Origin: an uncultured archaeon
Lineage (GTDB): Archaea > Iainarchaeota > Iainarchaeia > Iainarchaeales > 1-14-0-10-31-34
Assembly (NCBI GenBank): GCA_964442255.1
Contig: CAYTYC010000004.1
Location: 1,416-65,415 of the forward strand
Direction: 5' to 3'
Length of the DNA stretch: 64,000 nt
Positions 1-64,000 of the stretch are shown here, one piece after another. Under the pieces are notes generated by a model. It made no database searches. It was given only the letters and a program-made list of their open reading frames with translations, and was not told where the DNA came from. A program made the translations under genes and the position numbers. How positions within the stretch are numbered: the stretch's first letter is position 1; every line of letters begins with the position of its first letter.

Positions 1-356
1 AGCCGTATTCCTGGTCGGTGTTGGTGATTGTCACGTAAAGGTAGTTTCCCCCGCAGGAGTTTTCTTCATCATGCCCCTCCAAAGTTACGGGCCCTGAAAC
101 ACTTAAATCGTATCCCCCGTTCCCGCAGGGACTGCTGCAGCAGTACTCTTCATCCAATGAGCTGAGCAGTGTTCCATTGCATTCGCCCTCTTCGCAGCCA
201 AAGCCTTCCTGTTCCTGGCAGGTTTTAAGCAGGCATTTTCCGTCAATGCATTTCTCGTTTTCCTTGCATTCCATTCCCTCGCAGGAGTGCACCATTTTTG
301 TCGTGCAGTTAAGCGGGCAGCACCTGTTGGATTTACGATTGCCGAGATTACCGAGA
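1..356 (-). pseudogene. Continuation (different frame) of the Cys-rich modular secreted protein; open to the window edge, and disrupted relative to 357..812 by a frameshift linked to a tandem duplication
   Basis: The minus-strand frame stays open from 356 to 1. It encodes the same Cys-rich module type (..NRCCPLNCTTKMVHSCEG..EEYCCSSPCGNGG..NSCGGNYLYV). A 37-bp perfect direct repeat (295-331 and 371-407) straddles the stop at 357-359. Confidence 0.45.
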
Positions 357-812
357 TTATGTAGACAAAATTTTTGTCGTGCAGTTAAGCGGGCAGCACC
401 TGTTGGAGTCCAGGGAATTAATGTATGCCCCGGTGCAGTATTCTTCCGCTGAACAGATTTCCCCTTCCCTTTCCCCGCATGTTTCAGGGTTTTTTACGCA
501 CGGCCCGGAACAGCATTGGTTGGTGTCAGAGGCGGAAATAAAGTTTTCCGGGCAGTAATTTGCCCCGGTGCAAATTATTCCCCCTTTCCCGGAGCACGTT
601 TTTTCCTTAAAGCATTCCCCGAGGCAGCAGCGAATTGAATCGCTTGTGGCGATTGTGCCTGACTTGCAGCCTGTTTGGCAGATCTTTCCCCCGATTTCAG
701 TGCAGCTCCGTGCGGGGCAGTCCCAGTCAATTGACGCGGTGCAGTTTTTCGGACAGTAATCATCTCCGTTCACGCATTTAGAAACCCCTTCCGGGAACCC
801 CGCCTGTTTCAA
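357..812 (-). CDS. Cys-rich modular repeat protein (probably secreted), likely with an alternative TTG start; apparently a fragment of a longer disrupted gene
   Basis: 151-aa ORF with ~35-aa repeats of the pattern C..YC...(R/Q)CC...C. The listed start translates from TTG. The downstream frame continues with the same modules. Confidence 0.5.
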   Translation of the reverse strand: MKQAGFPEGVSKCVNGDDYCPKNCTASIDWDCPARSCTEIGGKICQTGCKSGTIATSDSIRCCLGECFKEKTCSGKGGIICTGANYCPENFISASDTNQCCSGPCVKNPETCGEREGEICSAEEYCTGAYINSLDSNRCCPLNCTTKILST

Positions 813-880
813 TGGGCGGATGAGGGGTTTTTGCAGGCCGTTTACGGGAAAAAAACCCGGCGGGTTTTAATCCGCCGTAG
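781..880. repeat. Copy A of a ~100-nt repeat element (R1): terminator-like hairpin plus T-run on the minus strand, followed by a conserved 60-nt segment
   Basis: gaaacccCttccgggaaccccgccTGtttCaatgggc...gccgtttAcggg aaaaaaa cccggcgggttttaatccgccgTag is nearly identical to 16366-16470. Both stem-loops are conserved and their loops covary. Confidence 0.7.
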
Positions 881-1086
881 TTTAGTTGTAAGGGTGTTGG
901 AGCATTTTTTTGGGGTTCCACTGCACAAGTCTATTGTTGCCTTGTTTTGGTCGTTGCAGTCCGAATTTTTTTTGCATTCATCCAGGTCAGCCGGCTCTTG
1001 CCCCGGGTTCCCGTTTTCCTGTTCCGTGCACCCAAAAAAAGAAGCAATCCAATCAGGCAAAATGCCGCGGCAATTTTCCTTTCCAT
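842..1086 (-). pseudogene. Small secreted Cys-rich protein with a frameshift in a T7 homopolymer (signal peptide in one frame, Cys-rich body in the +1 frame)
   Basis: ATG at 1086 gives MERKIAAAFCLIGLLLFLG (a signal peptide) and then runs into a stop. The adjacent frame (listed ORF 842..1060) carries ..DLDECKKNSDCNDQNKATIDLCSGTPKKC.. The frames join at cttcttttttt(g). The ORF's 3' end reads through the R1 terminator hairpin. Confidence 0.45.
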
Positions 1087-1138
1087 TTCGGTTTAATAAA
1101 ACGTTTTTTTTTTTTGCTTAATAAGCCTTTTGCTTAAA

Positions 1139-1210
1139 GCCTCTGGCGAGATTTGAACTCGCGGCCTTCCGGTTACAAGCCGGATGCTCTGACCACTAAG
1201 CTACAGAGGC
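1139..1210 (-). tRNA. tRNA-Thr (anticodon UGU), 72 nt, no intron, CCA not encoded
   Basis: Folded by eye on the reverse complement: acceptor GCCUCUG/CAGAGGC, D-arm GCUU-AGUGGUCAG-AGC, anticodon arm UCCGG-CUUGUAA-CCGGA, T-arm GCGAG-UUCAAAU-CUCGC. Confidence 0.85.
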
Positions 1211-1302
1211 ATTAATATTTAACTTTCCGGGGAAAAGCCTTTAAATTTCTGCTTCAGAAAAAAAAAGCGTTAAAAGACCTTTCCTCCTTCAACCTTTTTA
1301 CC

Positions 1303-1932
1303 ATGCCTTTTGAATGCAGGAACTGCGCGGAATGCTGTAAACGGTATTACATAACCCTTTTGCCGGGGGAGGCAGCAAAGCAAAGCGAATTCCTTGGAAT
1401 CCCCTTAAAGGAGTTTGTTTCCCGGCACACGCAGCTTTACGTCCAGTTTTTTCCTTTTCCTTTCTCGAAAAAAAAGCTTTTAATCCACCGGAGAATGGTG
1501 CCAAAAAAGTTTATCTCCAAAATTGACGCCCAATTGGGGGAAATGCACGAGCATTTTTTGGTTTTGCCTTCCATTGCCCTCAAAAAAAACGGCGTCTGCG
1601 CTTTCCTTGAGGGAAAAAAGTGCCTGATCCATGAGGTCAAGCCCGCGCAATGCGGGCTTTTTCCCTTTATTTTCATGGAACCCGGAAAGGATTTGCTGGA
1701 ATTGTATCCCTTTTGCCTAGGGCTTAAGGAAGGCGGGAAAAGGGAGAACGCCTTGCAGGAGTCCCGCGCGCATTACCTGAAAATAAAGGATTACTTTGAT
1801 TCCGTGCGCGAAAAGGGCTTTACTTCACTGTGGAAAGAAATTCCTGATGACGGGATTGCCGCGCTGGACTCCAAGCTTCTTGGAGGAATTTCAAAAAAAG
1901 AGTTCTTTAAGCTGATTGCGCCCTATAAATGA
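1303..1932 (+). CDS. YkgJ/UPF0153-family putative Fe-S or zinc-chelating protein (CxxCxxCC motif)
   Basis: N-terminal CRNCAECC motif and a C-terminal Cys pair typical of PF03692-like proteins; 209 aa. Confidence 0.6.
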   Translation: MPFECRNCAECCKRYYITLLPGEAAKQSEFLGIPLKEFVSRHTQLYVQFFPFPFSKKKLLIHRRMVPKKFISKIDAQLGEMHEHFLVLPSIALKKNGVCAFLEGKKCLIHEVKPAQCGLFPFIFMEPGKDLLELYPFCLGLKEGGKRENALQESRAHYLKIKDYFDSVREKGFTSLWKEIPDDGIAALDSKLLGGISKKEFFKLIAPYK

Positions 1933-1933
1933 C

Positions 1934-2635
1934 TCAAACCTTAAGCAGCCCGTTTAAGTGCAGGAGCTGCAGGGCCTGCACGAATTTTTCCGTTCCTTCC
2001 GAGTTTTCAAATTTTTTTTTCCTGTATTCAATGAATTCTTCCATCAGCGCAGCCGCTTTTTCTTCCACCGCCTCTTTTTTTAGTCCGGCTTCCTCAACCG
2101 CAACCCGAAAGTTTTTGCTTTCGCCCAGACCTGAAGCCAAAACAGTTTCCTTTTTTTCTTCCGCGCTTTCAATCATTTCCTGCGCAATTTCATATGATTC
2201 CTCGCGCGCAAGCAATGCGTTCGCGTTTCCTTCCGTTGCATACTTTAAAAGCACAAAGTATGCGGCCTCCTTTTTTGCCAGTTCATCCAATTCTGTTTCT
2301 GAACCGCTTGCCCTGATTTTTTCCAGTGTAACCGTTTCCTTTCCTTTAATCCACTCCAAGTCCTGGATAAAGGATTCATAAACTTTTTTCAGCAGCTCCA
2401 TTCTTTCCTTTTGATTTCCTTTCAATCCGCTTGAATCCATCTCATTTAACGCCTGCTTTGCTTCATTTAAATTGTTTTCCAGCTCTTGATGCGTTTTTTC
2501 CGCAAAGCTTTTGTAGTGCTGAATTTTTGAGCCGTTTTCCGCTGTAAACGGGTTCAATAAAACTATTCCAATTCCGGCCGCCACTACAATAAAAACCCCC
2601 AAAAAAACCAGTTTTCCTTCTTTAGTCGGTTCCAT
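1934..2635 (-). CDS. Membrane-anchored coiled-coil hypothetical protein
   Basis: 233-aa ORF with an N-terminal TM helix (LVFLGVFIVVAAGIGIVLL) followed by a charged, E/K-rich helical region. Confidence 0.5.
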   Translation of the reverse strand: MEPTKEGKLVFLGVFIVVAAGIGIVLLNPFTAENGSKIQHYKSFAEKTHQELENNLNEAKQALNEMDSSGLKGNQKERMELLKKVYESFIQDLEWIKGKETVTLEKIRASGSETELDELAKKEAAYFVLLKYATEGNANALLAREESYEIAQEMIESAEEKKETVLASGLGESKNFRVAVEEAGLKKEAVEEKAAALMEEFIEYRKKKFENSEGTEKFVQALQLLHLNGLLKV

Positions 2636-3197
2636 TTAGCACCATTTTTTCCTTTACTTCTTCCAGGTTTGCTTCCGTGTCCTTGCATCCGTCCTTTAAC
2701 AGCATTACCCCCTGTGCGGGAACGCCGTATTCAGCCATCTTGCTGAAACCCAAATTCACTTCGTCCTTGCACGCCAGCCCCAAGACTGCTTTGGGTTTGT
2801 ATTTTTCAGCGAGCTTTGCGAGCATGCTTCCCCCGGGAACAATGAACACGTGCCCGTAGCCCAGCTTTTTTGCCTCGTTTCTCATTATTTCAACTGGGCA
2901 GTTTTTGCATGCCGCGGTTTTCCTGCATTCAATTCCTTCTTCTCCGGGTCTTGCCTTGCATCCCTTGGGCTTTTTAAGGCAGTGGGGAAGGAAGAGCATG
3001 CGGTCCTTGAAGGGAACGCGCTTGAATTTGGCTTCATTCAGTTTGTTTCTGAGTTCAATGTGCGTGTAGGAAACAAGCCTGTCGCTTAAGCCCAGTTCTT
3101 TGCCTATTCTTTGCGCGGCGTTTGCCGCGTTTATGTGCGCGCCGGAGTCAATTAGTGAACTGACCGAGTCCCGTATTTGGTCGTAAATGGAGCCCAT
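2622..3197 (-). CDS. DUF116-family Cys-rich protein (predicted metal-binding)
   Basis: FLPHCLKKPKGCKA...C..C..C pattern typical of archaeal DUF116 proteins; 191 aa. Confidence 0.55.
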   Translation of the reverse strand: MGSIYDQIRDSVSSLIDSGAHINAANAAQRIGKELGLSDRLVSYTHIELRNKLNEAKFKRVPFKDRMLFLPHCLKKPKGCKARPGEEGIECRKTAACKNCPVEIMRNEAKKLGYGHVFIVPGGSMLAKLAEKYKPKAVLGLACKDEVNLGFSKMAEYGVPAQGVMLLKDGCKDTEANLEEVKEKMVLNGTD

Positions 3198-3257
3198 ATT
3201 TAACCCTGTCCATGGAACACTTTTAAAAAGGTTTTCAGCCCCATTTTCTGCGAGAGC

Positions 3258-3599
3258 ATGATTTTCATTGGAAAGGTTTTGAAGGTTTTGAAGCCTGACT
3301 CAAAGGACGTGGAGTCCTTTGACAAAACCGTGCAGGTTTTTTGCCACATGTTTGACGGAAACAGCGTTTTTTTGGACGTGCAGCCCTCGCTTTCGGATAA
3401 GGTGAAGCCCGGGGACTTTGTTTTGGCGCGTTACCCTTACCAGAACGAGCCCTTCATAATAAAAATCTTAAAAGGCAAATCCGGCTCGGAGCTTTTCAAC
3501 AAAATGTCTGATTCCCTGAAAAAAAAGCGTGAACAGCAGCAGGCCCAGAAAAGGGCAGCCGCTCCTGTAATGGATTTCCAGAATCCGATGATTCGCTAG
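3258..3599 (+). CDS. Hypothetical protein
   Basis: 113-aa ORF with an ATG start, well separated from neighbouring genes; no recognisable motif. Confidence 0.4.
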   Translation: MIFIGKVLKVLKPDSKDVESFDKTVQVFCHMFDGNSVFLDVQPSLSDKVKPGDFVLARYPYQNEPFIIKILKGKSGSELFNKMSDSLKKKREQQQAQKRAAAPVMDFQNPMIR

Positions 3600-3601
3600 T
3601 T

Positions 3602-3748
3602 ACTGGCTTTTTTCTTTTCCTTTTTTTATTGCGTAATAGCCGAATATTGCAAGCAGTGCCGCGTAAAACGAATTCATTAACGCGAAAACAATAAAGATTG
3701 CGCCAGTAATAACCATCATTTTCTTTTTCGTTTCAGTTGAAACCATGC
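3602..3748 (-). CDS. Small (48-aa) single-TM membrane protein
   Basis: Translated by hand: MVSTETKKKMMVITGAIFIVFALMNSFYAALLAIFGYYAIKKGKEKSQ. Not in the ORF track because it is under 60 aa. Confidence 0.3.
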
Positions 3749-3924
3749 CAAAAAATAGTGTTTTCTGGTATTTAAGGCTTCCGAATCAGCTGGCTCTGTA
3801 GAAATAATTTATAAAGGCAGTTTTTCAGTCTCATAAACTGCAAGCATTTGGCAATTAAACGCGTTTCAAATCCCAAAAATTCACATTTCTACCCCGCCGA
3901 ATCAGCTCGAAAAAAAGAAAAAAT

Positions 3925-4180
3925 TGCCCCGGCCGGGATTTGAACCCGGGTCACGGCCTATCCCCCCACCTGCAAAACCCATATTTATAAGGGATTGAGC
4001 GTAAGCGAAATCCCTTGACGTATGCGCATGTAAACCGACAGTGGCGGTTTCCCTGAAAATTAAGGGAGGTACCGGAACCATAGGTTCTGATTCCCCCGAA
4101 GGGTATCGGAGGTATCGGAACCACGGAGTGGTTCTGATTTTGAGAGGGCCGTGTGCTTGACCGGACTACACTACCGGGGC
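3925..4180 (-). tRNA. tRNA (probably Glu, anticodon CUC) interrupted by a ~184-nt intron at or near the canonical 37/38 position
   Basis: The 5' exon at 4144-4180 reads GCCCCGG-UA-GUGU-AGUCCGGUCAA-GCAC-A-CGGCC-CUCUCA. The 3' exon at 3925-3959 reads A-GGCCG-UGAC-CCGGG-UUCAAAU-CCCGG-CCGGGGC-A. The acceptor and anticodon stems pair perfectly only when the intervening 184 nt are removed. Confidence 0.7.
3979..4052. repeat. Conserved two-hairpin element (copy 1), inside the long tRNA intron; shares a ~70-nt core with 15472..15543
   Basis: catatttataa-GGGATT(N12)AATCCC-ttGACGTATgcgcatGTAAACCGACAGTGGCGGTTTcc is near-identical to the second locus. Hairpin 2 is AAACCG/CGGTTT with a 7-nt loop. Confidence 0.7.
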
Positions 4181-4217
4181 CTCTAAGAAATGGTTCCGGG
4201 AACGCTTTAAATGGTTT

Positions 4218-4880
4218 TTGCTTGTGCTTTCTTTAATGAAGTTTAAGGCTGTTTTCTTTGACTTGGACGGAACATTGGTGGACAGCATTCCCTTGCATGC
4301 CTCTTCCTTTCACGAGCTTTTACGCGAATTGGGTTTGGAAATGCCTTTGGAGGAGCTTGTTCCAATGATTGGCCAGACCAGCCAGCAGATGTTTGAGGAA
4401 TTCAATAAAAGAAAGCCGTTGGGTGTGAGCCTGGAAAAATTTTTTGAAATGCGGAGAACTTACTTCAAGAAAGCGATTGGAGAAAAGGACATCACTTTTT
4501 CCCCCGTGTTCGGGGTTTTAAGCGAACTTAAGGGAAAAATTCCTTTGGCGCTTGTAACCAATTCCAGCCATAAAACCACTTTTAAAATAACCACGAATGA
4601 AAGGCTGAGAAGCTTTTTTGACGTGATTGTCACTGCGGGGGACGTGAAAAAACCCAAGCCAAACCCTGAACCCTTTGAGCTTGCCGCCAAAAAACTGGGT
4701 GTTCCGCTTAAGGAATGCGTTTTGGTTGGCGACGCAGTGCAGGACGCGGAGGGCGCAAAAAACGCGGGAATTCCTTTTATTGCCGTGACCACGGGAATCG
4801 CTTCCAAGGAAGAGCTGGAAAAATTCAGGCCTTTCGCTTTAATTGAGTCCCTGGAAGGGCTTATTCCACTTCTACTTTGA
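4218..4880 (+). CDS. HAD-superfamily hydrolase (subfamily IA; phosphatase or beta-phosphoglucomutase-like)
   Basis: FFDLDGTLVDS motif I, conserved T/S motif II, and a K...GDxxxD motif III (LVGDAVQD); 220 aa. Confidence 0.8.
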   Translation: MLVLSLMKFKAVFFDLDGTLVDSIPLHASSFHELLRELGLEMPLEELVPMIGQTSQQMFEEFNKRKPLGVSLEKFFEMRRTYFKKAIGEKDITFSPVFGVLSELKGKIPLALVTNSSHKTTFKITTNERLRSFFDVIVTAGDVKKPKPNPEPFELAAKKLGVPLKECVLVGDAVQDAEGAKNAGIPFIAVTTGIASKEELEKFRPFALIESLEGLIPLLL

Positions 4881-5169
4881 GTCCGCCCCTGATTTTTGCC
4901 GCCCCATTGTAGAACAGTGCCGCTATGCCTGCAAAGATATATGCTGCCGCGCACAGGCAAATAAGGTAAAAAAGCAAGGCAGCCAATGCGCCCGGCAGGT
5001 CAGCCGGAAATGTGAAAACCATTGGAAACTGAACATTTGCAGGTCTTTTGAAGGCCATCACTTGAATCAATGAAAGCACGCCTGTAATTAGCCCATAGAT
5101 TAGCGCCATATAGAAGCCCACCTTTGAGGCAACAAATGGAGGAACCCTTTTGATTTCCCTTTCAACCAT
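4861..5169 (-). CDS. Hypothetical membrane protein (3 TM helices)
   Basis: 102-aa hydrophobic ORF with an ATG start. Confidence 0.4.
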   Translation of the reverse strand: MVEREIKRVPPFVASKVGFYMALIYGLITGVLSLIQVMAFKRPANVQFPMVFTFPADLPGALAALLFYLICLCAAAYIFAGIAALFYNGAAKIRGGLKVEVE

Positions 5170-5295
5170 GCCAAAGAATACTTTTTTCTTGTTTAAAAAT
5201 CTTTTTCTGCACCCATTATTTGCCCCGAATGAAGAACAGGCTGAGCTTTGAGTTCCGCAAGGAACAATGAAATGGATTATGAGTTCCGAGGGGCT

Positions 5296-5577
5296 TTAAT
5301 TCTTTTTAAGGAACAAGGCGCCTGCGGCCACCACTATTACCCCAAAAACAGCCTTCAAAAAACCGTAAAAGGTGAAAATTCCCGCCAAAACCTGCAGCCC
5401 GGAGAAAACATCAAGTGCGCCTGTTTCCGCGATTGAGCCAAGCGCCTGTATTTCGCTTACCTGCTGCCCAATGAAGCTCCCGAAAAGCCCTCCCGCAAAA
5501 ACGGTCACAAGGCCTTCAACAACAAAAAGCGCCCCAATTAAAACCAATGCAATCCCCAAAAGTTTTTCTTTCTCCAT
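5296..5577 (-). CDS. Hypothetical small membrane protein (Gly/Ala-rich TM helices)
   Basis: 93-aa ORF with 3 predicted TM helices. Confidence 0.4.
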   Translation of the reverse strand: MEKEKLLGIALVLIGALFVVEGLVTVFAGGLFGSFIGQQVSEIQALGSIAETGALDVFSGLQVLAGIFTFYGFLKAVFGVIVVAAGALFLKKN

Positions 5578-5583
5578 TTTTTT

Positions 5584-5988
5584 TCAGCCCCAGTATTTCA
5601 TTCCCTCTTCAACACTTAACATCCGCCACTTTATTTCAGCGTCTTCCTGGAAAACGTACCTGTCGATTGCCTTGTCCGCAAAGTTTTCGTTCACAAACAG
5701 CGCCCAAAAATGCTTTGAATCGGCTTCCACTCCGTCAATTGATTTCATGAACGCGCCGTAAAGCGATTCACTGTAAATGACATCAAATTTTTCTTTCATT
5801 GCCTGCAGCCCGTTTGAGCCTTTTGGAACCTGCACTGTTTCCTCTTTTACTTCCCCGCCGGCTTCCACTGTCAGCTTTATGGTGACTGTTTCGCCTGAGG
5901 AAGGAACTTCAGTCCCCGGACTTGTACATCCTAACGTCAGTGCGCTTACCGCCATCAACACGAGTAATGCTGACCACTTTGAGTTCAT
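5584..5988 (-). CDS. DUF4430-domain lipoprotein
   Basis: Lipobox signal peptide MNSKWSALLVLMAVSALTLGC. The C-terminal W..FVNE....A.D.Y.F.EDAEI.W pattern matches DUF4430 (W..YVNG....Y.L.DGD.I.W). Confidence 0.6.
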   Translation of the reverse strand: MNSKWSALLVLMAVSALTLGCTSPGTEVPSSGETVTIKLTVEAGGEVKEETVQVPKGSNGLQAMKEKFDVIYSESLYGAFMKSIDGVEADSKHFWALFVNENFADKAIDRYVFQEDAEIKWRMLSVEEGMKYWG

Positions 5989-6604
5989 TTTCTTCCCTCC
6001 TGAGTTTTAACAGCGGAGCCGCCATTCTCGCGAAAACCGCGTTGCTTCCAATGTGGGCCGCGGAAAAAGGCAGTGAAGCCATAAAATAAAACGGGATTGC
6101 GAGCAGCCCGAACGCGAGCCCTGTTCCAAGCATGAAGCTTCCTGAAATGTTCATCACAATTTCAAAGAAAACCGTTCCCAGCACGCTTAACACAATTAAG
6201 TCCCGGGTTTTTGGTTTCCTTAGTTTTCCAAACACCCCGCCCGCCGCGCCGGGGAGTGCAGCCCCGAGCGCCTGAAAGATTGTCCACGGCCCCTGAAGCC
6301 CCCAGATAAAAAAGTTGGAGATAATGTAGGCCGCCCCGCCCAGCGCGAAGCCTTCTTTTGCGCCCCAAACCATTCCCGCTGCAATAGCCAAAGGAATGAT
6401 GGGCTCAACGGACGGAATCCATTGCGCGGCAACCCTTCCGCTTACAGCCAGTGAAAGCAATCCGAGAAAAACCGCTAAATTCTTTAATTCCCTTTTGCTT
6501 TTTCCTTTCGCGCGTTCTTTCGAGATTTCCTTAAGTATTTCTTCTTTTTCCAGCTGGAGGGCTTCGGTTTGAGCCGTTTTTTGCTTCAGCCTGCTTTCCT
6601 GCAT
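5909..6604 (-). CDS. Polytopic membrane protein, possibly an ECF-transporter S-component-like protein
   Basis: 231 aa with 5-6 TM helices after a charged coiled N-terminus. Adjacent to the DUF4430 gene and overlaps it by 80 nt in another frame. Confidence 0.35.
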   Translation of the reverse strand: MQESRLKQKTAQTEALQLEKEEILKEISKERAKGKSKRELKNLAVFLGLLSLAVSGRVAAQWIPSVEPIIPLAIAAGMVWGAKEGFALGGAAYIISNFFIWGLQGPWTIFQALGAALPGAAGGVFGKLRKPKTRDLIVLSVLGTVFFEIVMNISGSFMLGTGLAFGLLAIPFYFMASLPFSAAHIGSNAVFARMAAPLLKLRREENELKVVSITRVDGGKRTDVRMYKSGD

Positions 6605-6641
6605 TCTTAAAATATTATGAAAGTAGTTTTATTAAGGGTGA

Positions 6642-6733
6642 TGCCGGTGGAGGGAATTGAACCCTCGACCTCACGATTTCTCCGCTGGAAAGCGTATGAG
6701 TCGTGCACTCTAACCAGGCTGAGCTACACCGGC
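6642..6733 (-). tRNA. tRNA with anticodon CAU (elongator Met or Ile2) carrying a ~17-nt intron at 37/38
   Basis: Reverse complement reads GCCGGUG-UA-GCUC-AGCCUGGUUA-GAGU-G-CACGA-CUCAUA[CGCUUUCCAGCGGAGAA]A-UCGUG-AGGUC-GAGGG-UUCAAUU-CCCUC-CACCGGC-A. The G1-C72 pair argues against an initiator tRNA. Confidence 0.8.
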
Positions 6734-6751
6734 TTGCCAAAAAATTACTGG

Positions 6752-6772
6752 AATGGAACCTTTAAAAAAAGC
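6752..6772 (-). promoter_or_regulatory. Putative archaeal TATA box for the tRNA(CAU) gene
   Basis: On the minus strand, TTTTTAAAGG lies ~25-30 nt upstream of the tRNA 5' end. Confidence 0.4.
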
Positions 6773-6870
6773 TGTTCCACAGCCTTTTCAAAAAAGGCTG
6801 GCGAAAAATGGTTTTCGGTTTTTTCAAAAACCATGCAAAACCTTCGGTTTTGCGTGGCCACGTGACGTTG

Positions 6871-6925
6871 GAAACCTGCAGGTTTCCGACGCGTCGAAAA
6901 ACTGAAAGTTTTTCAACGAGCCTTG
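6871..6925. promoter_or_regulatory. Cluster of three perfect palindromes downstream of rpiA (terminator or protein-binding candidates)
   Basis: The palindromes are ggaaacctgcaggtttcc (18 bp), cgacgcgtcg (10 bp) and gaaaaactgaaagtttttc (8-bp arms), back to back. Confidence 0.4.
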
Positions 6926-6955
6926 CTTCACATGGAGGCTGGCGAAAACCCAAGT

Positions 6956-7618
6956 TCACACCAGCCTGCTTTTCACCAGGATTTTTTTGTTGTGCAATAC
7001 AACCTTGTCCGCGTAACCCAAAAAAAGCCCTGACTCCAGTACTCCGGGAATGTCCTTGGACTGGTACTCCAGGTCCTCCAAGGAATGGATTTCGTCCACC
7101 GCAACATCAACCAAATAGTTTCCTGACTCGGTTTTCATTATCCTGTCGCCTTCTTTCCGCAGGTGTGTTGAGCCAAGGTTTTCCAATTGAATAATGGTTC
7201 TCTTGTAGCCGAAAGGGGTTATCTCGAAGGGAATTACTCCCCCCAGCCTTTCCGCAAACGCCTTTTCGTCCGCCACAATGATTAAGGTTTCAGCGCTTTG
7301 CGCAACCATTTTGTCCCTCACAAGCGAGTGGGAATCCCTTTTAATGTAATTGAAGTCCCGGTCCACCAAATCCGCGAACTCCACAGCCAAATCGATTTCA
7401 TGCTCGTTCAGTGAAGTTAAAGGCAGTTTGAGTTGCGCCGCAATTGTTGTAATGTTTGCGGAGGTTGGGACGACCTTTAAGTCCAGCCCTTTTTCCTCCT
7501 TATGCAATGCGATTTTTTTCAAAAACTTTTCCCCTAACTCGCTTGACCCTATCCCCAAAACCTGCCCGCCTTTAATGAACCGGGACACGAAATCTTCCAT
7601 TCTTTCCTCGGAAAGCAT
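6956..7618 (-). CDS. rpiA: Ribose-5-phosphate isomerase A homologue (divergent)
   Basis: GIGSS near the N-terminus, VVPTS, IDLAVEFADLVD (aligns to the IDxAIDGADEVD motif) and IIVADEKAF; 220 aa. Several catalytic-motif residues differ from the canonical RpiA sequence. Confidence 0.6.
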   Translation of the reverse strand: MLSEERMEDFVSRFIKGGQVLGIGSSELGEKFLKKIALHKEEKGLDLKVVPTSANITTIAAQLKLPLTSLNEHEIDLAVEFADLVDRDFNYIKRDSHSLVRDKMVAQSAETLIIVADEKAFAERLGGVIPFEITPFGYKRTIIQLENLGSTHLRKEGDRIMKTESGNYLVDVAVDEIHSLEDLEYQSKDIPGVLESGLFLGYADKVVLHNKKILVKSRLV

Positions 7619-7662
7619 TTTTTTTTACCACTTAAATATAAAGCCTTTCCCTTAATAATTTT

Positions 7663-8541
7663 TTGCGGCTTAAAGCCGTTTTTCAGGTGATTTTAATGCC
7701 TTTTAAAGCAGAACTCCACTGCCATTCGTTTCACTCGCATGGCACAAAAATCTTTTACGACGGAATTCATTCCCCCAAGCAAATGGTGAAACAGGCAGGC
7801 AACTCGGGTTTGGAGGCAGTTGCATTAACAGACCACAATTCAATTGAAGGGTGGGGCGCGGCAAAAGCCACGGCAAAAAACCTGAACATGGTTTTCATTC
7901 CCGGGGAAGAGGTCAGCTCTTTGGACGGGCACATTCTTGTTTTGGGGTTGAATGAATTCATTTCCCCGCAGCTTTCCGCCGAAGAAACCCTTGACTTAAT
8001 CCGTGAACAGGACGCGGTTGCAATTGCCCCGCACCCTTTTGACATTAAAGGGGACGGAATAGGGAAAAAGTCCCTGCAATGTGGTTTGATTGAATCCTTT
8101 AACCCGTTGAATTTGGACAGGTTAAGCAACTGGAACGCAAAACGCTTTGCAAAAAAGCATTCTTTAATTGAATCGGTTGGCTCGGACGCGCATTCAATGG
8201 AAATGCTTGGCTACAATTTCACTGAATTCAACTGCGAAAAAAGCCTTGACTCCATTCTCTTGGCTTTAAAGAAAGGAGAATTCAAGGTAACAAAAAACTA
8301 CATTCCGTTTAATGTAACCCAAAAATGGGCAATTGAAAAACTCAAGCTTTCTTACCCGCAAACCAAGGAATACATTAACTCTTACTACAGTTTTCCAAAG
8401 AAAATCGTTTCACGCGTCATGCTGGAATTGGTGAGGAAAAGCCCGGGGGACGTGGATTATTTGCTGAAAACCCTTGCATACTTTGGATTGGTGAACGCGT
8501 TTGCCTACTCTTCGTTAAGGCAGTTCAAGCACTGGGTTTAA
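7663..8541 (+). CDS. PHP-domain metal-dependent phosphoesterase
   Basis: ELHCHSFHSHG and ALTDHNS histidine motifs plus HILVLGL. The true start may be the internal Met at 7696. Confidence 0.7.
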   Translation: MRLKAVFQVILMPFKAELHCHSFHSHGTKIFYDGIHSPKQMVKQAGNSGLEAVALTDHNSIEGWGAAKATAKNLNMVFIPGEEVSSLDGHILVLGLNEFISPQLSAEETLDLIREQDAVAIAPHPFDIKGDGIGKKSLQCGLIESFNPLNLDRLSNWNAKRFAKKHSLIESVGSDAHSMEMLGYNFTEFNCEKSLDSILLALKKGEFKVTKNYIPFNVTQKWAIEKLKLSYPQTKEYINSYYSFPKKIVSRVMLELVRKSPGDVDYLLKTLAYFGLVNAFAYSSLRQFKHWV

Positions 8542-9257
8542 TTCTTCCTGAACAAGTGCAGTGAAAACAAGTCACCGTTGCAGCGAGTGTCCATGCCCTT
8601 AACCAATTCCAATCCCTTAAACAATTCCGCGTACTCTTCTTTTTTCCGGAAAATGCTGTACTTTGAGCCGCTTCTCCCGTTTTCTTCCCAAACGTGTTCG
8701 CAGAGAAAAATGTGCCCTCCTTTTCTGCAGATTTCCTTCATTTTTTTTGCGGGTTTCTTCAGTTCCTTTGGATTCAGTATGTGCAGCAATACAAGGGACT
8801 CGAAAACCAAGTCATATTTTTCAGGGGTTTCAAATTCAGTGAGCTTTCCTTTATGCAGTTCAATGTTTGGGGTGTGAAGAAATCTTTGGCTGGATTTTTC
8901 AAACATTATTTCGCTTGGTTCAATTCCTTCAACGCTGTATGCTTTTTTCACGAGCTCCTGCGTCATTCTTCCAGTCCCAAAACCGAGTTCAAAGACTTCT
9001 TTGTCTTCGTAAAATCCTTTCAGGAAAGAAAAAATTGTTTTCTTTAGTTTCCCGGATTCCAGCACGTTCCGCGTCCGGGAATGCCTTAAGCCCATTACCG
9101 CCTGCAATCCGTTTCTCTTTGCCCTTTCCTCCCAGTGCTTCCTTATTTCCTTTTCGGTCAGGCTTTCCTTTTCTTTCCTGCCGGGCTCAGGGCAAGTGTC
9201 TTTTTCTTTTTCGCTTAAACCGTGCACAGGCATTTTTGGTTCCTTCAAAAAAAGCAA
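8538..9257 (-). CDS. Class I SAM-dependent methyltransferase
   Basis: The VFELGFGTGRMT glycine-rich SAM-binding loop, then LHIL... and a type-11-like fold pattern; 239 aa. Confidence 0.7.
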   Translation of the reverse strand: MLFLKEPKMPVHGLSEKEKDTCPEPGRKEKESLTEKEIRKHWEERAKRNGLQAVMGLRHSRTRNVLESGKLKKTIFSFLKGFYEDKEVFELGFGTGRMTQELVKKAYSVEGIEPSEIMFEKSSQRFLHTPNIELHKGKLTEFETPEKYDLVFESLVLLHILNPKELKKPAKKMKEICRKGGHIFLCEHVWEENGRSGSKYSIFRKKEEYAELFKGLELVKGMDTRCNGDLFSLHLFRKN

Positions 9258-9290
9258 GCCTCTGGCGGGAGTCGAACCCGCTTTTGGCTA
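9257..9290 (-). pseudogene. tRNA 3'-half fragment (T-arm plus acceptor 3' strand), no matching 5' half nearby
   Basis: Reverse complement reads ..UAGCCAAAAGCGGGUUCGACUCCCGCCAGAGGC-U. The acceptor matches tRNA-Thr(UGU) at 1139 and the T-arm resembles tRNA-Thr(GGU) at 11084. Confidence 0.5.
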
Positions 9291-9344
9291 AACCCGAACA
9301 AAAACGAAATATATATATATACGTTAAAATATATGAGGTCTAGC

Positions 9345-9950
9345 ATGAAATACTGTGCCTTGATTGGATTGCTTTTTGTTGCTGTTTTGGCTAGCGGATG
9401 CAGCCAGCTTGAGCCCGTAAATTATCCGGTAGCGCAAGGCGTAAAGGTTGACGTTCAAAGCCCTCATCCTTATTCAAACGGGAAAAGCGGCAAAAGCATT
9501 GAAACAATTGTTTGGTCGCATACTTTAAAGCACCCTGGCGCCTCCTCCTTAAAACTGCACTTCAACAGGCTGGATGTTGCAGGGGAGTTAAACGTACCTG
9601 TAGTTTATGAAACAATCAATATTCCTTGTCCGCCTGAAAGTTCCCCGGAGGCAACCGAAGGAGTGCCGAGCGCCGGGGAATTAGTGTACTGCGGAGAGAA
9701 AACAGTAACAAAAGAATTTACGTTGCAGGAAATATTCATTAAAAACTACATCAATGGAGATTTTTTAATGGTAAGAGACTCACAAAACAATATCTTGGAT
9801 ATACTATTTGAGCAGCCGCCTGGAGCTGGCTTTTCCAAAACTTACGATGGTGTAGATGTGGTAGTATTGGAGCTTTACGCAGATGCCTCTGAAAACGCTT
9901 ATGGCGTACATGTGGATGAGTATTTTTATGGATTTGAACATACTGGCTGA
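9345..9950 (+). CDS. Secreted lipoprotein, hypothetical
   Basis: MKYCALIGLLFVAVLASGC lipobox signal peptide. An alternative in-frame ATG lies at 9333. The gene is bracketed by 17-bp direct repeats. Confidence 0.6.
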   Translation: MKYCALIGLLFVAVLASGCSQLEPVNYPVAQGVKVDVQSPHPYSNGKSGKSIETIVWSHTLKHPGASSLKLHFNRLDVAGELNVPVVYETINIPCPPESSPEATEGVPSAGELVYCGEKTVTKEFTLQEIFIKNYINGDFLMVRDSQNNILDILFEQPPGAGFSKTYDGVDVVVLELYADASENAYGVHVDEYFYGFEHTG

Positions 9951-10026
9951 TTCACGGCCATTTAATCTTCTTTGACTGCTTTTTCAGAAAATTAAGGGCA
10001 GGGCAAAAAAATGCAAGCCTCTGGCG

Positions 10027-10044
10027 GGAATTCACAGGAAATCT
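10027..10044 (-). repeat. Second copy of the tRNA 3'-end fragment (gcaagcctctggcggga), a direct repeat of 9254..9270
   Basis: 17/17 nt identical to 9254-9270. The downstream sequence diverges (attcaca versus gtcgaacc). Confidence 0.6.
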
Positions 10045-10089
10045 GCCCCCTTTCCAGCTGATTATAAAGGCTAAAACCGGTATTTTTGC

Positions 10090-11121
10090 GTGAATGATGC
10101 GAGAGTTGAGTTTAGGGACAACGACATTAAGAGGCAGTTTTTTGCTGAATTAAAGGAAGCCGCCAAGGCAAAAAGCTGGAAAAAGCTGGCAAACTGTTTT
10201 GGGGTCAGCCTGAAGACTTTTCAGAGCTACTTGTATGGGGGCTTCACGGTTCCAGGAAATCTCTTCAGTCGATTTATTGAAAATTTCCCGGAAGAAAAAA
10301 AGCGTTTTTATTCAGATAATGTTAATTTAAAAGATAAAAATTGGGGGGCAGTTTTGGGCGGCAAAAGAAACTATCAGCTGCACCCGGAAATTTATGAAAA
10401 AGGCAGAAAAATTGCGGCACTTAGGCGCAAAGGAAAAGAAGAAACTTTTGACTTTGATGTTCCGCTTTCAGAGGATTTGTGTGAATTTATCGGCGCATTT
10501 ATCGGCGACGGGTTTACTAATAGATATGGCCGCCATTATTGGACAGAGTTAACAGGGGACATAAATCTTGATAAAGAATATCTGACAAATGTTCTTGCAA
10601 GAAACGTGTTTTCTTTGCTTGGGGTAAATTCAACTTCAAGGCCGAATAGCGGCAATAATGCTCTAAGGCTGATTTTTCACTCAAAATTTTTGTTTAAGCT
10701 TTTAACCGAGCGTTTCAAATTTCCCGCAGGAGTGAAATGTTATACCGTAAAAATTCCTGAAGAGATAATTAATGCAGGTGGTCCTCTATTGTATGCGACA
10801 ATTAGGGGAATATTTGATACTGATGGTTGCGTTTTTTTCAGCCAAAGAAAAGTCTACAGAAAACCTTATCCAAGGGTTACGTTTCAAACGGCAAGCGAGT
10901 CACTGCATTCACAAGTGAAAGAAATTCTAAGCAAAGAGTTCAGCCTGTATTCATACAAAAACAGGGAAAAGAAGAAATTTGCTGTAGATGTTTATGGCCA
11001 CAACCAGCTTAAAAAGTGGCTTCGTTTGATAGGGTTTTCTAATAAAAGGCATCTTGATAGGTTAAACAGGTTTCAAGATGCTAAGCCCTGGGCGGGGATC
11101 GAACCCGCGACCTCATGCTAG
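10090..11121 (+). CDS. Free-standing LAGLIDADG homing endonuclease (two-motif, single-chain type)
   Basis: Motif 1 is FIGAFIGDGF and motif 2 is IRGIFDTDGCV; 343 aa. The 3' end overlaps the tRNA-Thr(GGU) gene on the opposite strand by ~37 nt. Confidence 0.8.
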   Translation: MNDARVEFRDNDIKRQFFAELKEAAKAKSWKKLANCFGVSLKTFQSYLYGGFTVPGNLFSRFIENFPEEKKRFYSDNVNLKDKNWGAVLGGKRNYQLHPEIYEKGRKIAALRRKGKEETFDFDVPLSEDLCEFIGAFIGDGFTNRYGRHYWTELTGDINLDKEYLTNVLARNVFSLLGVNSTSRPNSGNNALRLIFHSKFLFKLLTERFKFPAGVKCYTVKIPEEIINAGGPLLYATIRGIFDTDGCVFFSQRKVYRKPYPRVTFQTASESLHSQVKEILSKEFSLYSYKNREKKKFAVDVYGHNQLKKWLRLIGFSNKRHLDRLNRFQDAKPWAGIEPATSC

Positions 11122-11172
11122 TTGTCCTCATTAGATACCAAGCATGTATTGCTACCACTAAACTACCAGGGC
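11084..11172 (-). tRNA. tRNA-Thr (anticodon GGU) with a 16-nt intron at 37/38
   Basis: Reverse complement reads GCCCUGG-UA-GUUU-..-CAUGC-UUGGUA[UCUAAUGAGGACAACU]A-GCAUG-AGGUC-GCGGG-UUCGAUC-CCCGC-CCAGGGC-U. Discriminator is U73. Confidence 0.75.
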
Positions 11173-11201
11173 ATACACTATTAATCCATCCAAAAAAAGG
11201 T

Positions 11202-11387
11202 TTAAAAGCAGTCGGCACAGAGTTTTTTTCCTAAATTTTTTGAGGCATTGAGAATTTCAATTCCAAGCAGCTCTTTTCTTTCGCTAAAGTCAACTATGCT
11301 GTCACCAAATTCTTTACTGGCATGGTATTTCCCTTTTTTTGCCTTAATATACATCGCGTCAGCCGATTTATCGTAAGTCACTTTCAT
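11202..11387 (-). CDS. DUF2283-family small protein
   Basis: MKVTYDKSADAMYIK...IVDFSERKELLGIEILNAS matches the DUF2283 pattern (YD.eaDalYi...D...G.l.GIEil.as); 61 aa. Confidence 0.6.
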   Translation of the reverse strand: MKVTYDKSADAMYIKAKKGKYHASKEFGDSIVDFSERKELLGIEILNASKNLGKKLCADCF

Positions 11388-12655
11388 TTGCCTGCGCCAA
11401 CGATTTCCTTCAATTTCTCCAGTTCACTGAATTTTACCTCGAATTCCTTTCTTTTTTCCATGTCCTTTACCGTGAGAACAGATTTTTCCAGTTCTTTTTC
11501 CCCAATGAAAGCAACAAAGGGAAAGCCTTGTTTTAAGGCAAATTCCAGGCTTTTTCCCACGCTTCCTGCCTTTAAATCCAGTTCAGCAGGAACCCCCGCC
11601 CTGCTGCGGATTCTTTGGAGCATTTCCAGGGCTTTTAAGGCAGTTTTCTCCCCAATAGGCACCAAATAAATGCCTTTTTTGGGCTTTAAAGCCAGTTTTT
11701 CCCCCATTAACCCGCAGATTCTTTCCACGCCATAGCTTATGCCCACAGCCTCTTCCGGCCTTCCCCCATACAATTCAATAAGCTTATCGTACCTGCCTCC
11801 TCCGCCCACGCTTTGGCCTTCCCCCACTTTGACCTCAAAAACCGTTCCAGTATAATATTCCAGCCCGCGTGCTATACTCAAATCAAACTCTGCTTGCTTC
11901 TCCAAGCCCGCGGCCTTCAAATATTCCAGCAACTCTTTCACTTCCTTTAATCCCTTTGAATTCACCTTTTTTTCCTTGAACTCTTTCTCGATTTCCCCCA
12001 AGGCTTTTCCGTTCATCCAGCCCAAAATGCTTGAATCAATTTTCTTTTTTTTCAGCTCTTCCCTGACTCCTTTCACCCCAATTTTTTCCAGCTTGTCCAG
12101 GCTCCGCAAACAATCTACAACCTGCGCTTTTTTCACCCCGTTGCAGAGCGCAAGCTCTTCCAAAAGCTTTCTGTTGTTCAGCCTGACTTTTGCTTTCAGC
12201 CCCAGGCGCCTGAAAACTTCAATTGTTGCGCTTATGCATTCCGTTTCCGCAAGCATTGAGCCTGTTCCCGTAATGTCAATGTCCGCCTGTGTAAACTCGC
12301 GGTACCTTCCCTTCCCGGGTCGGTCGTACCTGTAAACCGTTCCAATGCAGTATCTTTTAAACGGCCTTGGAAGCTGCGGGTTGGAAGCCATTACCCTCCC
12401 AAGCGGAACAGTGAAATCAAACCTTAACCCTAACTCTCTTCCGCTTTGGTCCTTAAAGCAGTAGATTTCTTTCCTTATTTCTTCTCCGCCTGCACTCTTT
12501 GCGCTCAACAGCTTAAAGTCTTCTACAACCGGAGTCTGCCAGGGAAGAAAGCCGTACAATTCAAACACCTGCCTGCACGTGTCTTCAATGAACTGCTTTT
12601 TCACCATTTCCTCCGGAAGGTAATCCCGCATTCCGCGAACAGTCTGGAACTTCAT
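11384..12655 (-). CDS. hisS: Histidine--tRNA ligase (class II aaRS)
   Basis: The GMRDYLPEE HisRS signature, class II motif 2 (TVYRYDRPGKGRYREFTQ) and a C-terminal anticodon-binding domain; 423 aa. The tRNA-His gene is immediately adjacent. Confidence 0.85.
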   Translation of the reverse strand: MKFQTVRGMRDYLPEEMVKKQFIEDTCRQVFELYGFLPWQTPVVEDFKLLSAKSAGGEEIRKEIYCFKDQSGRELGLRFDFTVPLGRVMASNPQLPRPFKRYCIGTVYRYDRPGKGRYREFTQADIDITGTGSMLAETECISATIEVFRRLGLKAKVRLNNRKLLEELALCNGVKKAQVVDCLRSLDKLEKIGVKGVREELKKKKIDSSILGWMNGKALGEIEKEFKEKKVNSKGLKEVKELLEYLKAAGLEKQAEFDLSIARGLEYYTGTVFEVKVGEGQSVGGGGRYDKLIELYGGRPEEAVGISYGVERICGLMGEKLALKPKKGIYLVPIGEKTALKALEMLQRIRSRAGVPAELDLKAGSVGKSLEFALKQGFPFVAFIGEKELEKSVLTVKDMEKRKEFEVKFSELEKLKEIVGAGK

Positions 12656-12675
12656 TTTCTCTCACCTGCTTTTAG

Positions 12676-12748
12676 GGCCGTGGGGGGGAGTCGAACCCCC
12701 GTCTTAGGATCCACAATCCCATATCCTGACCGCTGGACGACCACAGCC
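12676..12748 (-). tRNA. tRNA-His (anticodon GUG) with a genomically encoded G-1
   Basis: Reverse complement reads G(-1)-GCUGUGG-UC-GUCC-AGCGGUCA-GGAU-A-UGGGA-UUGUGGA-UCCUA-AGAC-GGGGG-UUCGACU-CCCCC-CCACGGC-C. G-1 pairs with C73, which is the tRNA-His hallmark. Confidence 0.85.
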
Positions 12749-12998
12749 ATTAACTTATTTTTGGATAGCTTTCCCCTCATTTTTTTGTTTGGTTCCCGAA
12801 ATTGAGCCAGCCATTACCTGCACTTACAGCTAAGAATGAAAAGGCTTTTATTATTGCATTCCGCCCGCTACCCAAATCAAAGAAAAAGTTGCCTGAAATG
12901 AACTAACTCACTTTTCATGGTGGACAGCATACTTTCTTTCCGGAAAGGTTTAAATAGGTTTTTAAACCTGAATAAGCCCAAGTATTTTGGTTGATTGA

Positions 12999-13304
12999 AT
13001 GCCTGAAAGAATTAAGAGACTGGTTGTGAAAGGGGGCAAGAAAGCCAAGGGAGGCTTAAAGAGACTCATGTCGGTTTTCTCGGGCGGAGCCGCACGGGTT
13101 GAACTGGAGCCAAAACCAATGGGCCCAGGCATGAAACGCCAGGCGAAAGAAATTAAGGGCGGCCACGGGCACAAAGGCATCAGTGTTTTAAGGAATCTGG
13201 CGGACAAGAAAGAAAAACCCATTAATCCGGAAAAAACCTTAAAACGCATTTTGGAAGGAAGCGGAAGGGTTTCACCTAAAAAAAAGCGTGAAGAAGAAGC
13301 TTAA
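12999..13304 (+). CDS. Hypothetical small basic protein (uncertain)
   Basis: 101-aa K/R/G-rich ORF, convergent with trkA. An overlapping minus-strand ORF (12962..13249) is an equally weak alternative. Confidence 0.25.
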   Translation: MPERIKRLVVKGGKKAKGGLKRLMSVFSGGAARVELEPKPMGPGMKRQAKEIKGGHGHKGISVLRNLADKKEKPINPEKTLKRILEGSGRVSPKKKREEEA

Positions 13305-13954
13305 ATCAAACTTTTTCTGACTTTGTCTGCGACTTCCCTTTTCGCTAAAACCAGTATTTTTGTGTTTGCCTTGATTTCGGCTTCCGGCCCGGGAATCACG
13401 AGCTGGCCGCCTTCGTATAAGGCGATTATTGCGGAACCCGGGGGATGCTGGATGTCCCTGATTTTTTTGCCCACAATTTTTGTGTTTTCCTTCACCAGTA
13501 TCTCCATTATTTCGGCTTCCCCCCGGGAAATGAATGCAAGGTCCAAAACCTCGGGTTTTGTGATTAACTCTTCAATGTAGCCTGCTGCGGCTGCCTCCGG
13601 GTGAATCACAATGTCAATCCCTAATTTGTTTAAAACCCGTTCATCGTATTCCACTCTTCCCAGCCTCACCGCAACAGTTTTTGCCCCAAGCTCTTTCGCC
13701 AAAAGCCCCATGACCATGTTGGTTTCATCCGAGCCGGTTAACGCAACAACCGCGTCGGCTTCCTTTACTCCTGCTGCCTGCAGTGCCTTTATGTCTGTGC
13801 CGTCCGCATGGGTTGCAACAACATCCAATTGCCTTGAAATCCTTTCACAGACCTTTTCGTCCTTGTCAATGACTATTGTGTCGTGGTCTTCTTCAAGCAA
13901 TAACTGCACCAAATAGTAGCCCAAGTCGCCTGCCCCAATCACCACAATATACAT
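13301..13954 (-). CDS. trkA: K+ transport system NAD-binding subunit TrkA (single N+C unit)
   Basis: Rossmann motif VVIGAGDLG, RCK_N and RCK_C architecture; 217 aa. Immediately downstream of trkH. Confidence 0.8.
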   Translation of the reverse strand: MYIVVIGAGDLGYYLVQLLLEEDHDTIVIDKDEKVCERISRQLDVVATHADGTDIKALQAAGVKEADAVVALTGSDETNMVMGLLAKELGAKTVAVRLGRVEYDERVLNKLGIDIVIHPEAAAAGYIEELITKPEVLDLAFISRGEAEIMEILVKENTKIVGKKIRDIQHPPGSAIIALYEGGQLVIPGPEAEIKANTKILVLAKREVADKVRKSLI

Positions 13955-15418
13955 TTACAGTTTCCTCCTTGAAAGCATGAAACCAACCAATGCAAGCACT
14001 GGAATGATTTCCAGCCTGCCAATCCACATGTTTAATATTAGAACTGTTTCGCTTAATAAAGGCATTCCCTGCTGGGAGATTCCCGAGGAAATTCCGACAT
14101 TTCCTTGCGCTGAAGCCACTTCAAACAGCGCGGTCCCCAAATTTGTTCCGTCCAGTGTGAGGAGCGCGGTTCCAATTAAAAGGAAAATGGCGTACAGTAA
14201 AATGAACTGCGTCACCTGTTTTATTTCCTTGTCTTCCACGTCCCTGCCCTCAAATTTTCTTGCAAAAAAGGAATCTTCAGGCAAAACGCTTGCCTTTATT
14301 CTCCAGTAAATTGATTTAATGAAGATAATGAACCTGCTCAGCTTTATTCCGCCTGCAGTGCTTCCGCTTGAGCCCCCAATAAACATCACCCCAATCAAAA
14401 GCAGTTTAATGAAGTCTTCCCATACCCTCACTTCAGTGGGCGACACCAATGAAACGCCTCCCGCGGTTAAAGCCGACACCACATGAAAGAACGCGTACTC
14501 CACTCCAATGTAATTTGAGCCGTAGAATAAAATCATTTTCGGGAGAATAATTAATGAAGTGAGTGCCCCAAGAAAAAGCAGTGCCCTGAATTCAATGTCC
14601 CCAAAAAAAGCCTTTACTTGCTTGCGCTTGAAGAACAGGTAATGCACGGAAAAGCTGGTTGCCCCCAAAATCATCACAACCATTAAACTCAGGTCCAGCC
14701 AGGGGTTATGCCTTCCCACAAGCCCTCCTTCAATGGAATCCATTCCTGTTGTGGAGATTGCGCTCATGGAATAGTTTATTGAATGGAACAAACTTAAATC
14801 CGAGGAAAGGAAAACCAATAGTGTCCCGAAAACTGTGAGAATAACGTAAATTGCCCAAAGGTCTTTCACCATGTTTTTAATGTTTGGGCGAAGCCTTTCC
14901 TGTTTTCCTTCCGCAAGCAAAAACCTTGCGCTTTTCGTGTAGGCTGCAAACACTCCAACCAAAGCCATCACCACTATCCCTAATCCTCCAATCCATGAAA
15001 GAAAGCTTCTCCAGAAAATAAGGCTTTTTGGCAGGTTGCCTATGTGCGGCACCACACTCAGCCCGGTGGTTGTGATTGCGCTCATTGCCTCAAAAAAAGA
15101 GTCAAGGAAATTCATTCCCTGAATTAAAACAAACGGAAAGCCCGCTATTGCGGGAAAAACCAGCCAGATTACGCTTATTGCAATCAGCGCGTGCTTTAAT
15201 TCCGTGTCCTGGTCTGAAGCAAAAATTTTTTTTATCACATAGCCTAAAGCAAAAGAGAAAACGCCCACAAGGGCGTATTTTGCCATTATGTGCACGGGTT
15301 CCAGGAACAGGAGCGCGGCCAGAACCGGAATCGCATAGGCCGCGCTGCTCCACTGCAAAACCGTCCCAAAATCCCTTAGCACAACTTTTAAGTCTTCCCC
15401 TGAAACCCGGATAAACAT
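13955..15418 (-). CDS. trkH: TrkH/KtrB-family potassium uptake membrane protein
   Basis: 487 aa, polytopic, with repeated pore-loop-like TTGL/TAGG/TTGM segments. Gene pair with trkA. Confidence 0.8.
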   Translation of the reverse strand: MFIRVSGEDLKVVLRDFGTVLQWSSAAYAIPVLAALLFLEPVHIMAKYALVGVFSFALGYVIKKIFASDQDTELKHALIAISVIWLVFPAIAGFPFVLIQGMNFLDSFFEAMSAITTTGLSVVPHIGNLPKSLIFWRSFLSWIGGLGIVVMALVGVFAAYTKSARFLLAEGKQERLRPNIKNMVKDLWAIYVILTVFGTLLVFLSSDLSLFHSINYSMSAISTTGMDSIEGGLVGRHNPWLDLSLMVVMILGATSFSVHYLFFKRKQVKAFFGDIEFRALLFLGALTSLIILPKMILFYGSNYIGVEYAFFHVVSALTAGGVSLVSPTEVRVWEDFIKLLLIGVMFIGGSSGSTAGGIKLSRFIIFIKSIYWRIKASVLPEDSFFARKFEGRDVEDKEIKQVTQFILLYAIFLLIGTALLTLDGTNLGTALFEVASAQGNVGISSGISQQGMPLLSETVLILNMWIGRLEIIPVLALVGFMLSRRKL

Positions 15419-15471
15419 TTGTAAATAAAGGGCTTTTTCATTTAAAAGCGTTGAGGGAACGCCCGGAACCG

Positions 15472-15543
15472 CATATTTATGGGGGATTCGACTGAAAGGA
15501 GAATCCCTCGACGTATCCTGGCGTAAACCGACAGTGGCGGTTT
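15472..15543. repeat. Conserved two-hairpin element (copy 2), immediately 3' of tRNA-Leu
   Basis: gcatatttatg-GGGGATTC(N11)GAATCCC-tcGACGTATcctggcGTAAACCGACAGTGGCGGTTTgc. Compare 3979-4052. Confidence 0.7.
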
Positions 15544-15658
15544 GCAGGGGGGAGGATTCGAACCCCCGAAGGCACTAAGCCACAGCGCCTAATCCCAATC
15601 AAACCCGTAGGTTACGATTGTCTGAACGCTGCTCGTTTGACCGCTTCGATACCCCTGC
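15543..15658 (-). tRNA. tRNA-Leu (anticodon CAG) with a ~32-nt intron and a long variable arm
   Basis: Reverse complement reads GCAGGGG-UA-UCG-AAGCGGUCAAA-CGA-G-CAGCG-UUCAGA[C..intron..]G-CGCUG-(UGGCUUAGUGCCUUCG variable arm)-GGGGG-UUCGAAU-CCUCC-CCCCUGC-A. A73 is the Leu discriminator. Confidence 0.75.
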
Positions 15659-15700
15659 TTAAGAAAGCGTTTAATCAAAAACAATAAAAAACAGGAACCT

Positions 15701-16132
15701 TTACCTTAACTCGGTTTTGATTGCTTTGGCTATTTTTTCCGGCAGTTCATCTGGCTTTGTGCTTACTGAGGCGAACCCTGACTCAATTTTTTCGCTTAAT
15801 CCTTTGGAGTCTTTTCGCATTCCTGCAAACCCTTGTTTCATTCCTGTGAAGCCTTCCTGCATTCCTGCAAAACCTTCCCGCATTTCTGTGAATCCTTCTT
15901 TCATTGCCTGATAGCCCAGGGTTTGGTAGCCGATGCCTTTGTCCAGCTGCTCTAAAATCAGGGATTGATTGTATTGTTCACTGTTCGCCAAACTTATGCG
16001 GTTGTCAAATTTTAGCCCTGAAACACTGACTTTCCTTTTTTCTCTTTCCCCGCCAAATTCTATTGCCGAGGGAAAATGCTTTTTCAGGTAGCCGTGAAAT
16101 TCCCTGATGTTTTCTTTTGTTCCCTCAACCAT
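15701..16132 (-). CDS. Hypothetical protein with a tandem heptad (E/Q)GF(A/T)GM(x) repeat
   Basis: ..KEGFTEMREGFAGMQEGFTGMKQGFAGMRKD.. The start is taken at the internal Met (MVEGTKEN) because the listed start at 16249 overlaps tRNA-Arg. Confidence 0.45.
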   Translation of the reverse strand: MVEGTKENIREFHGYLKKHFPSAIEFGGEREKRKVSVSGLKFDNRISLANSEQYNQSLILEQLDKGIGYQTLGYQAMKEGFTEMREGFAGMQEGFTGMKQGFAGMRKDSKGLSEKIESGFASVSTKPDELPEKIAKAIKTELR

Positions 16133-16208
16133 TTTTCTCTTATAGAAAGGGATTGGGATCGTATTTAAGGTTTCCTGTTCGTCAATTACCAACGGAAGGT
16201 TAGTTGAT

Positions 16209-16280
16209 CGGGCCCACGGGGAATCGAACCCCGGTCTGCAGCTCCGCAAGCAACCGTACTGTCCACTATACTATGGGCCC
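16209..16280 (-). tRNA. tRNA-Arg (anticodon GCG), 72 nt, no intron
   Basis: Reverse complement reads GGGCCCA-UA-GUAU-AGUGGACA-GUAC-G-GUUGC-UUGCGGA-GCUGC-AGAC-CGGGG-UUCGAUU-CCCCG-UGGGCCC-G. There is one U-U mismatch in the anticodon stem. Confidence 0.65.
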
Positions 16281-16365
16281 CGGCTTAAAATAATTCCCCT
16301 AAAAGCCTTTTTATTTTCTTGCTTCAGGCGTAAGCCGTTTTTGGTGAAATTTCTAAAAAGTTTTA

Positions 16366-16470
16366 GAAACCCTTTCCGGGAACCCCGCCCATTTTAATGG
16401 GCAAATGAATTGTTTCCATTAAGCCGTTTGCGGAAAAAAAAAAATTCGGCGGATTTTTAGCCCGCCGCAG
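16366..16470. repeat. Copy B of the ~100-nt R1 element (hairpin plus T11 terminator, then a conserved segment), directly after the stop of the membrane-protein gene
   Basis: gaaacccTttccgggaaccccgccCAtttTaatgggc...gccgtttGcgg aaaaaaaaaaa ttcggcggatttttagcccgccgCag. Compare 781-880. Confidence 0.7.
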
Positions 16471-16471
16471 T

Positions 16472-17455
16472 TTAAGCAATTAAAACCTTTTCCAGAATCA
16501 TTGCGTACGGAACCGCAAGAAAGCGGAAAACAAAGTTTCCAAGCAAAAGGAAAACAGAGGTTGCAAGAAAAGCCGACAGAATCCAGAAATAGTCGGTGAG
16601 AAACCCGTACCACGGCATTTGGGTTTTCACTTTTTCGAACACCATTGAAGCCATTTCCTTGTCTATTTTTCCTTCCTGCGCTTTCCTTATTTCCGCCACC
16701 ACTTTTTCCCTGAATTCGGGGGAATTCATTTCCGTTTCCAGTGCGTCCATTCCCAGCAAAAAAACATGAACCCTTTGGTCTTCCACGCCTCTTAAGGCGG
16801 CGTAGGCCGGCATTCTTGTTATGCGCTCAATGGTTTGCTTTTGGTTTTCAATCATTAAGTCCGCGGTGTATTCGTTCAATTGCCTGGTTCCCTGTTGCTG
16901 CAACGCGATGTCCAAAAGCTTTTCTTCCATTTGTTCCTTGAATGTTTCCTGCTGCGGGAAAACAAACAAAATTGTTCCAATAAAAAGCCCTATTGCGGTA
17001 AGGCTCGCCAGCCTTTGCGCCGCTCCGGTTGTAACCCTGAACTGCACCCATTTTTTTAGTTCAAGTTTTTTCAGGTAAACCGTTTCAATCATCAGCCACA
17101 TTCCAAGCAAATAAAAAAGCGCTGCAACCGCAAATTCGCTTAGCCTTGGAAAAAGCAAAAGCAGCACGGCAAACCCCATGAATGACCCCGCCAATGCGCT
17201 CATTTGCGCCTCTCTTTTTGTGAAAAAATTGCAGGATACAACAACTATTCCTATTGTGGACGGGAAAAGCAGGACAAAGAGAATGAATCCCGTTGATTTC
17301 ACGTTTTCAATTGTTTGCGCCAAATCAAAGTTGAAGACTTCGCTTAAAAACAGGTTTGAGGTGCTTAAAAAATAGCCCCAAACTATCACGCTTACCGCAA
17401 TCAACCCGACGAACAGAACCTGCATTTCGGTTTGCTGGCTTAATTTCATCCGCAT
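16472..17455 (-). CDS. Polytopic membrane protein, hypothetical
   Basis: 327-aa ORF with an ATG start and ~6 TM helices around a central soluble coiled segment. Confidence 0.5.
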   Translation of the reverse strand: MRMKLSQQTEMQVLFVGLIAVSVIVWGYFLSTSNLFLSEVFNFDLAQTIENVKSTGFILFVLLFPSTIGIVVVSCNFFTKREAQMSALAGSFMGFAVLLLLFPRLSEFAVAALFYLLGMWLMIETVYLKKLELKKWVQFRVTTGAAQRLASLTAIGLFIGTILFVFPQQETFKEQMEEKLLDIALQQQGTRQLNEYTADLMIENQKQTIERITRMPAYAALRGVEDQRVHVFLLGMDALETEMNSPEFREKVVAEIRKAQEGKIDKEMASMVFEKVKTQMPWYGFLTDYFWILSAFLATSVFLLLGNFVFRFLAVPYAMILEKVLIA

Positions 17456-17484
17456 TTTAATAGGCTTTCAGGGTATTTAAATTT

Positions 17485-18378
17485 TTACTTTAATAGCCGG
17501 ATTATTTTCCCGTTGTCCACAATTATTGTGTTTTCCGCCTGCGTTACGGTCACGCCTTTTTCTTCCCTTAGGATGGGGTGCATTTGGAAAACCTTTTTCT
17601 GCAAAAGCTCCCTTAAGGCGACCTTGAACTTGAATTCGCTTAAACCCTTTTGTATCCACCTTTCCGCGAAAGGCAAAGTCTTGTATTCTTCCGCAGCCTT
17701 TTCCACTATTTTTCTTGCGTCCAGATTCCTCACCGGCTTTAATTCATCCAGTTCGTAAATGTAGGTTTGCGGCGCCTCCCTCACAATTCCTTTTCCGTTG
17801 CATGCAAAGGGCTCAAAGGCGTAAACCCCTTCTTCCTCTATTTCCCGGTCGTCGCTGTTTTCAATGTTTGGAATGCTTGGCGCGATGTGGGTCCTCCACT
17901 TGTCCATTCCGTGCCCGCTCAGGTTTTGGATTGGCTGAAAGCCTTTTCCTTTAATTGCTTTCTCTATTTTTGCGCCCAAATCCTTTAAGGTCATTCCAAC
18001 TTTAACTGAACTCAGCGCGCTCTCTAAACCCAGTTCAGCGGCTTCAGCCATTTTTCCGTGTTCCCCGGAAAAATCCAGTGTAAACGCGGAATCCGCAATG
18101 CATCCTTCAACGTGAACCCCTGTATCAACTTTCAATACGTCCTTTTCCCCGAGCACAGACTCGTCGTTCAGGGGAGGGGTGTAGTGCGCTGCATTATTGT
18201 TTATGGACAAATTAACCGGAAAGGCGGGTTTTCCGCCCAATTCCACGGTTTTCTTTTCAATGCGCTCCGCTATTTCCAGGAGCTTTTGCCCCGGCTTTAT
18301 TTTGGCTTTCTCTATTTTGTGCAGCCGGGAGGCAATTTTTCCTGCCTTTAAATAGTTTTCCTTGTCTTTTTTGTCCAT
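17485..18378 (-). CDS. map: Methionine aminopeptidase, type 2 (archaeal/eukaryotic type)
   Basis: FPVNLSINNNAAHYTP, D..KVDTGVHVEGCIADSAFT and the GHGMDKWRTH metal-ligand motifs; 297 aa. Confidence 0.85.
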   Translation of the reverse strand: MDKKDKENYLKAGKIASRLHKIEKAKIKPGQKLLEIAERIEKKTVELGGKPAFPVNLSINNNAAHYTPPLNDESVLGEKDVLKVDTGVHVEGCIADSAFTLDFSGEHGKMAEAAELGLESALSSVKVGMTLKDLGAKIEKAIKGKGFQPIQNLSGHGMDKWRTHIAPSIPNIENSDDREIEEEGVYAFEPFACNGKGIVREAPQTYIYELDELKPVRNLDARKIVEKAAEEYKTLPFAERWIQKGLSEFKFKVALRELLQKKVFQMHPILREEKGVTVTQAENTIIVDNGKIIRLLK

Positions 18379-18506
18379 TTTTCCTTCACTTTAAGGATTC
18401 TAAAAAGAAAAAGAATTTAAAATCAAACGAATTTTTTTTAAGGGGGTTTTGGAATTCGTAAATGTCAAAAACAGTGATTTAATAAAATGGTTTTCGATAT
18501 CCCCTT

Positions 18507-18986
18507 TCACCGGGTTTTTTTCCTTAAAAGGTACAGCACCACCACAATCAGGCACGCCAAACTTATTGCCCCGATTTCGGGAACATTCACTCCCCTTTCT
18601 TCTTTCACTGAAAAGTGCAGGGTTCTTGAGTCTTCGGATGTAGTGGCTTTGAATGTGTGTTCAGTCCAAGGCTCTAAATTATGTGTTTCCGGGTCTCCAA
18701 TGCCTGAAAATTCGTAGTCTTTGGTTTCTCCGGGGACCAGGTTGCCAAAGGATGTTTGTGCGTCAATCTGGGTTGAATCTAACCACAAAAAAACCGTGGG
18801 AATGGGCTGGCTGCCGGTGCTAATGTTTTTTACGGTCACCCAAACTGTCATGTTTTCGTTTAGCCCCACAACGTTTGACGGTTCAATGCTCATGTCAATT
18901 ATTGCAACGTCTTGCGCAAAAGCAATGGATGCAAGCAGGGGAATGAAGCCGAAAGCCAAAAGCATTTTTCCGTGCACTGGAACCAC
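18507..18986 (-). CDS. Small secreted CARDB/Ig-like surface protein with a C-terminal PEI-x-AI plus TM plus RKK sorting-like tail
   Basis: Signal peptide MLLAFGFIPLLASIAFAQD, a beta-rich ..MTVWVTVKNISTGS.. domain, and C-terminus ..VPEIGAISLACLIVVVLYLLRKKTR. Confidence 0.6.
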   Translation of the reverse strand: MVPVHGKMLLAFGFIPLLASIAFAQDVAIIDMSIEPSNVVGLNENMTVWVTVKNISTGSQPIPTVFLWLDSTQIDAQTSFGNLVPGETKDYEFSGIGDPETHNLEPWTEHTFKATTSEDSRTLHFSVKEERGVNVPEIGAISLACLIVVVLYLLRKKTR

Positions 18987-19026
18987 TTATCTAAAACGTT
19001 TTCCCCCTTTTTAATCTTTTTCTTTT

Positions 19027-21471
19027 TCACCCGAATGCCCCCAGCGTTTGTTGCTTGCCGCCCTGCACCAAATCCTCTTCACTTACGCCCAGTTCACGGA
19101 TAATTTTAATGACGGCGGGAAAAACCTGGTGCTCGATGTAATAGTCCGCGTCATAGTTTCCTTCCTGCACGAACTCCGCCAGTTCAGCGCGGTCGGAAAT
19201 GCTTTTCCCTGAACGCGTCACAATGTATTCAATTATCGTGCCAACCCCTATTCTTTTTCCGCGCTTAATCGCCTTTTTTGCCGCGGCAATGTGCGGGCCG
19301 ATTGACTCATACGATTTAATGGATTTTTTTACCGTTGAAATAATCACCAAATCCTTTTTCTGCACTTTCCCTTCCTTTAAGTCTTTCACCGCTTTTCTCA
19401 CGACCTGAACTGCCTTTTCCGGCTTTCCTTCCTCCAAAACAGCCTGCAAAACCCTGCGCTGCGTGTCTTTTGCAATCCTTGCCCAGTCCCTCCGCACGTA
19501 CTCAAAGCCCACTATGCTTAAATTTCCCCTGAAGTCAATCAACGCGTACCTTTTTTTTGCCGCCCCTCCCTCTCGCCTGGTTACAAACAGCCCTCTTTTG
19601 TATATTCCCTCAAACTCGAGTTCCATTACTCCGGGAAGCCCGGAATTCACTTTTTCCGCAAACTCCAGAACGTCCGCCTTGGTTTTTCCTTTTGGTAACC
19701 CCAGGAATGCGCTGTCCGTGTCGTTGTATAAAAGCCTGAATCCCGCTTTCTCTGCTTTGTGCCCGATGTCCTTCACATAGTGCCGGCTCCACGCCGTCAC
19801 AGACCTCGCGGACTCCAGACTGTACCACCTGCTCCGAGGGTATCCCAGATAACCGTAAAAGGAGTTCAAAAGTATTTTGAGCGCCTGCTGGCGGGCGGAA
19901 AGCGCCTCAAATTCTTCTGAATCTTTTCCGAATTTTTTCATTTCTTTTTTGATTTTTTTCCTGTTTTCCAAAAGCTGTTCAAGGATTGCCGGAATAAAGC
20001 CTTTTTTTTTGGTGCAGAAGTAATCCCCGTCTGGCGCAAGGTTTTTTTTGTTTCCCCTGCAGCAATCGCAGTTCAGTGTTTCCGGGGAAACGTTGTGGGA
20101 AATCATTATGCTTGGGTGAAGGGAACGAAAATCCAATACGGCGATGTTTTCATGCAGCCCGGGCTCCGGGCTTTTCACAAACCCGCCTTTAAAGGACTGC
20201 ATCATTCTTTTTTTCACTTCCCCTTCATGCGGCCTGTTGGGGAGAAGGGTTTTTGTCTGGAAGCATTTGTCCATTAAAAGGAATTCCACCAGAAATCCCG
20301 CGGAGCCGCGGGAAACGTCAAACAGCGTTTGCTTCACCAGCTTGCTTAATTCCACGGCAACAGGCAAAAACCGGTTTCCCAGCCTGTAGGTTTGTTCCGC
20401 GTCCTCCAAATTGTATTCCGCCACTTTTTCCAGCCCTTTTCCTGAATCCCATGATTCCGTGATTTGTGCAGCGGTTATTTTCTCTTTTTTTTCCCCGTAA
20501 ATTTGTTCAACCACCGACTCCAAATCAAATTTAACCAGACTCACTATTCCAAAGCGCACAAAAAGCCTGAGCAATTGGTAGACGTCCAGGTGCTGCATTC
20601 CCACAACCATTACCGCTGAAGCAAATCCGTGCTTTTTTGCCTTTAATCCCGACCCTTCCACGCCAAAATCGATTTCCGCTTTCAGCACGCTTGCCCTTTC
20701 CCTTAAGTAAGGCAGGTCAAACAAGTCGCCGTTGTATGTCATCATGATGTCGGTTTTTTTTTCCCTTATTTCTTCCACAAGCCTTTCAATCAGTTTTGAT
20801 TCGCTTTCCACCAATTCAACGTGTTTTGTTTCCGCTTTTTTGTTTGCGGTGAAAACCTTTTTTTCTTTTCCTGAAACAAACGCCGCCATCAGGATTGCGT
20901 CTTTTTTCGGGTTGCTGAAGCTTTCCCCCGAATAGGTTTCCAAATCAAACGCCGAACTAACCGGCGCAATTCCCGTTTTTTTTTCAATTCGCTTTATTTC
21001 CTGAACCTCTTTTTCTTTTCCTTCCCTGAACTCCACTTCCACTTCCCCCAACGGCTCCAGTCCCTTGTCTATTAGGTATCTGCGGGTGAACACGATGTCG
21101 TGTTCCCTTTTTTCCATTACCCCTGAAATTTTGGTTATTTCTTCCCTTGCTTTCACCAAATCCGAGGTGTTTTTGAAGTAAATTCGCGCGGCGTTTTCCC
21201 GGTATTCTTCCGCTTTTTCCGCTTTTATTGCCTTGCTTTTTTCTTCCCCGAACTCTTTTTCGAGGATTTTTTTTTTCAGTTCCCCGAAACTTCCCTCAAA
21301 TACGGCGTAAAAGTAGGGGTGAAAGTTTTTTTCAATAAAGGACTCCATCCCGGAACGCGTTTTAATGAAAAGCCGGATGCAGGAATTCTTTTCTTTCCCT
21401 GTTTCCGTGGCCAAATCGACGAGTATTCCCTGAATCCGTTTCCCGGGCATAGATATATTTTTAATAGTCAA
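19027..21471 (-). CDS. polB: Family B DNA polymerase with a 3'-5' exonuclease domain
   Basis: Exo I FDLETY, motif A DFRSLHPSIM, motif B KILLNSFYGYLGY, motif C YNDTDS; 814 aa. Confidence 0.85.
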   Translation of the reverse strand: MTIKNISMPGKRIQGILVDLATETGKEKNSCIRLFIKTRSGMESFIEKNFHPYFYAVFEGSFGELKKKILEKEFGEEKSKAIKAEKAEEYRENAARIYFKNTSDLVKAREEITKISGVMEKREHDIVFTRRYLIDKGLEPLGEVEVEFREGKEKEVQEIKRIEKKTGIAPVSSAFDLETYSGESFSNPKKDAILMAAFVSGKEKKVFTANKKAETKHVELVESESKLIERLVEEIREKKTDIMMTYNGDLFDLPYLRERASVLKAEIDFGVEGSGLKAKKHGFASAVMVVGMQHLDVYQLLRLFVRFGIVSLVKFDLESVVEQIYGEKKEKITAAQITESWDSGKGLEKVAEYNLEDAEQTYRLGNRFLPVAVELSKLVKQTLFDVSRGSAGFLVEFLLMDKCFQTKTLLPNRPHEGEVKKRMMQSFKGGFVKSPEPGLHENIAVLDFRSLHPSIMISHNVSPETLNCDCCRGNKKNLAPDGDYFCTKKKGFIPAILEQLLENRKKIKKEMKKFGKDSEEFEALSARQQALKILLNSFYGYLGYPRSRWYSLESARSVTAWSRHYVKDIGHKAEKAGFRLLYNDTDSAFLGLPKGKTKADVLEFAEKVNSGLPGVMELEFEGIYKRGLFVTRREGGAAKKRYALIDFRGNLSIVGFEYVRRDWARIAKDTQRRVLQAVLEEGKPEKAVQVVRKAVKDLKEGKVQKKDLVIISTVKKSIKSYESIGPHIAAAKKAIKRGKRIGVGTIIEYIVTRSGKSISDRAELAEFVQEGNYDADYYIEHQVFPAVIKIIRELGVSEEDLVQGGKQQTLGAFG

Positions 21472-21536
21472 CTCCTATTTTAATTAAGTGGTTTTTTTTG
21501 GCGAGAAGGCATGAGCACGGCGGAAAAAAGTCTTCA

Positions 21537-21959
21537 ATGGTTTTTTCCGACGTAATCCGTGACATCAAGGCGTTGAACAGCAGCGTGCAGATCATCGCCC
21601 AGAAAATGAAGTATTTGGTGAGGAACGAAAAAATTTTGGGCAGAAACCTTATTGTCTTGAACAAAAAGCTCAAGGCGCTGGAGAAGCGCCCTTCTTCCCC
21701 TTCAGCAGGTACAGGAATTTCCGCCCCGGAAATGAATGAAGTGAAGGACGAGCTTGCCGCTGTTTCGGAAAAGCTTTCTTCTTTGGGGCACGAAATTTCG
21801 GAGACAAAAAAAAGGCTCAACCGGTTTGAGGAGTCTTACGCGAAAAAGGAAACCCTGGATGAATTGAAGTACGTTATTGACGCAATCAATCCACTGGAGT
21901 TTGTCACCTTAAGCCAGCTGGAAGACGCGCTTGGAAAAAAGCCGGCAAAAAAGAAATAG
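21537..21959 (+). CDS. Hypothetical coiled-coil protein
   Basis: Charged, heptad-rich ORF. The listed start at 21498 precedes a more plausible Met at 21537. Confidence 0.4.
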   Translation: MVFSDVIRDIKALNSSVQIIAQKMKYLVRNEKILGRNLIVLNKKLKALEKRPSSPSAGTGISAPEMNEVKDELAAVSEKLSSLGHEISETKKRLNRFEESYAKKETLDELKYVIDAINPLEFVTLSQLEDALGKKPAKKK

Positions 21960-22466
21960 CTATTTTTTCCTTAAAACAATTAAAATCCCTGCAACCACTA
22001 AAACCAGGGCAATTGCGCTTATTTCCGGAACGGGCTGCCCCTGCTTCCCGACCGTAAAGCGGGTTTTCATTTTGTTGTTTTCTTTTTCTGTTTCAGCAGG
22101 AACAACAAGGGCTGTTGCTTCCGCGTATGCCGTGTAGTCCTTCCAGTCCTCAAGCCCTGCGCCTGAAAGGTCGAATGCTGTTGTGAATGTGAATTTGTTT
22201 CCCGGGCTTATAATCCTTGATGTGCTGTATACTGCAGTTCCCGGGTCTTTTTCCAGCCAAAACCCCACCGTCACATCAGTGGAGGTTATGCGCAGGTTTT
22301 TCACGGTTGCCTTGAATGTCATTGATCCTTCTTTGTCCACCACAATTGGAACAGCCTCAAATTTAACCATTTCAACGTATTCCTTCGGCGCAGATGCGGA
22401 ACCCGCCGCTGCCGCAAAAAACAGAAGGAAAATAAAACACAAGGCATATGCGGTTTTCATTCGCAT
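21960..22466 (-). CDS. Second small secreted CARDB/Ig-like surface protein with the same C-terminal PEI-x-AI plus TM plus RKK tail
   Basis: Signal peptide MKTAYALCFIFLLFFAAAAGSASA, a ..MTFKATVKNLRITS.. domain, and C-terminus ..PVPEISAIALVLVVAGILIVLRKK. Confidence 0.6.
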   Translation of the reverse strand: MRMKTAYALCFIFLLFFAAAAGSASAPKEYVEMVKFEAVPIVVDKEGSMTFKATVKNLRITSTDVTVGFWLEKDPGTAVYSTSRIISPGNKFTFTTAFDLSGAGLEDWKDYTAYAEATALVVPAETEKENNKMKTRFTVGKQGQPVPEISAIALVLVVAGILIVLRKK

Positions 22467-22495
22467 TATTTGGCCCCTTTCCTGTTTATAAGCCT

Positions 22496-23995
22496 TTATT
22501 TTGTCCCGAGGTGGCTGAGGGTCGGGCGGAGGCTTACCCTGTACTGCTTTCTTTCCGCCAGCTTCACTCCCACGTCGCTCACAGACAAAATGAATATTTC
22601 CGCTTCCACGAGGTCCCGGGCTTCCTTTTTTAGTTCCACAACCCTTTCCGCCCCCAGCGCAAAACCCACTCCAAGCGAATAAAACTGGGAAAGGATTTGA
22701 ATCATTTCATCAACCAAAATTGCGTTGGCGGATTTCCCGAAAAACTGCACCGCGTTTGGGATGAAAACAAACGAGTTAATGCCTTTCACTGCCTTTCTTT
22801 CATAGTGTTTCCTTATTCCCGCAAGCACTGAATGCATCACCATTAAGGCGCTTCTTTCGTCCGTGCCCTGCATTTTTATTATTCCCGCCCTTCCAATGTT
22901 TTTTTCCCAGTTTTTGGACAATTCCTGCACCTCGTTTCCGGAAGCAAACAGGCCTTCATACCTTTTTTCAATCAGCTTCAGCATGCGCACCATTCTCAGC
23001 ATCTGGTTCTGCTTTAATTCCGCCTGCCTGCAGTGGTTCTTGACTGCGCCAATAAGTTGCCCAAAGGAATCAATTTTCTCCATTTTTTCCATAACCTCCG
23101 AGATTGTGCGGGAGGCGGTGTTTTTTCCTGCCCCAAACAGTTCCAGCAATCCCTTTGGGCTGATTAAATTCAGGTCCACTTTGGCGTCCTGTGCTGCAAG
23201 AAATTCTTTCACTGGAAAGCCCATTGGCTCAAGCTCTGCCTGAAACCGGCTTAACTCTTTTTCCTGTTCGGAGGGCTTGTTCATTGAATTAAAGCTTTCA
23301 TTCCAGTCAAACACTACGGCGGGAGAATTGCTTAGCATCACGCCTTCCGCGACCAGCTGCATTGCGTGTTTCCTGTCCTCCGGGTTTTCCCCGAAAATTC
23401 CTGTTTTAAGGAAAAGCTTTAACGGCTCTTTTGCCGGCTTTCCTTCCTTTGTCAGCCCCAGGAAAACTTCTCCCCGTGTTTCAGGCTGCATTTCCCTTTG
23501 CCCCGGGAGAACGCTTTTTCCGCTTACAAGGGGAAGGGAAAGGGGGTCGGTGAAAAAGGCGTTTTTTGTTTCCTCGTCCGCCTTGCTTAATTCGGTTAAC
23601 TCCAAATCATAGGCCCCTGAAATCTGTTTCACAAACTCAACCGAGGCCTCAAGGTTTTTGAGCTGCGAGTTAACGGTTTTCCTGAATTCCTCTTCTTCGT
23701 ACACGCTGTAGGAGGGCCTGGAAGCCAAAACAAAAAATTTGAGGGTCTTGTTTTCTTCGTGTTTAATGAATACGCTTGCTTCCTTGGGAAAGGTTTCCGC
23801 AAACCCTTCTGTTTCGCCTTTCGCGTGGAAAACCTTGTACGCCTCCACAACAACCCCTGAGATTTTGCCTTTTTCCTTCACTTCAATTACAACCAGTACC
23901 ACGCTTTCGGGGTTGGAGTAAATGCTTACCTCGTGGTCGTAAAACATTCCTTCAAACAGCACGTGCCAGGGCCCGTGCGACAGGCTGAAACGCAT
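22496..23995 (-). CDS. Hypothetical 499-aa protein (possible degenerate P-loop, uncertain)
   Basis: Long ORF with an ATG start. FGAGKNTASR is only a weak Walker-A-like segment; no firm family assignment. Confidence 0.45.
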   Translation of the reverse strand: MRFSLSHGPWHVLFEGMFYDHEVSIYSNPESVVLVVIEVKEKGKISGVVVEAYKVFHAKGETEGFAETFPKEASVFIKHEENKTLKFFVLASRPSYSVYEEEEFRKTVNSQLKNLEASVEFVKQISGAYDLELTELSKADEETKNAFFTDPLSLPLVSGKSVLPGQREMQPETRGEVFLGLTKEGKPAKEPLKLFLKTGIFGENPEDRKHAMQLVAEGVMLSNSPAVVFDWNESFNSMNKPSEQEKELSRFQAELEPMGFPVKEFLAAQDAKVDLNLISPKGLLELFGAGKNTASRTISEVMEKMEKIDSFGQLIGAVKNHCRQAELKQNQMLRMVRMLKLIEKRYEGLFASGNEVQELSKNWEKNIGRAGIIKMQGTDERSALMVMHSVLAGIRKHYERKAVKGINSFVFIPNAVQFFGKSANAILVDEMIQILSQFYSLGVGFALGAERVVELKKEARDLVEAEIFILSVSDVGVKLAERKQYRVSLRPTLSHLGTK

Positions 23996-24074
23996 CCCTT
24001 TTTTTCACCGCAACCTTTTAAGCGAAAGTAACATATATAAATGAAGTATTATATAAATAGTTGTGGTTTTTTGA

Positions 24075-24791
24075 GTGGCTGACAGGAAAACGGTTTTGGA
24101 GTCAATCCGCAAAATGCTTGACTCCGGCATAGAGGAAGACGTAATTGAGTCAACCCTTTTGGACATCGGCTTAAGCAAAACCGAAATAGGCGAACTGATT
24201 TCCGAGGTTAAAACCGGGAAAACCGCGGAACAGCCTTCCCCCCAAAAACAGGAAACCCGGGTTTTCCGCGCGGCCCCGTCTTCCGGGCAAAGGCCTTTGC
24301 CTGAAGGGAAAAGCCGGGAGGAAGTGCAGGCGGAAAGCCAGCCGGTTCAGCCCGAAAAAGAGAAAGCAGAGGAAATTCAGAAGGCGCGGGGTGAAGAGGA
24401 AGATGAAGAGGAGGAAAGCCCTCCCGCTGAAGAAGAAGGGAAAACAAAATCCCGGGCTCCTGAAAGCGCAGGTGAAGGCGGGGAAGAGGAAGAGGAAACC
24501 GAAAGCGATGAATTGAGGGAGACCTCGGACAAGGTGGAGTTGGCCGAGCACGCGGAAGAGCTTGAAAAAATGAATGATTCCCTGGAAAACATCCAGAGAA
24601 AAATCGCGCTTTTGTCGCAAAAACAGTTCACTGCCTCGGAGTTCAGGAAAAGCCTTGATTCCCTGGAGGAAAGGGTTGAGGAAACGCGGAAGGATTTGTC
24701 GGATTTAAAGGCGTCCTCCAGCGCTTTGCAGTCGCTTTTAAAGAAACTGATTGAAACAGACAGAAAGCTTTTGGTTCCGGGAAAAAAATAG
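24075..24791 (+). CDS. Acidic low-complexity / coiled-coil protein, hypothetical
   Basis: 238 aa with an E/S/P-rich acidic tract (EEDEEEESPPAEEEG..GEEEEETESDE) followed by a C-terminal coiled coil. Confidence 0.5.
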   Translation: MADRKTVLESIRKMLDSGIEEDVIESTLLDIGLSKTEIGELISEVKTGKTAEQPSPQKQETRVFRAAPSSGQRPLPEGKSREEVQAESQPVQPEKEKAEEIQKARGEEEDEEEESPPAEEEGKTKSRAPESAGEGGEEEEETESDELRETSDKVELAEHAEELEKMNDSLENIQRKIALLSQKQFTASEFRKSLDSLEERVEETRKDLSDLKASSSALQSLLKKLIETDRKLLVPGKK

Positions 24792-24835
24792 CTTTTCCGC
24801 CAGAAATTTGTTCCCGGAAAATTCTTTTTTTTTCT

Positions 24836-25213
24836 TTAATCCCGGAAAATTTTTTTCAATGCATCCAGTAAATTGCCTGAGCCTTTTGCGGCCCTTGGGG
24901 CAAGGTTTTTGGTTTTCCATGTGTGGCTTTCCGGCGCAAAAAAGCCTTCCCCAATTTTTGACCCCAGGTCTTCGGCTATTTTCGTGAACACCTCTCCTTT
25001 TGGCCCTTTTGGCGAGGCTTTTTCAACTTCTTCCCCTATTCCCGCCGAAAAGCCTTTTGCAGTTTCTTTTCCGACTTTTCCGGCTCCGCTGAAAAAGCCT
25101 GCCGAAATTATTAGCGCCCCCAAAATCAGGCTCAAGGCGGCAAGCCACACTATTCCGGTGTACAGGGAAAAAAGCAGGATAAACAGCAGCAAAAGCCAGC
25201 CGAAGGAGTTCAT
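24836..25213 (-). CDS. Small membrane protein, last gene of the giant-protein island's co-directional array
   Basis: 125 aa with two N-terminal TM helices and a Gly/Lys-rich soluble tail. Confidence 0.45.
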   Translation of the reverse strand: MNSFGWLLLLFILLFSLYTGIVWLAALSLILGALIISAGFFSGAGKVGKETAKGFSAGIGEEVEKASPKGPKGEVFTKIAEDLGSKIGEGFFAPESHTWKTKNLAPRAAKGSGNLLDALKKIFRD

Positions 25214-25534
25214 TTAATACCCTCCCAGCAGTCCGCCGTATCCTCCGCCTCCGCCCAGCCCTCCGTACATGTCGGGTTCAGAGGATTTTGTCTTGAATCC
25301 GAAGACAAGCGAAATTGCAATCAACGCTATAACTGCGTACATCATGTAGTCGTCCAGGCCCGCGGACTTTATCCAGTACATTGCGCCAGCCGAAATTATG
25401 AGGAGGATTGTGGTGGAAATTGAGCGCATTGAAAGAATCATTATCGCCACTATCCCGAACACAATCCAGGTTTGGCCGTATTGGATTGCCAAAAACATTA
25501 AAAGCACTGAAACCATGAAGGTAAAGGTGTCCAT
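25214..25534 (-). CDS. Small membrane protein with a Gly-rich C-terminus
   Basis: The start is taken at MDTFTFMV so that it abuts, without overlapping, the gene upstream. It has 3 TM helices and a ..GGLGGGGGYGGLLGGY tail. Confidence 0.4.
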   Translation of the reverse strand: MDTFTFMVSVLLMFLAIQYGQTWIVFGIVAIMILSMRSISTTILLIISAGAMYWIKSAGLDDYMMYAVIALIAISLVFGFKTKSSEPDMYGGLGGGGGYGGLLGGY

Positions 25535-25538
25535 TTTG

Positions 25539-25790
25539 TCAGTCCGCCATATGCATTTTTGAAATGATTTCTTTTCCGAATGTAGCGAAAATGAATACGA
25601 ATACAACAATCCATATGAGCTCCGGGTGCTGGTAGAAGGTGAGGTAAACCACGATTATTGCAAACAGTATTGCGAGTTTGGCGCTTCCCAGCACGCCTTT
25701 CGCCCAGCCGTAAATCAGCACAATGAAGAACAAAACCAGCGCGGCCCAAATGTGTGTTTCGAATTCCGTCATCAGCAAAAGCATTTCCAT
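25539..25790 (-). CDS. Small membrane protein (2-3 TM)
   Basis: 83-aa hydrophobic ORF packed tightly in the array. Confidence 0.4.
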   Translation of the reverse strand: MEMLLLMTEFETHIWAALVLFFIVLIYGWAKGVLGSAKLAILFAIIVVYLTFYQHPELIWIVVFVFIFATFGKEIISKMHMAD

Positions 25791-25794
25791 TTTT

Positions 25795-26115
25795 TTATCC
25801 CTGCCTCATTCTTGTCCCAAAACCCCAGATTATCACTGAAAGGAAGCCTATTCCCAGGAGGGTGTATAAAACGTATAGGGAGGAAAAAATATAACCGTAT
25901 TTGAATACCATGAACCATATCAGGATTCCTGAAATTATTAAGGTCAGCGTTCCTGTCCCCAGAAAGCTTCTCACGGTCATGAAAATCGTGAAAATCAGGA
26001 TTAACTTGAACACTATGTCTGCGGGCTTGTATAAGTACATCACCAAAGGAACGAGCAGGGCTATCGCAAGGATTCCCGCGATAATGAACAGAACCACGCT
26101 TGCCTTTTGGTTCAA
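25795..26115 (-). CDS. Small membrane protein (4 TM)
   Basis: 106-aa hydrophobic ORF that overlaps the next gene's start by 4 nt. Confidence 0.45.
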   Translation of the reverse strand: MNQKASVVLFIIAGILAIALLVPLVMYLYKPADIVFKLILIFTIFMTVRSFLGTGTLTLIISGILIWFMVFKYGYIFSSLYVLYTLLGIGFLSVIIWGFGTRMRQG

Positions 26116-26483
26116 CCCGGGGGCCTCCTTCTCATTTGCTGAACCATTCTCGTCCTTGCGGCCAAGTCAACTCCGCTGCTTACCGGCGACTCCATTCCTT
26201 TTCCTCCTTTGCTTCCTCCGGCTGTCACGAAGAAGAAGTCAATCATGAGGGTGGAGATTCCGAACATCAATAGCATGTACAGCACGTACACCGAACCGAA
26301 AAACATCCATGCGTCAAACAGCACAAACCACCCTATAAAAAGGATTAAGACAACCTGTGCCGGCTTGTTTTCCACGTGGTTCCGGATGAAGCTGATTATT
26401 GTAAGCAAAACAAATATCTTGATTATGAGCTGCAAATCGTTCCAGAACTCGAACAGCCAGAAAAACCCTTCCATAGTAAGCAC
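26112..26483 (-). CDS. Small membrane protein (3 TM) with a basic C-terminus
   Basis: 123-aa ORF immediately downstream of giant protein 1. Confidence 0.45.
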   Translation of the reverse strand: MLTMEGFFWLFEFWNDLQLIIKIFVLLTIISFIRNHVENKPAQVVLILFIGWFVLFDAWMFFGSVYVLYMLLMFGISTLMIDFFFVTAGGSKGGKGMESPVSSGVDLAARTRMVQQMRRRPPG

Positions 26484-26595
26484 TTTCTTTTAACCCCTAT
26501 AAATACTTAACCCGCGGGCTTTGTTTTCCGGGCCTGTTTCCTTTTGGTTCATGCGGGGGATTAACCCGCGGGAGTTTTCTTTTCCGGTTGCCGGC

Positions 26596-29500
26596 TTAAT
26601 TGCCGGTGGTAATGCAGCTTCCTTCCCCGAGCCCGAGCTCGAACTGGTTCAGGCTTTTTTTGCCTGCAGGCGCATAATTCAGGAGCGCGGTTTCATTCCA
26701 GTAAAATCCCGCCTCTGTTGCCGTGTCCTCCATGCAAACTTTTCCTTCTTCCACCAATTCAAACAGCTGTTCCAGTGCCTCTATTCCATGGTTTTGCTGG
26801 TTTAACTCCATTCCCTGCAATCCGTTTAAAACCATGAAATCATTTATTGCCGTATCCGGGGAAAAGAATTTAAGTGAAGCAGGCTTCTGCGCCTTTAACT
26901 CCATATTGGTTTCAGTGGGCGTGTAGAGGATTGTTCCAAGGTATTCGGTTCCGGGAAGGCTTACGGGTTCCCAAACCGTTTTGTACGCGTACTGGAAATT
27001 CAGCGTGTCTTTGGATGTTGCCCGTGAATCCGCCTTGTAAACTATTGCCCTTTGCGCAGGAAGCCCCCCAAAATCATAGCACTGCCCAAGCCCTTTCCAG
27101 TAGGTTAAATTGTCCCCGGCACTTTTTCCTTTCCCTGTTTCTTCCACATGGTAGGCCGCGGTCAAGGGCTTTTCGCTTTTTGTTCCCTGCACTTTCATTA
27201 TCACAGGGGTTGCAAGCGACGGGCTGAAAACCATTCTTTTTTTGTTTCCCGCGCCGCTTATTGCAAGCAGTTTTCCCCTTGTATCTGTTTCCGAGTTCAG
27301 GTAAGCCAAATCCTTTTCTGTGGCTGTTTCCAGTTCAACTGAAGCCATTTCGGCCGGCTGCCTGGTTAAGGGCTCTGTTGAAACAATGTCCCTTGTTTTG
27401 CTTAACTGCACTTCTTCACCTGTGTAAGCGGTTCCATAGCCTATCCTGTCCTCATCTAAATACCCTAACCTGCCGTTGAAGGGGAGGTAGTAGAATATGC
27501 TGTTCGGGGAGGGCTTTTGCAGGCGCTGGAATTCCACTGAAACCGTTGCTTTTGGGTTTCCATCGGCAGTGAAAAGCGCCCAGTCGTCCGCGTAATCTAT
27601 TCCGATGTCCACGGCGTACAGCCCTGCGTCAGGCAGTTCGTATTCATCAAAGTACCTGTTCCTGAAGCTGAACCTTGTCCTGTCATTATAGTATGCACCT
27701 ATTTCCTGCATTGCCTCTGTTCCGACAGCGTCATCAAGTTCAAGTGAAGGAACCTGGAAAAAAGTGCTTGTGGAATAGTATTTCACGAAATCCTTCTGGA
27801 AGTCGGCGGAATACCCGTCCCTGATCAAATATGCCTTGAAGTGCATCAGGTCGTGCATTTCTTGGAGTACCTGTTTTATTTTCTCGGAATCCGTTGAAAC
27901 GCTTTGCCCGCCAAATTTCACGCTTTCCTGGTTAACCAATTCTCCCAAGGTTGGATCAAGGGCGTTCAGGTAAACGTTTAAGGGCTCAAGGTCGTTGAAA
28001 AAAACTGTGCTGGGCTCTATCCAGCAGTTTAGGCTGGCGCTTGAGGAGTTGTTCATTAAACTGAATTCAAAGTACTTGTCGTCCTGTTTGTCCCCTTCCG
28101 CAGTGAGGTGCTCCAGCTGTATCGAGCCGGTGTAAGGGGTTTCGCTTTCCGGAAGTTCTTCAAACCTGCAGCTTGCGGATGCCGTTGCCCCGTTTTTTCC
28201 TATTCCTGTTAATTTCTTTTCGCATTCCGTTTCCCCGTTGTATAGGTATTCAGCTTCTTCCGGAACATTTAGCCTGAACAAAACATTCACGTCCTGAGCC
28301 TCCCCTGTGTTGTTTTTTACCGTTGCGCTCAAAAGCGCGTCACCGCTTTCGCCCAGGGAATTCCCTATCTCGCTTATTCCGATTTTTTCTTCCGGAACGG
28401 AATGGCTTTTGGCTTCCGCGTTTTGTTTTGCGGCTTCACTTTCCCCCGGCAGGTCTGGGCAGGCAAAATCGTATCCGTTTTCTTTCATGAAATCATTTAA
28501 TTTCGCGATTCTTTTCCACATCATTATGCTGAACTGTGTTGCGTCGCAGTAAATTGCTTCCTCATTCCCGGAATCGCATTCATTCCATGCAATTGCCTTG
28601 TCTTCAAACCCCCAGTCCAGCTTTATTTTTGGCGTTATGCCTTCCCCTGTCCTGCCTTTGATTGTTCCGTCACCGGAAGCGCAGGCAAACTGGTTTTGCT
28701 CCAGTTCCGGCAGCTTTTGTTCTTCTACCCGGGTTATAAACCTTAAATGGAATTTTTGCGTTACCTGAAGCAGGCCAAGGTCTTTCACGTCAAACATTGA
28801 GAACTTTGCGTCCGGGTTTTTTCCGTAGCTTGTCGGGTCCGCGTGAATGTGCCTTCTTGCCTTAACAGTTAAAACGTCATAGGCCGGCTCCTTTTGGCCG
28901 AGGGAAATGTTCCTGAAAATCAGCCCAACCGTTTCTTCGCCTGGCGTCTCGGAAATTTCAGGAAGGGTTTCATCCCAGTTCGGCTCCACGTCAAGCACGT
29001 TTTTTCCGTGTTCGCTTAGGCTTAGCCCGTTCCAGTCCCTGGGAATGCCGTCTCCTCCAATGCCCCGCCCGCTGAGGTTTATTGTGTAATCCCCTAATTC
29101 GTTTGTTTCCGTTTCTTTGCAGGGGTCGCTGAGCCAGGCGATTATTTCAGGGATAAAAGAGGCGCCAATGCAGGCAATTCCCCACGGGCCGACACAGAAA
29201 CCCAGCCCAATTGCGCCAAATGCCTTTGCGGCAAAGCCGGCGACAGCCACCGAATATGCCGCTGCCACGTTTCCCGCAGCCACAACCCCCGCGTGTGCGG
29301 CGGTCCATTTTGCGAGTTTTCCCGTGTTTTTCTTTCTTGCCTCATCCCATGCGCACACGCTTGCCTTCACATTAACGGTTGTGAACACGTCACTGTTCAC
29401 AAGCGTTACCGCGTCCTTTGACTCGCCTTTAAGAAGCACATATTCGTAGTTGTTTGGGTTCACCAGCGAAAACGGCTCCTTGTCTTCCGGGTCAACCAGC

Positions 29501-32500
29501 ACGTCAAGCGTTCCCAATTCAACCCAAAACGGGTTTTTTTCCGTGCGGGCCTCCACTTTTACCCCATAGATTCCGGGCACTGTGCCTCTGCTTACGGTTA
29601 CTTCAGCCGAACCGTCCTTGCTTAAGGTTATTTGTGGTGCCCCGAACCTCCCTATTTGGGGGCTTAGGCTTATCCCCCCTTCCGTTGTCCCGCCCCTGCA
29701 GCCGGGGTCATTGTGGCAGAAAATTACGTCAACCCTGGTTTTGCATTCATTGACCACGGAAAAGCTGTCGTAATGTTCGCCTGAATCCACCTTTACCGGG
29801 TTGTTGAACCCTTCCCCGATTTTCAGGCATTCCCTCAAATTTATTGCCCCAAGGTTTGCTGTAAGGGCGTTGCTGTAAACTGTGGAAAGCCCTGAATCCG
29901 TTAAAGCCTCGGCCTGCACTGTTACCTCAAAGTGCGCCTCTTTGGTGTCCTGTTCGGGGGTGAAAATCAGTGTTCCCACGTACTCCGCATCTGCCTCCAC
30001 CGAATTAAAAAAGTAAGCCGGGCGCATTTCCTGCAGTTCGTTTGTAAGGGATTTCCCGTTTTCAATCTTCAATTGTATTGTTCCGTTCGGCGTTCCTGAA
30101 GTCCAGCGTATTCTTGCGCTTAGGTTGCGGAGCGCAAGGGGCGTGTGCGTGTTTTTTTCCAGACACCCGTTGGTTATGTAGAAGTTATGTGTTATTGTTT
30201 CACTTTCTTCAATCAACTCCTCCCAGCTTGCCCCGTCAATCCCCAAACAATCATTGTTTTCCAGTTCCGCGCCTGTTCCAATGTTTGCGTTAAACCCGAC
30301 ATCAAAGCTCCAGTCAAATGTTCCGTCAGTAACCACAATATTGTACACTCCGTTCACTGACCCTGTTTCCTCTTCAGGAAGGCCTTGGTTAATTGCCGCA
30401 TAAAACTGTATCGGCGGGTCCGCAAGGCTTTTTTTGGGAATAAGCTTTCCGATGAAGCCGCTTGCCTCAATGAACCTGTTCATGCCCTGCAAGTCCAAAT
30501 AATACCCGAGATAGCTCCTTGGAAACTTTTTTCCGATGAATTCAATTTCCTTTATCGTTAGGTTGCGGTTGATTTGGTTGAATAATTCAATGTTTTCCCT
30601 GTGGCTTTTTTTCCCGAACTTTTCCAATGAAAAGCTGAGGGTTTTCGGGCTTACATCCAGAATGTTTGCGTCAACCCTTATTAGGGTTTCCGCGGGCTCA
30701 AACCCGAATTTTCGTGTCGTAAAGTAAAGCCTTGCCCCGGGGCGCATCTCCTGCGTTAACGTGAAAACGGCCTTTCCGTAATTGTCTGTCTCCAGCTCCC
30801 CGCGCTGGCCCATCAGCGCGCTCCTGTATCCGTCGATTTCCTTGTCCACGTAAACATTCGCGAACCTTACAGGAAACCCGTCTTCATCCAGCACAGTCAC
30901 CCTTATTCCCGGCCTTGTGAAGGAAAAAATCTGCGCAGGCTCAACCTGCACTTCCATTTCCTGCATTGAATCAACATCTATTTCCGCGTAATGCCCAAAC
31001 CTTTCCTCCGCTCCCATGTCTGTGAGCTCAAAAATCTTTAATGCAATCGGAACATTTCCCGAGGGAAGGAGGGCCTTGAATTTGAGCGTACCGGTTATTT
31101 TTTTTCCCTTTGAAAAATTCCCTAACTCAATTCTAGGCAGCTTATTGGTTTCATTTATTGGATTCAGTGAGCTTTTTATTGTTCTCCCGCTTGCGTTTGT
31201 CAGGGTGTACTCCAAAAACTCCAGCGCATTCAGTTCTTTCCCTGTTTTGCTTGAATTGGAAACATAAATTTTTGCGTTTTCGTAAACTTTTTCGCCGTCA
31301 TTCAGCACCTCAAACCTGTACTCATATTCCCCGTTCACTGTTGCATTAAAATTGTCTTCCGTGAAAATGTACGGCTCTTCATTCAGGTCCTTTAACCCTT
31401 CAAATGTTACGCACACGCCTTCCTGCCTGTCCGGGCTGCAGACTGGCTCTGCAGCCGGGCCGTCCACGGGAATCTCCGGCTCATCCCCTCCGCCTTCCCC
31501 GCCTTGCGGAGCGCGGACCTCAAACTCCTCGTCAAATGTTAAGGCATACAAAGGCTGTTTTCCCGCAATCCCTTCATCTTCCGGTTCCCTGTCAAGGGCC
31601 TTGTTTTCTTTTTCCCCCCACGCACGGTAATGGAAGCTTATTTTGTCCCCTGCCTCCAAACCCTCTTTTATCCTGAATTCCACCGCAATTTCGTATTCCC
31701 CTGCCTCGGCCGGAATCCAGGTAATGTTAACCCATTTTGCGTTTGAATTCGTTAAATTGTCCAATGCCAGGTCCAGGGCTTCCCCGTCAGGCGGATGATA
31801 GGAGGAACCCATAACCGAAAAGTTTCTTCCCCCCGCACTGTATCCTGTGATAAGGAGATTGTCGTTTTCAACCCTCTCCGAATCGCCTGTCCGGAAATGC
31901 ACTCCAGCCTTCCTGTAACCCGAATTTTCGGGAATGCGGAGCTTCAATACCGCCCTATACTTTTCCCCTGCGCGCAGGGAATTCACCCTGTTTTCCCCGG
32001 AATAAAACTTTATTCCTTTCTCCAGCCCGAGCTTTTGCCCCGGAACTTTCTTCAATTCCAGTTTTATGTTGATGTTGTGTGTGTAGTTGGGCTTCAGGTA
32101 GTATTCTTTGCTTATTCCTGTCTCGTAATCCTTGTGCGTTGCCTTGACGTAAATGCTTTTTCCGGCCGGAAGGCTTAACGCAATCTTCCCTTCAGGGAGC
32201 GTATGGGTTTCCTTTTCCCCTGACTTGAATACAGCCTCTATTTTTGCTCCTTTAATTGTTTCCCCGAATTCGTTTTCCACGCGAATGTTCACGTTTGCGT
32301 TGTCCATTTCCATTTTCACAAGATAGGCGACAATTGAATCCTCCTGCACACTCTTCACCGCACTTTCCCCCCTGTAAAAGCCTTTTTCCGCGTACGCGTA
32401 ATAATTCCCGGATTCAACCGCCTCAAAGACCGCAACCCCGTCCGCGTTTGTGTCTTCAGGATGGTTTCCGGAAATTCTTCCGCTTTCAACTGTCCTTCCG

Positions 32501-33957
32501 TCCTCGTACTTCAGCCAAATTTTTGTCCCCTGCACCCCTTCACCTGACTCTTTTTCCCTTGCCTCAACAACAATTACCCCTTTTTTGTGCCTCACAGGAA
32601 CAAACGGTTCATCTGGTGCAGGAGGGCAATCGGGAATCCTCTCTAATTCAACCACCCGGTTTCCGTCCGAAAAGAAAATGTTTTCCATGAAAGGGTAAAA
32701 GCATTCCGCGGAAACACTTAACTCGAGTTCTTCTTCCGGAACAACGAATTCCACGTCTCTTCCCGTGTTGCGCGTGTTTTTTGTCCCAAGGTTTTTTCCG
32801 CTTTCCGCGCCCTTCAGCAAAACCAAGGCATTTATGACCCTTTCCCCTGAATCAATGTCAAGGACAGTTATTTTCAGTATTCCCGCAACGCTTTCATGCC
32901 CTTCCGGTGGGCCGTCTGCAGGCTCTCCTCCCGTGCCGTCCCCGCCTTCGGGCGGAACAAAAGCCTTTTCCAGAACAATTCTTTTTGACTTTTCGTCCCT
33001 TGCCCCGAGGTAGATTCCTTTAACCTCTTTCTGCACGTACTCTAAGTCAGGATCGCTTACCACTACATCGTATTCCCCGGGGTCGAGCCCAAAAACAGCT
33101 GTGCCAATTGAATCAGTCCAGCCTTCCCCAATTTTTGTCCCGTACTTGAATACTTCCACAAGCATTCCCTGGAGTGCAGCGCCCTCAAAATCTTCTGCCT
33201 CAATGTAAAGCTTTCCACTTAAATCCGGATCGTTTCCATTCAACGGCTTCAGCAGAATGTCTTTCGGGTTTCCGTTTACCACAGTGCGGGAATTGAATGA
33301 CTCATATCCCGCAATTTCCGCTTTTTCCACAACCAGTGTTCCGCAGCCTTCCGGAACCTCCGCCAAAATTTTTCCGTCGTAATCCGTGTCCCTTAATACT
33401 GGTTCATCCAGTTCTTTCCCTGAACTGCATGAAACGTAAACGGTTATGCTTTTTCCTTTTATGAGCCGCGAGTCCCCCGAGTCCTTGAACTGCAATAAAA
33501 CCTGCGTTGACTGCGGTTTAATCAGCCGCAGCCTTACCTCAAATTCATGGTCCTCCAGAACAGCGTATTCTTTTTTGAAGCCCTCAAAATTTTCTGTTCC
33601 CCTTATTTCCAGGGAAATTTTTGTTCCCGGCTTGGCGTAAACGGTTGCGGTGCCGTTTTTCCCTGTCTCTTTAACTGTTTCCTGCCCGTCAATTTCCAGC
33701 CTTAATTCTATTCCCCTTAACGGGCTGTCAGCCTGGTCAACCACCTTAAAGGTCGCAATTGCCTCCAATGGCTGGATTTCCGAAGGAAAAAGGAATAAGA
33801 TTCCAAGCCCCGCAAGGGCAATAATCGCTGCAATAAATAGAACAAGCGACGGAATTACCCTGTCTATGGGGTCTATTACCTTGTATACCGGCACTTTGGC
33901 GTTTATTTTGTCCAGTAACGCGTACCATTTGTCCTCTAAGGAGGAATAAAAGCCCAT
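26596..33957 (-). CDS. Giant surface protein 1 (2453 aa): conserved cytoplasmic N-module, one TM helix, many CarboxypepD_reg/Ig-like repeats, and a C-terminal head homologous to that of giant 2
   Basis: N-terminus MGFYSSLEDKWYALLDKINAKVPVYKVIDPIDRVIPSLVLF plus TM. Repeated V.V.D..G.PL.G..V.L...G beta-sandwich modules. A Gly/Ala-rich hydrophobic segment sits at ~29140-29300. The C-terminal block carries YCDATQFS, YLIRDGYSADFQKDF and YYLPFNGRLGYLDEDRIGYG. Confidence 0.85.
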   Translation of the reverse strand: MGFYSSLEDKWYALLDKINAKVPVYKVIDPIDRVIPSLVLFIAAIIALAGLGILFLFPSEIQPLEAIATFKVVDQADSPLRGIELRLEIDGQETVKETGKNGTATVYAKPGTKISLEIRGTENFEGFKKEYAVLEDHEFEVRLRLIKPQSTQVLLQFKDSGDSRLIKGKSITVYVSCSSGKELDEPVLRDTDYDGKILAEVPEGCGTLVVEKAEIAGYESFNSRTVVNGNPKDILLKPLNGNDPDLSGKLYIEAEDFEGAALQGMLVEVFKYGTKIGEGWTDSIGTAVFGLDPGEYDVVVSDPDLEYVQKEVKGIYLGARDEKSKRIVLEKAFVPPEGGDGTGGEPADGPPEGHESVAGILKITVLDIDSGERVINALVLLKGAESGKNLGTKNTRNTGRDVEFVVPEEELELSVSAECFYPFMENIFFSDGNRVVELERIPDCPPAPDEPFVPVRHKKGVIVVEAREKESGEGVQGTKIWLKYEDGRTVESGRISGNHPEDTNADGVAVFEAVESGNYYAYAEKGFYRGESAVKSVQEDSIVAYLVKMEMDNANVNIRVENEFGETIKGAKIEAVFKSGEKETHTLPEGKIALSLPAGKSIYVKATHKDYETGISKEYYLKPNYTHNINIKLELKKVPGQKLGLEKGIKFYSGENRVNSLRAGEKYRAVLKLRIPENSGYRKAGVHFRTGDSERVENDNLLITGYSAGGRNFSVMGSSYHPPDGEALDLALDNLTNSNAKWVNITWIPAEAGEYEIAVEFRIKEGLEAGDKISFHYRAWGEKENKALDREPEDEGIAGKQPLYALTFDEEFEVRAPQGGEGGGDEPEIPVDGPAAEPVCSPDRQEGVCVTFEGLKDLNEEPYIFTEDNFNATVNGEYEYRFEVLNDGEKVYENAKIYVSNSSKTGKELNALEFLEYTLTNASGRTIKSSLNPINETNKLPRIELGNFSKGKKITGTLKFKALLPSGNVPIALKIFELTDMGAEERFGHYAEIDVDSMQEMEVQVEPAQIFSFTRPGIRVTVLDEDGFPVRFANVYVDKEIDGYRSALMGQRGELETDNYGKAVFTLTQEMRPGARLYFTTRKFGFEPAETLIRVDANILDVSPKTLSFSLEKFGKKSHRENIELFNQINRNLTIKEIEFIGKKFPRSYLGYYLDLQGMNRFIEASGFIGKLIPKKSLADPPIQFYAAINQGLPEEETGSVNGVYNIVVTDGTFDWSFDVGFNANIGTGAELENNDCLGIDGASWEELIEESETITHNFYITNGCLEKNTHTPLALRNLSARIRWTSGTPNGTIQLKIENGKSLTNELQEMRPAYFFNSVEADAEYVGTLIFTPEQDTKEAHFEVTVQAEALTDSGLSTVYSNALTANLGAINLRECLKIGEGFNNPVKVDSGEHYDSFSVVNECKTRVDVIFCHNDPGCRGGTTEGGISLSPQIGRFGAPQITLSKDGSAEVTVSRGTVPGIYGVKVEARTEKNPFWVELGTLDVLVDPEDKEPFSLVNPNNYEYVLLKGESKDAVTLVNSDVFTTVNVKASVCAWDEARKKNTGKLAKWTAAHAGVVAAGNVAAAYSVAVAGFAAKAFGAIGLGFCVGPWGIACIGASFIPEIIAWLSDPCKETETNELGDYTINLSGRGIGGDGIPRDWNGLSLSEHGKNVLDVEPNWDETLPEISETPGEETVGLIFRNISLGQKEPAYDVLTVKARRHIHADPTSYGKNPDAKFSMFDVKDLGLLQVTQKFHLRFITRVEEQKLPELEQNQFACASGDGTIKGRTGEGITPKIKLDWGFEDKAIAWNECDSGNEEAIYCDATQFSIMMWKRIAKLNDFMKENGYDFACPDLPGESEAAKQNAEAKSHSVPEEKIGISEIGNSLGESGDALLSATVKNNTGEAQDVNVLFRLNVPEEAEYLYNGETECEKKLTGIGKNGATASASCRFEELPESETPYTGSIQLEHLTAEGDKQDDKYFEFSLMNNSSSASLNCWIEPSTVFFNDLEPLNVYLNALDPTLGELVNQESVKFGGQSVSTDSEKIKQVLQEMHDLMHFKAYLIRDGYSADFQKDFVKYYSTSTFFQVPSLELDDAVGTEAMQEIGAYYNDRTRFSFRNRYFDEYELPDAGLYAVDIGIDYADDWALFTADGNPKATVSVEFQRLQKPSPNSIFYYLPFNGRLGYLDEDRIGYGTAYTGEEVQLSKTRDIVSTEPLTRQPAEMASVELETATEKDLAYLNSETDTRGKLLAISGAGNKKRMVFSPSLATPVIMKVQGTKSEKPLTAAYHVEETGKGKSAGDNLTYWKGLGQCYDFGGLPAQRAIVYKADSRATSKDTLNFQYAYKTVWEPVSLPGTEYLGTILYTPTETNMELKAQKPASLKFFSPDTAINDFMVLNGLQGMELNQQNHGIEALEQLFELVEEGKVCMEDTATEAGFYWNETALLNYAPAGKKSLNQFELGLGEGSCITTGN

Positions 33958-33985
33958 CAGTTTTCAACCCTTTTTTCCGGCTTAA

Positions 33986-36900
33986 TTATTGAATACAGGT
34001 TTCTTCTATATTAAGCTTTTGTATCACCGGTTCAAGGGGTTCCGCAACCGTTTCAGGATTCCACCAGAATTCCGCCAGCACTTCACTTTTCGTGTCAGTC
34101 AGGCACACCTTTTCCTGTTCCATTAAGTCAAACAGGTCTTCAACTGTCTTGACTTCATCTGACCTGAAGCCTGAAAGCGTTGTCGCGCCTGTAATATTTT
34201 CCTCCACGGCTGTGTGGAATTTCAGGGTTCCGCTTTTTCTTGCAACACTTAATTTTGAAACCGCTTCCTGCGGGGTGAAGAAAATGGTTTGCATGAACAC
34301 TTTCCCGTACTTCACCGGGTCATTCCAATGGAAACCGTATTCGTACAAGTCGCGTGAAAGAGGGGTGGAGCTTCCATGGGTGTCGGGAACCTCAAACAAG
34401 TCGTTTGGCGCATCGCCGAAATCCCTGCACGCGTTTTCCCCTTCCGGAAGGCCAACCCATTTTGTTAAGCCGTTGTCTCCCAGGTTTTGCGCTTCCCCGT
34501 CAACTGTTGCGGTGTAGAAAGCGTAAACTGACTCTGTTCCCGTGTCCTCTATTTCCATTACAACCGAGGTTGCCTTGGACGGCGAAAAGTCCATTGAAGT
34601 CAGTTCATCGTTGTTTCTTTTTACTTCCAGTATTACTCCCCTTTTATCCATGTTTAAAGCCTTAAGCGAGTCCTCCACCTTTGTTTCCAGCGTGTGCACT
34701 TGGGCCTGCCCCTGCGCGCTTGATGTATGCACAACATCCCCTGTGTTGTTTATGTTTATTTCTTCTCCGCTGAAATTCACTCCATAACCTATCCTGTCGT
34801 TGTCCATTCCAATCCTTCCGTTGAATGGAAGGTAATAGAACGGGGAGGGAGGCCATGCGTCCGCCTTCTGGTTCAGGTGAACCGTTATTTTCGCGTTCGG
34901 CTGCCCGCCAACAAACAGGGTGTAGCTTTCGTCGTTGAAGCTGATTTCAATTTCCACTTCATACAGGCCGGGCTTCCTTATTGGGGCGTTTACGCTCAGC
35001 ATTTTTGCCGCGTAATCGAATTCAAACAGGCTTGGGTTGTTGAAGTATGCCCCCAATCCTTCGTTTCCCATGTAGAATTCCGGCGCCTCAAAGAATGCGG
35101 AGGTTGTCGCGTATGAATGGAAGTCTTTCTGGAAGTCTGCGGAATAGCCGTCCCTTATAAGGTATGCGTTGAATTTGTACAACTGCCTTGCCTTTTCCTT
35201 TTGAATCGGGTCCAAAACTTCCCCTGATTTTTCCATTTCCTCAAAGAATTTCGGCAAAGTCAGCGTGGAATAAGCGCCGCATATTGCCCCGCTTGGGCAG
35301 TACGCCCCCATTGTTTCCAGCACCCCGTTTTCTCCAACGAGTTTATTGATTTTTTTCAGTATTTCCGTGCTTAACTGTGTTGCGTCGCAGTAAATGTAGT
35401 CCTCGTTTCCTTCATCGCACCGGTAGTCGCCGGTTTCCGCGTTATGCAAATCCCAGCGCCAGTCAAACTTTACCCTTGGAACAGCGTTTGCCCCTGTGCT
35501 TCCTGTCTTGTTTCCGAGCCTGCATTCCCCGTAGCCCTGGCCGTGGACCGGAATGTCGCTTTCATCATATGAAAGGAACTCCAGATTAAAGTATTTGTCA
35601 ACTTTTTCTGTCCTGTCCACAAGCCTGTTTGCAAATTCATCCAGCCTGTTTTCTGCAGACATTTCCTCAAAGTCTTCCAGGTCGTCTTCATCCAGTTTTG
35701 CGTTGTCCTTGTGCTTGTAGAAGAACTGGGTTCCCGTGACTTCCAGAACCCTGAACAAAGGCCTTAACGGGTCTTCTTGCTTAAGGTTTCCTGTGTTAAT
35801 GAATTTTAACTCTATTTCTTCAAATGTTTCCCCGCCTTCCACCGTGTTTTCCCCCACAAAAGAGGCTTTTGTGTCCCCGCGTTCTACTGTGATCCCGTCT
35901 TCCACTATTTTTTCCGGCAAAACCTGCTTGAATAACTCCCATTCATCCTGTATTTCCACATCCGCCTGCAGTGAATTAATTATCACCGGTTCCTGGTTAA
36001 TGTAATTAATTACTGTATTGGTTGCAAACCCGATTATCCCTGTCCATATTGGCCCCAAACCGGTGCTAAACCCTGGAAGCGCCCCAAGAATGTTTCCAAC
36101 CAACGGAATCCCTGAAAGCAGTTCAGTGACAAACATTCCGGTCGGCTGAACCGTGGCGGAAACCAGTCCTGTTGGTTGTGGGGATTCTTTTGGTGCAACA
36201 CCGCTTTCCGGAGGGCTTTCACCCGATTCAGTTTCTTCGCTGCCACTGTCTCCGCCACTTATGGCGGCTCCTTCTTCCGTGCTTTTGGTGTCAGGCGACC
36301 CTGTTGAAGTTTCCCCTGTTGTCGTGCTTGTAGTTGAACTTGTTCCACCTGGAGGCCCGTGCTTGTCTGGATCTGTTTCACCCACGGTTAGACCTAAGTT
36401 TGGGTTGGTTAGGGATGGATTGCTTTCTGGAATTTCCGGAAGGTCTAGGTTAATCGGCGTTCTACCACGTGAGTCTGGCTCCACAACTTTTTCCTTGCCA
36501 TTCTTGCCTAAGTCTGCTTCCCTGGGTTTTTTTGTTCCATTCAATTTGTTTTGAATGAAGTCCGTGGCAATGTGCACCCCGACTCCAATCAGTGTCGGGA
36601 TTATTGCGTCTTTCATTGCTTTCCAGATGCTTTTAACGTCAAACTCCAGTTCAACTTCTTTTGAATGGCAGTAATTCTGGACTGTAAGCGTGTCATAACC
36701 GTCGTACATTACATCCGGGTCGTCGTAAATGTCCAAAAAGTATTTGCTTAGCCTGATGCAGCCAATTCCCTCCAGCTCCGCGTCAATTCTCTGGATTTCC
36801 CTTCCGCTCACCTCCCCCGCGCCTGTAACTTTCACGTAAATCGGGTAAAGCCCCGGAAACTTGCCTGAATCATGGAAAACCGTTACCTCCTGTTCGCCTG

Positions 36901-39900
36901 TCGCGGGCAGTTTCACTTCCTGCCGGCTTAAATGCAGCGGGCTTTCAAACTCAAACCTTGTTTCTCCCCCGCATTCCTTTGTTTTCACAAGGAAAGAGTC
37001 TGTTCCTTCCACCGGAATCTTCAAATAATTCTTTGAAACGGACACGCAGTCAAGGATGTTGTTTACGGTAATGCTGGTTGAAAGGAAGTCTTCAACCCAT
37101 TCATCTTCCCCTTCCACTTCATTTCTTGCCCTGAAGTCAACCCTTGCCTTTGCCGTGCCCTGCATTCCGCCAAGGGGAGTGAACTCCAAAAAGCCCACGA
37201 TTTTTGCTTCCGGTTCAATCCTTCCCACAAGCTTCCTGTAATAATTGTTCCTTAACTCCATTGGCGTATCTGCGGCCGTGAAACTGAAAACGCCTATCTG
37301 GTTGCTTTCCCATTCAACTTTTGCCTCCAAATCCTGAATCATCACAGGCCTTCCGTCAACCGTGCAGTTGTTTTGAACCTCAAGGCTTAAGGTTATCGGG
37401 TCTCCCTCTGTCCTGCCGCTCCATGCGTTCTGCGTAACATTCAGGCAGCCCGGCTCATCCACTTCCCCGCCTATTCCCACTGAAACAATTAACGGAATTT
37501 CAAACACCCATTCCGATTCATTCGAGCCAAGCCTTACTTCAACCTGCCCTTTCATCTGGAACCTGTTGGAGAGGGTTCTGCCCTCGTTTGAAAGCATTAC
37601 CCCGACTTCAAATTCCTTGCTGTCCCCGCTCCTTAAAATTCCGCCCGCGTAATTTCTTTCCAGCGAATTATTCATTGTCTCCGTGTCCAGGATTCCGCGG
37701 AAGTTTCCCGTCACCCCAATGCTTCTTACTTCCAAGTCAAACTGCACCAAGCTCTCCAATTCAAGCAATTCAATTGACGAAGGCTTTTTCGCCGTGTTCA
37801 GGGAGGAACTCATTTTTTTCGGCGAAAAGGACACGATGTTTCCGTCCACCCACACGCTGTGCTCTACCGGATTAAAGCCCTGTTTTTCTGCCTTTATTTT
37901 CAGCCTTGCGCCCGGTTCCTGTGGGGGAATAACCAAATCAATGTTTCCCCTGTCCGGGAGTTGGCTGGAAGTAAAGCCTTCATCCAGAATGGTGCCGAAT
38001 TTGTCCATTGCCTTTACGAACACGTCTCCTTCTTCCAGGCCTGTTTCAAGGTCTTTCACTTCCACGGTGATTGTTTCCTTTATTCCTGAGGCAATTGTTT
38101 CCGGCTCAACATTTATCCCCAAATTTTTTGCCGCGTCAATCTCAATCCAGTTTTCATTGAAGTAAACGACTTTTCCTCCTTCCCCGCGCTGTTCAACCAA
38201 CCTTATCCTTAACCCTGTTTCAACCGGATTTAGTGTGGTAAAGGTTAATGAGCCGCTGATGCTTTTGTTTGGGCTGAAGTCAGGCAATTCAATCAACGGT
38301 AGCCGGGATTTTTTTTCCGCGTTTCCCCTTACCGGCTGGTTGTTGGGTTTGGTGATTGAGTATTCCCCGAAGCCCAAATCTTCCCCGGGGTTGTCTATGC
38401 GGAGCGTGGCGTTTGTGTAAATTCTTTCCCTTTCATTGTTCACCAAACTGAAAACAAATTTGTATTCTTTCAGCAGTTCCGCGTTGTAGGGCTCTTCCCC
38501 CACGTCTTCCGTCAAACGCTCGCCCAAATCAATTATTGTCGCGTTAAAGCAAAACCTGTCATCGCAGAGAGTGTCGCCTTCCCCGATTGAATAGATTTTT
38601 TCTTTTGCCTGCGCGTACAGTTCCTCTTCCACAACCCCCGGCGCGGGGTCCCTTACAGTCTTTCCGCCTGTTTTTCCCCATGCCCTGTAATACAGGTTCA
38701 CCGTGTCTGAGAGTGAGGCAAAGTCTTTTACCTGGATTTTTATTTTCGCGAAGTAAGTCCCCTCTGTCACTCCCCTGCCGGCGTTTGTCCAAACAATGTT
38801 CGCCCACTTCGCATCCTCGCTTGTCACGCTCCTTAAATCTTCTTCAACGTTGTTTCCCGTGTACTTAGTGAAAAGCATTACCTTGTCCGCGGTGGAGTTA
38901 ACTGTCTTGATTTTCACCACATCGTTTTCCATGTACGCCTCTTTTCCTGCGCGGAAATGCAGCCCGATTTCATCGAATGACTGGTTTTCCGGAACCTTTA
39001 ACTTGAATTCCGCGTAATAGCTTTCGCCCGGCGCAAGCACGTCTTCCACAACCCTGTCGTCTATTGTAAGCCCCAAAAACTCCATTACAATTTTGTCTTC
39101 TGTTGCAACAACAAGCCTGTCCAGTATTATTTCCCTTCCTTCCAGGCTGTTTGGAATTACCCCGATTTTTTCTCCCCGGTAGGTCGCGTATCCGTCCATT
39201 GTCACCTTGAAGTAAACCGTTTTTCCCGCCTTTGTTGTGTACAGGGAAACGCCTTCCGCGTTTGTCGGCACGGTTTCCAGCTCCGAATCATCAGCTGAAT
39301 CATAGAAAGTCACAAAAGCGTTCGCGATTGCCTCGCCTTCCTTGTCTTTTACCTTAACCCTTATTGCGCCTTCAGGCAAAACCATTGCCACAACCAGTTC
39401 AAAGTCTTCCGCAATCCTTCCCGTAAAGTATCCTTTGTCGCTCCACCCGTGCAGGTTTCCGTATGAGGCGTATGCCATGTAGGTGCCGTCCTGTATTCCC
39501 TTGAATGTCACGTAGCCGTTTGAATCGGCGTCAACCCTTTGCCTTTTTGCGGTCACCGGCTTTTGTTCCTCGTCAAACAAACTCACCAATGCGCCTATGA
39601 CAGGCTTTCCTGTGCCTTCATCTATTACCCTTACCTTTAAATCCGCGCCGTTCACGCGCGGAATGTACCTTGTCAGCTTGAGCACGTAAATTCCGTCGGA
39701 AACCTTGAACGGCCAGTCATCGTAAATCAGGTAATCCTCGTGTTCAACCTTTACCCCGTATTCCCTGCCGGTGTCTTCAACCAAAAACTTTACTTTTGCA
39801 AGCTTGTCTTTTTCTGTTGTGCGCTGGTCTATCAGCGCTCCCGCATCATTGTACAGGCTGACTAATGCGCCGTCAATCGGCTTGTTTATGCCGGTTTCCT

Positions 39901-41290
39901 GCACCTGCATTGTAATGTATCCTGAGCCTGGCCCGATAATGCAGTCCGGGTCATCCCCATCAACATAACCGTCCAAATCATCATCAACGCCGTTGTCGCA
40001 GATTTCTGTTCCCCCAACACAATCCGGGTCATCCAGGTCAATGTAGCCGTCGCCGTCATCGTCTTCGCCGTTGTCGCATATTTCTGTTTCATCTTCCGGG
40101 CAGTCCTCCCAGTCGTCAAAGTCCGTGTAGCCGTCTCCGTCGTCGTCCAAGCCGTTTCCGCATATTTCTATGCCCCGGCAGTCCTCGTCATCCAAATCCG
40201 TGTACCCGTCTTCGTCGTCGTCTATTCCGTTGTCGCAGATTGTCTCCTTGTCGGGCGTGTTTCCCGGGTCTTTGGCAGTGCGCATGTAAATTGTTTCAGT
40301 GGCTGTCTGCTCCGCCCTCACAACAACCTGCACAAGCTCCGGCAAATAGGCTGGAGTGTCCTCCGGGTCTGTGACGCTCACGTAATAGCTTCCCGCCGGA
40401 ATGCCGTCAAACACGTATTCCCCGTACATCGTGTAGCCGAACCTTCCTGTTGAAAGGTAAACGCTTTCCATGAGTTCAACTTTCAGCCCGTCAATTTCTT
40501 CCCCTTCGTAAACAGCCCTTACCACCAGTTTTCCTGATGATTCTTCCGGGGCGTCTGCCTGCAGTTCAATTATTTCCGGGTCTCCCCTTGCGGAATGTGA
40601 AAGCACGGGGTTAAATCCTGCTCCTTCCACGCTTACGAGAAGCGTTCCGCAGTCTTTTGGCTCCGATACAATGGTTTTTCCGGTGTAAACTGTCGTCCTT
40701 TCGGGGGCAGGGCTTGCCCCTGCTTTGGTGCACTGGAACCTTAAAATAAGTTCTTCGCCTGAAAGCAGTTTTCCTGTTTCCTTGTCAACCAATTGGATTG
40801 TTCTTCTTATTGGCGCGTCTTTGCCTTCTTCTGTTTTAAGCGTTATTTCCACAGGCAGTTCCATGTCCGGGGAAATGAAAATCGTTCGGGCGAGTTTTTC
40901 GTATCCTTTGTGCTCTATGCTCAAGTCAATTAATGCGCCTTCGTTTGCTTCCAGTTCCGGGCTTAATCCTAAGGCATTTGTTTTTCCCGCTTCAAGCGTT
41001 GTTCCGTCCGCGCTTAAATTGAGTTCAACTCCTGAAAGCGGGGTGTTCGTGCTTTTGTCCAGCACCTTGAGCTGGAATGAAACCTTTTGCGGGGAAATTA
41101 TTTCCGGGAACGCCAGAAAAGTTATTCCAAGGAATAGCAGCAAAACAATTATTATGAGGAAAAGCAGGAAAGAGGGAATTACTTTGTCTATTTTGTCCAC
41201 GAGCCGGTATACTGGTATTTTTTCGTTTATTTTGTCGAGAAAATTGTACCATTTTTCTTCCAAGCCGTAGTAGGCTTCCTTTAGGCCCAT
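33986..41290 (-). CDS. Giant surface protein 2 (2434 aa): the same N-module plus TM, CarboxypepD_reg-like repeats, four tandem Asp-rich Ca-binding repeats, a Ser/Thr linker, and a C-terminal head paralogous to giant 1
   Basis: N-terminus MGLKEAYYGLEEKWYNFLDKINEKIPVYRLVDKIDKVIPSFLLF. Four tandem (E)ICDNGxDDDxDGYxDxDDxDC repeats. A TSSTTSTTTGETSTGSPDTKSTEE linker is followed by a hydrophobic Gly-rich segment. The C-terminal head carries YIYCDATQLS and YLIRDGYSADFQKDF. Confidence 0.85.
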   Translation of the reverse strand: MGLKEAYYGLEEKWYNFLDKINEKIPVYRLVDKIDKVIPSFLLFLIIIVLLLFLGITFLAFPEIISPQKVSFQLKVLDKSTNTPLSGVELNLSADGTTLEAGKTNALGLSPELEANEGALIDLSIEHKGYEKLARTIFISPDMELPVEITLKTEEGKDAPIRRTIQLVDKETGKLLSGEELILRFQCTKAGASPAPERTTVYTGKTIVSEPKDCGTLLVSVEGAGFNPVLSHSARGDPEIIELQADAPEESSGKLVVRAVYEGEEIDGLKVELMESVYLSTGRFGYTMYGEYVFDGIPAGSYYVSVTDPEDTPAYLPELVQVVVRAEQTATETIYMRTAKDPGNTPDKETICDNGIDDDEDGYTDLDDEDCRGIEICGNGLDDDGDGYTDFDDWEDCPEDETEICDNGEDDDGDGYIDLDDPDCVGGTEICDNGVDDDLDGYVDGDDPDCIIGPGSGYITMQVQETGINKPIDGALVSLYNDAGALIDQRTTEKDKLAKVKFLVEDTGREYGVKVEHEDYLIYDDWPFKVSDGIYVLKLTRYIPRVNGADLKVRVIDEGTGKPVIGALVSLFDEEQKPVTAKRQRVDADSNGYVTFKGIQDGTYMAYASYGNLHGWSDKGYFTGRIAEDFELVVAMVLPEGAIRVKVKDKEGEAIANAFVTFYDSADDSELETVPTNAEGVSLYTTKAGKTVYFKVTMDGYATYRGEKIGVIPNSLEGREIILDRLVVATEDKIVMEFLGLTIDDRVVEDVLAPGESYYAEFKLKVPENQSFDEIGLHFRAGKEAYMENDVVKIKTVNSTADKVMLFTKYTGNNVEEDLRSVTSEDAKWANIVWTNAGRGVTEGTYFAKIKIQVKDFASLSDTVNLYYRAWGKTGGKTVRDPAPGVVEEELYAQAKEKIYSIGEGDTLCDDRFCFNATIIDLGERLTEDVGEEPYNAELLKEYKFVFSLVNNERERIYTNATLRIDNPGEDLGFGEYSITKPNNQPVRGNAEKKSRLPLIELPDFSPNKSISGSLTFTTLNPVETGLRIRLVEQRGEGGKVVYFNENWIEIDAAKNLGINVEPETIASGIKETITVEVKDLETGLEEGDVFVKAMDKFGTILDEGFTSSQLPDRGNIDLVIPPQEPGARLKIKAEKQGFNPVEHSVWVDGNIVSFSPKKMSSSLNTAKKPSSIELLELESLVQFDLEVRSIGVTGNFRGILDTETMNNSLERNYAGGILRSGDSKEFEVGVMLSNEGRTLSNRFQMKGQVEVRLGSNESEWVFEIPLIVSVGIGGEVDEPGCLNVTQNAWSGRTEGDPITLSLEVQNNCTVDGRPVMIQDLEAKVEWESNQIGVFSFTAADTPMELRNNYYRKLVGRIEPEAKIVGFLEFTPLGGMQGTAKARVDFRARNEVEGEDEWVEDFLSTSITVNNILDCVSVSKNYLKIPVEGTDSFLVKTKECGGETRFEFESPLHLSRQEVKLPATGEQEVTVFHDSGKFPGLYPIYVKVTGAGEVSGREIQRIDAELEGIGCIRLSKYFLDIYDDPDVMYDGYDTLTVQNYCHSKEVELEFDVKSIWKAMKDAIIPTLIGVGVHIATDFIQNKLNGTKKPREADLGKNGKEKVVEPDSRGRTPINLDLPEIPESNPSLTNPNLGLTVGETDPDKHGPPGGTSSTTSTTTGETSTGSPDTKSTEEGAAISGGDSGSEETESGESPPESGVAPKESPQPTGLVSATVQPTGMFVTELLSGIPLVGNILGALPGFSTGLGPIWTGIIGFATNTVINYINQEPVIINSLQADVEIQDEWELFKQVLPEKIVEDGITVERGDTKASFVGENTVEGGETFEEIELKFINTGNLKQEDPLRPLFRVLEVTGTQFFYKHKDNAKLDEDDLEDFEEMSAENRLDEFANRLVDRTEKVDKYFNLEFLSYDESDIPVHGQGYGECRLGNKTGSTGANAVPRVKFDWRWDLHNAETGDYRCDEGNEDYIYCDATQLSTEILKKINKLVGENGVLETMGAYCPSGAICGAYSTLTLPKFFEEMEKSGEVLDPIQKEKARQLYKFNAYLIRDGYSADFQKDFHSYATTSAFFEAPEFYMGNEGLGAYFNNPSLFEFDYAAKMLSVNAPIRKPGLYEVEIEISFNDESYTLFVGGQPNAKITVHLNQKADAWPPSPFYYLPFNGRIGMDNDRIGYGVNFSGEEININNTGDVVHTSSAQGQAQVHTLETKVEDSLKALNMDKRGVILEVKRNNDELTSMDFSPSKATSVVMEIEDTGTESVYAFYTATVDGEAQNLGDNGLTKWVGLPEGENACRDFGDAPNDLFEVPDTHGSSTPLSRDLYEYGFHWNDPVKYGKVFMQTIFFTPQEAVSKLSVARKSGTLKFHTAVEENITGATTLSGFRSDEVKTVEDLFDLMEQEKVCLTDTKSEVLAEFWWNPETVAEPLEPVIQKLNIEETCIQ

Positions 41291-41473
41291 TGGTTTTACC
41301 TCGCAGAGTGAAGACCGTATATATTGTTCTTTGGACTCTTTTTATTACTTTCTTTCATTATGCCGCAGACTTTAGTGAACCTTTTTTTTAACAAAAAGGG
41401 CCTGAGGACTGAATTGTTATAAATAGAGTTTTGCCATTTAAAAGCCTTTGCCTTTCTTTTTGGGTGTTGGCGG

Positions 41474-44400
41474 CTATTTGCTGGCTTCCAGCTTTGCCAG
41501 CAAAGCCTTAAGCTCTGTGCTCACTTTTTCCTTGTTCCAGCTCAGCTCAAGGCCTGTGGCGTATCCGTCCCTTACGTCCAGCGGCTCAAAGCAAACCAGC
41601 TCGTTTTTAATCCTGTCAATCATTGCCTTGATTGTTTCCCCTGAAAGGTTTGCATTGCTTAAAACGGCTTCTTTTGGCTGGGTTCCGCCCGGGTGCGTGA
41701 TTTCGCGCGGGTTTTTGTTGAAGAAGTCGACAATGCTTGCTTCTGCCCTGCCCTGCGAGCACAGCACGGAAAACTTAAGCTGCCCTTTCATTGGCACAAA
41801 GGCAAGCGCCAAAAGCCCGGTTGTGCCTGTGCTTTTCTCCGTGCTTATTACAACACTGTGCCTTTCCTCTGTTGCGCCTGCGCAGAGCTCCGCCATGTTC
41901 CTTATCCTGTCCTCGAACTGGCCTTCCGCGCTCAGCCATTCAACCATTGGCTCCAGTTCCTCGCCCACTTTGTGGCCGGAGATGTCCGTTATCTCGTAGT
42001 AGAATCCTTTTCCTTTTTCCCCTCCTTCCAGTTCAGCCTTAATGTTCACGGGATTTGAGGGCGTGTACTTAATTAGCCCGCTTCCGCCTGTTCCGCCGTA
42101 TTTTTCAATCCTTAAAAGCGTTCCTGTTTTTGTTTCTTCAAGGCTTTGCGGGAACTCAACCCTGAAGTGCATCACTCCGCCCACACCGGTCTTTAATGGG
42201 GCTCCGTCCATAAGCTCCACTTCCGGGGCTCCGCTGTCAGCGTTGTCTGTGAAGACGCCGTAATCGTATATTGTGACAGGCAAGATGGAGCTTGCGGGCG
42301 TTGAGCTGAATCTTCCGTCAACCTTTCCGTCGAACGGCATTTCAAACAGGAAGTTTTTCACATATTCCTCCATTCCTTCAATGTCTTTCAGCAAGTTCAG
42401 CCTCTCGAAGGTAATCTCAAACTTTCTTTTGTCTTCTTCCGCCTTTCCCCAAAGGTAGTTTACGTTCACCTTGTATTCGCCTGCGTTGATTTCTTTTGGG
42501 GGAAGTTTTTCAACGTTTTTTCCGTTAAGCGTTGTATCTGGCGCACCAAGCCCGCCGATGTTCTTGTATGTTGACGCAAAGTCCCCGAACAATGATTTTG
42601 TGTAAGCTTCGTGCATTAAGTAGGAGTTAACCGTAATGTTTTCGTTGTAGAGCCTGTCTATTTCGTCTGTTGTTATCCCTGAAACCTTTTTCCCTTTCTT
42701 GATTATCTCGTTTTTCATTTCCTCCTCTTTTTCCCCGAAATCCTTGTTCCTTGTGCCGAGCTTGAATGAGGTTCCCTTGTAAAGCTTTTGCAGGAACTGG
42801 GCGGCAATTGGCGTGTCAATGGCTTTGGCTATCTTGCCGTCGTCTTCCACAATTATTGCAATCCTGCATACGGTTGCGTTTTCTTTAAGCGCGTCGCAGC
42901 ACCCGCTTGGCGGATAGGTCGTGGTCGGGGTGCTGCGCCAGTCCGCGCATGCCGCCCTGTCATCTTCCATTGCATTTTCAAGCCTGTCATGCATTGCCTT
43001 GAATTCGTTGAATGTGAGCACGTAATATTTTCCGGTTATCTGCTCTGCCCCAAGGTCTTTCAATGTTTTAATTTCATCTCCGGTGAAGCCTTTGGTGTTC
43101 ACTTCAGCCACTATGTCCAGATGGTCAACTGCCGGCGCGCTTTTCATTTCGCTTAAAAGCCTTGAAGCCCTTTCAACAGTGGCGTCTGCCTCTTCCGGCA
43201 TGTCCCCTGCGGTTGCAAGCACTGCTTCCGCGAATTCTGTGTCCAGCACGCCCTCAAGTTCAGACGGCCTCAGGGGTTTTGGCTGCCTTAGGATACGCCC
43301 TGTTTCACCGTCCAAAAAGAACGCCAACTGTGTCCTTCCGCCTTCAGGGTCGTCGTCGGTTATTGCCTTCTGTGCCGCCGCAAACCTGTACAAATTGTTT
43401 GAGTTTTTTTCGCAGACCTTTGTTTCGCTCCACTCATCCTCAATGCAGTCGTTGTTTTCAACCTTTTCCGTGAATTCCTTTATGGTTTTGGCTTTCTGGT
43501 CAAGCGAAACCGCGTACTGCGCCCCGTCGCAGAACATTGCGTTTTCGTTTACCGAACTGTCGCAGATATTTTTGCCCAGCGTCTCCAAGTCCCCGTAATC
43601 CCATTCAAACAACAGCCTGTCAAAGCCGTATTTTGTTATTACCCCGCTTCCTGTTTCAGCGCCCTCCTTTTCACAGCCTGCAATTTTTTCCCTGAGCTCC
43701 TGCTTCAGCAGCTCTATTTTTGCTTGGCGTTCTTCCGGTGTAAGCCCTCCAAGCTCTTCTTCAACTGTTTCCCTCACTTTTTCTTTCTCTTCTTCGGGAA
43801 GCTCGCATTCCTTCAGTTTTTTCATTATTTCATCAGCTTTTCCTTCAATTTCGTCCAAACGTTTATTTGCTTCGTCAAGCACTCTCTCATAACAGTCCTG
43901 TGTTTTGTCTTCCCATTCGCCTGGCCCTTCCCCGTCGCCTTTCACGTTTACCTTGAACGGCATAATCACGTCCGCAACCCTTGCCGGGTTTGGCCTTATG
44001 ACTTTCACGTGCAGGCTGCCCTCAAACCCCACCATGTCTCCCTTCGTTTTCCCGAGCTTTTTCACCATGAGCTCAATGTTTTTTCCGCCGTCCACTTCCT
44101 CAAATGAAACCCTTATGTTGTCTTTTTCAAACGCCTTTTGCCCCCAAATCCGCAGCCTGTCCTGTTGCCCGCATTTTTCTGCGTCCCTTTCGGTTATCAG
44201 CACCGGTGGAGAGGGCTTCCACTTGAATGTGCCCCCGTCAAAGTAGTACTCGTCTATTGTGAATCCGAGCTCGAATTCAAACCGGTTCCTGATGCATTCT
44301 TCCGGGGAAACATCCGGGTTTCCGTAGTAAACCCTTCCGCTCAGCCCTGAAGCCAGTTCCCATAAGTCTTCCACCGTAATCCTGAACGGCACGTAATCCT

Positions 44401-47400
44401 CAAACCCGTAGCGGTTTGTGAAGTAAACCTTGAGCATTGACGGAGTCCACGCCCTGTAATAAAGGTCGGATAACTCCCACCTGAACCTTAAAAGCTTTCC
44501 AATTGGGTCCACGTTGTCTTTAATGGATTTTTCCACGCTTTTCTGGTACTGCGTGGGGTCCTGAACTTTTATCAGGCTGAAAACCATTTCTTCGGTTGCC
44601 TGCCCGTTTGGCCCGATTTTTGTTCTCGGGGGCTCGTCTATTATCACGTTGTCCGCAATCAAGTACTCCTGAATTGTGGTCGGCGTTCTCCCTGCTGCAG
44701 AGACCCCTGCGCCTTCCCTGTAGCCGCGGTCGCTTAAATTGGATTCAAAGAAGCTCAAGCCTTCCACTTTAATTGGCCTGTCCCTCTTTAAAATAACCCC
44801 CTGGTTGAAGCACGTGTTTGTGATTATTCCCTGCTGCGGTTTCGGGAAAAGGCTGTTGAACTGAAAGGTTCTCCTGTTCAAGGTGATGCAGTCCGAGTAA
44901 TCCCGTATGTATTCTGACTGCACAAGGTAAAGCAGTGTGTCAATGTCTTTCTTGGTTTCCTCCGATGCAGCAAGCCCTGCCCTTATGTGCACAGGGTATT
45001 CCCCGAAAAAGTAAGCGGGCTGGACAGTGAATTCCGTTTCCTCTTTTGGCTCAAGCGTCCCTGAATCCGGGCTGACCATTAAATTTTCTGAATCCACTTC
45101 AATATCCACTGTTGCCCCGCAGTTGTTTATTGCCTTGAATTTTCCCTGGTTTGCCATTCCGTATCCGTGTAATCCGCTGTAAGCCGGATCCATGTATCCG
45201 CCGCCGTAAAAGGGCTGCTGGTATCCCCCGTAAGGGAAGCTTAACTGGTTCCAGTTGTTGTACAAAATGTCGCTGCTTCTTCCCGCGCTTCCAATTGAGG
45301 TGTTAGCGTAATAGGAGCTGGAATACCAGTCCGGGTTGTCCATGTTGCTTAACCTGTAAAAGTTGTTGTAAGAGTTTGGGTTCTGGTAGTATGCGCCTGT
45401 TGAAAGCGGATTGTATCCAAAATAGTTTTGGTGCATTCCGTAACCCAAATTGTATGGGCCGAATTCCAGCCTCTGCGAACCGATGGCGCGGATTTCCATG
45501 CATTCAAGTATGTCGTTTATTGAAACCTCTGCCTCAATCTCAGCCTTTATTTCCTGCAATCCCTGTTCTGTGGGGTTTGTTGCCTGCACAATAAGCCTTG
45601 CGGTTCCCTTTGCGCTCTTCAATACATCCGGGTCAAATGTGAAAGCAAGGCTTGTTTCACTGTTCGTGGGCAGTGACTCCGAGAGCCCCCTGAACTTTGA
45701 GGTTAAGTCAACGCGCCGGCTTCCCTGAATGTCCGCGTCCACGCTGAACTCTCCCACAGGGTTTTCGTTCCATAAAACTTTTGCCTGCAGGTTTTTGAGT
45801 GCAATGCTTTTTCCGTCAACAGAGCAGTTGTTTATGAGCACAATGCTTTGCCCCACTGTTTCTTTTCCGGTTAAAATATTCCATTTTTCTTTTGTCAGCA
45901 CCAAACACTCCAAATCATCCACTTCTCCCCCAAGGCCGATGAACACTTCAATTGGAACCTCTATGCTGAACGATTTTTCTGTTTCCTGGTTTGCAAGGTA
46001 TGCGAGGATTTTTCCTTTAACAGTCCTAACCTCATTTAACGCCTTTCCTTTCGGGCTTAAGCTCAACCCGAAAGCAATGCTGTAATCCAGGCCTTTCACT
46101 ATTTCAGCCCCAACGTATTGCTCCAACAGCCTGAACCTCAAATAGTCGGTGAAGTCCCCGGAAAACTCGATGGCTTCAATTGTCAGCGGCAAGTCCGTGA
46201 GGCTTCTCACCACAACATCCCTTTGCACTTCAAAGTCTTCAACCACGCTCAGGCTTTCCGTTATCTCTTCCGGAGTGAAGCTTAAAACATTCGGCTCCAG
46301 CTTAACAGTTTGCTCCACTGTTTTGTATCCGTTTTTTTCCGCTTTTATTGTAAGTTCCGCGCCGGGCTCAAGCCTTTCCAGCGTTAAAGTGTAAACGCCT
46401 TCACTGTCGCTTACTCCGCTGTAAGCCATTTCCCCGTTCACCTTGATGTCCACCCTCACCCCGGGAATCCCTTTTCCGCCGCTGTCCGTGAAGCGCAGGA
46501 TTACGTTGTTTTTAATGAACGGGACAACCATTAAGGGCAGCATTTCCAGTTCCATTTCCTTTACCGCTTCAACCTTTACCCTGAAGTTTTTGGAGAAAAC
46601 CCTGTTTTCCCCTCCCGCCCCGCTCGCAACAATCTGGAAGTTCAGGTTGTTTGTCCCTTCCTTCATGGTTTTAAAGTTTACCCATCCCTGCACGGTGTCG
46701 CCTTTGCTTATGTTCCCCATTGGAGCTGTTAGCTCAAACCTGTCCGCGTTTCCCGCGCTTTTCGCTGAGGTGACGTCTATGACCTCGTATTCCCCGAACT
46801 TCAGCCCCTCGTTTTCGGATTTTATTTCCAGTTTTGCGTCCGGGCTGTATTCTTCCCCCACGCTTGTCAGGCTGAATTTTAGCCGGTAGTTTCCGCTTAT
46901 TTCCGCGGGATAGCTTTCCACAACCGTTGTTTCGCTTCCTGTTTCAATGTTTGCCATGGTGAAGCTTGAGCAAAAGCTTTTTCCGCACAAATTGCTTGGG
47001 CCTAAAGTGTAAACCTCTGTTTTAACCCTTGCATAAAGCGCCTGTTTTTCGGAGTTTTCCTTTGAGGCGCCCAAAACAGAGTCCGACGGAAAGCGGAGAA
47101 CGCTTTCCCTTTCTCCCCACGCGCGGTAATGGATTTCAAGCTTTTCCCCGCTTCTTGCCGCGTCCCTTACCTGTATTTCCGCTTCAATCTCCATTATTCC
47201 TTCATCCACGTCCATCCACTTGATGTTAGCCCATTTCGCGCTTCCGCTTGTCGTGTGCTGGCTGTCAACCGCATGCCCTTTTGGGGGATTGTATGAAGTG
47301 CCTTTCAGGATTACTGCGTCCGATGCCGTGGCGCTTTTAATGTGCAGGGAATCCTTTTCGATTATGTTGTTTGTGTTGTCCGCGCTTTTTCCTGTGCGGA

Positions 47401-49336
47401 GGTGCACGCCCGCTTCATTGAACCCCGAGCCCTTTGGAACCCTTAACTCGAGTTTTGCGGTGTATTTTCCCCCGGCATCCAGGAAATCCTCAGCCTGCAG
47501 GTTGCCTAACCACAATCCTTTCCACACGGCCTCAAACCTTTCAACCGCGCCGCTTAAAATTATTTCCTTTTCCATTACCGCGTCGTCCACCGCCTTGAAG
47601 GGCAGTGTCCTGTATGTTACGTATTCGTCTCCGCCAACCAAAAGGTAAACCGTTTTGTCCGCCCTTATGGAAGTGATTTCCTTTTTTCCGGTGGAGTCTG
47701 TCACTCCCCTCAAATTTGACAGTTCTTCGTCCGTGGAAGCGTCAAACACTTTTACTGTGACTCCCTGCAGCGCTGTTCCGGACTCGTTTTTCACGTTCAC
47801 TCTCACTGTTCCGCGGCCGATGCTTAACTGCAGAGTAACCTGTTTTACTTCCCTTTCCCTGAGGCTTACTTCTTTGTTGTTTCCCTGAAAGCCGGGTTTT
47901 TCCGCGTACACGATGTATGCGCCCGGCTGCACGCCCTCAAACCTGGCTGTTCCGTCAAAGCCTGTTGTAAGGACTTCCCCGACCAACGCGAATTCGTCCG
48001 CGGTTTTAAGCATTACCTTCACGTTTTCAACGGCTTCACCCTCTTCGTCCACCACCTTGGCCTCGATTGCCTGCTTAACCCCTTCCGGAACCGGCGTCAG
48101 TTCAACTGTAACTTCATCGTATACTTTTAGCCCGGCCAGGGTTTCCTTGTAGTAGCCGATTGCGTCAATGCTTGCATTGAATTCCTTGTCGTCCGCAACC
48201 GGAAATTCAACGGATCCCAAGGAATTAGTGTAGCGTTCGGTGAATATTCCGTCCCCGCTTTCAAATATTACTTCCGCCCTTTCAATTGCTTTCCCTGTTT
48301 CGGCGTCCAGAACCCTTACAGTTATTTCGCCGTTTACTCCTGCCCCAAGCATTATTTTCGGGAAGTGCTGGTAAAGGTTTCCGACAACTATTTCAACGTA
48401 TTCCTGTCCTTCTTTTTCGGAGTTAAAGCTTGCGTAATCCTTTGCGTTGTACGCGAAAACCCAGTAGGTTCCCTGGGAAATGCCTTCAATGAAGCAGCCT
48501 CCGCTGTAGTCTGTTTCGCAGAACCCCACGGAAATGCTTCCCCCCCTTTTCCTCAGGTTAACCGTTATTCCTTCCAATGGGCTGTCGTTTTCGTCCACAA
48601 CGTAAAAGTCAATGCTTCCTTTTTCTTCCCGGATTTCTTCTTTCAGGTAAATTGCCGGATTTGAGTCCTCCAATCCATAAGAGCAGGTGCCTTCGCATTC
48701 AAAGCCCGCCGGCTTTGCTGTAATCTTTCCGCAGTCTTCGGGCACGTCTTCCAAAGTCATCTGCCCGTTTGTCGTGGAAAGCCTTTCAAAAAACCCTTCG
48801 TTTTGCGAGCACGAGAATTCCGCGGCAATATAGCCTGTGTAAAGGGTCTGCGTGTTTCCCTTGTAGACCCTGAAAACAATTGTTTTCAGGCCCACTGCCT
48901 TCAATTCCACCAGTGTTTCCGTTTCGCTTAACGTGACTGTTTTTTCGGAGTAGCCTGTTGCGCTTACCGTGGCTTTTGCCTGTTTTCCTGCTTCGGCTTC
49001 AAATTTGATTGTTCCTTCCGCGTTTGTTGCGCCGGATTCCTTCATTTTGCCTTCAACGTATAGCGTGACCTTTGCGCCGGAAACAGGGTCAGCGCTTTCG
49101 TCCACAACTTTTATGAGATAGCTTGCGTTGAATCCCGGCAAACCGAATCCGAAGAAAAGGAAATATATTCCCATTGCAATGAGAACCCACATTAAAATGA
49201 ATAAAGGAAAGCTTGGAATGTTGCGGGACTCAAAAACGTCTATGAGCTTGAATACAGGGATTCCTTTCTTGTCCAATGCATCCATTAATCCGTAGTATTT
49301 GTCTTCCAGCCCGCGGTAAAAGTCCTTCAAGCCCAT
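41474..49336 (-). CDS. Giant surface protein 3 (2620 aa): the same N-module plus TM, CarboxypepD_reg-like repeats, a Tyr/Gly/Asn-rich prion-like tract, and coiled segments
   Basis: N-terminus MGLKDFYRGLEDKYYGLMDALDKKGIPVFKLIDVFESRNIPSFPLF. ~100-aa tract GYGMHQNYFGYNPLSTGAYYQNPNSYNNFY..YGGYQQPFYGGGYMDPAYSGLHGYG. The C-terminal part is partly alignable with giants 1 and 2 (FCDGAQYAVS). Confidence 0.85.
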   Translation of the reverse strand: MGLKDFYRGLEDKYYGLMDALDKKGIPVFKLIDVFESRNIPSFPLFILMWVLIAMGIYFLFFGFGLPGFNASYLIKVVDESADPVSGAKVTLYVEGKMKESGATNAEGTIKFEAEAGKQAKATVSATGYSEKTVTLSETETLVELKAVGLKTIVFRVYKGNTQTLYTGYIAAEFSCSQNEGFFERLSTTNGQMTLEDVPEDCGKITAKPAGFECEGTCSYGLEDSNPAIYLKEEIREEKGSIDFYVVDENDSPLEGITVNLRKRGGSISVGFCETDYSGGCFIEGISQGTYWVFAYNAKDYASFNSEKEGQEYVEIVVGNLYQHFPKIMLGAGVNGEITVRVLDAETGKAIERAEVIFESGDGIFTERYTNSLGSVEFPVADDKEFNASIDAIGYYKETLAGLKVYDEVTVELTPVPEGVKQAIEAKVVDEEGEAVENVKVMLKTADEFALVGEVLTTGFDGTARFEGVQPGAYIVYAEKPGFQGNNKEVSLREREVKQVTLQLSIGRGTVRVNVKNESGTALQGVTVKVFDASTDEELSNLRGVTDSTGKKEITSIRADKTVYLLVGGDEYVTYRTLPFKAVDDAVMEKEIILSGAVERFEAVWKGLWLGNLQAEDFLDAGGKYTAKLELRVPKGSGFNEAGVHLRTGKSADNTNNIIEKDSLHIKSATASDAVILKGTSYNPPKGHAVDSQHTTSGSAKWANIKWMDVDEGIMEIEAEIQVRDAARSGEKLEIHYRAWGERESVLRFPSDSVLGASKENSEKQALYARVKTEVYTLGPSNLCGKSFCSSFTMANIETGSETTVVESYPAEISGNYRLKFSLTSVGEEYSPDAKLEIKSENEGLKFGEYEVIDVTSAKSAGNADRFELTAPMGNISKGDTVQGWVNFKTMKEGTNNLNFQIVASGAGGENRVFSKNFRVKVEAVKEMELEMLPLMVVPFIKNNVILRFTDSGGKGIPGVRVDIKVNGEMAYSGVSDSEGVYTLTLERLEPGAELTIKAEKNGYKTVEQTVKLEPNVLSFTPEEITESLSVVEDFEVQRDVVVRSLTDLPLTIEAIEFSGDFTDYLRFRLLEQYVGAEIVKGLDYSIAFGLSLSPKGKALNEVRTVKGKILAYLANQETEKSFSIEVPIEVFIGLGGEVDDLECLVLTKEKWNILTGKETVGQSIVLINNCSVDGKSIALKNLQAKVLWNENPVGEFSVDADIQGSRRVDLTSKFRGLSESLPTNSETSLAFTFDPDVLKSAKGTARLIVQATNPTEQGLQEIKAEIEAEVSINDILECMEIRAIGSQRLEFGPYNLGYGMHQNYFGYNPLSTGAYYQNPNSYNNFYRLSNMDNPDWYSSSYYANTSIGSAGRSSDILYNNWNQLSFPYGGYQQPFYGGGYMDPAYSGLHGYGMANQGKFKAINNCGATVDIEVDSENLMVSPDSGTLEPKEETEFTVQPAYFFGEYPVHIRAGLAASEETKKDIDTLLYLVQSEYIRDYSDCITLNRRTFQFNSLFPKPQQGIITNTCFNQGVILKRDRPIKVEGLSFFESNLSDRGYREGAGVSAAGRTPTTIQEYLIADNVIIDEPPRTKIGPNGQATEEMVFSLIKVQDPTQYQKSVEKSIKDNVDPIGKLLRFRWELSDLYYRAWTPSMLKVYFTNRYGFEDYVPFRITVEDLWELASGLSGRVYYGNPDVSPEECIRNRFEFELGFTIDEYYFDGGTFKWKPSPPVLITERDAEKCGQQDRLRIWGQKAFEKDNIRVSFEEVDGGKNIELMVKKLGKTKGDMVGFEGSLHVKVIRPNPARVADVIMPFKVNVKGDGEGPGEWEDKTQDCYERVLDEANKRLDEIEGKADEIMKKLKECELPEEEKEKVRETVEEELGGLTPEERQAKIELLKQELREKIAGCEKEGAETGSGVITKYGFDRLLFEWDYGDLETLGKNICDSSVNENAMFCDGAQYAVSLDQKAKTIKEFTEKVENNDCIEDEWSETKVCEKNSNNLYRFAAAQKAITDDDPEGGRTQLAFFLDGETGRILRQPKPLRPSELEGVLDTEFAEAVLATAGDMPEEADATVERASRLLSEMKSAPAVDHLDIVAEVNTKGFTGDEIKTLKDLGAEQITGKYYVLTFNEFKAMHDRLENAMEDDRAACADWRSTPTTTYPPSGCCDALKENATVCRIAIIVEDDGKIAKAIDTPIAAQFLQKLYKGTSFKLGTRNKDFGEKEEEMKNEIIKKGKKVSGITTDEIDRLYNENITVNSYLMHEAYTKSLFGDFASTYKNIGGLGAPDTTLNGKNVEKLPPKEINAGEYKVNVNYLWGKAEEDKRKFEITFERLNLLKDIEGMEEYVKNFLFEMPFDGKVDGRFSSTPASSILPVTIYDYGVFTDNADSGAPEVELMDGAPLKTGVGGVMHFRVEFPQSLEETKTGTLLRIEKYGGTGGSGLIKYTPSNPVNIKAELEGGEKGKGFYYEITDISGHKVGEELEPMVEWLSAEGQFEDRIRNMAELCAGATEERHSVVISTEKSTGTTGLLALAFVPMKGQLKFSVLCSQGRAEASIVDFFNKNPREITHPGGTQPKEAVLSNANLSGETIKAMIDRIKNELVCFEPLDVRDGYATGLELSWNKEKVSTELKALLAKLEASK

Positions 49337-49443
49337 GCAATTCCTTCTGCAGAGTGAACCAATTAATTATTATGTAATGGTTTCTTTATTTATATATCTT
49401 TTTGTTGCCTTCCATTAATATTTCTTTTCTTTTTAAATGGGGT

Positions 49444-51318
49444 TTAATTTGGGTTTTCGTTGGGTGAACAGCCTCCCGGGCCCATATCTCCTATGTTTGC
49501 AGTTTCAAATAGGGAATAACAGGTCCACCCTTGGTTCGCATTGCATGCGGCTGTCGGGTTGTCTTTTGCGTCTTTGTCTAATGCGCAGGTGCCTGTATCC
49601 ACCCTTGCATAATAGTTTGGGTTGAATGGCTCAAATGTGTCCTTAAGCCTTATGTTGTATGCTACCCCTGTTTCGGCTTTATTTTTGTTGACAATATATT
49701 TTGGGTTTTTTTCCACAAACCTGAGGTTAACGGTTATCCTGTCCAGCTCTTCGCAGAATGCCTTCGGCTGATTTGTGAACCCTGTGCACTTAAATTCCGT
49801 TATATTTGGGTGGGTTATTTTGTCGTCTTCAGTGAGGAAAACCCCGACATCCTTATTGTAGGGGGTCATCGGACAGCCTGCATTTGTTTTGCCGTAGGGG
49901 TAATTTATGTTAAGGTAGTTTCCTTGCGTGGAGGGGGCCTGGGCTAAACTTATTTCAGAAGTGCTGACACTGTTTCCAGCCTGCTTAATTACTTTTGAGG
50001 GGGTTTGGTCAGTGGAAATGCTTATGCCGTAAAGAGGGCAGTTTTCCAGATATTCGTTCACGCCTGCTGCAAGTATGTCCCCCCCATTTATTTCCGTTCC
50101 GTTTCTTCCAATTAAAATATATCCGTCATCCTTGTCCGCGTTAAGGTATTCTCCCGTGTTATAATTTTCCACCGCAAGGTTGCAAAGCCTTCGCACAACC
50201 ATTTGTTTGATTGCATCCTCGGTAAGCATTGTGTCTGGCTCAAGGTTTCCTTGCACTTGGCTGAAAGACGCCTTGTCGCCTGGAAAGTAATAAAGGAAAA
50301 AATTCCCCACAATATCGCACATTCCAAGCGCTTTTAGTTCCTGGGTGCATGTTATGCCTGCTTGCATTATCTCTTCTGAGGGCGTGGTGGCAAACCTTTG
50401 GTCTCCCGGGCAGTATGCTCCGCTGCCTATTTCCTTTTCACTTGAGCTCAGGTAAGGGTGTTCGCGCCACCTGCAGCTGTCTATATCGCACAAGCCTAAA
50501 CGCATTTCCTCAAGTTCATTGTGAATGCGCGGGGAAAAAATTCCGTAGTTTTGTTTCCAAAGCGTGCCGGTTTCCCTGTTGTGCTCTATTGCCAGCGCCC
50601 TTGCCTCCGCAAACGCCTTGAATATTCTTACAGGCACGTAGATGCGCAGGTTTGTTCTCGGCATTATCGGCTCTTCTATCACCCGGTTTGTGCGAGTGTT
50701 TGTTACCTTTATTTTTGGGAACGCGTAATAGTCTTCAGCGCTCAGGTTTCTGGGATTCAGGTTAATGTAAAAGGTCCCAATGCATTTTTTGGGGTCGCCG
50801 TCTTCGCATCCCACGACCTCAATGAAGCTTTCTTTTGATTTGAGCATTTTATTCAATACTTCTTGAACTTTTCCCCTTTCCGCCTGGGTTGTTCCGGTAA
50901 GCTCTATCTGGAAAACCCCCACCTGCCTTTTGTACTGGTATCCTTTCACCAGCTCTTGGCTGAGAAAATATGTTAACGCCTGGGTGCTTTCATCTTTTTC
51001 GTTTTTCAGGCCAAAAAAAAAGGTTCTCGTGAACTGTTCCACCAATTCATCCCATGTGAGTTCCTGGAACGCAAAGCTTGCCCCGTTTGTGCTGAGCCAG
51101 TCCTCTATTTCAAACCTGACCTGGTAGTTGAAGAGCTGGATTGCGTCCGCCCTTGTCAAGTCCACGATTGCCTGCATTTCGCTTTGCTCTTCAATGTCTG
51201 AAATCAGCGCAAGCTTGTCTGCCTCCGCTTTCACCATGCTTTGCACAACGACAACACTCAAAACAATCAGCACAAAAGCCACCAATGCGGTGAACAAGGT
51301 GAAGGCTTTTTCTTTCAT
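49444..51318 (-). CDS. Large (624 aa) pilin-like protein with an archaeal class III (prepilin) signal peptide; Cys-rich globular body
   Basis: N-terminus MKEKA|FTLFTALVAFVLIVLSVVVV: a K-A at -2/-1 followed by a ~20-aa hydrophobic stretch, as in PibD/FlaK substrates. At least 8 Cys pairs. Embedded between giants 3 and 4. Confidence 0.6.
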   Translation of the reverse strand: MKEKAFTLFTALVAFVLIVLSVVVVQSMVKAEADKLALISDIEEQSEMQAIVDLTRADAIQLFNYQVRFEIEDWLSTNGASFAFQELTWDELVEQFTRTFFFGLKNEKDESTQALTYFLSQELVKGYQYKRQVGVFQIELTGTTQAERGKVQEVLNKMLKSKESFIEVVGCEDGDPKKCIGTFYINLNPRNLSAEDYYAFPKIKVTNTRTNRVIEEPIMPRTNLRIYVPVRIFKAFAEARALAIEHNRETGTLWKQNYGIFSPRIHNELEEMRLGLCDIDSCRWREHPYLSSSEKEIGSGAYCPGDQRFATTPSEEIMQAGITCTQELKALGMCDIVGNFFLYYFPGDKASFSQVQGNLEPDTMLTEDAIKQMVVRRLCNLAVENYNTGEYLNADKDDGYILIGRNGTEINGGDILAAGVNEYLENCPLYGISISTDQTPSKVIKQAGNSVSTSEISLAQAPSTQGNYLNINYPYGKTNAGCPMTPYNKDVGVFLTEDDKITHPNITEFKCTGFTNQPKAFCEELDRITVNLRFVEKNPKYIVNKNKAETGVAYNIRLKDTFEPFNPNYYARVDTGTCALDKDAKDNPTAACNANQGWTCYSLFETANIGDMGPGGCSPNENPN

Positions 51319-51333
51319 CAGCTAAAACCTTTC

Positions 51334-54300
51334 CTAAGAGACTGCGCCTTCAATTGATTTGCCCTCGTTTTTGGCAATGCTGCCCATTTTGCTTAACACT
51401 GTTGTGGAGTATTCTATTGCGGCGTTTTTGATGATTTTGCATTTTTCTATTGCCCCTGTGCCCCCGTGGTATGCCCCTATCGCCAATGCAAGGGGGTCGT
51501 CGCAGCCCTTTATGTCATCTTGCTGCAGCAGGTGCTTCACAATATCTGTTCCGACTTCAATGTTTACGGTCTCATCAAACCACAATTCTTTTGGAATTGC
51601 CTTGCCTTTTCCTTTGTAGTTTACCCTTGCAGGAAATGTCTTAACTCCCGGAACTTCAATTATCATTGTGCCTGTGTCACGGTAGCCGTAAGTGTCTTCC
51701 CCGTCTTTTGCGTACTTTTTGACTGAAGGCAGGCTTGTGTCGTTGAACCAGTAAGGCATTATCTGCATTAACCCCGTTGCCCCTGTTTCCGTGTTTACCG
51801 CAAACCTGTTTCCGCTGCTTTCGGTTTCAATAATGCTTTTAATCAAGTCCTCGCTTACTCCCGCGGCCTTTGACGCGCTTTTGGTTTTCGCATCCTGGCT
51901 TGAGGTTGTCCTGTTTATTTCCATTTCCTTTGCTTCAAATTCGTTCCCGCACTTGTCCAGCCTGTTGCTTGTGCTTTGGATTTCGTCACTGCTTGTCACC
52001 AGCCAGAACTGCAGGCACTTGTCTTTTCCTTCCAGATGCCTTACCCCGTAAGTGAAGTTTTTCTGGAACTCGAATTCTTTGGCTGTAAGCTCAACCGGCA
52101 CTCCGTTTATGGTTTGCAGCCCGGTTGGTTCGCAGTATCCTCCCGGGCTTTGCACTCCTTCCGCGCCCCAATACCATTTGAATGCCTCGTATCCCGCGGC
52201 TTCTCCCGCCGCCAGGCACCCGAATCCGCGGATGAATCTTGAAAGGTTTGGGTGGTTTGCCCAGAGCCTTCTCCACCTGCTCACTTCCGCGGCTTCTCCC
52301 CGCACAATCCATTTCTTGCTTTTTCCGACCTTTTTTGCTACGTCTTCAAGCCCGTCTGCCGCTGTTGTGTAGTTCCTGTTTCCAACCTGGTCCGTGACTG
52401 TTTTCATGGACTTCCTGATGCTTTTTTCCCCGTCCATGTTTGTGTGGTCCAAAATTTCCTTGAGCTCGCTTGCCTCCCTGTTCAGGTTGCTTATCACCGC
52501 GTTCCTTGCGTCATCCACTGCAACCGTTCCAACCAAGTCCCCTTCCTTCAGCAAGCCTTTTTTTACCAGGTCGTCTACAACCCCTTGGTGGGCTCTTGAA
52601 GCGTTTTTAAGCCTTCCCGCTTCGTCCACCAGGTTGTCGTACTGGGTTTGCATTTGGGGGCTGATTGCCTGCCTCCCCCTCCCTTGGGTTAAGTTATCCA
52701 TCTGTGTTTTTAGGGCTGCTTCCTGTTTTTCAAGGGATTCAAGGCCTATTCCTGTGTTGTCAATCAGGGTGAATTTTCCCCCCGCATCCGCTGTTATATT
52801 CATGTACTGTCTTCCGGTTACCGGGTCGGTGAAACCGCCAAGCTTGGCGTTAATCCCTGACGCCACTTTTGCCCCGCCCTGCAGGCTTTCAAGCCTGCCT
52901 TTGATTGCGTCTTTGGCAAACTCTGACGGCGCCAGAACCTGGTCAACGCCAGGGCGAATTGTTTTCCATGCCTGCCTTGTGCCCCCTGTGGCCAGGCTGG
53001 TTGAAACCATGTCTTCAATGATTTCTTTTCCCGTGTCATCCAAATTTCCCACCAAAAAGTCAGGCAGCCAGGAGTTCCCTCCCTCGGCTTTAACCGCTTC
53101 ATCAAGTATGAGCTTTTCCTCCCCTTTAACGAAGTTAACCAAATCCTTTATCTTGCCCCACGTGAAGTCCACGATTTTGTCAAAGCTCAAGTCAACGTTC
53201 AAGTATTCTTTAATCAGGCCTACCGCTACAGGCGGCCCGCAGGTGAGCAGCAGGCAGTCCACAACCGCGCCCGGAATAAACCCCAGCTTTGTAATTACGG
53301 CGCACCCTCCGCAGCCCACAAAGCATCCTGCACCCCATGCGGCTATGGACGTCACCCTTTTGCTGCTCTCCGCCTTAATGAGTTCGCTTTTCGGGTCAGT
53401 TAATTTGTTTTTCCTTAACTGCGAGTACACGTCAGCCAAGTTTACCTTGTCGTCCCCGCCGTCCCACACAAGTGTCGCGTAATAAGGCTCTTCTCCCACA
53501 GGAGTCTTGTATGCTTCCTCCAAAAACTCTAATGGAGTCAAACCGCACAGCATTAAGTCTATTTCCCTGAATTCTTCCATTGAATAAGGTCCATGCAGGT
53601 CCTCTGCCTTCAATTTAATGCTTTTTTCGGTTGCCTCCTGGAAGTCCGCCCCTCCCCTGATGCACAACTGGAAGTGATAATAGTAGCGCTTGCTTGCCTT
53701 GTCAAACTTTGCCAAATTAACCGTAAAATCGCGGTCTGTTTCAGTCAGCCTGAATGCAGGCTTTTCGCCTTTCCTTTCATATTCCCAGACAATTTTTTCC
53801 CCTGTTTTGGCTTCCTCGCCTTCCTTCGGCGCCTCTGTTTTTTCCGCAGTTTTTGCAGTTGTCTTAACCTGTTTTGCGCTTGCATCCCACACTTCAATGT
53901 ACTCCAGCCCAGGAATTTTCGCGCTGTCTTCATCAAACACCAAGTCAAATTCCCCTGAGGAAAGGTTTGACAGCACTCCATTAACGCAGGTTTCCTGCAT
54001 TGAAACCTGCATGCTTCCCGGAACCTCCAAACGCGGAACAAATTCTTCAACCCTTTCTGCGCTGCTTACAACAAAAAAGCTTTCATCCCTTGAAATGCAC
54101 GCATCACCCAGCTTTGAATTCCATAGGTTTCCCAGAATTCTTGCGGTTTCCTCTATCAGCTTGTCTTCCCCGCCTTCAACGCTTTCCGAGGCTTCAACTG
54201 ATTTCCTGCTTACCGTGACATACACTTTTTTCGGGTTTTCAGCCGAAAAACCCGGCTTCACTTCAATCTTCATCAGCCCGTTGAAGGGCACTTCCCCCAA

Positions 54301-57300
54301 CTCCAGTTCAACCGTGTTTCTGCTTCCCCCCCCGCCGAGCCGGCCCTCGCTTTTTCCGAAAAGCTTTTCCGCAAACTTTTCCTCAAATTTTTTGGTTGAA
54401 GAATCTTTTCCGTCAACCATTGTCAGCCAGCTTTCGTATGCGGACTCTGAATTGTATTTTTTGTCCAAAGGCAAAAAGTTCGGGGCATTCTGCGCAACGC
54501 TCTTGCATTCAGGGGTTTCATCGGCGTCAACCAGCCTGAACACGACAACAATTGATTCGGTGTCCAGCCTGTCTCCTTCAACCCCCACCGCGCCTGTTGT
54601 CGTCAGCTTGTATCTTCCGCATCCCGCCAAATCCCCGGGAATGTAAATCCTGCTCAAAAGCCCGATTCCTGCAACCCCAAAATCGCCTTCCCCGTACCTT
54701 ACATCAAAGTTTTCAAACTCGCTTGACTTTAAATCGTCGATTTCTTTTTTCAGCATTTCCCTGCTCAAATTGTCGTGCGAAAGGAAAACCTCCAGGCTGT
54801 CTGCCTGAATGTTCATTGACTCAAACGTGCAGTAGCCCTGCCTTGGGTCGCAGCCCTGAACATTTAATGTGGTGTTTGCGAGTTCGGTTACCCTTCTCTT
54901 TGCCTGCACTATCTTGTCTTTTGCCTTCTTTGCGATGTAACCCGCCATTCCCTGCGCGTCACAGTATCCTTCATGGCAGTCTGTTGAAAGCTTGGGGAAG
55001 CTTATTTTTTTTGTTTCAGAGTCCCGGTCCTCGCATATTGGCACCTCTATTTCAGGCATTGCCCTGCATTTTCCGCCGGAACAGCTTGTCGCGCTTTCCC
55101 CCACCTTCAATGAAATGTTCACGGGCTCTGATTTAATGAGTTCGCGTGTCACCTGCCCTACTCCCAGAACGGAAACAGGCCTGCTTACGTCAATGCTTTC
55201 TGAAGGGTAAACAGTTAATTCGAAATCGTCCCTGCCTGTCTGGGGCGGCAGCACTTCCCCGTCCGGGTAAATTTCAATGTAATTGTTTCCAATGTACTTG
55301 GGCTCCATTTCCCCTATCACAACGGGTTCCTGGCAAAAGTTTTTGATGCTAACAAAGCGGGTGATTGCCTCAAACGACTTTTTTGTGTCTGTCTCAAAAT
55401 TCAATGGCTCCCCGGGAAGGGTTTGAAGGGAGAGGCAGTGCCAGTCCGACACATGGAAGTAAACCGGAACGCTCCAAAGGTTTGTGTAGTGCCTGCCCTC
55501 AATGTTTCCGTTTATAACAAGGTTTCCGAGATGGGTTGAGCTTTTTTCAGTGTTTGCTGTTGCCACAACGTATGCGGGGGGAATGGATTGCCCTTTTTTC
55601 AGCAAAGGAAACTCGTTCCTTGGCTCTATTTTGACGTCCACTCCCGGAATGTGCTGCTCCAATGCCATTGTAATCTCTGAAACATCCGCGTTTCCGCGGT
55701 TTGAAATGAACAGCATTGCCCTGCCTATCCCTGTTTTTTGCCTTTGGCTTTGAGTAATCCATATGTGCAGGTTGTCGGGCACAAACAACGCAATCTTTGG
55801 GTTCCATAAAATGATTTTCAGGGGAATGCTTTTACTTATCTGCGGGCTTTTAAAGAACACATCATAGTTGTACTGCTGCTGGAGGTCAAACATCGTGGGG
55901 AAAGTGCTCACCAGCTCCAAACTGTACTGGTGGGGTTTTCCGTCCGCCTCCAAACGGAAGGTTCCAGCGTAAACCTCAACCCCCGGCGCCTCTTTTCCTT
56001 TTGGAAGGGCTTCCGGGGAAAAATTCAATGGAACCCCGCAATTGTTTTTCATCAGGATGTCCAAAGTTTTCCGGTTTCCCTCCGCCCCGACCAGGTAAGC
56101 CTGGAGTTCGCTTGAGTCAAACTCCAAACAGCTTTCCTTGAGCCTTTGATTGTAGTTAACCTTTACCCTTGTTTTTGCGGCTACAACGTATTCCCCGTTC
56201 ACGAGCCCCGTGAATTCAACGTCTGCCTCGCCGTGCACTATTTTTTCCTCGTTTCCCGTGTATTCCGCGGTGAACCCAATTTTTCCTGTTTCCCTTGGGC
56301 CTAATTCCGCCGGGGGAAGCGCGCTTAAAATGAGTTCATCCGGCCAGTTTTTCGCGGGAACCACTTCAGCCGCAATCCCGCTCACCGGAAGGGTTAAGGT
56401 GTTCCTTATTGTTTCCTCAATTCTCACAACCTTTTCCCCGAAAGGCATGTTCAACAAAATTTTTTCCTCAATCTTTAATCCTTCTTTTGCCCCGACCATG
56501 AACCCTTTTTCCACGGGCCTGAATCCCGGTGCCTCAATTCTTGCGGCGTATTTTCCGGGTTCCAGTGAATTCTTGAACCTGTACACCCCGTCCCTTCCGT
56601 TTCCGGTTGAGCCGTCCCCAAGCATTTCCGCAGCGGTTTCCCCGTCAGCCGAAATTATCCGGATTTTCGCGTTTTCCACCGGCCTTCCAAGGGAATCCTT
56701 AAGCGTTATTTTGATTTCTTCTCCCGCATTCACGAAATCCTCCAGCTCAATGTCCAGTTCCGCTTCCCTGAACACAGCGAAAAACAATTCATCTTCAATG
56801 CCTTCGTTTCCTAATTTGGCTTCGCTTCTGATGAAGGCCTCCCCTTCCTTTATTCCCTTGAAATAGAATCTCGCGGTTTTAGGGGTTCCCCGTGAAAGCG
56901 AAATGTTGTTTGCGGTGAGCGCCTGCAAAGGGTTTTCGTTGTCCGCAAAATTGGATGCGCCTGAAAGGCTGTAGGAAGTGAAAACAACTTTTGGCACGGA
57001 GTCAGATGTTGAAACCCTCAAATTGACTGAAAGGTTTTCCGCTGCCACCATTTCCGCTTCAAGCGCGTACACTTCGCCCAAGCCCGCGGAAAACTCTTTT
57101 TCCCCGAACCTTCCGCCTTCTTTTGTCAAAAACATGTGGGTTATGCACAGTTTTTCCTTGCACAACGGCTCGGACTCAAACACGCTTACTTTTTCTGAAA
57201 TTGTTTCCGCATACAACGCGGATTTTTCCCTGCTTACTTTTTCGCTTCCCAGCACCTGGTCTTCGGGAGTCCGGGCAGTTAGGCCGTTGAATTCCGCCCA

Positions 57301-59529
57301 CGTGCGGTAGTTTACTTCAAAGCTCTCTTCCCCAAAGCCTTCCCTTGCCTTCACCCTTGCCCTCACAATTTTTGTTCCGCCCGGGTTTTCAAAGTAAAGC
57401 TCCAGAAACTTGCTGAATTCCCCTGCTTCTCCCTCGTTTCTCCTGTCAATGGACTCGTTTCCGGGCGAAGGAAAGGGCTGGTATGTCTGGCCGAAGAAAA
57501 AGTTGTCCGCAACCGCGTCAAATCCCGTCACTCCAACCGTGTCGGATTCAATGTAAGGGACCGTGTCGTTTCCCACGCGCACATGCATTCCGCCTTTGTA
57601 TTCGCCTTCAATCCACTGCGTTTCAAATTCAAGGTAATAGTCTTTTCCTTTCACTATTCCTTTCACTTCGTTTCCGTCCTCGTCCAGTATCCTTGCAAGC
57701 CTTATCTTCGGCTTTAATTCAAGGTGCTGTTCTTTGTTCAATTCCATTTCCAGTTCCCTGTTTTTCCCTATCTGCCTTAATTCCGAGTGCGTTGTCCCGT
57801 CGGGCAGCGAAACCTCCACCACCGCCTCATTGTAGCCTATTGAGTCAAACACAACTGACCCCTCTTCGATTGGGCCGTCAAACAATACTGTGCCGTCTTT
57901 TGCGCTGACCAAAACGTTTCCGTCTTCAATCACATTCCCGTTTTCGTCCTTCAACACCAGCGTTTTCACGGTGTCAGGCACCTTTAACTGGATTATCAGC
58001 TCATTCAGTTCCGGTTCAATTGTTTTCTGCGCCTCCCCTTTTTCCAGTTTCCAGAACCCTTTTACCCTGATGTTTTTTCCTGCTTCCATGGTGGTTTCAT
58101 GGCTTCCGTCCAGCCCTGTGCTCGCAATTCCCAGGCCCAAGGGAAACTCTTCCTGTTCTTCCCCTTTTAGTTCATAGAACTGCAGGGTTGCATTCACCGC
58201 GGGCTTTTGCCCGGAGGTTATGGCGTGCACAATCAGTTCAGCCGAATTTTCAATTGTCGCCTTTTTCAATTCAATGTCCGCGCTTTCCTGCGCCAACGGA
58301 ATCACTTCAATCACTTTTGGAAGGTAGCCTTCCTTCACGGCGCCGATGAAGTATTTTTCGTTGACGTTCAGTCCCCCGAATTCCACGAAGCCCCCGAAGC
58401 CGGTTTCCTTTGTTTCCAGCACCTTGTTTTCCAAGCCGTAAAGAGTCACTTCCGCGGAGTGCAAAAGGGTTTTTGTGTCTTCGTCCATTACTGCGACAGT
58501 AAATTGTTCTCCGCCTTTTTCCAGGAAAATTTCTTTCACTGTTTCCTCTCCGCGCAATGTAACAAACTCTTCCTCTGAATCCTCGTATCTCACATACCCG
58601 TCCTTTTCAACACTTACCATTACCACTGTGCCTTTTTTCAGGTAACTTGAATAGATTCCGTCGTCGTCTTCCTCCGATTCATCCAGTTTCTTGAAGCTTT
58701 CCCCGTCAAAAATTCTGATGTTTGCGCCTTCCACCAGGCTTTTTGTTTCCGAGTCAAACACTTTTACTATCAAATTGGTTTCGCCCTGGAGTTCCGCGGG
58801 TTTCGGCGCAAGGGAAATTGTCCTTAACTCCGTTGACTCAAAGCGGATTTTCTGGCTTAAATCCTCATACGAATCGGCGGTGACCTCAACCAGTATTTCC
58901 TCTTTTTTAGGCAGGTTCACCAGTTCCGCGATTCCGTCTCCTCCGCTTACCGCGTTCCTTACCTCGGCCTTCCAGCTTGCCGTCACCAAAACGCCTTCAA
59001 TTGCCGTGTCTTTTTCCGAGTCAATGAACCGCAGCTTTCCGTTGATGTAGCCGGTTTCCATTCTTTCAAGGAAAAGGTTTGCGGTTACGTTCACCGAATC
59101 CAGGTCAAGCAGTTCCGAGTCTTTTTTAAATCCCTCTTTTTCCGCTTCCACGGTTACAGTGCTTCCGATTGGAATTCCTTCAAGCAGTATCGCTCCGCCG
59201 TTTGACCCGGGTTCAGGGCCGTAAATGGTTTTCCCGGTTTCGTTTTTCACGGAAACCATCGCCCCGCTAAGCCCTTTTCCTTCGTCGTCCACGATGTTCA
59301 TCGCGATTGAAACGTTTGCCGCCGCAAAATTAAAGTAAAAAAACCCAAGCAAAATGAACAGGATTATCGCAATCAATGCGATGAACACAGGGAAAAAGGG
59401 AATTCCGCGGTTCTCGAACAGGTCAACGATTTTGTATACCGGCAATCCCTTGTCGTCCAGGAAATCCATTCCCGCATAGAATTTGTCCTCTATTTTTGCG
59501 TACACTTCCGCAAGCTTGCCTGAAATCAA
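51334..59529 (-). CDS. Giant surface protein 4 (2731 aa): the same N-module plus TM, CarboxypepD_reg-like repeats, coiled region, and a C-terminal family-1 lytic transglycosylase (SLT/GH23) domain; TTG start
   Basis: N-terminus (TTG)ISGKLAEVYAKIEDKFYAGMDFLDDKGLPVYKIVDLFENRGIPFFPVF plus TM. C-terminus ..ETESSGNRFAVNTETGATGLMQIMPYW...AIGAYHGGTG matches the SLT catalytic motif (ES..N..A.S..GA.GLMQIMP...AYNAG). Confidence 0.85.
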   Translation of the reverse strand: MISGKLAEVYAKIEDKFYAGMDFLDDKGLPVYKIVDLFENRGIPFFPVFIALIAIILFILLGFFYFNFAAANVSIAMNIVDDEGKGLSGAMVSVKNETGKTIYGPEPGSNGGAILLEGIPIGSTVTVEAEKEGFKKDSELLDLDSVNVTANLFLERMETGYINGKLRFIDSEKDTAIEGVLVTASWKAEVRNAVSGGDGIAELVNLPKKEEILVEVTADSYEDLSQKIRFESTELRTISLAPKPAELQGETNLIVKVFDSETKSLVEGANIRIFDGESFKKLDESEEDDDGIYSSYLKKGTVVMVSVEKDGYVRYEDSEEEFVTLRGEETVKEIFLEKGGEQFTVAVMDEDTKTLLHSAEVTLYGLENKVLETKETGFGGFVEFGGLNVNEKYFIGAVKEGYLPKVIEVIPLAQESADIELKKATIENSAELIVHAITSGQKPAVNATLQFYELKGEEQEEFPLGLGIASTGLDGSHETTMEAGKNIRVKGFWKLEKGEAQKTIEPELNELIIQLKVPDTVKTLVLKDENGNVIEDGNVLVSAKDGTVLFDGPIEEGSVVFDSIGYNEAVVEVSLPDGTTHSELRQIGKNRELEMELNKEQHLELKPKIRLARILDEDGNEVKGIVKGKDYYLEFETQWIEGEYKGGMHVRVGNDTVPYIESDTVGVTGFDAVADNFFFGQTYQPFPSPGNESIDRRNEGEAGEFSKFLELYFENPGGTKIVRARVKAREGFGEESFEVNYRTWAEFNGLTARTPEDQVLGSEKVSREKSALYAETISEKVSVFESEPLCKEKLCITHMFLTKEGGRFGEKEFSAGLGEVYALEAEMVAAENLSVNLRVSTSDSVPKVVFTSYSLSGASNFADNENPLQALTANNISLSRGTPKTARFYFKGIKEGEAFIRSEAKLGNEGIEDELFFAVFREAELDIELEDFVNAGEEIKITLKDSLGRPVENAKIRIISADGETAAEMLGDGSTGNGRDGVYRFKNSLEPGKYAARIEAPGFRPVEKGFMVGAKEGLKIEEKILLNMPFGEKVVRIEETIRNTLTLPVSGIAAEVVPAKNWPDELILSALPPAELGPRETGKIGFTAEYTGNEEKIVHGEADVEFTGLVNGEYVVAAKTRVKVNYNQRLKESCLEFDSSELQAYLVGAEGNRKTLDILMKNNCGVPLNFSPEALPKGKEAPGVEVYAGTFRLEADGKPHQYSLELVSTFPTMFDLQQQYNYDVFFKSPQISKSIPLKIILWNPKIALFVPDNLHIWITQSQRQKTGIGRAMLFISNRGNADVSEITMALEQHIPGVDVKIEPRNEFPLLKKGQSIPPAYVVATANTEKSSTHLGNLVINGNIEGRHYTNLWSVPVYFHVSDWHCLSLQTLPGEPLNFETDTKKSFEAITRFVSIKNFCQEPVVIGEMEPKYIGNNYIEIYPDGEVLPPQTGRDDFELTVYPSESIDVSRPVSVLGVGQVTRELIKSEPVNISLKVGESATSCSGGKCRAMPEIEVPICEDRDSETKKISFPKLSTDCHEGYCDAQGMAGYIAKKAKDKIVQAKRRVTELANTTLNVQGCDPRQGYCTFESMNIQADSLEVFLSHDNLSREMLKKEIDDLKSSEFENFDVRYGEGDFGVAGIGLLSRIYIPGDLAGCGRYKLTTTGAVGVEGDRLDTESIVVVFRLVDADETPECKSVAQNAPNFLPLDKKYNSESAYESWLTMVDGKDSSTKKFEEKFAEKLFGKSEGRLGGGGSRNTVELELGEVPFNGLMKIEVKPGFSAENPKKVYVTVSRKSVEASESVEGGEDKLIEETARILGNLWNSKLGDACISRDESFFVVSSAERVEEFVPRLEVPGSMQVSMQETCVNGVLSNLSSGEFDLVFDEDSAKIPGLEYIEVWDASAKQVKTTAKTAEKTEAPKEGEEAKTGEKIVWEYERKGEKPAFRLTETDRDFTVNLAKFDKASKRYYYHFQLCIRGGADFQEATEKSIKLKAEDLHGPYSMEEFREIDLMLCGLTPLEFLEEAYKTPVGEEPYYATLVWDGGDDKVNLADVYSQLRKNKLTDPKSELIKAESSKRVTSIAAWGAGCFVGCGGCAVITKLGFIPGAVVDCLLLTCGPPVAVGLIKEYLNVDLSFDKIVDFTWGKIKDLVNFVKGEEKLILDEAVKAEGGNSWLPDFLVGNLDDTGKEIIEDMVSTSLATGGTRQAWKTIRPGVDQVLAPSEFAKDAIKGRLESLQGGAKVASGINAKLGGFTDPVTGRQYMNITADAGGKFTLIDNTGIGLESLEKQEAALKTQMDNLTQGRGRQAISPQMQTQYDNLVDEAGRLKNASRAHQGVVDDLVKKGLLKEGDLVGTVAVDDARNAVISNLNREASELKEILDHTNMDGEKSIRKSMKTVTDQVGNRNYTTAADGLEDVAKKVGKSKKWIVRGEAAEVSRWRRLWANHPNLSRFIRGFGCLAAGEAAGYEAFKWYWGAEGVQSPGGYCEPTGLQTINGVPVELTAKEFEFQKNFTYGVRHLEGKDKCLQFWLVTSSDEIQSTSNRLDKCGNEFEAKEMEINRTTSSQDAKTKSASKAAGVSEDLIKSIIETESSGNRFAVNTETGATGLMQIMPYWFNDTSLPSVKKYAKDGEDTYGYRDTGTMIIEVPGVKTFPARVNYKGKGKAIPKELWFDETVNIEVGTDIVKHLLQQDDIKGCDDPLALAIGAYHGGTGAIEKCKIIKNAAIEYSTTVLSKMGSIAKNEGKSIEGAVS
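51337..51870 (-). other. SLT (soluble lytic transglycosylase, GH23) catalytic domain at the C-terminus of giant protein 4
   Basis: E-S catalytic dyad context ..IIETESSGNRF.., the GLMQIMP motif, and the downstream AYHGG motif. Confidence 0.75.
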
Positions 59530-59574
59530 CCTTTCACCCGTTCATCTGCACAGCCAAATCATAAGAATTACTTC

Positions 59575-59595
59575 ACGCAAATATATAATTATTCT
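59575..59595 (-). promoter_or_regulatory. Putative TATA box upstream of giant protein 4 (candidate island promoter)
   Basis: On the minus strand, AATTATATATTTG lies ~50-60 nt upstream of the TTG start at 59529. Confidence 0.35.
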
Positions 59596-59647
59596 TCTTT
59601 TAGAAATAGTGTTCCATGCTATTTAAGCCTTTTGGCTTGCGCCCGGC

Positions 59648-59962
59648 TTAAATTGTAATGCCGCTTTTCAGGGCTTCGCTTACAATGGAAACCTGCCTGC
59701 TCAATTTTTTGAATTCTTCCGGGGTGTAGCAGAGGAAGTCAACCGGATAATCTAAACGCCAGTGCCTGTGCAGGCCTTCTGCTCTTCCGAATTTTTTTCT
59801 CTTAAAATAAGGGGAAACAATTATTAGGTCTACATCGCTGTCTTTGCGGTGCCTTTTCCCTGCCCTTGAACCAAATAAAATGACCCTTTCCACTTTCCTT
59901 TTTTCAGATACCTCTTTTTTGAATTTTTCTATCCCTTTGATTAAAGCTTCTCTTTCGCCCAT
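59648..59962 (-). CDS. Nucleotidyltransferase (MNT) antitoxin-like protein
   Basis: ILFGSRAGKRHRKDSDVDLIIV matches the minimal nucleotidyltransferase motif G[SG]..x9-13 D.D; 104 aa. Confidence 0.7.
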   Translation of the reverse strand: MGEREALIKGIEKFKKEVSEKRKVERVILFGSRAGKRHRKDSDVDLIIVSPYFKRKKFGRAEGLHRHWRLDYPVDFLCYTPEEFKKLSRQVSIVSEALKSGITI

Positions 59963-60294
59963 TTCAACACCTTTTCGGATTTTCTTATGGCTTCCTGCAC
60001 GCTTGTTTTTTCAAATTTGGCGTAAGTGTCCGGGTACCTTGTTTCAATGTAGAACGAGCTGATTTCATCGCAGATGTCCAGCAAATGTTTGGGGACTTCA
60101 ACTTTTTTCCCAAGGAAATAGAGGTCATGGGTTTTGAACAGTTTCCTGAATCTTTTGATGTACAAAGCCTTTAACGCTTTTTCAACTGCCTGCTGGCAGA
60201 AAAAAGCCGCGGCATCGAAAACATTTTCCCTGAAATTAATCTTTGCGGTATTCAAATCGTGCTCTGCTTTTTCCATCCATTCCTTTGGCTCCAT
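59941..60294 (-). CDS. HEPN-domain protein (toxin-like partner of the MNT gene)
   Basis: 117 aa, all-helical, with the ETRYPDTY motif in the HEPN R-x(4-6)-H position. Overlaps the MNT gene by 22 nt. Confidence 0.65.
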   Translation of the reverse strand: MEPKEWMEKAEHDLNTAKINFRENVFDAAAFFCQQAVEKALKALYIKRFRKLFKTHDLYFLGKKVEVPKHLLDICDEISSFYIETRYPDTYAKFEKTSVQEAIRKSEKVLKWAKEKL

Positions 60295-60339
60295 TTTTTT
60301 CCCCTTCAGCGCCTGCTATTAAAAGGGCAAAAGCGGTTT

Positions 60340-60915
60340 TTAAGCCTTTTGGCTTCCATTAATTCCGCGCCTGCGCTTGCGCGGCTTTTTAACCTTTTTC
60401 ACTCCGGCGGCAAGCCAGTACCATGCCCCATAAAACCCCGCAATAACAACAATCAGTGAAACCCTGAACAAAACATCGTGCGTGAAAACCGCTGTCTCAA
60501 CACTTGAATTAATTAAAATATTTATGCTCACAACAATCCTGGCCAAATTAAAAATGTTGACTCCAACAAACGCCGCAACAGCCCCGTACAGTTTTTTTCT
60601 CCATGAAATAAATGGAGTCGCAGCAATTGCGGAAACCAAAACAACCAACTCCAAAATTCCTGTGCACAATTCCCCTATTTCCACCTTAAAATCCCGGAAA
60701 TCAATCAGCACAGGCTCTGCCGCAGAGGCAATTGTGCCGTGCGCCCCAAACAAATTCATCAAAAAAATCACGGCTTGTGCAACCGCAAGCTCGCTCCACT
60801 CCAGCGGAACAACAAAATAGAAAATTCCGTACAGTACGGCAAAAACCGCCATGAGAAAAACCAAAAACTTTGCCCCGCGGAGCACTTCTTCTTTGCTGAA
60901 ATCCATTTTCACCAC
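60340..60915 (-). CDS. Small archaeosortase/exosortase-family membrane protein
   Basis: 191 aa with ~5 TM helices. Cys in a TM helix within EIGELCTGILEL (the C-[ST]-G motif), conserved Arg (NLARIV), and a basic C-terminal tail. Confidence 0.5.
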   Translation of the reverse strand: MVKMDFSKEEVLRGAKFLVFLMAVFAVLYGIFYFVVPLEWSELAVAQAVIFLMNLFGAHGTIASAAEPVLIDFRDFKVEIGELCTGILELVVLVSAIAATPFISWRKKLYGAVAAFVGVNIFNLARIVVSINILINSSVETAVFTHDVLFRVSLIVVIAGFYGAWYWLAAGVKKVKKPRKRRRGINGSQKA

Positions 60916-60934
60916 ATAATAACGCCTTAAGTGC

Positions 60935-61168
60935 TTATTTTTCTTTTTGCTTTTCCCTGAATTCCCTTAAAACCGGCAAAAATTTTTCGGCTCCTTTCCT
61001 TGTGAGCTCGTAATTCATTCCGTGCGCTGTGGGGTGCTTGTACAGGAGGCCTTCCCTTATGAAATCCTTCAAAACAAAGAAAGCATTTTTGCGCTTGTCT
61101 TTCGCGATTCCGGAAAGAAGGGGTTCCTTTTTTGAATGCCTTTTGCTGTAGTGTTCCGCGCAAGCCAA
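60935..61168 (-). CDS. PadR-like winged-helix transcriptional regulator (possibly frameshifted relative to the overlapping ORF 60927..61250)
   Basis: GLLYKHPTAHGMNYELTRKGAEKFL resembles the PadR recognition helix and wing. The overlapping alternative frame encodes a PadR-like N-terminus (EEFRKVVALAIVKKIG). Confidence 0.35.
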   Translation of the reverse strand: MACAEHYSKRHSKKEPLLSGIAKDKRKNAFFVLKDFIREGLLYKHPTAHGMNYELTRKGAEKFLPVLREFREKQKEK

Positions 61169-61328
61169 TTTTTTTGACTATGGCTAATGCCACAACTTTC
61201 CTGAACTCTTCCGAATCTTCCTTTTTCACAATTAACCTGCGAAAAGGCAAAGAAATAAGAAGGCTTCAATACTGCAATCAACGAAAAAACAATACAGTAT
61301 ATGCTCTAAAGTTATATTTTTAGGGTTT

Positions 61329-61667
61329 TTGGCTTTTGTCCTTTTCATGTATGCAACCCAAACCCTTAGCGCAGTCCAGGTGCTGCGCTTTAACGGGGAA
61401 AAAGCCGAGCTTGAGCTGCTTAAGGTTATTCACTCTTTTCCGGGCTTGAGCGTTTACTCCCTTTCCCAGAAAGCCTCCTGGACCTGCGGAAAAACCCAGC
61501 AGGCTGTGGAAAGGCTGCACAAAAAAGGTTTGGTGGAATTTGGGGAAACAGTTGAAAGTTCCCGTGTTCAGAAAAAGGTGTTTGAAACCCCTGCAACAAA
61601 GCTCATCAGCTTCCGGAAAAAAGAGCTTGAGCTCATGGAAAAATTCCTGAAAAGGAAAGCGGAATAA
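61329..61667 (+). CDS. Winged-helix DNA-binding protein (MarR/TrmB-like), hypothetical
   Basis: LELLKVIHSFPGLSVYSLSQKASWTCGKTQQAVERLHKKGLVEF fits a helix-turn-helix plus wing; 112 aa. Confidence 0.45.
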   Translation: MAFVLFMYATQTLSAVQVLRFNGEKAELELLKVIHSFPGLSVYSLSQKASWTCGKTQQAVERLHKKGLVEFGETVESSRVQKKVFETPATKLISFRKKELELMEKFLKRKAE

Positions 61668-61693
61668 TCTTTTATCGCACTTTCTGCCCGGCC

Positions 61694-62335
61694 TCACTCC
61701 GCCAGCTTATTTTTCAGCGCTTTTGTGGCACCAATGTATTTTTGGTATTCTATTGGGCCCATCAATCGGTGCATCTGAACCTCAAGCAAATCTGCATAGA
61801 ATTCTAATGTGCCGCTTACGGAACCGCCTTTTGACAGGCTTAAACTTTCTTTTTGTGTGTCCTCCAACTCCCTTATTGCCGTGTCCAAGCTTTTAATCTC
61901 TTTTTTTGTGTTTTCCACTCTGCCTCTTTGCGGAAGGCTTTTTTGGATTTGCCTCACTTCTTTGAGCAGCTTTGCCAAAGAAGAAACACTTACAGGCTGC
62001 CCCCTAGCAGTATCCAGCCTTATTTTGCCCGCTATCAGCCAAAGGTTCACCAGCTTCCCAAGCTTTCCTTTTGTTGAATTTGGAATCTTCAACCTACTAA
62101 TAATTTCATTAGAGAGAACTGCTTCATAATAAGCCAACTGGCTTGTTTTTTCTCCTTCACTCAAGGGCCTTTTTGTTGACACAATTTTTTTGGCTTCTTC
62201 CATGAGGCTTTGCATATCAATAGAGTCAACAATCCTTTTTGTTTCTCTTTTTATTTCCTCTTGAATTGCATTCCTTGTCTTGCTTGATATTTCTTTTCGC
62301 CTTGCTTTGGAAGGGCTTCTGCCTCTTGCTTTCAT
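61694..62335 (-). CDS. Hypothetical basic/coiled protein
   Basis: 213-aa ORF with an ATG start, divergent from the ATPase gene. Confidence 0.4.
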   Translation of the reverse strand: MKARGRSPSKARRKEISSKTRNAIQEEIKRETKRIVDSIDMQSLMEEAKKIVSTKRPLSEGEKTSQLAYYEAVLSNEIISRLKIPNSTKGKLGKLVNLWLIAGKIRLDTARGQPVSVSSLAKLLKEVRQIQKSLPQRGRVENTKKEIKSLDTAIRELEDTQKESLSLSKGGSVSGTLEFYADLLEVQMHRLMGPIEYQKYIGATKALKNKLAE

Positions 62336-62449
62336 GCAAACACATGTCCTTCAAGCCGCATAAAAGGCTTTCGCCCTGTTTTTGTTTCACGGTTTTTCCT
62401 TTACAGTAATGAATTAATATAACTTTCACCTATTTTTAATGGATTTTTC

Positions 62450-64000
62450 ATGAAGATTGGCGGATTCAGGGTAGGCGACTATGCAGTCAAGGAAGAAGGC
62501 GGAAAACGCCACCTGATTTTTGACTGCAGGGACTGCGTGTACGGGACTTCAATTGCCGATGATAAGGCGTGCAGGTTTCATGCAATAAAGGTTTTGGGCC
62601 GGGTTGAAGCAGACCTCCTCGTGCTTGCGGACGTCTATGAAAGGGTTTACGGCAAGGAGCAGACCTCTGAATTGATTGAACTGGGAAACCTTGCCGCAAA
62701 GTTTGAGCTTGAAACCCCTTGGAGTTATTCCCATTTGGGCTACGATATTGGGGACACGCAAAAGCATTTTCCGCAAAGGCATGACACAATTGTTTCCATT
62801 ACACAGGAGCTTGTCGGCTTTGACCCTGTGCTGGGGTACCTTTCCTGCCTCCGGGAAATCAAGAAAGAGAAACTGCTGTTTGAGCAGTCTTCAGGGGATT
62901 ACGCGGAAGCCACAAAAGCATACCTCACCACCCTGCTTGGAATAAAGAAGTCTTTTGAGGAAACTTCGCTGATTAAAAAAGTGAAAAACTGGCTGATTAA
63001 GTTAAAGGAAATCCCGGAAACAACCCAGCTTTACCACACCTTGTTTGAGGCGGAAATAAAGCCTTCCTTTATCGGCTCAAGGCTGATGTTTGAGAAAACC
63101 GAGTCGCTTGAGCTTTTGGACGAATACACCGTTAAAAAGGCAACCGTGCAGGTTTACGCGCACCCCAACAAAACGGAAAAGCTTTACTTCATTAATCCCC
63201 CTGAATATTCCCTTCCGCCCGAAAAATACTTTGTTTTAAGCAAAACCAAGGAGGTTGTCGCGGGCTACAAGCCGGGAAAAACTTCTTTAAGCCAGATAGC
63301 GAAAAGCAGGAAATACTTTGAAAGGGTTTATGAGGCAACAATCTCTGACATCGCGCAGGAAAACAGCATTTCCTTAAGCAAGGCGGAAGTAAGGGAGCTT
63401 GCCGGAATTGTCGCCCGCTACACGGTGGGATACGGAATCCTTGAAATCCTTTTAAGCGACAGAAAGCTGACAGACATTTACATGGATTCCCCGATCGGGC
63501 AAAAGCCATTGTATGTGGTTCACGCTGACTTCGGGCAATGCCAAAGCAACGTGCTTTACACTGAAACAGAAGCCGACGCCCTGGTTTCAAAGCTCAGGGC
63601 AATGAGCGGAAGGCCTTTTGACGAGGCCCACCCTGTTCTGGATTTTGACCTCCCAAACCTTGAAACAAGGGTTGCTGTCATTGGCGAACCCCTTTCCCCT
63701 GACGGGGTTGCATTCGCTTTCCGTTTGCATAAGGTAACCCCGTGGACTTTGCCGCAGTTCATTGACGTCAAATACCTTTCCCCGCTGGCTGCAGGCTTAA
63801 TGTCTTTTTTTGTGGACAACCAGGCAACCATGCTTGTGACAGGCTCCAGGGGTTCGGGAAAAACCTCCATGCTCGCTTCACTCATCCTTGAAATTCCCCA
63901 GAATTCCCGCATTCTGGTGCAGGAAGACACACTTGAGCTTCCCGTGAATTACATGAAGGAAATTGGCTTCAACATCCAGCGCCTTAAAACCAGGTCCCCT
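62450..64000 (+). CDS. FlaI/GspE/VirB11-family secretion ATPase (archaeal type IV filament assembly ATPase), 5' portion; it continues past the window end
   Basis: Translated by hand with no stop for 517 codons. Walker A is LVTGSRGSGKTSML and the Asp box is ILVQEDTLEL. The ORF is absent from the track only because it lacks a stop within the window. Confidence 0.75.
   Translation, partial: MKIGGFRVGDYAVKEEGGKRHLIFDCRDCVYGTSIADDKACRFHAIKVLGRVEADLLVLADVYERVYGKEQTSELIELGNLAAKFELETPWSYSHLGYDIGDTQKHFPQRHDTIVSITQELVGFDPVLGYLSCLREIKKEKLLFEQSSGDYAEATKAYLTTLLGIKKSFEETSLIKKVKNWLIKLKEIPETTQLYHTLFEAEIKPSFIGSRLMFEKTESLELLDEYTVKKATVQVYAHPNKTEKLYFINPPEYSLPPEKYFVLSKTKEVVAGYKPGKTSLSQIAKSRKYFERVYEATISDIAQENSISLSKAEVRELAGIVARYTVGYGILEILLSDRKLTDIYMDSPIGQKPLYVVHADFGQCQSNVLYTETEADALVSKLRAMSGRPFDEAHPVLDFDLPNLETRVAVIGEPLSPDGVAFAFRLHKVTPWTLPQFIDVKYLSPLAAGLMSFFVDNQATMLVTGSRGSGKTSMLASLILEIPQNSRILVQEDTLELPVNYMKEIGFNIQRLKTRSP

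Follow-up and report, generated by a model that had tools for sequence, protein, structure and literature searches.

Archaeal tRNA introns range from 11 to 129 nt with medians of 12-25 nt (PMC4090602), and reviews give 6-133 nt for the tRNA introns of eukaryotes. In the window, i.e. the whole stretch of 64,000 nucleotides that was analysed, a tRNA-Glu(CUC) gene carries an intron of 181 nt, which extends the reviewed range and agrees with the earlier note on this DNA, where the intron was called unusually long. The locus raises the question whether such a gene still yields a tRNA and how its intron came to be so long. We consider it likely, with a probability of about 0.7, that it is a working tRNA-Glu(CUC) gene of a DPANN (Iainarchaeota-like) archaeon with a protein-spliced intron at position 37/38, the length of which goes back to a tandem duplication and a captured cassette.

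The interrupted tRNA-Glu(CUC) gene

The gene and its immediate surroundings comprise the following elements:

3925-3959, minus strand: 3' exon of tRNA-Glu(CUC), tRNA positions 38-73, CCA not encoded
3960-4140, minus strand: intron of tRNA-Glu(CUC), 181 nt, at the canonical 37/38 position
4141-4180, minus strand: 5' exon, tRNA positions 1-37 (ARAGORN intron mode; colinear with intronless orthologues)
3909-3924, minus strand: T-rich tract AAUUUUUUCUUUUUUU directly 3' of the tRNA (read from sequence)
4205-4212, not assigned to one strand: putative archaeal TATA-type box, ATTTAAAG on the minus and CTTTAAAT on the plus strand (from position and consensus)

With introns allowed, ARAGORN returns tRNA-Glu (ctc) c[3925,4180] i(41,181), that is one gene, as had been proposed, interrupted at the canonical 37/38 site. 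The long separation of the halves noted before is real, its length being 181 nt (4140 to 3960) and not 184 nt. The acceptor stem GCCCCGG/CCGGGGC, the anticodon stem CGGCC/GGCCG and the T arm CCGGG-UUCAAAU-CCCGG listed in the earlier note are all present, on the minus strand, together with a D arm GUGU/GCAC, the anticodon loop CUCUCA^A (^ marks a splice junction), a variable region of 4 nt (UGAC) and discriminator A. Removal of the intron restores a complete cloverleaf. The spliced product of 75 nt aligns without gaps to an intronless orthologue in a locus of a related Iainarchaeota-like genome, designated L008 (14346-14420); a second intronless orthologue lies at L010:4294-4366, and both are colinear with the window exons. 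In the consensus cloverleaf of the orthologues all 22 of 22 pairs are kept, four of them with compensatory changes. The gene order Arg-Leu-His-HisRS-...-Met-Glu-Thr is conserved in L008 and in a further related locus, L097, which identifies 3925-4180 as the tRNA-Glu(CUC) locus of the lineage. Since gene and intron together are found at 100% identity in an independent Logan assembly (run SRR7048218), an assembly artefact is excluded.

The box at 4205-4212 is shared by two divergent, back-to-back genes, tRNA-Glu on the minus strand and a HAD hydrolase gene on the plus strand (ATG at 4236). Its first T lies 31 nt ahead of tRNA position 1; TTTAAA boxes are found at -31 to -35 of other tRNAs in the window and at about -30 of leaderless ORF starts. 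Judged from its sequence, the T-rich tract at 3909-3924 is likely the oligo-T terminator of the gene. Runs of five or more T do not occur inside the intron, and the small ORFs spanning it are of 57-59 aa only, overlap the exons and are implausible. A scan for promoters and terminators of bacterial type, which is not applicable to archaea, found nothing.

In its default mode ARAGORN misses the gene, as does Rfam at the gathering threshold, and two neighbouring intron-bearing tRNAs are mis-called by default tRNA finders and Rfam. It is through misses of this kind that DPANN genomes come to be reported with 'incomplete tRNA sets' (PMC5829648). In DPANN-type genomes, scan settings that admit long introns are needed before a tRNA is declared missing.

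Splice sites and proposed processing

The exon-intron boundaries read CUCUCA^AAAUCAG...GGGGAU^AGGCCG. Due to the run of A only 37/38 or 38/39 can be the site of the insert, and the 3' bulge forms only with 37/38. One further element is needed here:

3960-3970, minus strand: 3'-terminal G-run of the intron, GGUGGGGGGAU (constrained folds)

In constrained folds, intron GGGG (3965-3962) pairs with the anticodon-loop bases C32 U33 C34 U35 (4146-4143), giving a central helix of 4 bp (C-G, U.G, C-G, U.G) and leaving the 3' splice site within a clean bulge of 3 nt, made of A-U (3961-3960) and A38 (3959). The 5' splice site falls in a 4x2 internal loop (C36 A37 ^ A A opposite G G); the outer helix h' at this site has only 3 bp (AUC/GGU) and the anticodon stem 5 bp. 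Forcing the canonical arrangement costs +3.2 kcal/mol relative to the minimum-energy fold of the arm. As modelled, the splice sites fit a relaxed bulge-helix-bulge of the bulge-helix-loop form, not the strict hBHBh' motif. A boundary structure compatible with splicing, on which the earlier note had made its reading depend, can therefore be drawn, its 5' half being relaxed. Folds of two further intron-bearing tRNAs of the window display likewise imperfect, equally relaxed motifs.

Canonical archaeal introns at 37/38 are removed by EndA and RtcB via the bulge-helix-bulge (Marck & Grosjean 2003; reviewed in PMC4090602). The tRNA-Glu intron shares with them its position, an intron 3' end that pairs with the anticodon loop, a 3-nt bulge adjoining a 4-bp helix at the 3' site and exons that add up to a normal tRNA, here of 75 nt. 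Its 181 nt set it apart, as do a 5' site that lies in a 4x2 loop and not in a bulge of 3 nt, and an interior of tandem repeats and a cassette that is found outside introns too. It is an extreme case of a known kind of intron.

We infer that the TATA box at 4205-4212 would direct a start of transcription some 31 nt further downstream and that the transcript would run through the T5-free intron to the T-run after 3925, giving a pre-tRNA-Glu of about 256 nt. The intron is predicted to fold locally into about six hairpins, and the 3'-terminal G-run together with loop bases 32-35 would present the 3' site in the 3-nt bulge and the 5' site in the internal loop. EndA, the tRNA splicing endonuclease, may then cut both sites and an RtcB-type ligase may join the exons to the 75-nt tRNA. 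The intron would be released, probably as a circle; circularisation of excised archaeal tRNA introns is known (PMC12558985). Its length would not be needed for splicing, and the cassette would be tolerated because the endonuclease reads only the structure at the boundaries. Among the 20 window ORFs scanned, genes for EndA and RtcB were not found. Endonucleases of DPANN archaea with an L3 loop have been linked to more tRNA gene disruption (PMC5829648).

The imperfect 5' half of the motif is one of the points that speak for a pseudogene, in which mobile DNA inserted into the anticodon loop would have inactivated tRNA-Glu(CUC) and the pairing at the boundaries would be fortuitous. The insert is young and absent from most relatives, the region is rich in scars of tRNA-targeted rearrangement (9254-9299 and 10013-10028 in the window; others in L097 and L008), and four bases lying 2 nt before the junction would pair with CUCU by chance in about 1 of 64 cases. 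Both exons are nevertheless intact, with a perfect cloverleaf and an orthologue-like sequence, the insert sits exactly at the canonical intron site, the putative promoter and terminator are preserved, and the 64-kb window holds no second tRNA-Glu(CUC) at the conserved syntenic position. Moreover, a relative, L009, has an intron at the same site, and the motifs of the other intron-bearing tRNAs of the window are no stricter. We regard inactivation as improbable.

Composition of the intron

The interior of the intron and related sequences elsewhere in the window are made up as follows:

4093-4139, minus strand: tandem unit 1, 47 nt; hairpin AAUCAGAACC-ACUCCGU-GGUUCCGAU, then a small hairpin CCUCCG...CGGGGG
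4050-4092, minus strand: tandem unit 2, 43 nt; hairpin AAUCAGAACC-UAU-GGUUCCGGU, then a hairpin UCCCU-UAAUUUUC-AGGGA
3976-4049, minus strand: two-hairpin cassette, copy A, 74 nt (covariance model, 109.6 bits)
15467-15542, minus strand: two-hairpin cassette, copy B, about 11 kb from copy A (alignment and covariance model, 109.6 bits)
15543-15658, minus strand: tRNA-Leu(CAG) (Rfam tRNA, 40 bits, 34-nt insert)

Thus the intron consists of two tandem hairpin units of about 45 nt, the 74-nt cassette and the G-run that pairs with the anticodon loop. The isolated intron has a folding energy of -63.5 kcal/mol (z = -3.8 relative to shuffled sequences). The internal direct repeats described before, AATCAGAACC (4139-4130 and 4092-4083) and GGTTCCGRTACCTCC (4122-4108 and 4079-4065), do occur twice each and turn out to be parts of a larger tandem duplication of 47 + 43 nt, in which 34 of 47 aligned columns are identical. 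The first hairpin of unit 1 (AAUCAGAACC/GGUUCCGAU) contains a conserved A.C mismatch. We read the length of the intron as the result of the tandem duplication of one hairpin unit, akin to the short tRNA-Leu intron, and of the captured cassette. This is a concrete route of tRNA intron growth, the cassette being common to a tRNA trailer and to a tRNA-flanking insertion of another lineage.

The tRNA-Leu(CAG) intron measures about 32 nt (about 15621-15590), forms a single long hairpin and is related to the tandem units: the first 15 nt of unit 2 match its start at 12 of 15 positions, a value equalled by 18 of 2000 shuffles. A colinear global alignment of the 5' half of the tRNA-Glu intron with the tRNA-Leu intron and 3' exon is not significant (z = 1.3), and a local comparison of the 60-nt stretches upstream of the two cassettes comes out borderline (p = 0.035 under one scoring scheme and 0.15 under another); descent of this half from a decayed tRNA-Leu intron plus 3' exon is unproven. 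Its descent from a decayed tRNA-Glu 3' exon, as a relic of attL, was rejected (similarity z about 0). Also rejected was GGTTCCGG as a regulatory motif, which is non-specific with 10 occurrences in the window, mostly within coding sequence.

Fujishima et al. reportedly described, in 2010, paralogous or 'transposed' tRNA introns in Thermoproteales. The present case is similar in that related intron material is shared by different tRNA genes within a genome and was gained in a lineage-specific manner. It differs in that the likeness between the tRNA-Leu and tRNA-Glu introns is short (12/15 nt, p about 0.01) and in that the best-shared piece, the cassette, lies once in an intron and once in a 3' trailer.

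In copy A, hairpin 1 (AAACCG-CCACUGU-CGGUUU, 4050-4032) is followed by a linker with AUACGUC at its end, by hairpin 2 (AAGGGAUU-UCGCUUACGCUC-AAUCCCUU, 4016-3989) and by a TATA-like UUAUAAAUAUG (3990-3980). That a two-hairpin element also occurs beside tRNA-Leu, as claimed before, is correct: copy B (15542 to 15467) directly adjoins the tRNA-Leu discriminator base, and about 50 nt separate its far end from the start codon of TrkH. The copies are identical at 59 of 76 positions (78%), including an exact match of 21 nt. Their differences are clustered (runs test, p = 0.03), with identical blocks of 21, 7 and 9 nt between fully diverged stretches. The covariance model finds no third cassette in the window. 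The hairpin 2 loop 5-mers CUCAA and UUCAG resemble anticodons by chance, equally long matches being obtained with non-cognate tRNA.

The cassette also bears on whether the gene is about to split, a box UUAUAAAUA within it driving the 3' half separately and the halves being joined in trans. This box spans -31 to -23 of the 3' exon, the same spacing as in the tRNA promoters of the window. In Nanoarchaeum equitans tRNA genes are split, tRNA-Glu included, and their halves are joined in trans; split tRNA-Glu genes in a DPANN archaeon were reportedly described by Randau et al. in 2005. Superphylum, tRNA identity and the 37/38 break point are shared with our locus. Here, however, the halves follow each other on the same strand at a distance of 181 nt, uninterrupted by any T5 terminator. 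They have a single promoter and a single terminator and are not separate transcription units with promoters of their own. The same box recurs in the copy of the tRNA-Leu trailer with no gene half behind it, its orientation is ambiguous because it is nearly palindromic, and it deviates from the TTTAAA consensus of the local promoters, whose A-rich/GC upstream element it lacks. We consider an incipient split gene very improbable.

A C/D-box-like RNA inside the intron had been suggested in the earlier note, and a precedent exists in Haloferax and other Euryarchaeota, where the intron of tRNA-Trp(CCA) harbours a guide RNA of the C/D-box type (PMC4090602). The tRNA-Glu intron is also long, of adequate length for such an RNA, with a nested structured RNA module, and its release and probable circularisation would likewise fall to the splicing enzymes. 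Its sense strand, however, has neither a C box (RUGAUGA, one mismatch allowed) nor a D box (CUGA), its antisense strand has three CUGA and no C box, and a permissive Rfam scan (E <= 10) returned no snoRNA, sRNA or any other family in the intron. Unlike the tRNA-Trp intron it has no guide complementarity to its own tRNA: the longest stretches complementary to the cognate tRNAs are of 3-5 nt, no better than for the non-cognate one, and the window holds no rRNA. The host tRNA is a different one, and the nested module is not conserved in relatives. At the level of sequence the suggestion appears already refuted, and we give it next to no credence.

Origin of the cassette and its occurrence in relatives

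Outside the window, a homologue of hairpin 2 was found at L097:18463-18437 on the minus strand, inverted relative to the tRNA-Glu(CUC) of that locus (z = 5.5; equalled by 1 of 3000 shuffles). It keeps the loop, has compensatory changes in the stem and lies between 20-nt direct repeats of the tRNA-Glu(CUC) 3' end. Apart from this hairpin, intron and cassette are absent from the L008, L010, L090 and L097 loci, and the closest relative, L090, has no cassette after tRNA-Leu. The tRNA-Leu orthologues of L008, L090, L091 and L095 are free of introns. By TrkH and HisRS the best relatives are 65-66% identical; they have neither cassette nor tRNA-Leu intron. The intron of L009, 56 nt long, lies at the same site of the same tRNA, and its homology to the 181-nt intron is not significant (z = 0.8).

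Wider searches brought no additional members. A structure-aware pattern scan detected none in GTDB genomes or IMG/VR and only 6 chance matches in JGI metagenomes, covariance models R1 and R2, run on the window and on some 280 kb of related loci from archaea, found none either, and blastn of the intron against phages and plasmids gave nothing. For the HAD protein beside tRNA-Glu, no homologue above 38% identity was found among 5.8 billion proteins.

The closest relatives available lack both intron and cassette, and we therefore take the tRNA-Glu intron for a spliceable archaeal intron of the ordinary type that has grown by duplication and by the capture of mobile or integrative DNA. The cassette is one of a small family of insertions associated with tRNA genes and most likely the debris of a mobile or integrative element, to which the duplicated tRNA 3' end bounding the L097 hairpin points. 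A scan of 3600-4400 revealed no terminal inverted repeats at the ends of intron or cassette, the direct repeats flanking the cassette are gapped and weak (UUUUCAGGG and UUUUGCAGGUGG, spotted by eye) and give no clear target duplication, and viral, plasmid and phage collections hold no detectable relatives. For these reasons it is the context that carries the label of a mobile element. Intron and cassette thus show neither of the features of MITE- or IS-derived elements, terminal inverted repeats and target-site duplication.

Archaeal integration scars, in which tRNA 3' ends are duplicated as att sites, are the closest parallel to the L097 hairpin between its 20-nt copies, the only place where an att-type direct repeat was seen. 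Remnants of tRNA-Thr 3' ends also occur in the window (9254-9299, 10013-10028), and L097 and L008 contain duplicated 3' ends of tRNAs (L008: 4852-4897). In contrast to such scars, neither the intron nor either copy of the cassette in the window is flanked by a tRNA duplication, no integrase gene is nearby, and the 5' part of the intron is unlike the 3' exon. Of the homing scar proposed in the earlier note, the homing-endonuclease remnant falls away, as none is present, and a family of hairpin cassettes at the side of tRNA genes stands, including the duplicated tRNA 3' end in L097.

The cassette may not be a purely neutral passenger, as we otherwise suppose. The mosaic conservation of copies A and B (p about 0.03) argues against it, and so do the retention of hairpin 2 and its compensatory stem changes across lineages with only 56% identical HisRS. 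Alternatively, the cassette or the whole intron might be a structured small RNA with a function of its own that exploits tRNA processing to be set free, by the splicing endonuclease from pre-tRNA-Glu and by RNase Z from the trailer of pre-tRNA-Leu, comparable to the C/D-box RNA in tRNA-Trp introns. Both window cassettes lie on the transcribed strand of a tRNA gene, copy B begins exactly at the RNase Z site with no T-run ahead of it, the loop of hairpin 1 falls entirely within the conserved blocks, the intron has a strong structure, and the hairpin in L097 has kept its loop with a covarying stem. Against this, the L097 hairpin is on the strand opposite to the tRNA, the element is not found in the closest relatives, no Rfam family and no C/D or H/ACA signature was detected, and the variable segments match or complement the cognate tRNA no better than non-cognate ones. 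Covariation between copies A and B (one compensatory and one broken pair) is uninformative, as there are only two or three copies. We hold a functional small RNA to be rather unlikely, and a captured passenger remains our preferred reading.

It is also conceivable, if unlikely, that the cassette represents a non-autonomous mobile element with tRNA genes as its targets which, on landing in or next to the region of the anticodon loop, is carried as, or converted into, a spliceable bulge-helix-bulge intron. In that case the locus would offer a snapshot of archaeal tRNA introns being born and enlarged from mobile DNA. With the TATA-like box that the cassette places at -31 of the 3' exon, it might also mark an intermediate on the way to split tRNA genes. 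Mobility of the cassette would bear on the origin of archaeal tRNA introns and on their relation to tRNA-integrating elements. In L097, tRNA-His carries an intron of 87 nt.

The tRNA-Glu(CUC) gene and its intron

A tRNA gene at 3925-4180 is encoded on the minus strand, so that the plus strand shows its reverse complement. ARAGORN with introns allowed reports tRNA-Glu(ctc) at c[3925,4180], interrupted by an intron of 181 nt. The gene goes undetected by default ARAGORN and by Rfam at gathering threshold, and this invisibility to standard tRNA finders is unusual. The earlier note had given the intron 184 nt, which the intron-mode call shortens to 181 nt; the strand should read minus, and all other features the note described are present in the sequence.

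Features of the tRNA-Glu(CUC) locus and the second cassette copy
4180-4141, minus strand: 5' exon of tRNA-Glu(CUC)
4140-3960, minus strand: intron, 181 nt (ARAGORN, introns allowed)
4139-4093, minus strand: tandem unit 1, 47 nt
4092-4050, minus strand: tandem unit 2, 43 nt
4049-3976, minus strand: cassette copy A, 74 nt (hairpin 1, linker, hairpin 2, motif AUAAAUAUG, in that order)
3970-3960, minus strand: G-run, making the central helix of the splice motif
3959-3925, minus strand: 3' exon of tRNA-Glu(CUC)
15542-15467, minus strand: cassette copy B, same strand as copy A, from the base after the tRNA-Leu(CAG) discriminator

The 5' exon comprises the acceptor strand GCCCCGG (positions 1-7), UA (8-9), the D arm GUGU-AGUCCGGUCAA-GCAC, A26, the anticodon stem strand CGGCC and the loop CUCUCA to position 37. 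After the intron follow A38, the stem strand GGCCG, the variable region UGAC, the T arm CCGGG-UUCAAAU-CCCGG, the acceptor strand CCGGGGC and the discriminator A. Gene and intron are present at 100% identity in an independent Logan assembly of run SRR7048218; thus, the locus is no assembly artefact.

We read the locus, with a probability of roughly 70%, as a functional tRNA-Glu(CUC) gene whose presumably spliceable intron at the canonical position was enlarged by tandem duplication and by a captured hairpin cassette that probably derives from a mobile or integrative element. Taken alone, the gene-plus-intron part is highly probable, and whether the cassette is a passenger or came from mobile DNA is an evenly balanced call.

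Gene order is conserved with related archaeal loci (L-prefixed) for tRNA-Arg, tRNA-Leu, TrkH, tRNA-His, HisRS, ribose-5-phosphate isomerase, tRNA-Met, tRNA-Glu(CUC) and tRNA-Thr(UGU). The syntenic tRNA-Glu(CUC) carries its 181-nt intron at 37/38 in the window and a 56-nt intron, also at 37/38, in L009 (L009:15395-15525; 75 nt once spliced), and is intronless in L008, L010 and L097. ARAGORN miscalls the L009 gene as Ser(cga). The spliced window tRNA aligns with the L008 gene gap-free over 75/75 columns, and a three-sequence consensus forms a 22-pair cloverleaf with compensatory changes in 4 pairs. That the locus is a pseudogene is very unlikely, given its intact exons, an insert exactly at 37/38 and the precedent of the L009 intron. 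No sequence similarity is detectable between the L009 and window introns. Moreover, tRNA-His(GUG) of L097 (L097:2996-3155) has an 87-nt canonical-position intron with two long hairpins. Long hairpin-rich introns are therefore recurrent in the group, with 181 nt as the extreme. Reported tRNA introns span 11-129 nt in archaea (medians 12-25 nt) and 6-133 nt in eukaryotes (PMC4090602); the mechanism here belongs to a well-known class, and the length lies beyond the reviewed ranges.

A TTTAAA-type box lies 31 nt 5' of position 1, spaced as for the window's other tRNAs, a T6/T7 tract directly follows the discriminator, and T runs inside the intron reach T4 at most; together these fit a single transcription unit. 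An internal promoter making an incipient split tRNA-Glu gene has as its sole support a TATA-like box at -31 of the 3' exon, and we regard it as highly improbable.

Splice-site structure

Junctions were folded with the cloverleaf stems enforced. The 3' splice site falls between U and A38 in a 3-nt bulge (A, U, A38) beside the 5-bp anticodon stem, C32 U33 C34 U35 pairs with GGGG (3965-3962) in a 4-bp helix, and the 5' splice site, between C36 A37 and the following A, sits in an internal loop (4x2), beyond which AUC/GGU forms a 3-bp helix. When forced, the canonical register is only 3.2 kcal/mol above the minimum-energy fold of the arm. In this predicted structure, the 3' half of the motif is a textbook bulge-helix-bulge and the 5' half is relaxed.

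The tRNA-Met(CAU) gene (6642-6733, minus strand) has a 17-nt intron with an A.G mismatch in the central helix, and tRNA-Leu(CAG) (15543-15658, minus strand) has an intron of about 32 nt with just a stem, a 4x6 loop and a 10-bp hairpin. Imperfect splice motifs are thus common to all intron-bearing tRNAs in the window, and therefore the host endonuclease, of whatever type, must tolerate relaxed motifs. This agrees with the reported link between loop-bearing EndA enzymes of DPANN archaea and greater tRNA gene disruption (PMC5829648). Neither EndA nor RtcB was found among the annotated ORFs of the window (20 scanned). Intron cleavage, exon ligation and intron circularisation would follow the established archaeal pathway (PMC4090602; PMC12558985), and the enlarged intron would be tolerated because the splicing endonuclease reads boundary structure only.

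The CAU anticodon denotes Met, or Ile2 if modified; the gene is missed by default ARAGORN, called Ser(aga) in intron mode and scored at 60.6 bits by Rfam, and its arrangement is shared by L095 and L096. The intron of tRNA-Leu(CAG) can be placed at either 36/37 or 37/38, and ARAGORN miscalls this gene as a 68-nt tRNA-Ala(ggc) by default and as tRNA-Pyl(cta) in intron mode.

Tandem units and the hairpin cassette

The tRNA-Glu intron has a strong predicted fold (-63.5 kcal/mol, z = -3.8). We propose that local tandem duplication enlarged it and that a hairpin cassette associated with tRNA genes was captured as well. The tandem units agree in 34/47 columns; in both, the first hairpin has 9 bp (AAUCAGAACC-loop-GGUUCCGRU) with a conserved A.C mismatch and the second 5-6 bp. 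The start of the tRNA-Leu intron matches tandem unit 2 at 12 of 15 positions (AAUCGUAACCUACGG vs AAUCAGAACCUAUGG), equalled in 18 of 2000 shuffles. A C/D-box RNA in the intron, as the earlier note had suggested, is ruled out at the sequence level, since the sense strand lacks C/D boxes and a permissive Rfam scan gave no match.

The cassette consists of hairpin 1 (AAACCG-CCACUGU-CGGUUU), a linker ending in AUACGUC, and hairpin 2 (AAGGGAUU-UCGCUUACGCUC-AAUCCCUU) ahead of the final motif. Copy B ends about 50 nt ahead of the TrkH start codon. The copies are identical at 59/76 positions and their differences are clustered (runs test p = 0.03): hairpin 1 including its loop, AUACGUC, the hairpin 2 stems and AUAAAUAUG are identical, and the 6-nt linker and the hairpin 2 loop are nearly all changed. 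The invariant AUAAAUAUG (3980-3990 and 15471-15480, both minus strand) is a near-palindromic TATA-like box, spanning -31 to -23 relative to the 3' exon in the Glu intron; its plus-strand reading including the flank (GGAACCGCATATTTATGG at the Leu locus) is similar to the HAD promoter GGGAACGCTTTAAATGG.

A covariance model finds just copies A and B in the window and no cassette in the related loci. The tRNA-Leu orthologues in L008, L090, L091 and L095 are intronless, and in L090, the closest by TrkH (65% identity), a T-run directly follows the gene. Acquisition of both introns and of the cassette therefore postdates the split from the sampled relatives. The lineage is poorly sampled, since the best HisRS relatives among GTDB genomes (Candidatus Iainarchaeum and other DPANN MAGs) are 45-50% identical, rising to 66% in a larger protein collection, and the HAD hydrolase flanking tRNA-Glu matches none of 5.8 billion proteins at more than 38% identity.

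Cassette-like elements and possible scars at tRNA genes

In L097, a 76-nt two-hairpin filler directly follows the intronless tRNA-Glu(CUC), and then comes a repeat of the tRNA 3' end, whose last 20 nt are exactly duplicated (18415-18434 and 18511-18530). L097:18415-18530 looks like a site-specific insertion scar at a tRNA; a duplicated tRNA 3' end bounding one element is a signature of site-specific integration. Antisense to the tRNA, the filler carries the hairpin AAGCCAUU-UCGCUUCGCUC-AAUGGCUU, a homologue of hairpin 2 of the Glu cassette that has 23 bases in common with it, with two adjacent stem pairs exchanged (GG:CC to CC:GG) and one loop base deleted (local alignment z = 5.5; 1/3000 shuffles as good). 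Weaker resemblances occur at syntenic intergenic spots without tRNA-Glu, namely the loop motif UCGCUUCGCUCAA in L095 and, like hairpin 1, UAGCCG-CCACAGC-CGGCUG in L094. More than one lineage thus has the element at tRNA loci, and it occurs in either orientation. The cassette might instead be a functional structured RNA freed by tRNA-processing enzymes, as its block-wise conservation and the sense orientation of copies A and B would allow; its inversion in L097 and its absence from the closest relatives make this unlikely. These inferences come from three copies in all, two in the window and one in L097. The composite make-up of the intron connects it with a tRNA trailer and, in another lineage, with an insertion flanking a tRNA, which offers a modest and testable clue to the origin and growth of tRNA introns.

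The window itself holds comparable marks, two tRNA-Thr 3'-end remnants (9254-9299 and 10013-10028, both minus strand) where relatives have tRNA-Thr(GGU). One still has its T arm, acceptor strand and T-run in full, and of the other just the last 16 nt are left; both contain the exact repeat CCCGCCAGAGGCTTGC, and an ORF (9333-9950, plus strand) lies between them. In relatives tRNA-Thr(GGU) stands right behind HisRS, a place taken in the window by tRNA-Ser(GCU). Neither an intact tRNA-Thr(GGU) nor a 5' half for the remnants was found in the window. They may have been left by an integration event, or they may belong to a gene that was split or moved.

About 20 nt past the intact tRNA-Leu(CAG) of L008, an Iainarchaeum MAG, a tRNA-Leu 3'-half fragment (L008:4852-4897; variable arm, T arm, acceptor) is closer to the window tRNA-Leu than to L008's own and is probably an old att remnant. 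A direct repeat, CCGAATCAGCT(G/C)G, has two copies just downstream of tRNA-Glu (3781-3809 and 3897-3925, plus strand). The 10-mer AATCAGCTGG also lies within the tRNA-Thr remnant region (10054-10063, minus strand), and is not enriched window-wide (9 found, 6.5 expected). A LAGLIDADG_3 domain (E = 3e-7) is encoded by an ORF of 343 aa (10090-11121, plus strand) whose end overlaps tRNA-Ser(GCU) on the opposite strand. L091 has such an ORF by HisRS in the same place and orientation, and a second one by TrkH; the ORF at HisRS is therefore a conserved neighbour and not clearly a recently acquired homing endonuclease. Nearly half of the window is taken up by four giant ORFs in succession (26596-33957, 33986-41290, 41474-49336 and 51334-59469), all on the minus strand and about 2430-2710 aa long.

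Follow-up and report, generated by a model that had tools for sequence, protein, structure and literature searches.

Why does a LAGLIDADG homing endonuclease gene end inside a tRNA gene of the opposite strand? A preliminary description of the window (the whole 64,000-nt stretch of DNA analysed here, from a genome of the Diapherotrites/Iainarchaeota type) had reported such a gene, i.e., free-standing, with two motifs, outside of any intron or intein, and overlapping in antisense the 3' part of a tRNA-Thr(GGU) gene that carries a 16-nt intron. It had also pointed to two upstream fragments of a tRNA 3' end in direct repeat. These structural observations were all reproduced by our analyses. The respective features are listed below (coordinates, strand, description, basis); related loci are referred to by L numbers.

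9247..9281, minus: F1, 25 nt from a native-type tRNA-Thr (T-arm, acceptor 3' strand), followed by a T-rich trailer (repeat, Rfam)
9345..9950, plus: lipoprotein-like gene between F1 and F2, signal peptide ...LASGC (ORF; no Pfam match)
10005..10029, minus: F2, final 14 nt of a native-type tRNA-Thr plus T-rich trailer, beside the cassette (direct repeat D12)
10030..10089, plus: leader conserved in the convergent clade (alignment A2, 11 loci)
10090..11121, plus: gene of the free-standing LAGLIDADG homing endonuclease, starting with GTG and ending with TAG, product of 343 aa (ORF list)
10120..10317, plus: N-terminal five-helix HTH domain, aa 11-76, Xre/HTH_19-like (AF2 model, homologue P0074)
10465..11076, plus: double LAGLIDADG core, aa 126-329 (alignment, structure matches)
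11077..11118, plus: unconserved C-terminal tail, read-through into the antisense tRNA (alignment, model)
11084..11121: convergent overlap of ORF 3' end and tRNA 3' part, 38 nt (ORF and Rfam coordinates)
11084..11172, minus: tRNA-Thr(GGU) linked to the endonuclease gene, anticodon 11137-11139 (Rfam tRNA, 51.1 bits)
11120..11135, minus: 16-nt tRNA intron between positions 37 and 38 (Rfam alignment)
11202..12747, minus: syntenic anchor upstream of the tRNA-Thr (ORFs, Rfam, gene calls), composed of a DUF2283 gene (11202-11387), HisRS (11384-12655) and tRNA-His (12676-12747), all on the minus strand

The endonuclease gene and its product

LAGLIDADG_3 is the sole Pfam domain of the ORF (30.9 bits vs. 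a cut-off of 22.5). Motif 1 (FIGAFIGDGF) provides the catalytic D140 (10507-10509) and motif 2 (IRGIFDTDGCV) the catalytic D245 (10822-10824), each of which is conserved in 119/120 homologues of our alignment. An intein or intron origin of the ORF, e.g., as part of a host gene that had been overlooked, was considered and rejected. That is, the Pfam scan yields LAGLIDADG_3 and no Hint/intein domain within the ORF, an in-frame TAA lies upstream at 10072-10074, and the homologues share a conserved N-terminus. Furthermore, no Rfam intron family matches the window, and the ORF is located outside of the tRNA's own intron.

The AF2 model (pLDDT 92.5 overall, below 50 for residues 333-343) shows the pseudo-dimeric alpha-beta-beta-alpha-beta-beta-alpha fold. 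Foldseek relates it with probability 1.00 to I-Tsp061I, I-DmoI, I-AniI and I-SceI. The best structural matches are I-Tsp061I (target-normalised TM-score 0.77), I-DmoI (about 0.72) and the endonuclease domains of the VMA/PI-PfuI inteins. With I-Tsp061I and I-DmoI, which are monomers encoded in archaeal rRNA introns, the protein has in common the double fold and the acidic residue with which each LAGLIDADG helix ends. In contrast to these, its gene is not intronic and abuts a tRNA gene instead of residing in an rRNA gene, the sequence identity is about 15%, and the protein carries an additional N-terminal HTH region of about 125 aa. Among solved structures, the best sequence-profile matches are intein endonuclease domains (E 3e-9 to 2e-6). 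Archaeal representatives of these (Thermococcus/Pyrococcus VMA, PI-PfuI) share the LAGLIDADG_3 assignment, whereas the ORF of the window is without Hint or splicing blocks and is bounded by the upstream in-frame stop and the downstream tRNA.

The HTH helices span residues 11-24, 30-36, 41-48, 56-63 and 68-76 of the model. Pfam provides no match for the N-terminal domain of the window's protein; among seven N-terminal sequences scanned, one (P0074) reaches HTH_19 (E 4e-7) across the aligned region. The HTH is probably an accessory DNA-binding domain. At the other end of the protein, family conservation stops after residue 327 or so in the alignment of 120 homologues.

Since both catalytic residues are conserved, the model is confident and dN/dS is 0.10-0.23 for the closest pairs, the endonuclease looks enzymatically active. 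Position 251 (10840-10842) is a serine where 117/120 homologues carry aspartate, such that the copy found in the window might be impaired. The homologue search gave more than 300 full-length sequences.

The linked tRNA, its fragments and the leader

In the Rfam alignment of the linked tRNA, GGU occupies positions 34-36, and position 37 is followed by 18 nt instead of 2. We therefore identify a tRNA-Thr(GGU) with an intron at the canonical position, for which the predicted fold allows a relaxed bulge-helix-bulge to be drawn manually. ARAGORN names the same tRNA Ser(gct) in both default and intron mode, which is a miscall. The TAG stop of the endonuclease gene straddles the junction of intron and exon 2. 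Similar convergent ORF/tRNA overlaps of 19-90 nt are present in 14 related loci.

F1 is the antisense of GCGGGTTCGACTCCCGCCAGAGGCT (9257-9281), with its trailer visible as an A-run at 9247-9256. F2 is the antisense of TCCCGCCAGAGGCT (10016-10029), with the trailer at 10005-10015. The two are identical at 23/24 nt, and about 1e-5 such pairs are expected by chance in 7.5 kb (our own estimate rather than a tool's output). Rfam recognises the T-arm of F1. We also considered F1 as the 3' half of a split tRNA or as a degenerate full tRNA; both were rejected since the T-arm alone scores.

Next, we compared the fragments with the tRNA-Thr(GGU) of L061, which is without the endonuclease gene and, judged by HisRS (66% identity), is the closest relative. 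F2 agrees with the respective 3' end at all 14 of 14 positions and F1 at 23/25, while F1 matches the window's own linked tRNA at just 20/25, the acceptor stem of which differs from the F1/L061 type. The dissimilarity of linked tRNA and native-type fragments hints at an import of the former. A search of metagenome contigs with the exact F1/F2-core pattern gave 4 matches, none of which is an empty site of the window's species: 3 are chance occurrences inside bacterial coding sequence and 1 (L053) is a tRNA-Thr(CGU) whose 3' end is the same.

The 24-nt F1/F2 repeat brackets the lipoprotein-like gene, which is passenger DNA that dates from a previous event at this tRNA end. Direct repeats of a tRNA 3' end around inserted DNA are the classic signature of tRNA-targeting integrases, and an integrase-type event may well account for this F1/F2 pair.

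The leader directly follows F2 and contains the box CACAGGAAATC (10033-10043), the TATA-like ATTATAAAG (10061-10069) and the in-frame TAA mentioned above. In other lineages, the same stretch is annotated as an N-terminal extension of 20-25 aa (MNSGN...GFK...). A fragment equivalent to F2 sits exactly at the end of the conserved leader in 7 of the 11 aligned convergent loci.

tRNA linkage, scars and inheritance across the family

We then evaluated whether the contact with a tRNA gene is peculiar to the window. In 38/39 evaluable archaeal loci, a tRNA-Thr is found 0-114 nt from the endonuclease gene; the tRNA-adjacent overlap is therefore not an accident of this locus. Within 451 kb, 31 of the 33 tRNA-Thr called by ARAGORN touch an endonuclease gene, where 0.002 per locus are expected by chance. 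Isoacceptor and geometry are specific to each clade of endonuclease proteins. Within archaea, one clade is convergent with tRNA-Thr GGU/UGU, another is of the type in which the endonuclease gene lies directly upstream of tRNA-Thr GGU with a zero-nt junction, and a further one has it directly downstream of tRNA-Thr CGU. A bacterial clade from the Candidate Phyla Radiation (CPR) is linked to tRNA-Ser or tRNA-Leu. As a negative control, we used 14 distant viral LAGLIDADG_3 relatives, none of which has a tRNA within 3 kb. A single-protein scan identified no viral carriers of the endonuclease itself, and a profile scan gave just relatives of 24-33% identity with no nearby tRNA.

Related loci repeat the layout of full tRNA, endonuclease gene and tRNA fragment. 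L032 shows a full tRNA-Thr(CGU), the endonuclease gene and then a 3' fragment that covers positions ~25-73 (38 nt aligned, 92% identity). T-arm-to-3'-end fragments are present in L009, L008 and L023, and L041 has a 5' fragment of 22 nt with 100% identity. The breakpoints of these scars differ among loci (~25 in L032; 49-58 in the window, L008 and L009; 22 in L041), and no single cleavage site emerges from them.

The preliminary description had taken the locus for an endonuclease-associated rearrangement hotspot at tRNA genes. An endonuclease-linked rearrangement of a tRNA is supported, i.e., the fragments match the native 3' end of L061 and the layout recurs. Rather than as a general hotspot, however, the locus is better seen as belonging to a large family in which every clade is bound to a single tRNA isoacceptor.

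Concerning the neighbourhood, HisRS adjoins tRNA-Thr in 12 related endonuclease-bearing loci, and tRNA-His adjoins HisRS in those of them whose contigs extend far enough. The same gene order of HisRS and tRNA-Thr(GGU) is found without the endonuclease gene in L056, L057, L059 and L061; the downstream RpiA gene is also kept in the first three, while the short contig of L061 ends before it. At this fixed site, the HisRS-tRNA-Thr(GGU) locus is thus occupied in 12 genomes and empty in 4. All of these are only distantly related, and a pair at the strain level was not found among them. The tRNA exons of L005 (with endonuclease) and L056 (without) are identical. We rejected these two as an occupied/empty pair because the genomes are too distant. 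That is, insertion boundaries are unreadable from them since HisRS identity is 69% at the nucleotide level and the other genes differ. Their identical exons count against a homing element, as the allele with the cassette retains an intact tRNA: any target wholly inside the tRNA would be self-cut, and any protection would therefore have to lie in a disrupted context of tRNA and trailer or in a bipartite site.

Pairwise identities of HisRS and endonuclease are moderately correlated (r 0.56; 28 non-independent pairs). Given this correlation and the synteny of the locus across the clade, inheritance of the cassette appears to be mostly vertical, with losses, at the depth sampled. The similarity of the linked tRNAs is uninformative as a test of co-transfer, as all pairs show 62-77%. 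As homing genes that are purely selfish do not usually stay intact for so long, this survival speaks against a homing element.

Proposed mechanism, alternatives and related systems

The reading that we consider best, and that has a fair chance of being correct, is that of a tRNA-gene-targeting, free-standing homing endonuclease cassette with mostly vertical inheritance. We likewise regard it as rather probable that the ORF belongs, as an intact copy, to a lineage of free-standing LAGLIDADG homing endonuclease genes that is at home in the tRNA-Thr 3' flanks of DPANN archaea, a superphylum with small genomes. The settled unit would comprise an intron-bearing tRNA-Thr(GGU) in its complete form, the oppositely oriented endonuclease gene and the conserved leader of about 60 nt. 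The endonuclease gene is packed so tightly against the tRNA that its reading frame stops only within the latter. Since the tRNA-Thr 3' end of the nearest endonuclease-free genome is identical to a fragment of the window, the incoming unit of tRNA and endonuclease would have displaced the native tRNA-Thr(GGU), which in this lineage comes after HisRS. Of this native tRNA, F2 (last 14 nt plus T-rich trailer) would be the remaining scar, and F1 would be an older, outer scar of the same kind.

For the process itself, we propose that the enzyme cleaves a cassette-free tRNA-Thr gene, with the HTH probably lengthening the recognition site. A cassette-bearing copy would then serve as template for break repair, for which the conserved tRNA would offer homology on one side, while the other side would be repaired via a short tRNA-derived fragment or by end joining. 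The recurrent arrangement of full tRNA, endonuclease gene and tRNA fragment would be the constant outcome. As the host retains a working tRNA-Thr, such an insertion would be cheap and able to persist.

A more far-reaching version, which we hold to be quite doubtful, is that the unit of about 1.1 kb (endonuclease gene, leader and short tRNA-derived segment) constitutes a minimal recombinase-free integrative element, i.e., a distinct strategy of DPANN and CPR with Thr, Ser and Leu lineages. The unit would then excise when the tRNA end recombines with its fragment copy, and re-enter any tRNA-Thr gene cut by its own nuclease, with the tRNA-derived segment acting as a portable homology arm, i.e., a nuclease-based counterpart of attP/integrase. 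Read in reverse, the T-rich trailer that stems from the displaced tRNA would act as the TATA box of the endonuclease gene, and a recognition site made bipartite by the HTH would render occupied alleles immune.

Alternatively, the protein may have been domesticated as a WhiA-like host DNA-binding factor, e.g., one that regulates the tRNA-Thr/HisRS region or the transcription of tRNA genes, such that the gene stays by the tRNA where its product works and the fragments are relics of an old insertion. We regard both the regulatory role and the relic status of the fragments as possible but unlikely. Long-term retention under purifying selection that includes the HTH, the syntenic position with a divergence correlated to that of HisRS, and a conserved leader box with a potential role as operator are in line with this explanation. 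Foldseek also matches WhiA in RNA polymerase complexes, and one homologue carries the JGI label WhiA. In WhiA as well as in LAGLIDADG maturases, the catalytic residues are lost, and the HTH of WhiA is C-terminal. The protein of the window, although it shares the combination of LAGLIDADG fold and HTH, has its HTH at the N-terminus, both aspartates in place (as in 119/120 family members) and no WhiA Pfam domains. Furthermore, syntenic loci of related genomes do without the gene, three geometries and three amino-acid classes of tRNA poorly fit one regulatory job, and some scars look fresh (the 22 nt at 100% in L041 and the 38-nt alignment at 92% in L032).

The locus could also be the cargo or remnant of an integrase-type element that attaches at the tRNA-Thr 3' end, with the repeats as attL/attR cores and the LAGLIDADG gene as a passenger. 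Both parts of this explanation are very improbable in our view. The 24-nt direct repeats of tRNA 3' end and trailer do bracket inserted DNA, and, as in tRNA-3'-end integrase elements, an insert lies between the full tRNA and a direct-repeat 3' copy. However, no integrase is encoded at 8538-12655 (the genes being methyltransferase, lipoprotein, endonuclease, DUF2283 and HisRS), the block from full tRNA to F2 is just about 1.1 kb with the nuclease, not a recombinase, as its sole gene, and dozens of unrelated genomes have the same gene directly at the tRNA, the junctions being conserved. A trivial overlap, i.e., a chance neighbour in a compact genome whose frame happens to be open into the tRNA, with fragments that are chance matches, would agree with the tail being unconserved and predicted to be disordered and with the overlap itself having no evident function. 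We grant it practically no chance: the family statistics (adjacency in 38/39 archaeal loci vs. ~0.002 by chance per locus) already refute it, and F1/F2 match a real native tRNA end with 23/24 identity between the repeats.

Related arrangements are known from other systems. In mitochondria, mobile endonuclease ORFs located at gene 3' ends, such as Allomyces atp6-ORF360 and the glomeromycotan mORFs, bring a replacement for the 3' part of the host gene, and the displaced native 3' end persists as a downstream fragment. Their hosts are protein-coding organelle genes with in-frame fusions, whereas here a tRNA gene of cellular archaea or bacteria is affected, in either orientation. tRNA genes are among the most conserved sequences of genomes, and it is at these genes that integrase-driven elements classically insert. 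SegB of phage T4 is a free-standing GIY-YIG homing endonuclease encoded between tRNA genes, with its target in the tRNA region (PMC2988022). It resembles the gene of the window as a free-standing endonuclease gene among tRNA genes but differs in its nuclease family, its phage genome and the lack of both tRNA-fragment duplication and tRNA overlap. In the searchable full-text literature, we found no description of LAGLIDADG genes next to the tRNA genes of DPANN or CPR organisms; a paper on CPR rRNA insertions never mentions tRNA.

As the relatives nearly always abut one particular tRNA gene, often along with a leftover tRNA piece, the comparison of sequences suggests that the family, present in hundreds of tiny archaea and bacteria, is a mobile element that targets tRNA genes and had not been described before. 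If true, tRNA-specialised meganucleases that bring a replacement tRNA, at no loss to the host, would be a second, nuclease-based exploitation of tRNA genes, set in the least-understood small-genome archaea and bacteria. They would provide a concrete agent for the old idea that mobile elements targeting tRNA genes shape tRNA introns, split tRNAs and odd tRNA gene structures in archaea. The family also offers hundreds of natural LAGLIDADG-HTH scaffolds with probable tRNA-gene targets for specificity studies. Caution is advised with tRNA-Thr, tRNA-Ser and tRNA-Leu genes of such genomes, which can be xenologous replacements. Finally, a recurrent annotation oddity is explained, namely proteins with the C-termini ...GIEPATS, ...DSNPRP or ...IASVAQ: antisense T-arm peptides terminate 50/117 database homologues, with all three frames represented.

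The endonuclease gene and its tRNA in the window

The preliminary description claimed a free-standing two-motif LAGLIDADG gene that overlaps an intron-bearing tRNA-Thr(GGU) in antisense, with two direct-repeat tRNA 3' fragments (F1, F2) upstream. We find these elements, and a gene between the fragments, as follows:

10090..11121, + strand: endonuclease ORF, 343 aa, LAGLIDADG_3 as sole Pfam match
11084..11172, - strand: tRNA-Thr(GGU), Rfam tRNA, 51 bits
9257-9281, - strand (the tRNA's strand): F1, T-arm and acceptor strand, T-arm recognised by Rfam
10016-10029, - strand (the tRNA's strand): F2, last 14 nt of a tRNA
9247-9281 (F1) and 10005-10029 (F2), - strand: displaced tRNA 3' ends including trailers
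9345-9950: lipoprotein-like gene between F1 and F2

Both motifs quoted there are present in the ORF. A piece of a hidden intein host gene was rejected given an in-frame TAA at 10072-10074 and the conserved N-terminal start shared by homologues, i.e., the ORF is indeed free-standing. The Rfam alignment puts GGU at tRNA positions 34-36 and 16 extra nt between 37 and 38, which identifies a tRNA-Thr(GGU) whose intron occupies the canonical archaeal position; ARAGORN wrongly names it tRNA-Ser(gct), with and without intron mode. A relaxed bulge-helix-bulge, drawn by hand on the fold, consists of a helix UUG(G)/(A)CAA flanked by two 3-nt bulges, UA|U and CU|A. The ORF runs 38 nt into the tRNA, and its stop codon TAG straddles the intron/exon junction. 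F1 and F2 have 23/24 nt in common, each followed by a T-rich trailer.

Compared with solved structures, a profile of 75 homologues matches the endonuclease domains of the archaeal VMA and PI-PfuI inteins as well as I-Tsp061I and I-DmoI. Within the confident AlphaFold model of the window protein (pLDDT 92.5), the C-terminal 200 residues superpose on I-Tsp061I (TM 0.77) and I-DmoI. Five helices are found in residues 11-76, a region that passes Pfam HTH_19 in one homologue; the family thus has an N-terminal Xre-type HTH before the nuclease core. Nearly all homologues (119/120 for each) keep the catalytic aspartates D140 and D245 and, judged from dN/dS of 0.10-0.23 for the closest pairs, the gene is under purifying selection. 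Codon 251 (10840-10842), six residues past the second catalytic Asp, encodes Asp in 117/120 relatives and Ser, uniquely among the 120, in the window protein, such that this copy might be weakened. In the model, pLDDT is <50 over the last 11 residues, and family conservation ends at about residue 327, so the tail reading through the tRNA is an accident of where the first stop codon lies.

Linkage of the family to tRNA genes

Full-length relatives in DPANN archaea number >300 (38-53% identity), and a profile search yields 526 cluster representatives at E<=1e-30. Core-only members of ~210 aa without the HTH domain are numerous in that list (e.g., P0289, P0293, P0304), and P0082 (locus L014) shows an apparent clean internal deletion of residues ~9-120 that retains the first eight residues.

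The first hint of tRNA linkage came from the homologues' C-termini. In 50/117, the C-terminus is the antisense-translated T-arm peptide of a tRNA, in all three frames (...GIEPATS, ...DSNPRP, ...ETRTRDL). The endings ...IASVAQ and ...IAPMAQW, seen in many others, correspond to a tRNA-Thr 5' end translated in sense. We scanned 51 genome loci for tRNAs using intron-aware ARAGORN and Rfam, with some sequences read by hand. A tRNA-Thr gene lies 0-114 nt from the endonuclease gene in 38/39 evaluable archaeal loci. Of ARAGORN's tRNA-Thr calls, 31/33 in 451 kb touch the endonuclease gene (chance expectation ~0.002 per locus). As a control, we examined 14 distant LAGLIDADG_3 relatives on viral contigs and found no tRNA within 3 kb of any of them, which shows that the linkage is specific to this family and no artefact of the method.

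A neighbour-joining tree of the nuclease core separates clades with one tRNA and one geometry each.

Clades of the endonuclease core tree: members; linked tRNA; geometry
Type A: window plus 14 Iainarchaeota/Micrarchaeota loci; Thr(GGU), UGU in two cases; convergent, with the stop codon 19-90 nt into the tRNA
Type B: 10 Woese-/Pace-/Nanoarchaeota loci; Thr(GGU), CGU in one case; gene immediately upstream of the tRNA
Type C: 13 loci; Thr(CGU); gene follows the tRNA after 3-114 nt
Outer clade: CPR bacteria for the most part; Ser(CGA/GCU), Leu in two cases; gene immediately upstream of the tRNA

In four divergent type-B genomes (Woese-/Pace-/Nanoarchaeota) the spacer is zero, that is, nucleotide +1 of a tRNA-Thr(GGU) on the same strand comes right after the last conserved endonuclease codon, I/L of ...RHLxRI (L011 6978/6979, L012 2065/2066, L015 6993/6994, L017 7002/7003), and the ORF's stop is the TAG/TAA/TGA of the D-arm. 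Such a junction implies either co-transcription or a tRNA promoter within the coding region, and RNase P possibly cuts the endonuclease mRNA at these loci. Within the outer clade, five Patescibacteria/CPR loci (L040, L043, L044, L046, L050; 24-30% identity) have the gene immediately upstream of tRNA-Ser(CGA) and a divergent tRNA-Glu(UUC) 110-265 nt on its other side, an arrangement common to Kaiserbacteria, Paceibacterota and Saccharibacteria. The archaeal loci L048 and L051 have it on tRNA-Leu instead of tRNA-Ser.

Scars, empty sites and the probable history of the locus

At several loci a full tRNA, the endonuclease gene and a partial tRNA follow each other. In L032, a complete tRNA-Thr(CGU) and the gene are followed by a 3' fragment of positions ~25-73, which aligns to the full tRNA over 38 nt with 92% identity and differs in acceptor and T-stem; L037 has a similar layout. 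In L041 (tRNA-Ser clade), the first 22 nt of the tRNA are duplicated upstream of the gene with 100% identity. Among the scar-bearing loci compared, a fragment's acceptor sequence never equals that of the linked full tRNA.

We also aligned the 125 nt upstream of 11 type-A genes (alignment A2). They share a leader of ~75 nt comprising a box CAG(C/G)GGAAAT, a TATA-like TTTAAAG and the start codon. Directly past this leader, 7/11 loci have 14-24 nt of a tRNA 3' end in antisense, and the A-run before this fragment is the T-rich trailer of the displaced tRNA; ~25 nt upstream of the leader, this A/T-rich run may act as a TATA box. In many homologues the leader (window 10030-10089) reads as an in-frame N-terminal extension of 20-25 aa (MNSGN...GFK...SxM). 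A TAA interrupts this frame in the window, and the GTG start is therefore probably served by the internal TATA-like element at 10061-10069. Within the leader, TTCA(C/G)(A/C)GGAA forms a partial palindrome, a candidate operator for the HTH domain. L023 (about 5860-5960) and the window carry two displaced fragments rather than one, which suggests repeated insertion rounds at the same tRNA end.

The type-A gene order is tRNA-His, HisRS, tRNA-Thr(GGU), endonuclease gene, variable genes, RpiA and tRNA-Met. Empty sites were sought through HisRS homologues and their contigs. The preliminary description had spoken of an insertion, and the endonuclease gene is indeed absent from four syntenic loci. L056, L057 and L059 retain the order from HisRS and tRNA-Thr(GGU) to RpiA. 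In L061, the window's closest relative by HisRS (66% identity), HisRS is followed by tRNA-Thr(GGU), a T-run and a lipoprotein-like gene on a short contig that stops before any RpiA.

The 3' end of the L061 tRNA-Thr(GGU), TCCCGCCAGAGGCT, is identical to F2 and matches F1 in 23/25 positions. The window's linked tRNA-Thr(GGU) matches F1 in 20/25 and differs in its acceptor stem (GCCCUGG/CCAGGGC); the native-type acceptor is also found on the window's tRNA-Thr(UGU) (1138-1210). On these comparisons, the simplest reading would be that an incoming unit of tRNA-Thr(GGU) and endonuclease gene replaced the lineage's native tRNA-Thr(GGU), of which F2 would be the remnant, and that F1 and the lipoprotein gene would testify to a previous event at that tRNA end, which may have been integrase-like or an earlier insertion of such an endonuclease unit.

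Mobility, residence and possible mechanism

Mobility is favoured by the kept catalytic residues, the empty syntenic sites and the scars, some of them fresh-looking, as well as by the several geometries and tRNA species across clades and the discrete end of the cassette (tRNA, gene and leader). Long residence is favoured by correlated pairwise identities of endonuclease and HisRS (r 0.56), by purifying selection and by the lack of a strain-level presence/absence pair among the genomes compared. Both are compatible, because a site-specific homing gene enters the same position each time and because recombination within a population can keep it intact. A WhiA-like domesticated regulator is a real, if rather unlikely, rival to homing.

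Architecture, conservation and presence/absence are shown, and from these we infer the steps of a homing mechanism. The enzyme would cut a cassette-free tRNA-Thr gene, and repair would copy the cassette with the tRNA as one homology arm; the second arm would be a short tRNA fragment, or end joining would take its place. The occupied allele keeps an intact tRNA, and the tRNA exons of L005 (occupied) and L056 (empty) are identical. The recognition site must therefore reach beyond the tRNA or be bipartite, possibly via the HTH domain, unless the enzyme is under tight regulation or is no homing enzyme at all. Between these two loci (L005 3800-3891, L056 4780-4872) the 16-nt intron differs by one base, a conservation that is unexpected given only 69% nt identity of their HisRS genes.

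Fold and chemistry are the same as in archaeal intron- and intein-associated LAGLIDADG enzymes. In fungal mitochondrial genes, mobile endonuclease ORFs at 3' ends bring a replacement gene end and leave the native end as a fragment. The window cassette would resemble these in that a replacement arrives and the native end is left as a fragment. T4 SegB, a GIY-YIG enzyme, is likewise free-standing beside tRNA genes (PMC2988022). In a full-text search of the open-access literature, we found no paper that describes LAGLIDADG genes beside tRNA genes of DPANN or CPR organisms. LAGLIDADG proteins of CPR bacteria were surveyed in 2024 in a paper that reports LAGLIDADG_3 proteins whose N-terminal region is unassigned, both in archaea and in CPR bacteria, and leaves tRNA unmentioned (PMC11270868).

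Further features of the window are:

6642-6733, - strand: second intron-bearing tRNA, anticodon CAU, 19 nt replacing 2 after position 37, Rfam 60.6 bits
15543-15610, - strand: tRNA-Ala(ggc) call by ARAGORN; Pyl(cta) at 15543-15658 in intron mode
26596-59529, - strand: four consecutive giant ORFs (2453, 2434, 2620 and 2731 aa) plus one of 624 aa

The tRNA(CAU) is missed by default ARAGORN and called Ser(aga) in intron mode. Rfam at gathering score gives no tRNA at 15543-15610, which may be a tRNA with a non-canonical intron or a false call. The giant ORFs take up half of the window and probably encode large surface proteins typical of DPANN genomes. Finally, L005 (JAFCBY010000003.1), whose deposit names 'Candidatus Falkowbacteria bacterium', has an intron-bearing tRNA-Thr of archaeal type and Iainarchaeota-like HisRS and endonuclease genes. 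A binning or labelling error is probable here, and the same may apply to L022 ('Thaumarchaeota') and L027/L028 ('Methanosarcinales').

Follow-up and report, generated by a model that had tools for sequence, protein, structure and literature searches.

The tRNA-Trp intron of Euryarchaeota carries a C/D box sRNA that lies in the sense orientation, is released by splicing and guides methylation of the same tRNA. In the eukaryotic long non-coding RNAs MALAT1-mascRNA and MEN-beta, RNase P sets the 3' end at a tRNA-like structure. The REP/REPIN sequences, MITEs and integron attC sites of bacteria are short, repeated, non-coding intergenic hairpins that have sharp ends, conserve structure more than sequence and are linked to rearrangements. 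For the gain of long introns by archaeal tRNA genes, and for the splitting of such genes, we know of only one concrete lead, namely the mobile C/D sRNAs near disrupted genes of Nanoarchaeum. In Nanoarchaeum equitans, C/D box sRNAs arise from dicistronic tRNA-sRNA precursors, occur in the tRNA-Met intron, flank split genes and have been called mobile (PMC3491384).

The stretch of DNA analysed here, 64 kb in full and called the window, is archaeal and DPANN-like: it encodes PolB, HisRS, TrkH and intron-containing tRNAs, all on the minus strand, and homologues of its DUF116 protein carry the names Candidatus Diapherotrites or Iainarchaeum. The window holds two copies of an element that we call E; a second, E-like unit found in a related genome is called E2. 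E resembles the N. equitans C/D sRNAs in coming from a DPANN archaeon, in abutting tRNA genes and occurring in tRNA introns (one sRNA in N. equitans), in having a box A of its own in some cases and none in others, and in standing at the borders of gene disruptions or rearrangements (Randau 2012, PMC3491384). In N. equitans, abutment means that a tRNA-processing cut yields one end of the sRNA, as we propose for E. Unlike those sRNAs, E lacks C (RUGAUGA) and D (CUGA) boxes on either strand, forms no K-turn with its 3-nt bulge, carries no 12-nt guides and ends in a 3' hairpin that never varies. The sRNAs of N. equitans come after the tRNA and are separated by an RNase Z cut, whereas E precedes an acceptor helix, sometimes that of an antisense tRNA, and would be separated by an RNase P-type cut.

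The sRNA of the tRNA-Trp intron and E are both structured and housed in long canonical introns, but the intronic copy in the window is antisense to its tRNA-Glu and has no C/D boxes. As in MALAT1, the 3' end of E would be set by RNase P at a downstream cloverleaf-like fold, proposed here to be a real or an antisense tRNA. E shares with REP sequences, MITEs and attC sites the traits listed above, but it is archaeal and confined to tRNA leaders, introns and trailers, lacks a RAYT, transposase or integron integrase context, and has neither a GTAG head nor R''/R' sites (RYYYAAC/GTTRRRY). E appears to be a new RNA motif family whose lifestyle, that of a tRNA-coupled mobile sRNA, would be of a known kind.

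Two copies of the element in the window

Within the 64 kb of the window, the 20/21-mer TAAACCGACAGTGGCGGTTT is present at exactly two places (4031-4050 and 15524-15543, both on the plus strand), with 0 occurrences expected from 100 dinucleotide-preserving shuffles. The two look-alike copies described in an earlier note on this DNA are present, and a chance repeat is excluded. Copies A and B, 11.5 kb apart, both contain a long irregular hairpin and a 21-mer hairpin, H2 (GTAAACCGACAGTGGCGGTTT), that is the same letter for letter, and they have in common the blocks CATATTTAT, GGGATT..AATCCC and GACGTAT that the note had pointed out. The long hairpin consists of an outer helix (P0), a conserved 4x3 internal loop (UUAU/GAC), an 8-bp helix (P1), a motif of tandem sheared G.A/A.G pairs, a 2-bp stem and a small loop; it is followed by a linker of 6-7 nt, often nCUGGC, and then by H2. 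The first of the two hairpins proposed earlier is real, but its stem is 8-9 bp rather than 6 bp long, and its supposed loop is the cap formed by the tandem G.A/A.G, the 2-bp stem and the small loop. The features of the two loci are as follows.

3925-4180, minus strand: tRNA-Glu(CUC) gene with a 181-nt canonical (37/38) intron that holds copy A (ARAGORN with introns; aligned with the tRNA-Glu of metagenome contig L006).
3980-4050, plus strand: copy A, whole unit, antisense within the tRNA-Glu intron (covariance model, 96 bits).
3980-4024, plus strand: long hairpin of copy A, with P0 at 3980-3984/4020-4024, internal loop UUAU/GAC and P1 at 3989-3996/4009-4016.
Within 3980-4024, plus strand: apical part of copy A, with G.A/A.G, a GC/GC stem and a GUAA loop.
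4031-4050, plus strand: H2 of copy A.
15441-15468, plus strand: tRNA-type promoter-like region before copy B, with box A TTTAAA at 15441-15446, GCGTT, and CCCGGAACC at 15462-15470.
15472-15543, plus strand: copy B, whole unit, comprising P0, P1, the apical G.A motif, the linker and H2 (covariance model, 89.7 bits).
15473-15516, plus strand: long hairpin of copy B, with P0 at 15473-15476/15513-15516, internal loop UUAU/GAC and P1 at 15481-15488/15502-15509.
15489-15501, plus strand: apical part of copy B, with C-G, tandem G.A/A.G, C-G and the loop.
15524-15543, plus strand: H2 of copy B, with its stem at 15525-15530/15538-15543 and loop ACAGUGG; the 3'-terminal base is the complement of A73 of tRNA-Leu.
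15543-15658, minus strand: tRNA-Leu(CAG) gene with an intron of about 32 nt, its 3' end abutted by copy B (Rfam tRNA, 40 bits; ARAGORN with introns).

Orthologues of this tRNA-Leu at the syntenic loci L014-L016 are called Leu(cag). In an independent Logan assembly of SRR7048218, the tRNA-Leu/element/trkH junction is identical base for base; an assembly artefact is excluded for the copy B junction. The left flank of copy A (CCCCCCACCTGCAAAACC) resembles the 3' end of tRNA-Leu plus AAACC, and a scenario of inversion between AAACC and GGTTT was weighed and not adopted.

Further copies and their tRNA genes

The exact 21-mer was found in one other genome among the 185,579 species representatives of GTDB, the MAG 'archaeon MEGAHIT-group-1.583', which has four copies, and in four contigs from JGI metagenomes, three of which (L004, L005 and L006) belong to the organism of this MAG and one (L007) to a third organism. 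Trained on the three window-type copies, a covariance model recovers every MAG copy, with E-values of 1e-6 to 1e-8, and reveals the E2 units in MAG tRNA leaders. The search for further copies proposed in the earlier note thus yielded nine more units in two other Diapherotrites-like DPANN archaea, bringing the total to 11 units of 47-72 nt (10 distinct sequences, three organisms). Neither a fuzzy pattern nor the covariance model found E at L009-L016, the syntenic loci reached via DUF116 and TrkH, and no E was found at other Diapherotrites loci, each with 3-7 tRNAs. Viral contigs (three scans) and phage and plasmid collections (BLAST) gave no match, and the literature on tRNA leader and intron elements of Diapherotrites yielded nothing specific.

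All 11 units sit in non-coding parts of tRNA genes, that is, in leaders, introns and trailers. The association with tRNA loci, first noticed for the two window copies, is therefore general, 11/11 units lying within or abutting tRNA genes:

Window copy B: ends on the discriminator of tRNA-Leu, antisense.
E of L007: ends on the discriminator of tRNA-Pro, antisense.
Window copy A: inside the intron of tRNA-Glu, antisense.
MAG E, four copies: upstream of tRNA-Val, tRNA-CAU, tRNA-Glu and tRNA-Tyr (9 nt from tRNA-Tyr), sense.
MAG E2, two units: abutting +1 of tRNA-Val (0 nt) and +1 of tRNA-Glu (1 nt), sense.
MAG E: inside a canonical intron of about 190 nt in tRNA-Tyr(GUA), sense.
MAG variant hairpin consisting of H2 alone, left out of the unit count: its end lies 1 nt before +1 of tRNA-CAU, sense.

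The MAG tRNA-Tyr was rebuilt by hand; ARAGORN confirms the spliced sequence, with a C1-G72 pair. Orientation relative to the tRNA is uniform in each lineage, antisense in 3/3 cases and sense in 8/8. H2 or its variant H2' lies 0-1 nt from the acceptor helix in five cases (copy B, L007, Val, Glu and CAU), and several copies precede 2-16 nt or a 57-nt module instead of a tRNA directly. After copy B comes the acceptor 7-mer of tRNA-Leu, GCAGGGG, which would be the same for a sense or an antisense tRNA because the acceptor stem is an inverted repeat. In the minimum-free-energy fold of E with the antisense tRNA-Leu, an acceptor-like helix is retained, without a clean cloverleaf.

The positions of E are not orthologous between lineages. 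E lies upstream of tRNA-Glu in the MAG versus inside its intron in the window, and the MAG tRNA-Leu has no E. In the nearest available relative (TrkH 65% identical, same gene order), the spacer between tRNA-Leu and trkH is T-rich and contains no E. DUF116 identity between the window organism and the MAG is 56%, no higher than that of either to Diapherotrites without E; H2 is nevertheless identical in every copy. Contigs L002 and L006, from two nearly identical strains, agree at 99.9% of positions over 2418 nt and cease to match immediately behind the final T of H2; of the two arrangements, that of L006 is syntenic with the window. The E family appears to have moved between tRNA genes.

Covariation, strand and known classes

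The paired strands of the long hairpin (5' strand/3' strand) read as follows in the different units.

P0, window copies: AUAU/GUAU.
P0, L007: GUAU/AUAC.
P0, MAG E: GUAC/GUAC.
P0, MAG E2: CAGU/GCUG.
P1, copy A: AAGGGAUU / AAUCCCUU.
P1, copy B: GGGGGAUU / AAUCCCUC.
P1, L007: GAGGGGUU / AACCCCUC.
P1, E2: GGGGUAUC / GAUACCCC.

The stretch CATATTTAT(A/G), regarded earlier as a TATA-like box belonging to the element, is in fact the 5' strand of the covarying P0 together with the internal loop: its CATAT pairs with GTATG of what had been taken for the linker. Because these bases form a strand of a covarying helix, a TATA box within the element is rejected; were CATATTTAT(A/G) box A, the transcription start would fall within hairpin 1. 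The covariation between copies A and B, which had been assigned to the hairpin-1 loops and the linker, sits instead in the outer pairs of hairpin 1 (A-U to G-C and A-U to G.U).

When the three window-type copies are aligned by MAFFT, 96.8% of cells are paired and four pairs have changed on both sides, that is, in a compensatory manner. In an alignment of the 10 distinct units, 95.2% of cells are paired, whereas sliding the partners by 1-3 columns leaves 25-49% paired, and 12/21 pairs show changes on both sides, a number reached by 0/500 shuffles; this alignment was fitted to the covariance model, so the pair statistics are somewhat inflated, and the sample is small and drawn from three organisms. 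Additional copies devoid of structural covariation had been named as the outcome that would tell against the element, and covariation was found instead. The earlier proposal of selection on RNA secondary structure thus holds after more copies are added. The copies of a single genome are set apart from one another by compensatory changes, suggesting upkeep of each.

H2 behaves differently: its six pairs are invariant, and the 21-mer is identical in 9/9 full copies from the three organisms. H2-like hairpins of the form GU(A/G)AAC-YG-loop-CR-GUUU recur in MAG leaders, one of them with a compensatory change from CCG/CGG to CUG/CAG. The copies contain no variable single-stranded guide, and a search of the window for targets complementary to the H2 loop or the linker gave nothing beyond chance.

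Several features distinguish the strands. All seven G.U/U.G cells, such as the second P1 pair and the U.G of P0 in copy B, are valid on the plus strand only, as is the tandem 5'-GA..GA-3' motif, which reads UC..UC on the minus strand. Copy B folds with -24.1 kcal/mol on the plus strand (z = -2.45) and with -14.8 kcal/mol on the minus strand (z = -0.62); for the plus strand of copy A, z = -2.73. The plus strand of the window, marked by G.U wobbles, the tandem G.A motif and fold energy, is the predicted folded and functional strand.

E was compared with known classes of RNA and DNA elements. At the gathering threshold, Rfam 15 finds only tRNAs in the window; the Rfam scan suggested earlier as a check thus assigns E to no family. 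A permissive scan gave chance-level matches at both copy loci (BjrC68, 18 bits against 39) and only tRNAs at related loci. A C/D box sRNA is excluded by the lack of RUGAUGA on either strand of any copy, CUGA being confined to some of the apical loops; neither copy overlaps a match to an Rfam C/D family, the sole C/D-type match being GlsR9 at 15359-15438, with 15 bits against a gathering threshold of 95. An H/ACA sRNA, which would need a large pseudouridylation pocket, was rejected on an internal loop of only 4x3 nt and a lower stem of only 4-5 bp; ACA follows the stem in L007 and the MAG only (ACACU) and not in copies A or B.

The idea of a mobile-intron remnant holds in so far as two tRNA introns contain the element and it seems mobile, but it has no bulge-helix-bulge boundary, which would take two 3-nt bulges on either side of a 4-bp helix: the flanks of copy A, UUUUCAGGG and GGUUUUGCAGG, are direct rather than complementary, and by inspection only AAACC/GGUUU can pair. 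By the criteria for MITEs and IS200/IS605 elements, the inverted termini measure only 5 nt and the two hairpins are unlike each other. No intrinsic terminator was found by a scan of 15300-15800 and 3600-4300; in the window copies H2 is followed by TTT only, on either strand, the criterion for an archaeal oligo-T terminator being at least 5 T after a G+C-rich hairpin. A CRISPR repeat was rejected given the 11.5 kb between the window copies and the irregular spacing of the MAG leader hairpins, which tRNAs then follow. K-turns, integron attC sites (R''/R'), IS200/IS605 ends, ORB and dif sites were ruled out from the sequences, a 15-aa peptide was rejected, being found in copy B only, and so was an integrated element with E or the 3' end of tRNA-Tyr (locus L001) as its boundary, no second att repeat being present.

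A predicted tRNA-coupled small RNA and competing explanations

Box A (TTTAAA) begins 31-35 nt upstream of the mature 5' ends of tRNAs in the window. On the plus strand, copy B is preceded at a distance of 31 nt by TTTAAAAGCGTT..CCCGGAACC, which almost duplicates the tRNA-Glu promoter and points to E. The sequence TTTAAA(A)GCGTT occurs only twice in the window, the other occurrence being the tRNA-Glu promoter itself, in the same orientation to its product. The box before copy B is palindromic and also faces trkH on the opposite strand. In L007, ATTTAAAT lies 46 nt upstream of the E copy. Copy A has no plus-strand box A within 60 nt. A small ncRNA gene, one of the possibilities raised at the outset, is therefore plausible for copy B, with TTTAAA 31 nt upstream, but not supported by a promoter-like box for copy A. 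The MAG copies have a box A about 40 nt upstream of P0 and no promoter between E and the tRNA, so that E there would be part of the pre-tRNA leader. A scan for bacterial-type promoters and terminators is uninformative for an archaeon.

We propose, tentatively and with a probability of roughly 45%, that E is an undescribed family of small-RNA genes whose members are coupled to tRNA processing and move between tRNA loci, its product being a predicted sRNA whose transcription, processing, protein binding and any cellular function are predicted from the sequences. E would hitch-hike on the tRNA genes of Diapherotrites/Iainarchaeia-like DPANN archaea, being transcribed either together with the tRNA (MAG leaders and intron) or from its own tRNA-type promoter into the convergent 3' end of a tRNA gene (copy B and L007). 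RNase P would then cleave on the 5' side of the neighbouring acceptor helix, right where it begins, this helix belonging to a real tRNA or to a cloverleaf-like antisense ('mirror') tRNA, and the splicing endonuclease would free intronic copies. Since an acceptor-like helix is kept in the antisense RNA, RNase P (with U at -1 and G at +1) could release E in both arrangements. We know of no archaeon for which RNase P cleavage of a mirror tRNA has been demonstrated. Protein subunits of RNase P have been reported in Diapherotrites (PMC4919917). H2 would shield the 3' end and probably binds a protein in a sequence-specific manner.

With a family that would mark recombination breakpoints and would have moved between tRNA loci, E would behave as a mobile sRNA gene. 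Copy A, which is antisense, intronic and without a promoter, is probably a transposed or inverted passenger copy. Several observations count against the sRNA: some copies are not followed directly by a tRNA, the fold with the antisense tRNA-Leu is no clean cloverleaf, the copies have no variable guide, copy A lacks a plus-strand box A and only its antisense is certainly transcribed, as an intron, and the tRNA promoters of the window lineage transcribe the E strand opposite to that transcribed in the MAG.

The main competing explanation, somewhat unlikely and compatible with the sRNA, is that E is mainly selfish, non-autonomous mobile DNA (MITE-like or of an ssDNA-hairpin type), its hairpins read by a transposase or recombinase encoded elsewhere and its RNA incidental. 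Insertion at tRNA borders and in introns would then reflect the few harmless sites of a compact genome. Non-orthologous positions, the empty syntenic site at L014 and the occurrence of E in both orientations to tRNAs, with copy A intronic and promoterless, are in keeping with such insertion, but the uniform orientation within each lineage (3/3 and 8/8) is unexpected if insertion is random. The distribution is patchy, with the exact 21-mer in one GTDB genome, and the core is identical across genomes at 56% protein identity; viral, phage and plasmid collections nevertheless hold no match. The 3' boundary is very sharp, with the strain-level breakpoint right there, and the copies have short inverted termini (AACCG..CGGTT in copy B, AAACC..GGTTT in copy A) and, in the MAG, a GCGAAGC mini-hairpin ahead of them. 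Neither a transposase nor a target-site duplication nor long terminal inverted repeats turned up, however, and the scanned proteins of the 64-kb window include no IS200/IS605 or other transposase domain. A nearby 105-nt indel indicates that small insertions are active in that population. Covariation would arise equally in mobile DNA whose hairpins are used in transposition, but the compensatory differences between copies of the same genome and the correctly spaced promoter of copy B speak against such an element.

It is highly improbable that E is a cis-acting part of the pre-tRNA on the minus strand, serving as a trailer or terminator hairpin of tRNA-Leu and as an intron module of tRNA-Glu. 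The minus strand is certainly transcribed as an intron and probably as a trailer, and most Watson-Crick pairs form on it as well, but there the G.U pairs and the tandem G.A become A.C and U.C mismatches, and copy B folds weakly (-14.8 kcal/mol). The reverse complement of H2 begins at the discriminator and is followed by UUUAC. The spacer of L014 has a T-rich terminator instead, so E could have replaced it, yet no hairpin-plus-T-run terminator was detected, just 3 U following the hairpin, and the other tRNAs of the window have no such trailer. In the MAG, moreover, the same E strand lies upstream of tRNAs, so E cannot be a trailer there.

Least probable of all is a role of H2 as a DNA target of site-specific recombination or of a homing endonuclease, with E copies as att-like sites mediating rearrangements near tRNA genes: the absolutely conserved 7-bp inverted arms (TAAACCG/CGGTTTA) and 7-bp asymmetric spacer, the H2-exact breakpoint between 99.9%-identical strains and the LAGLIDADG genes adjoining tRNA genes in the window and its relatives would fit, but the variant hairpins, with the stem kept and a spacer of 5-8 nt, could not undergo strand exchange with H2, neither window copy has a recombinase nearby, and the Xer-like tyrosine recombinase gene directly downstream of the tRNA-Tyr bearing two E copies (L001) scores 100 bits against an XerA cut-off of 220, may therefore be a diverged housekeeping Xer, and has no second att copy at its locus. 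This explanation leaves the covarying P0/P1 hairpin and the strand-specific wobbles unaccounted for; like the trailer or terminator, it fits some observations and fails to explain the covarying hairpin specific to one strand.

If the predicted plus-strand RNA is real, E is an uncatalogued archaeal family of structured RNA and possibly provides the first prokaryotic RNA 3' end defined at an antisense tRNA. The tRNA-coupled small RNA would be a second element, structurally unrelated to the C/D sRNAs of Nanoarchaeum, with the same habits in another DPANN lineage: tRNA abutment, residence in introns, location at strain-level breakpoints and absence from the orthologous sites of relatives. A bolder and improbable extension is that E represents a class of mobile sRNA genes that parasitises tRNA processing in either orientation, uses mirror tRNA as a 3'-end signal, creates and enlarges introns through insertion into leaders, anticodon-loop introns and trailers, and possibly seeds cis-split tRNAs. 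In keeping with this extension, the E-bearing long introns of tRNA-Tyr and tRNA-Glu in the related genome contain T7 and T6 terminator-like runs. If true, it would show in action the process by which the tRNA genes of Nanoarchaeum are proposed to have been fragmented. The structure model and the invariant hairpin can be used for surveys of genomes and metatranscriptomes.

Rearrangement and flanking sequence at copies of the element

Comparison of loci from the related genome (MAG 'archaeon MEGAHIT-group-1.583') and its metagenome strains revealed a strain-level rearrangement with a sharp breakpoint at one end of E, the tRNA-linked structured small RNA element. Positions 1-2418 of L002 and 1830-4247 of L006 are 99.9% identical through the final base of H2, the invariant 3' hairpin of E, and are unrelated beyond it. 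One E copy has a hairpin-rich indel of 105 nt (L001 7235-7339 vs L004) just upstream of its promoter. The following recombinase gene was also identified:

L001 5861-6727, minus strand: Xer-like tyrosine recombinase (Phage_integrase domain), immediately downstream of tRNA-Tyr

This protein scored 100 bits, where the XerA cut-off is 220, and the adjacent tRNA-Tyr gene carries two E copies.

The left flank of copy A in the window (3961-3979, plus strand), CCCCCCACCTGCAAAACC, resembles CCCCCCTGCAAACC, the minus-strand sequence at copy B (15544-15556) that comprises the tRNA-Leu 3' end and the element's first bases. Two E copies of the related genome are also followed by TTTGCAG. This likeness may be a trace of co-transferred flanking DNA, or may reflect an AAACC-GGTTT inversion.

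Introns and LAGLIDADG genes of tRNA loci

The tRNA-Glu(CUC) intron, which contains copy A, was compared with its counterpart in the related genome, together with a second conserved hairpin module, UUUUUCGCCAGCCUUUUnUGAAAAGGCUG, found in both genomes:

Window 3960-4140, minus strand: tRNA-Glu(CUC) intron
L006 4368-4470: tRNA-Glu(CUC) intron of the related genome
Window 6779-6808, minus strand: UUUUUCGCCAGCCUUUUnUGAAAAGGCUG module, upstream of the tRNA-CAU promoter
L006 4411-4440, plus strand: UUUUUCGCCAGCCUUUUnUGAAAAGGCUG module, within the tRNA-Glu intron

The intron is 181 nt long in the window vs ~106 nt in the related genome. Both share a 5' module, AUCAGAACC-loop-GGUUCCGAUACCUCC, which is present in duplicate in the window intron; outside this module the two introns are unrelated. 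In two Diapherotrites loci without E (L009 and L012), tRNA-Glu has no intron. The UUUUUCGCCAGCCUUUUnUGAAAAGGCUG module is 97% identical over 30 nt between the window and L006, and it contains a CGCCAG complementary to the CUGGCG linker that precedes H2.

The long introns of tRNA-Tyr (at L001 ~7040-7060) and tRNA-Glu (at L006 ~4405-4415) contain T7 and T6 runs, respectively, at which archaeal RNA polymerase normally terminates. Both genes might be on their way to a cis-split state, in which the E-containing part might form the leader of the tRNA 3' half.

LAGLIDADG genes were found at tRNA-gene ends:

Window 10090-11121, plus strand: free-standing LAGLIDADG_3 ORF (343 aa), converging on tRNA-Ser(GCU)
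Window 11084-11172, minus strand: tRNA-Ser(GCU)
L009 5609-6607: LAGLIDADG gene; tRNA-Thr at 5554-5628
L013 957-1847: LAGLIDADG gene; tRNA-Met at 939-1011
L015 378-1229: LAGLIDADG gene; tRNA-Leu at 1131-1261

The window ORF overlaps the last 38 nt of tRNA-Ser(GCU), and similar genes overlap tRNA ends in the three other Diapherotrites contigs. These overlaps suggest that they are homing-endonuclease genes targeting tRNA-gene borders.

Promoters, repeats and large ORFs of the window

A common promoter layout in the window consists of TTTAAA, 5-20 nt and CCGGAA, and occurs upstream of tRNA-Thr, tRNA-Glu, a site near tRNA-His, and copy B. These sites, and the repeats and ORFs noted in the window, are:

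1245, 4211 and 12954, minus strand: TTTAAA-CCGGAA promoter layout
15441, plus strand: TTTAAA-CCGGAA promoter layout
777-830 and 16362-16415: 54-nt direct repeat, 83% identical (TTTAGAAACCCyTTCCGGGAACCCCGCC...)
15800-15904: four overlapping 42-nt copies at 21-nt spacing (7-codon period), inside ORF 15701-16249 (minus strand)
26596-59526, minus strand: four consecutive very large ORFs (~2,430-2,730 aa each) and one of ~620 aa

The boxes between tRNA-Glu and the HAD gene and between copy B and trkH look bidirectional, and the protein gene that each faces is probably leaderless. The 54-nt repeat lies ~100 nt upstream of tRNA-Arg and ~300 nt downstream of tRNA-Thr. ORF 15701-16249 (182 aa), located between tRNA-Leu and tRNA-Arg, has no Pfam match. 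The row of large ORFs shows internal repeats, an appearance typical of DPANN giant surface proteins.
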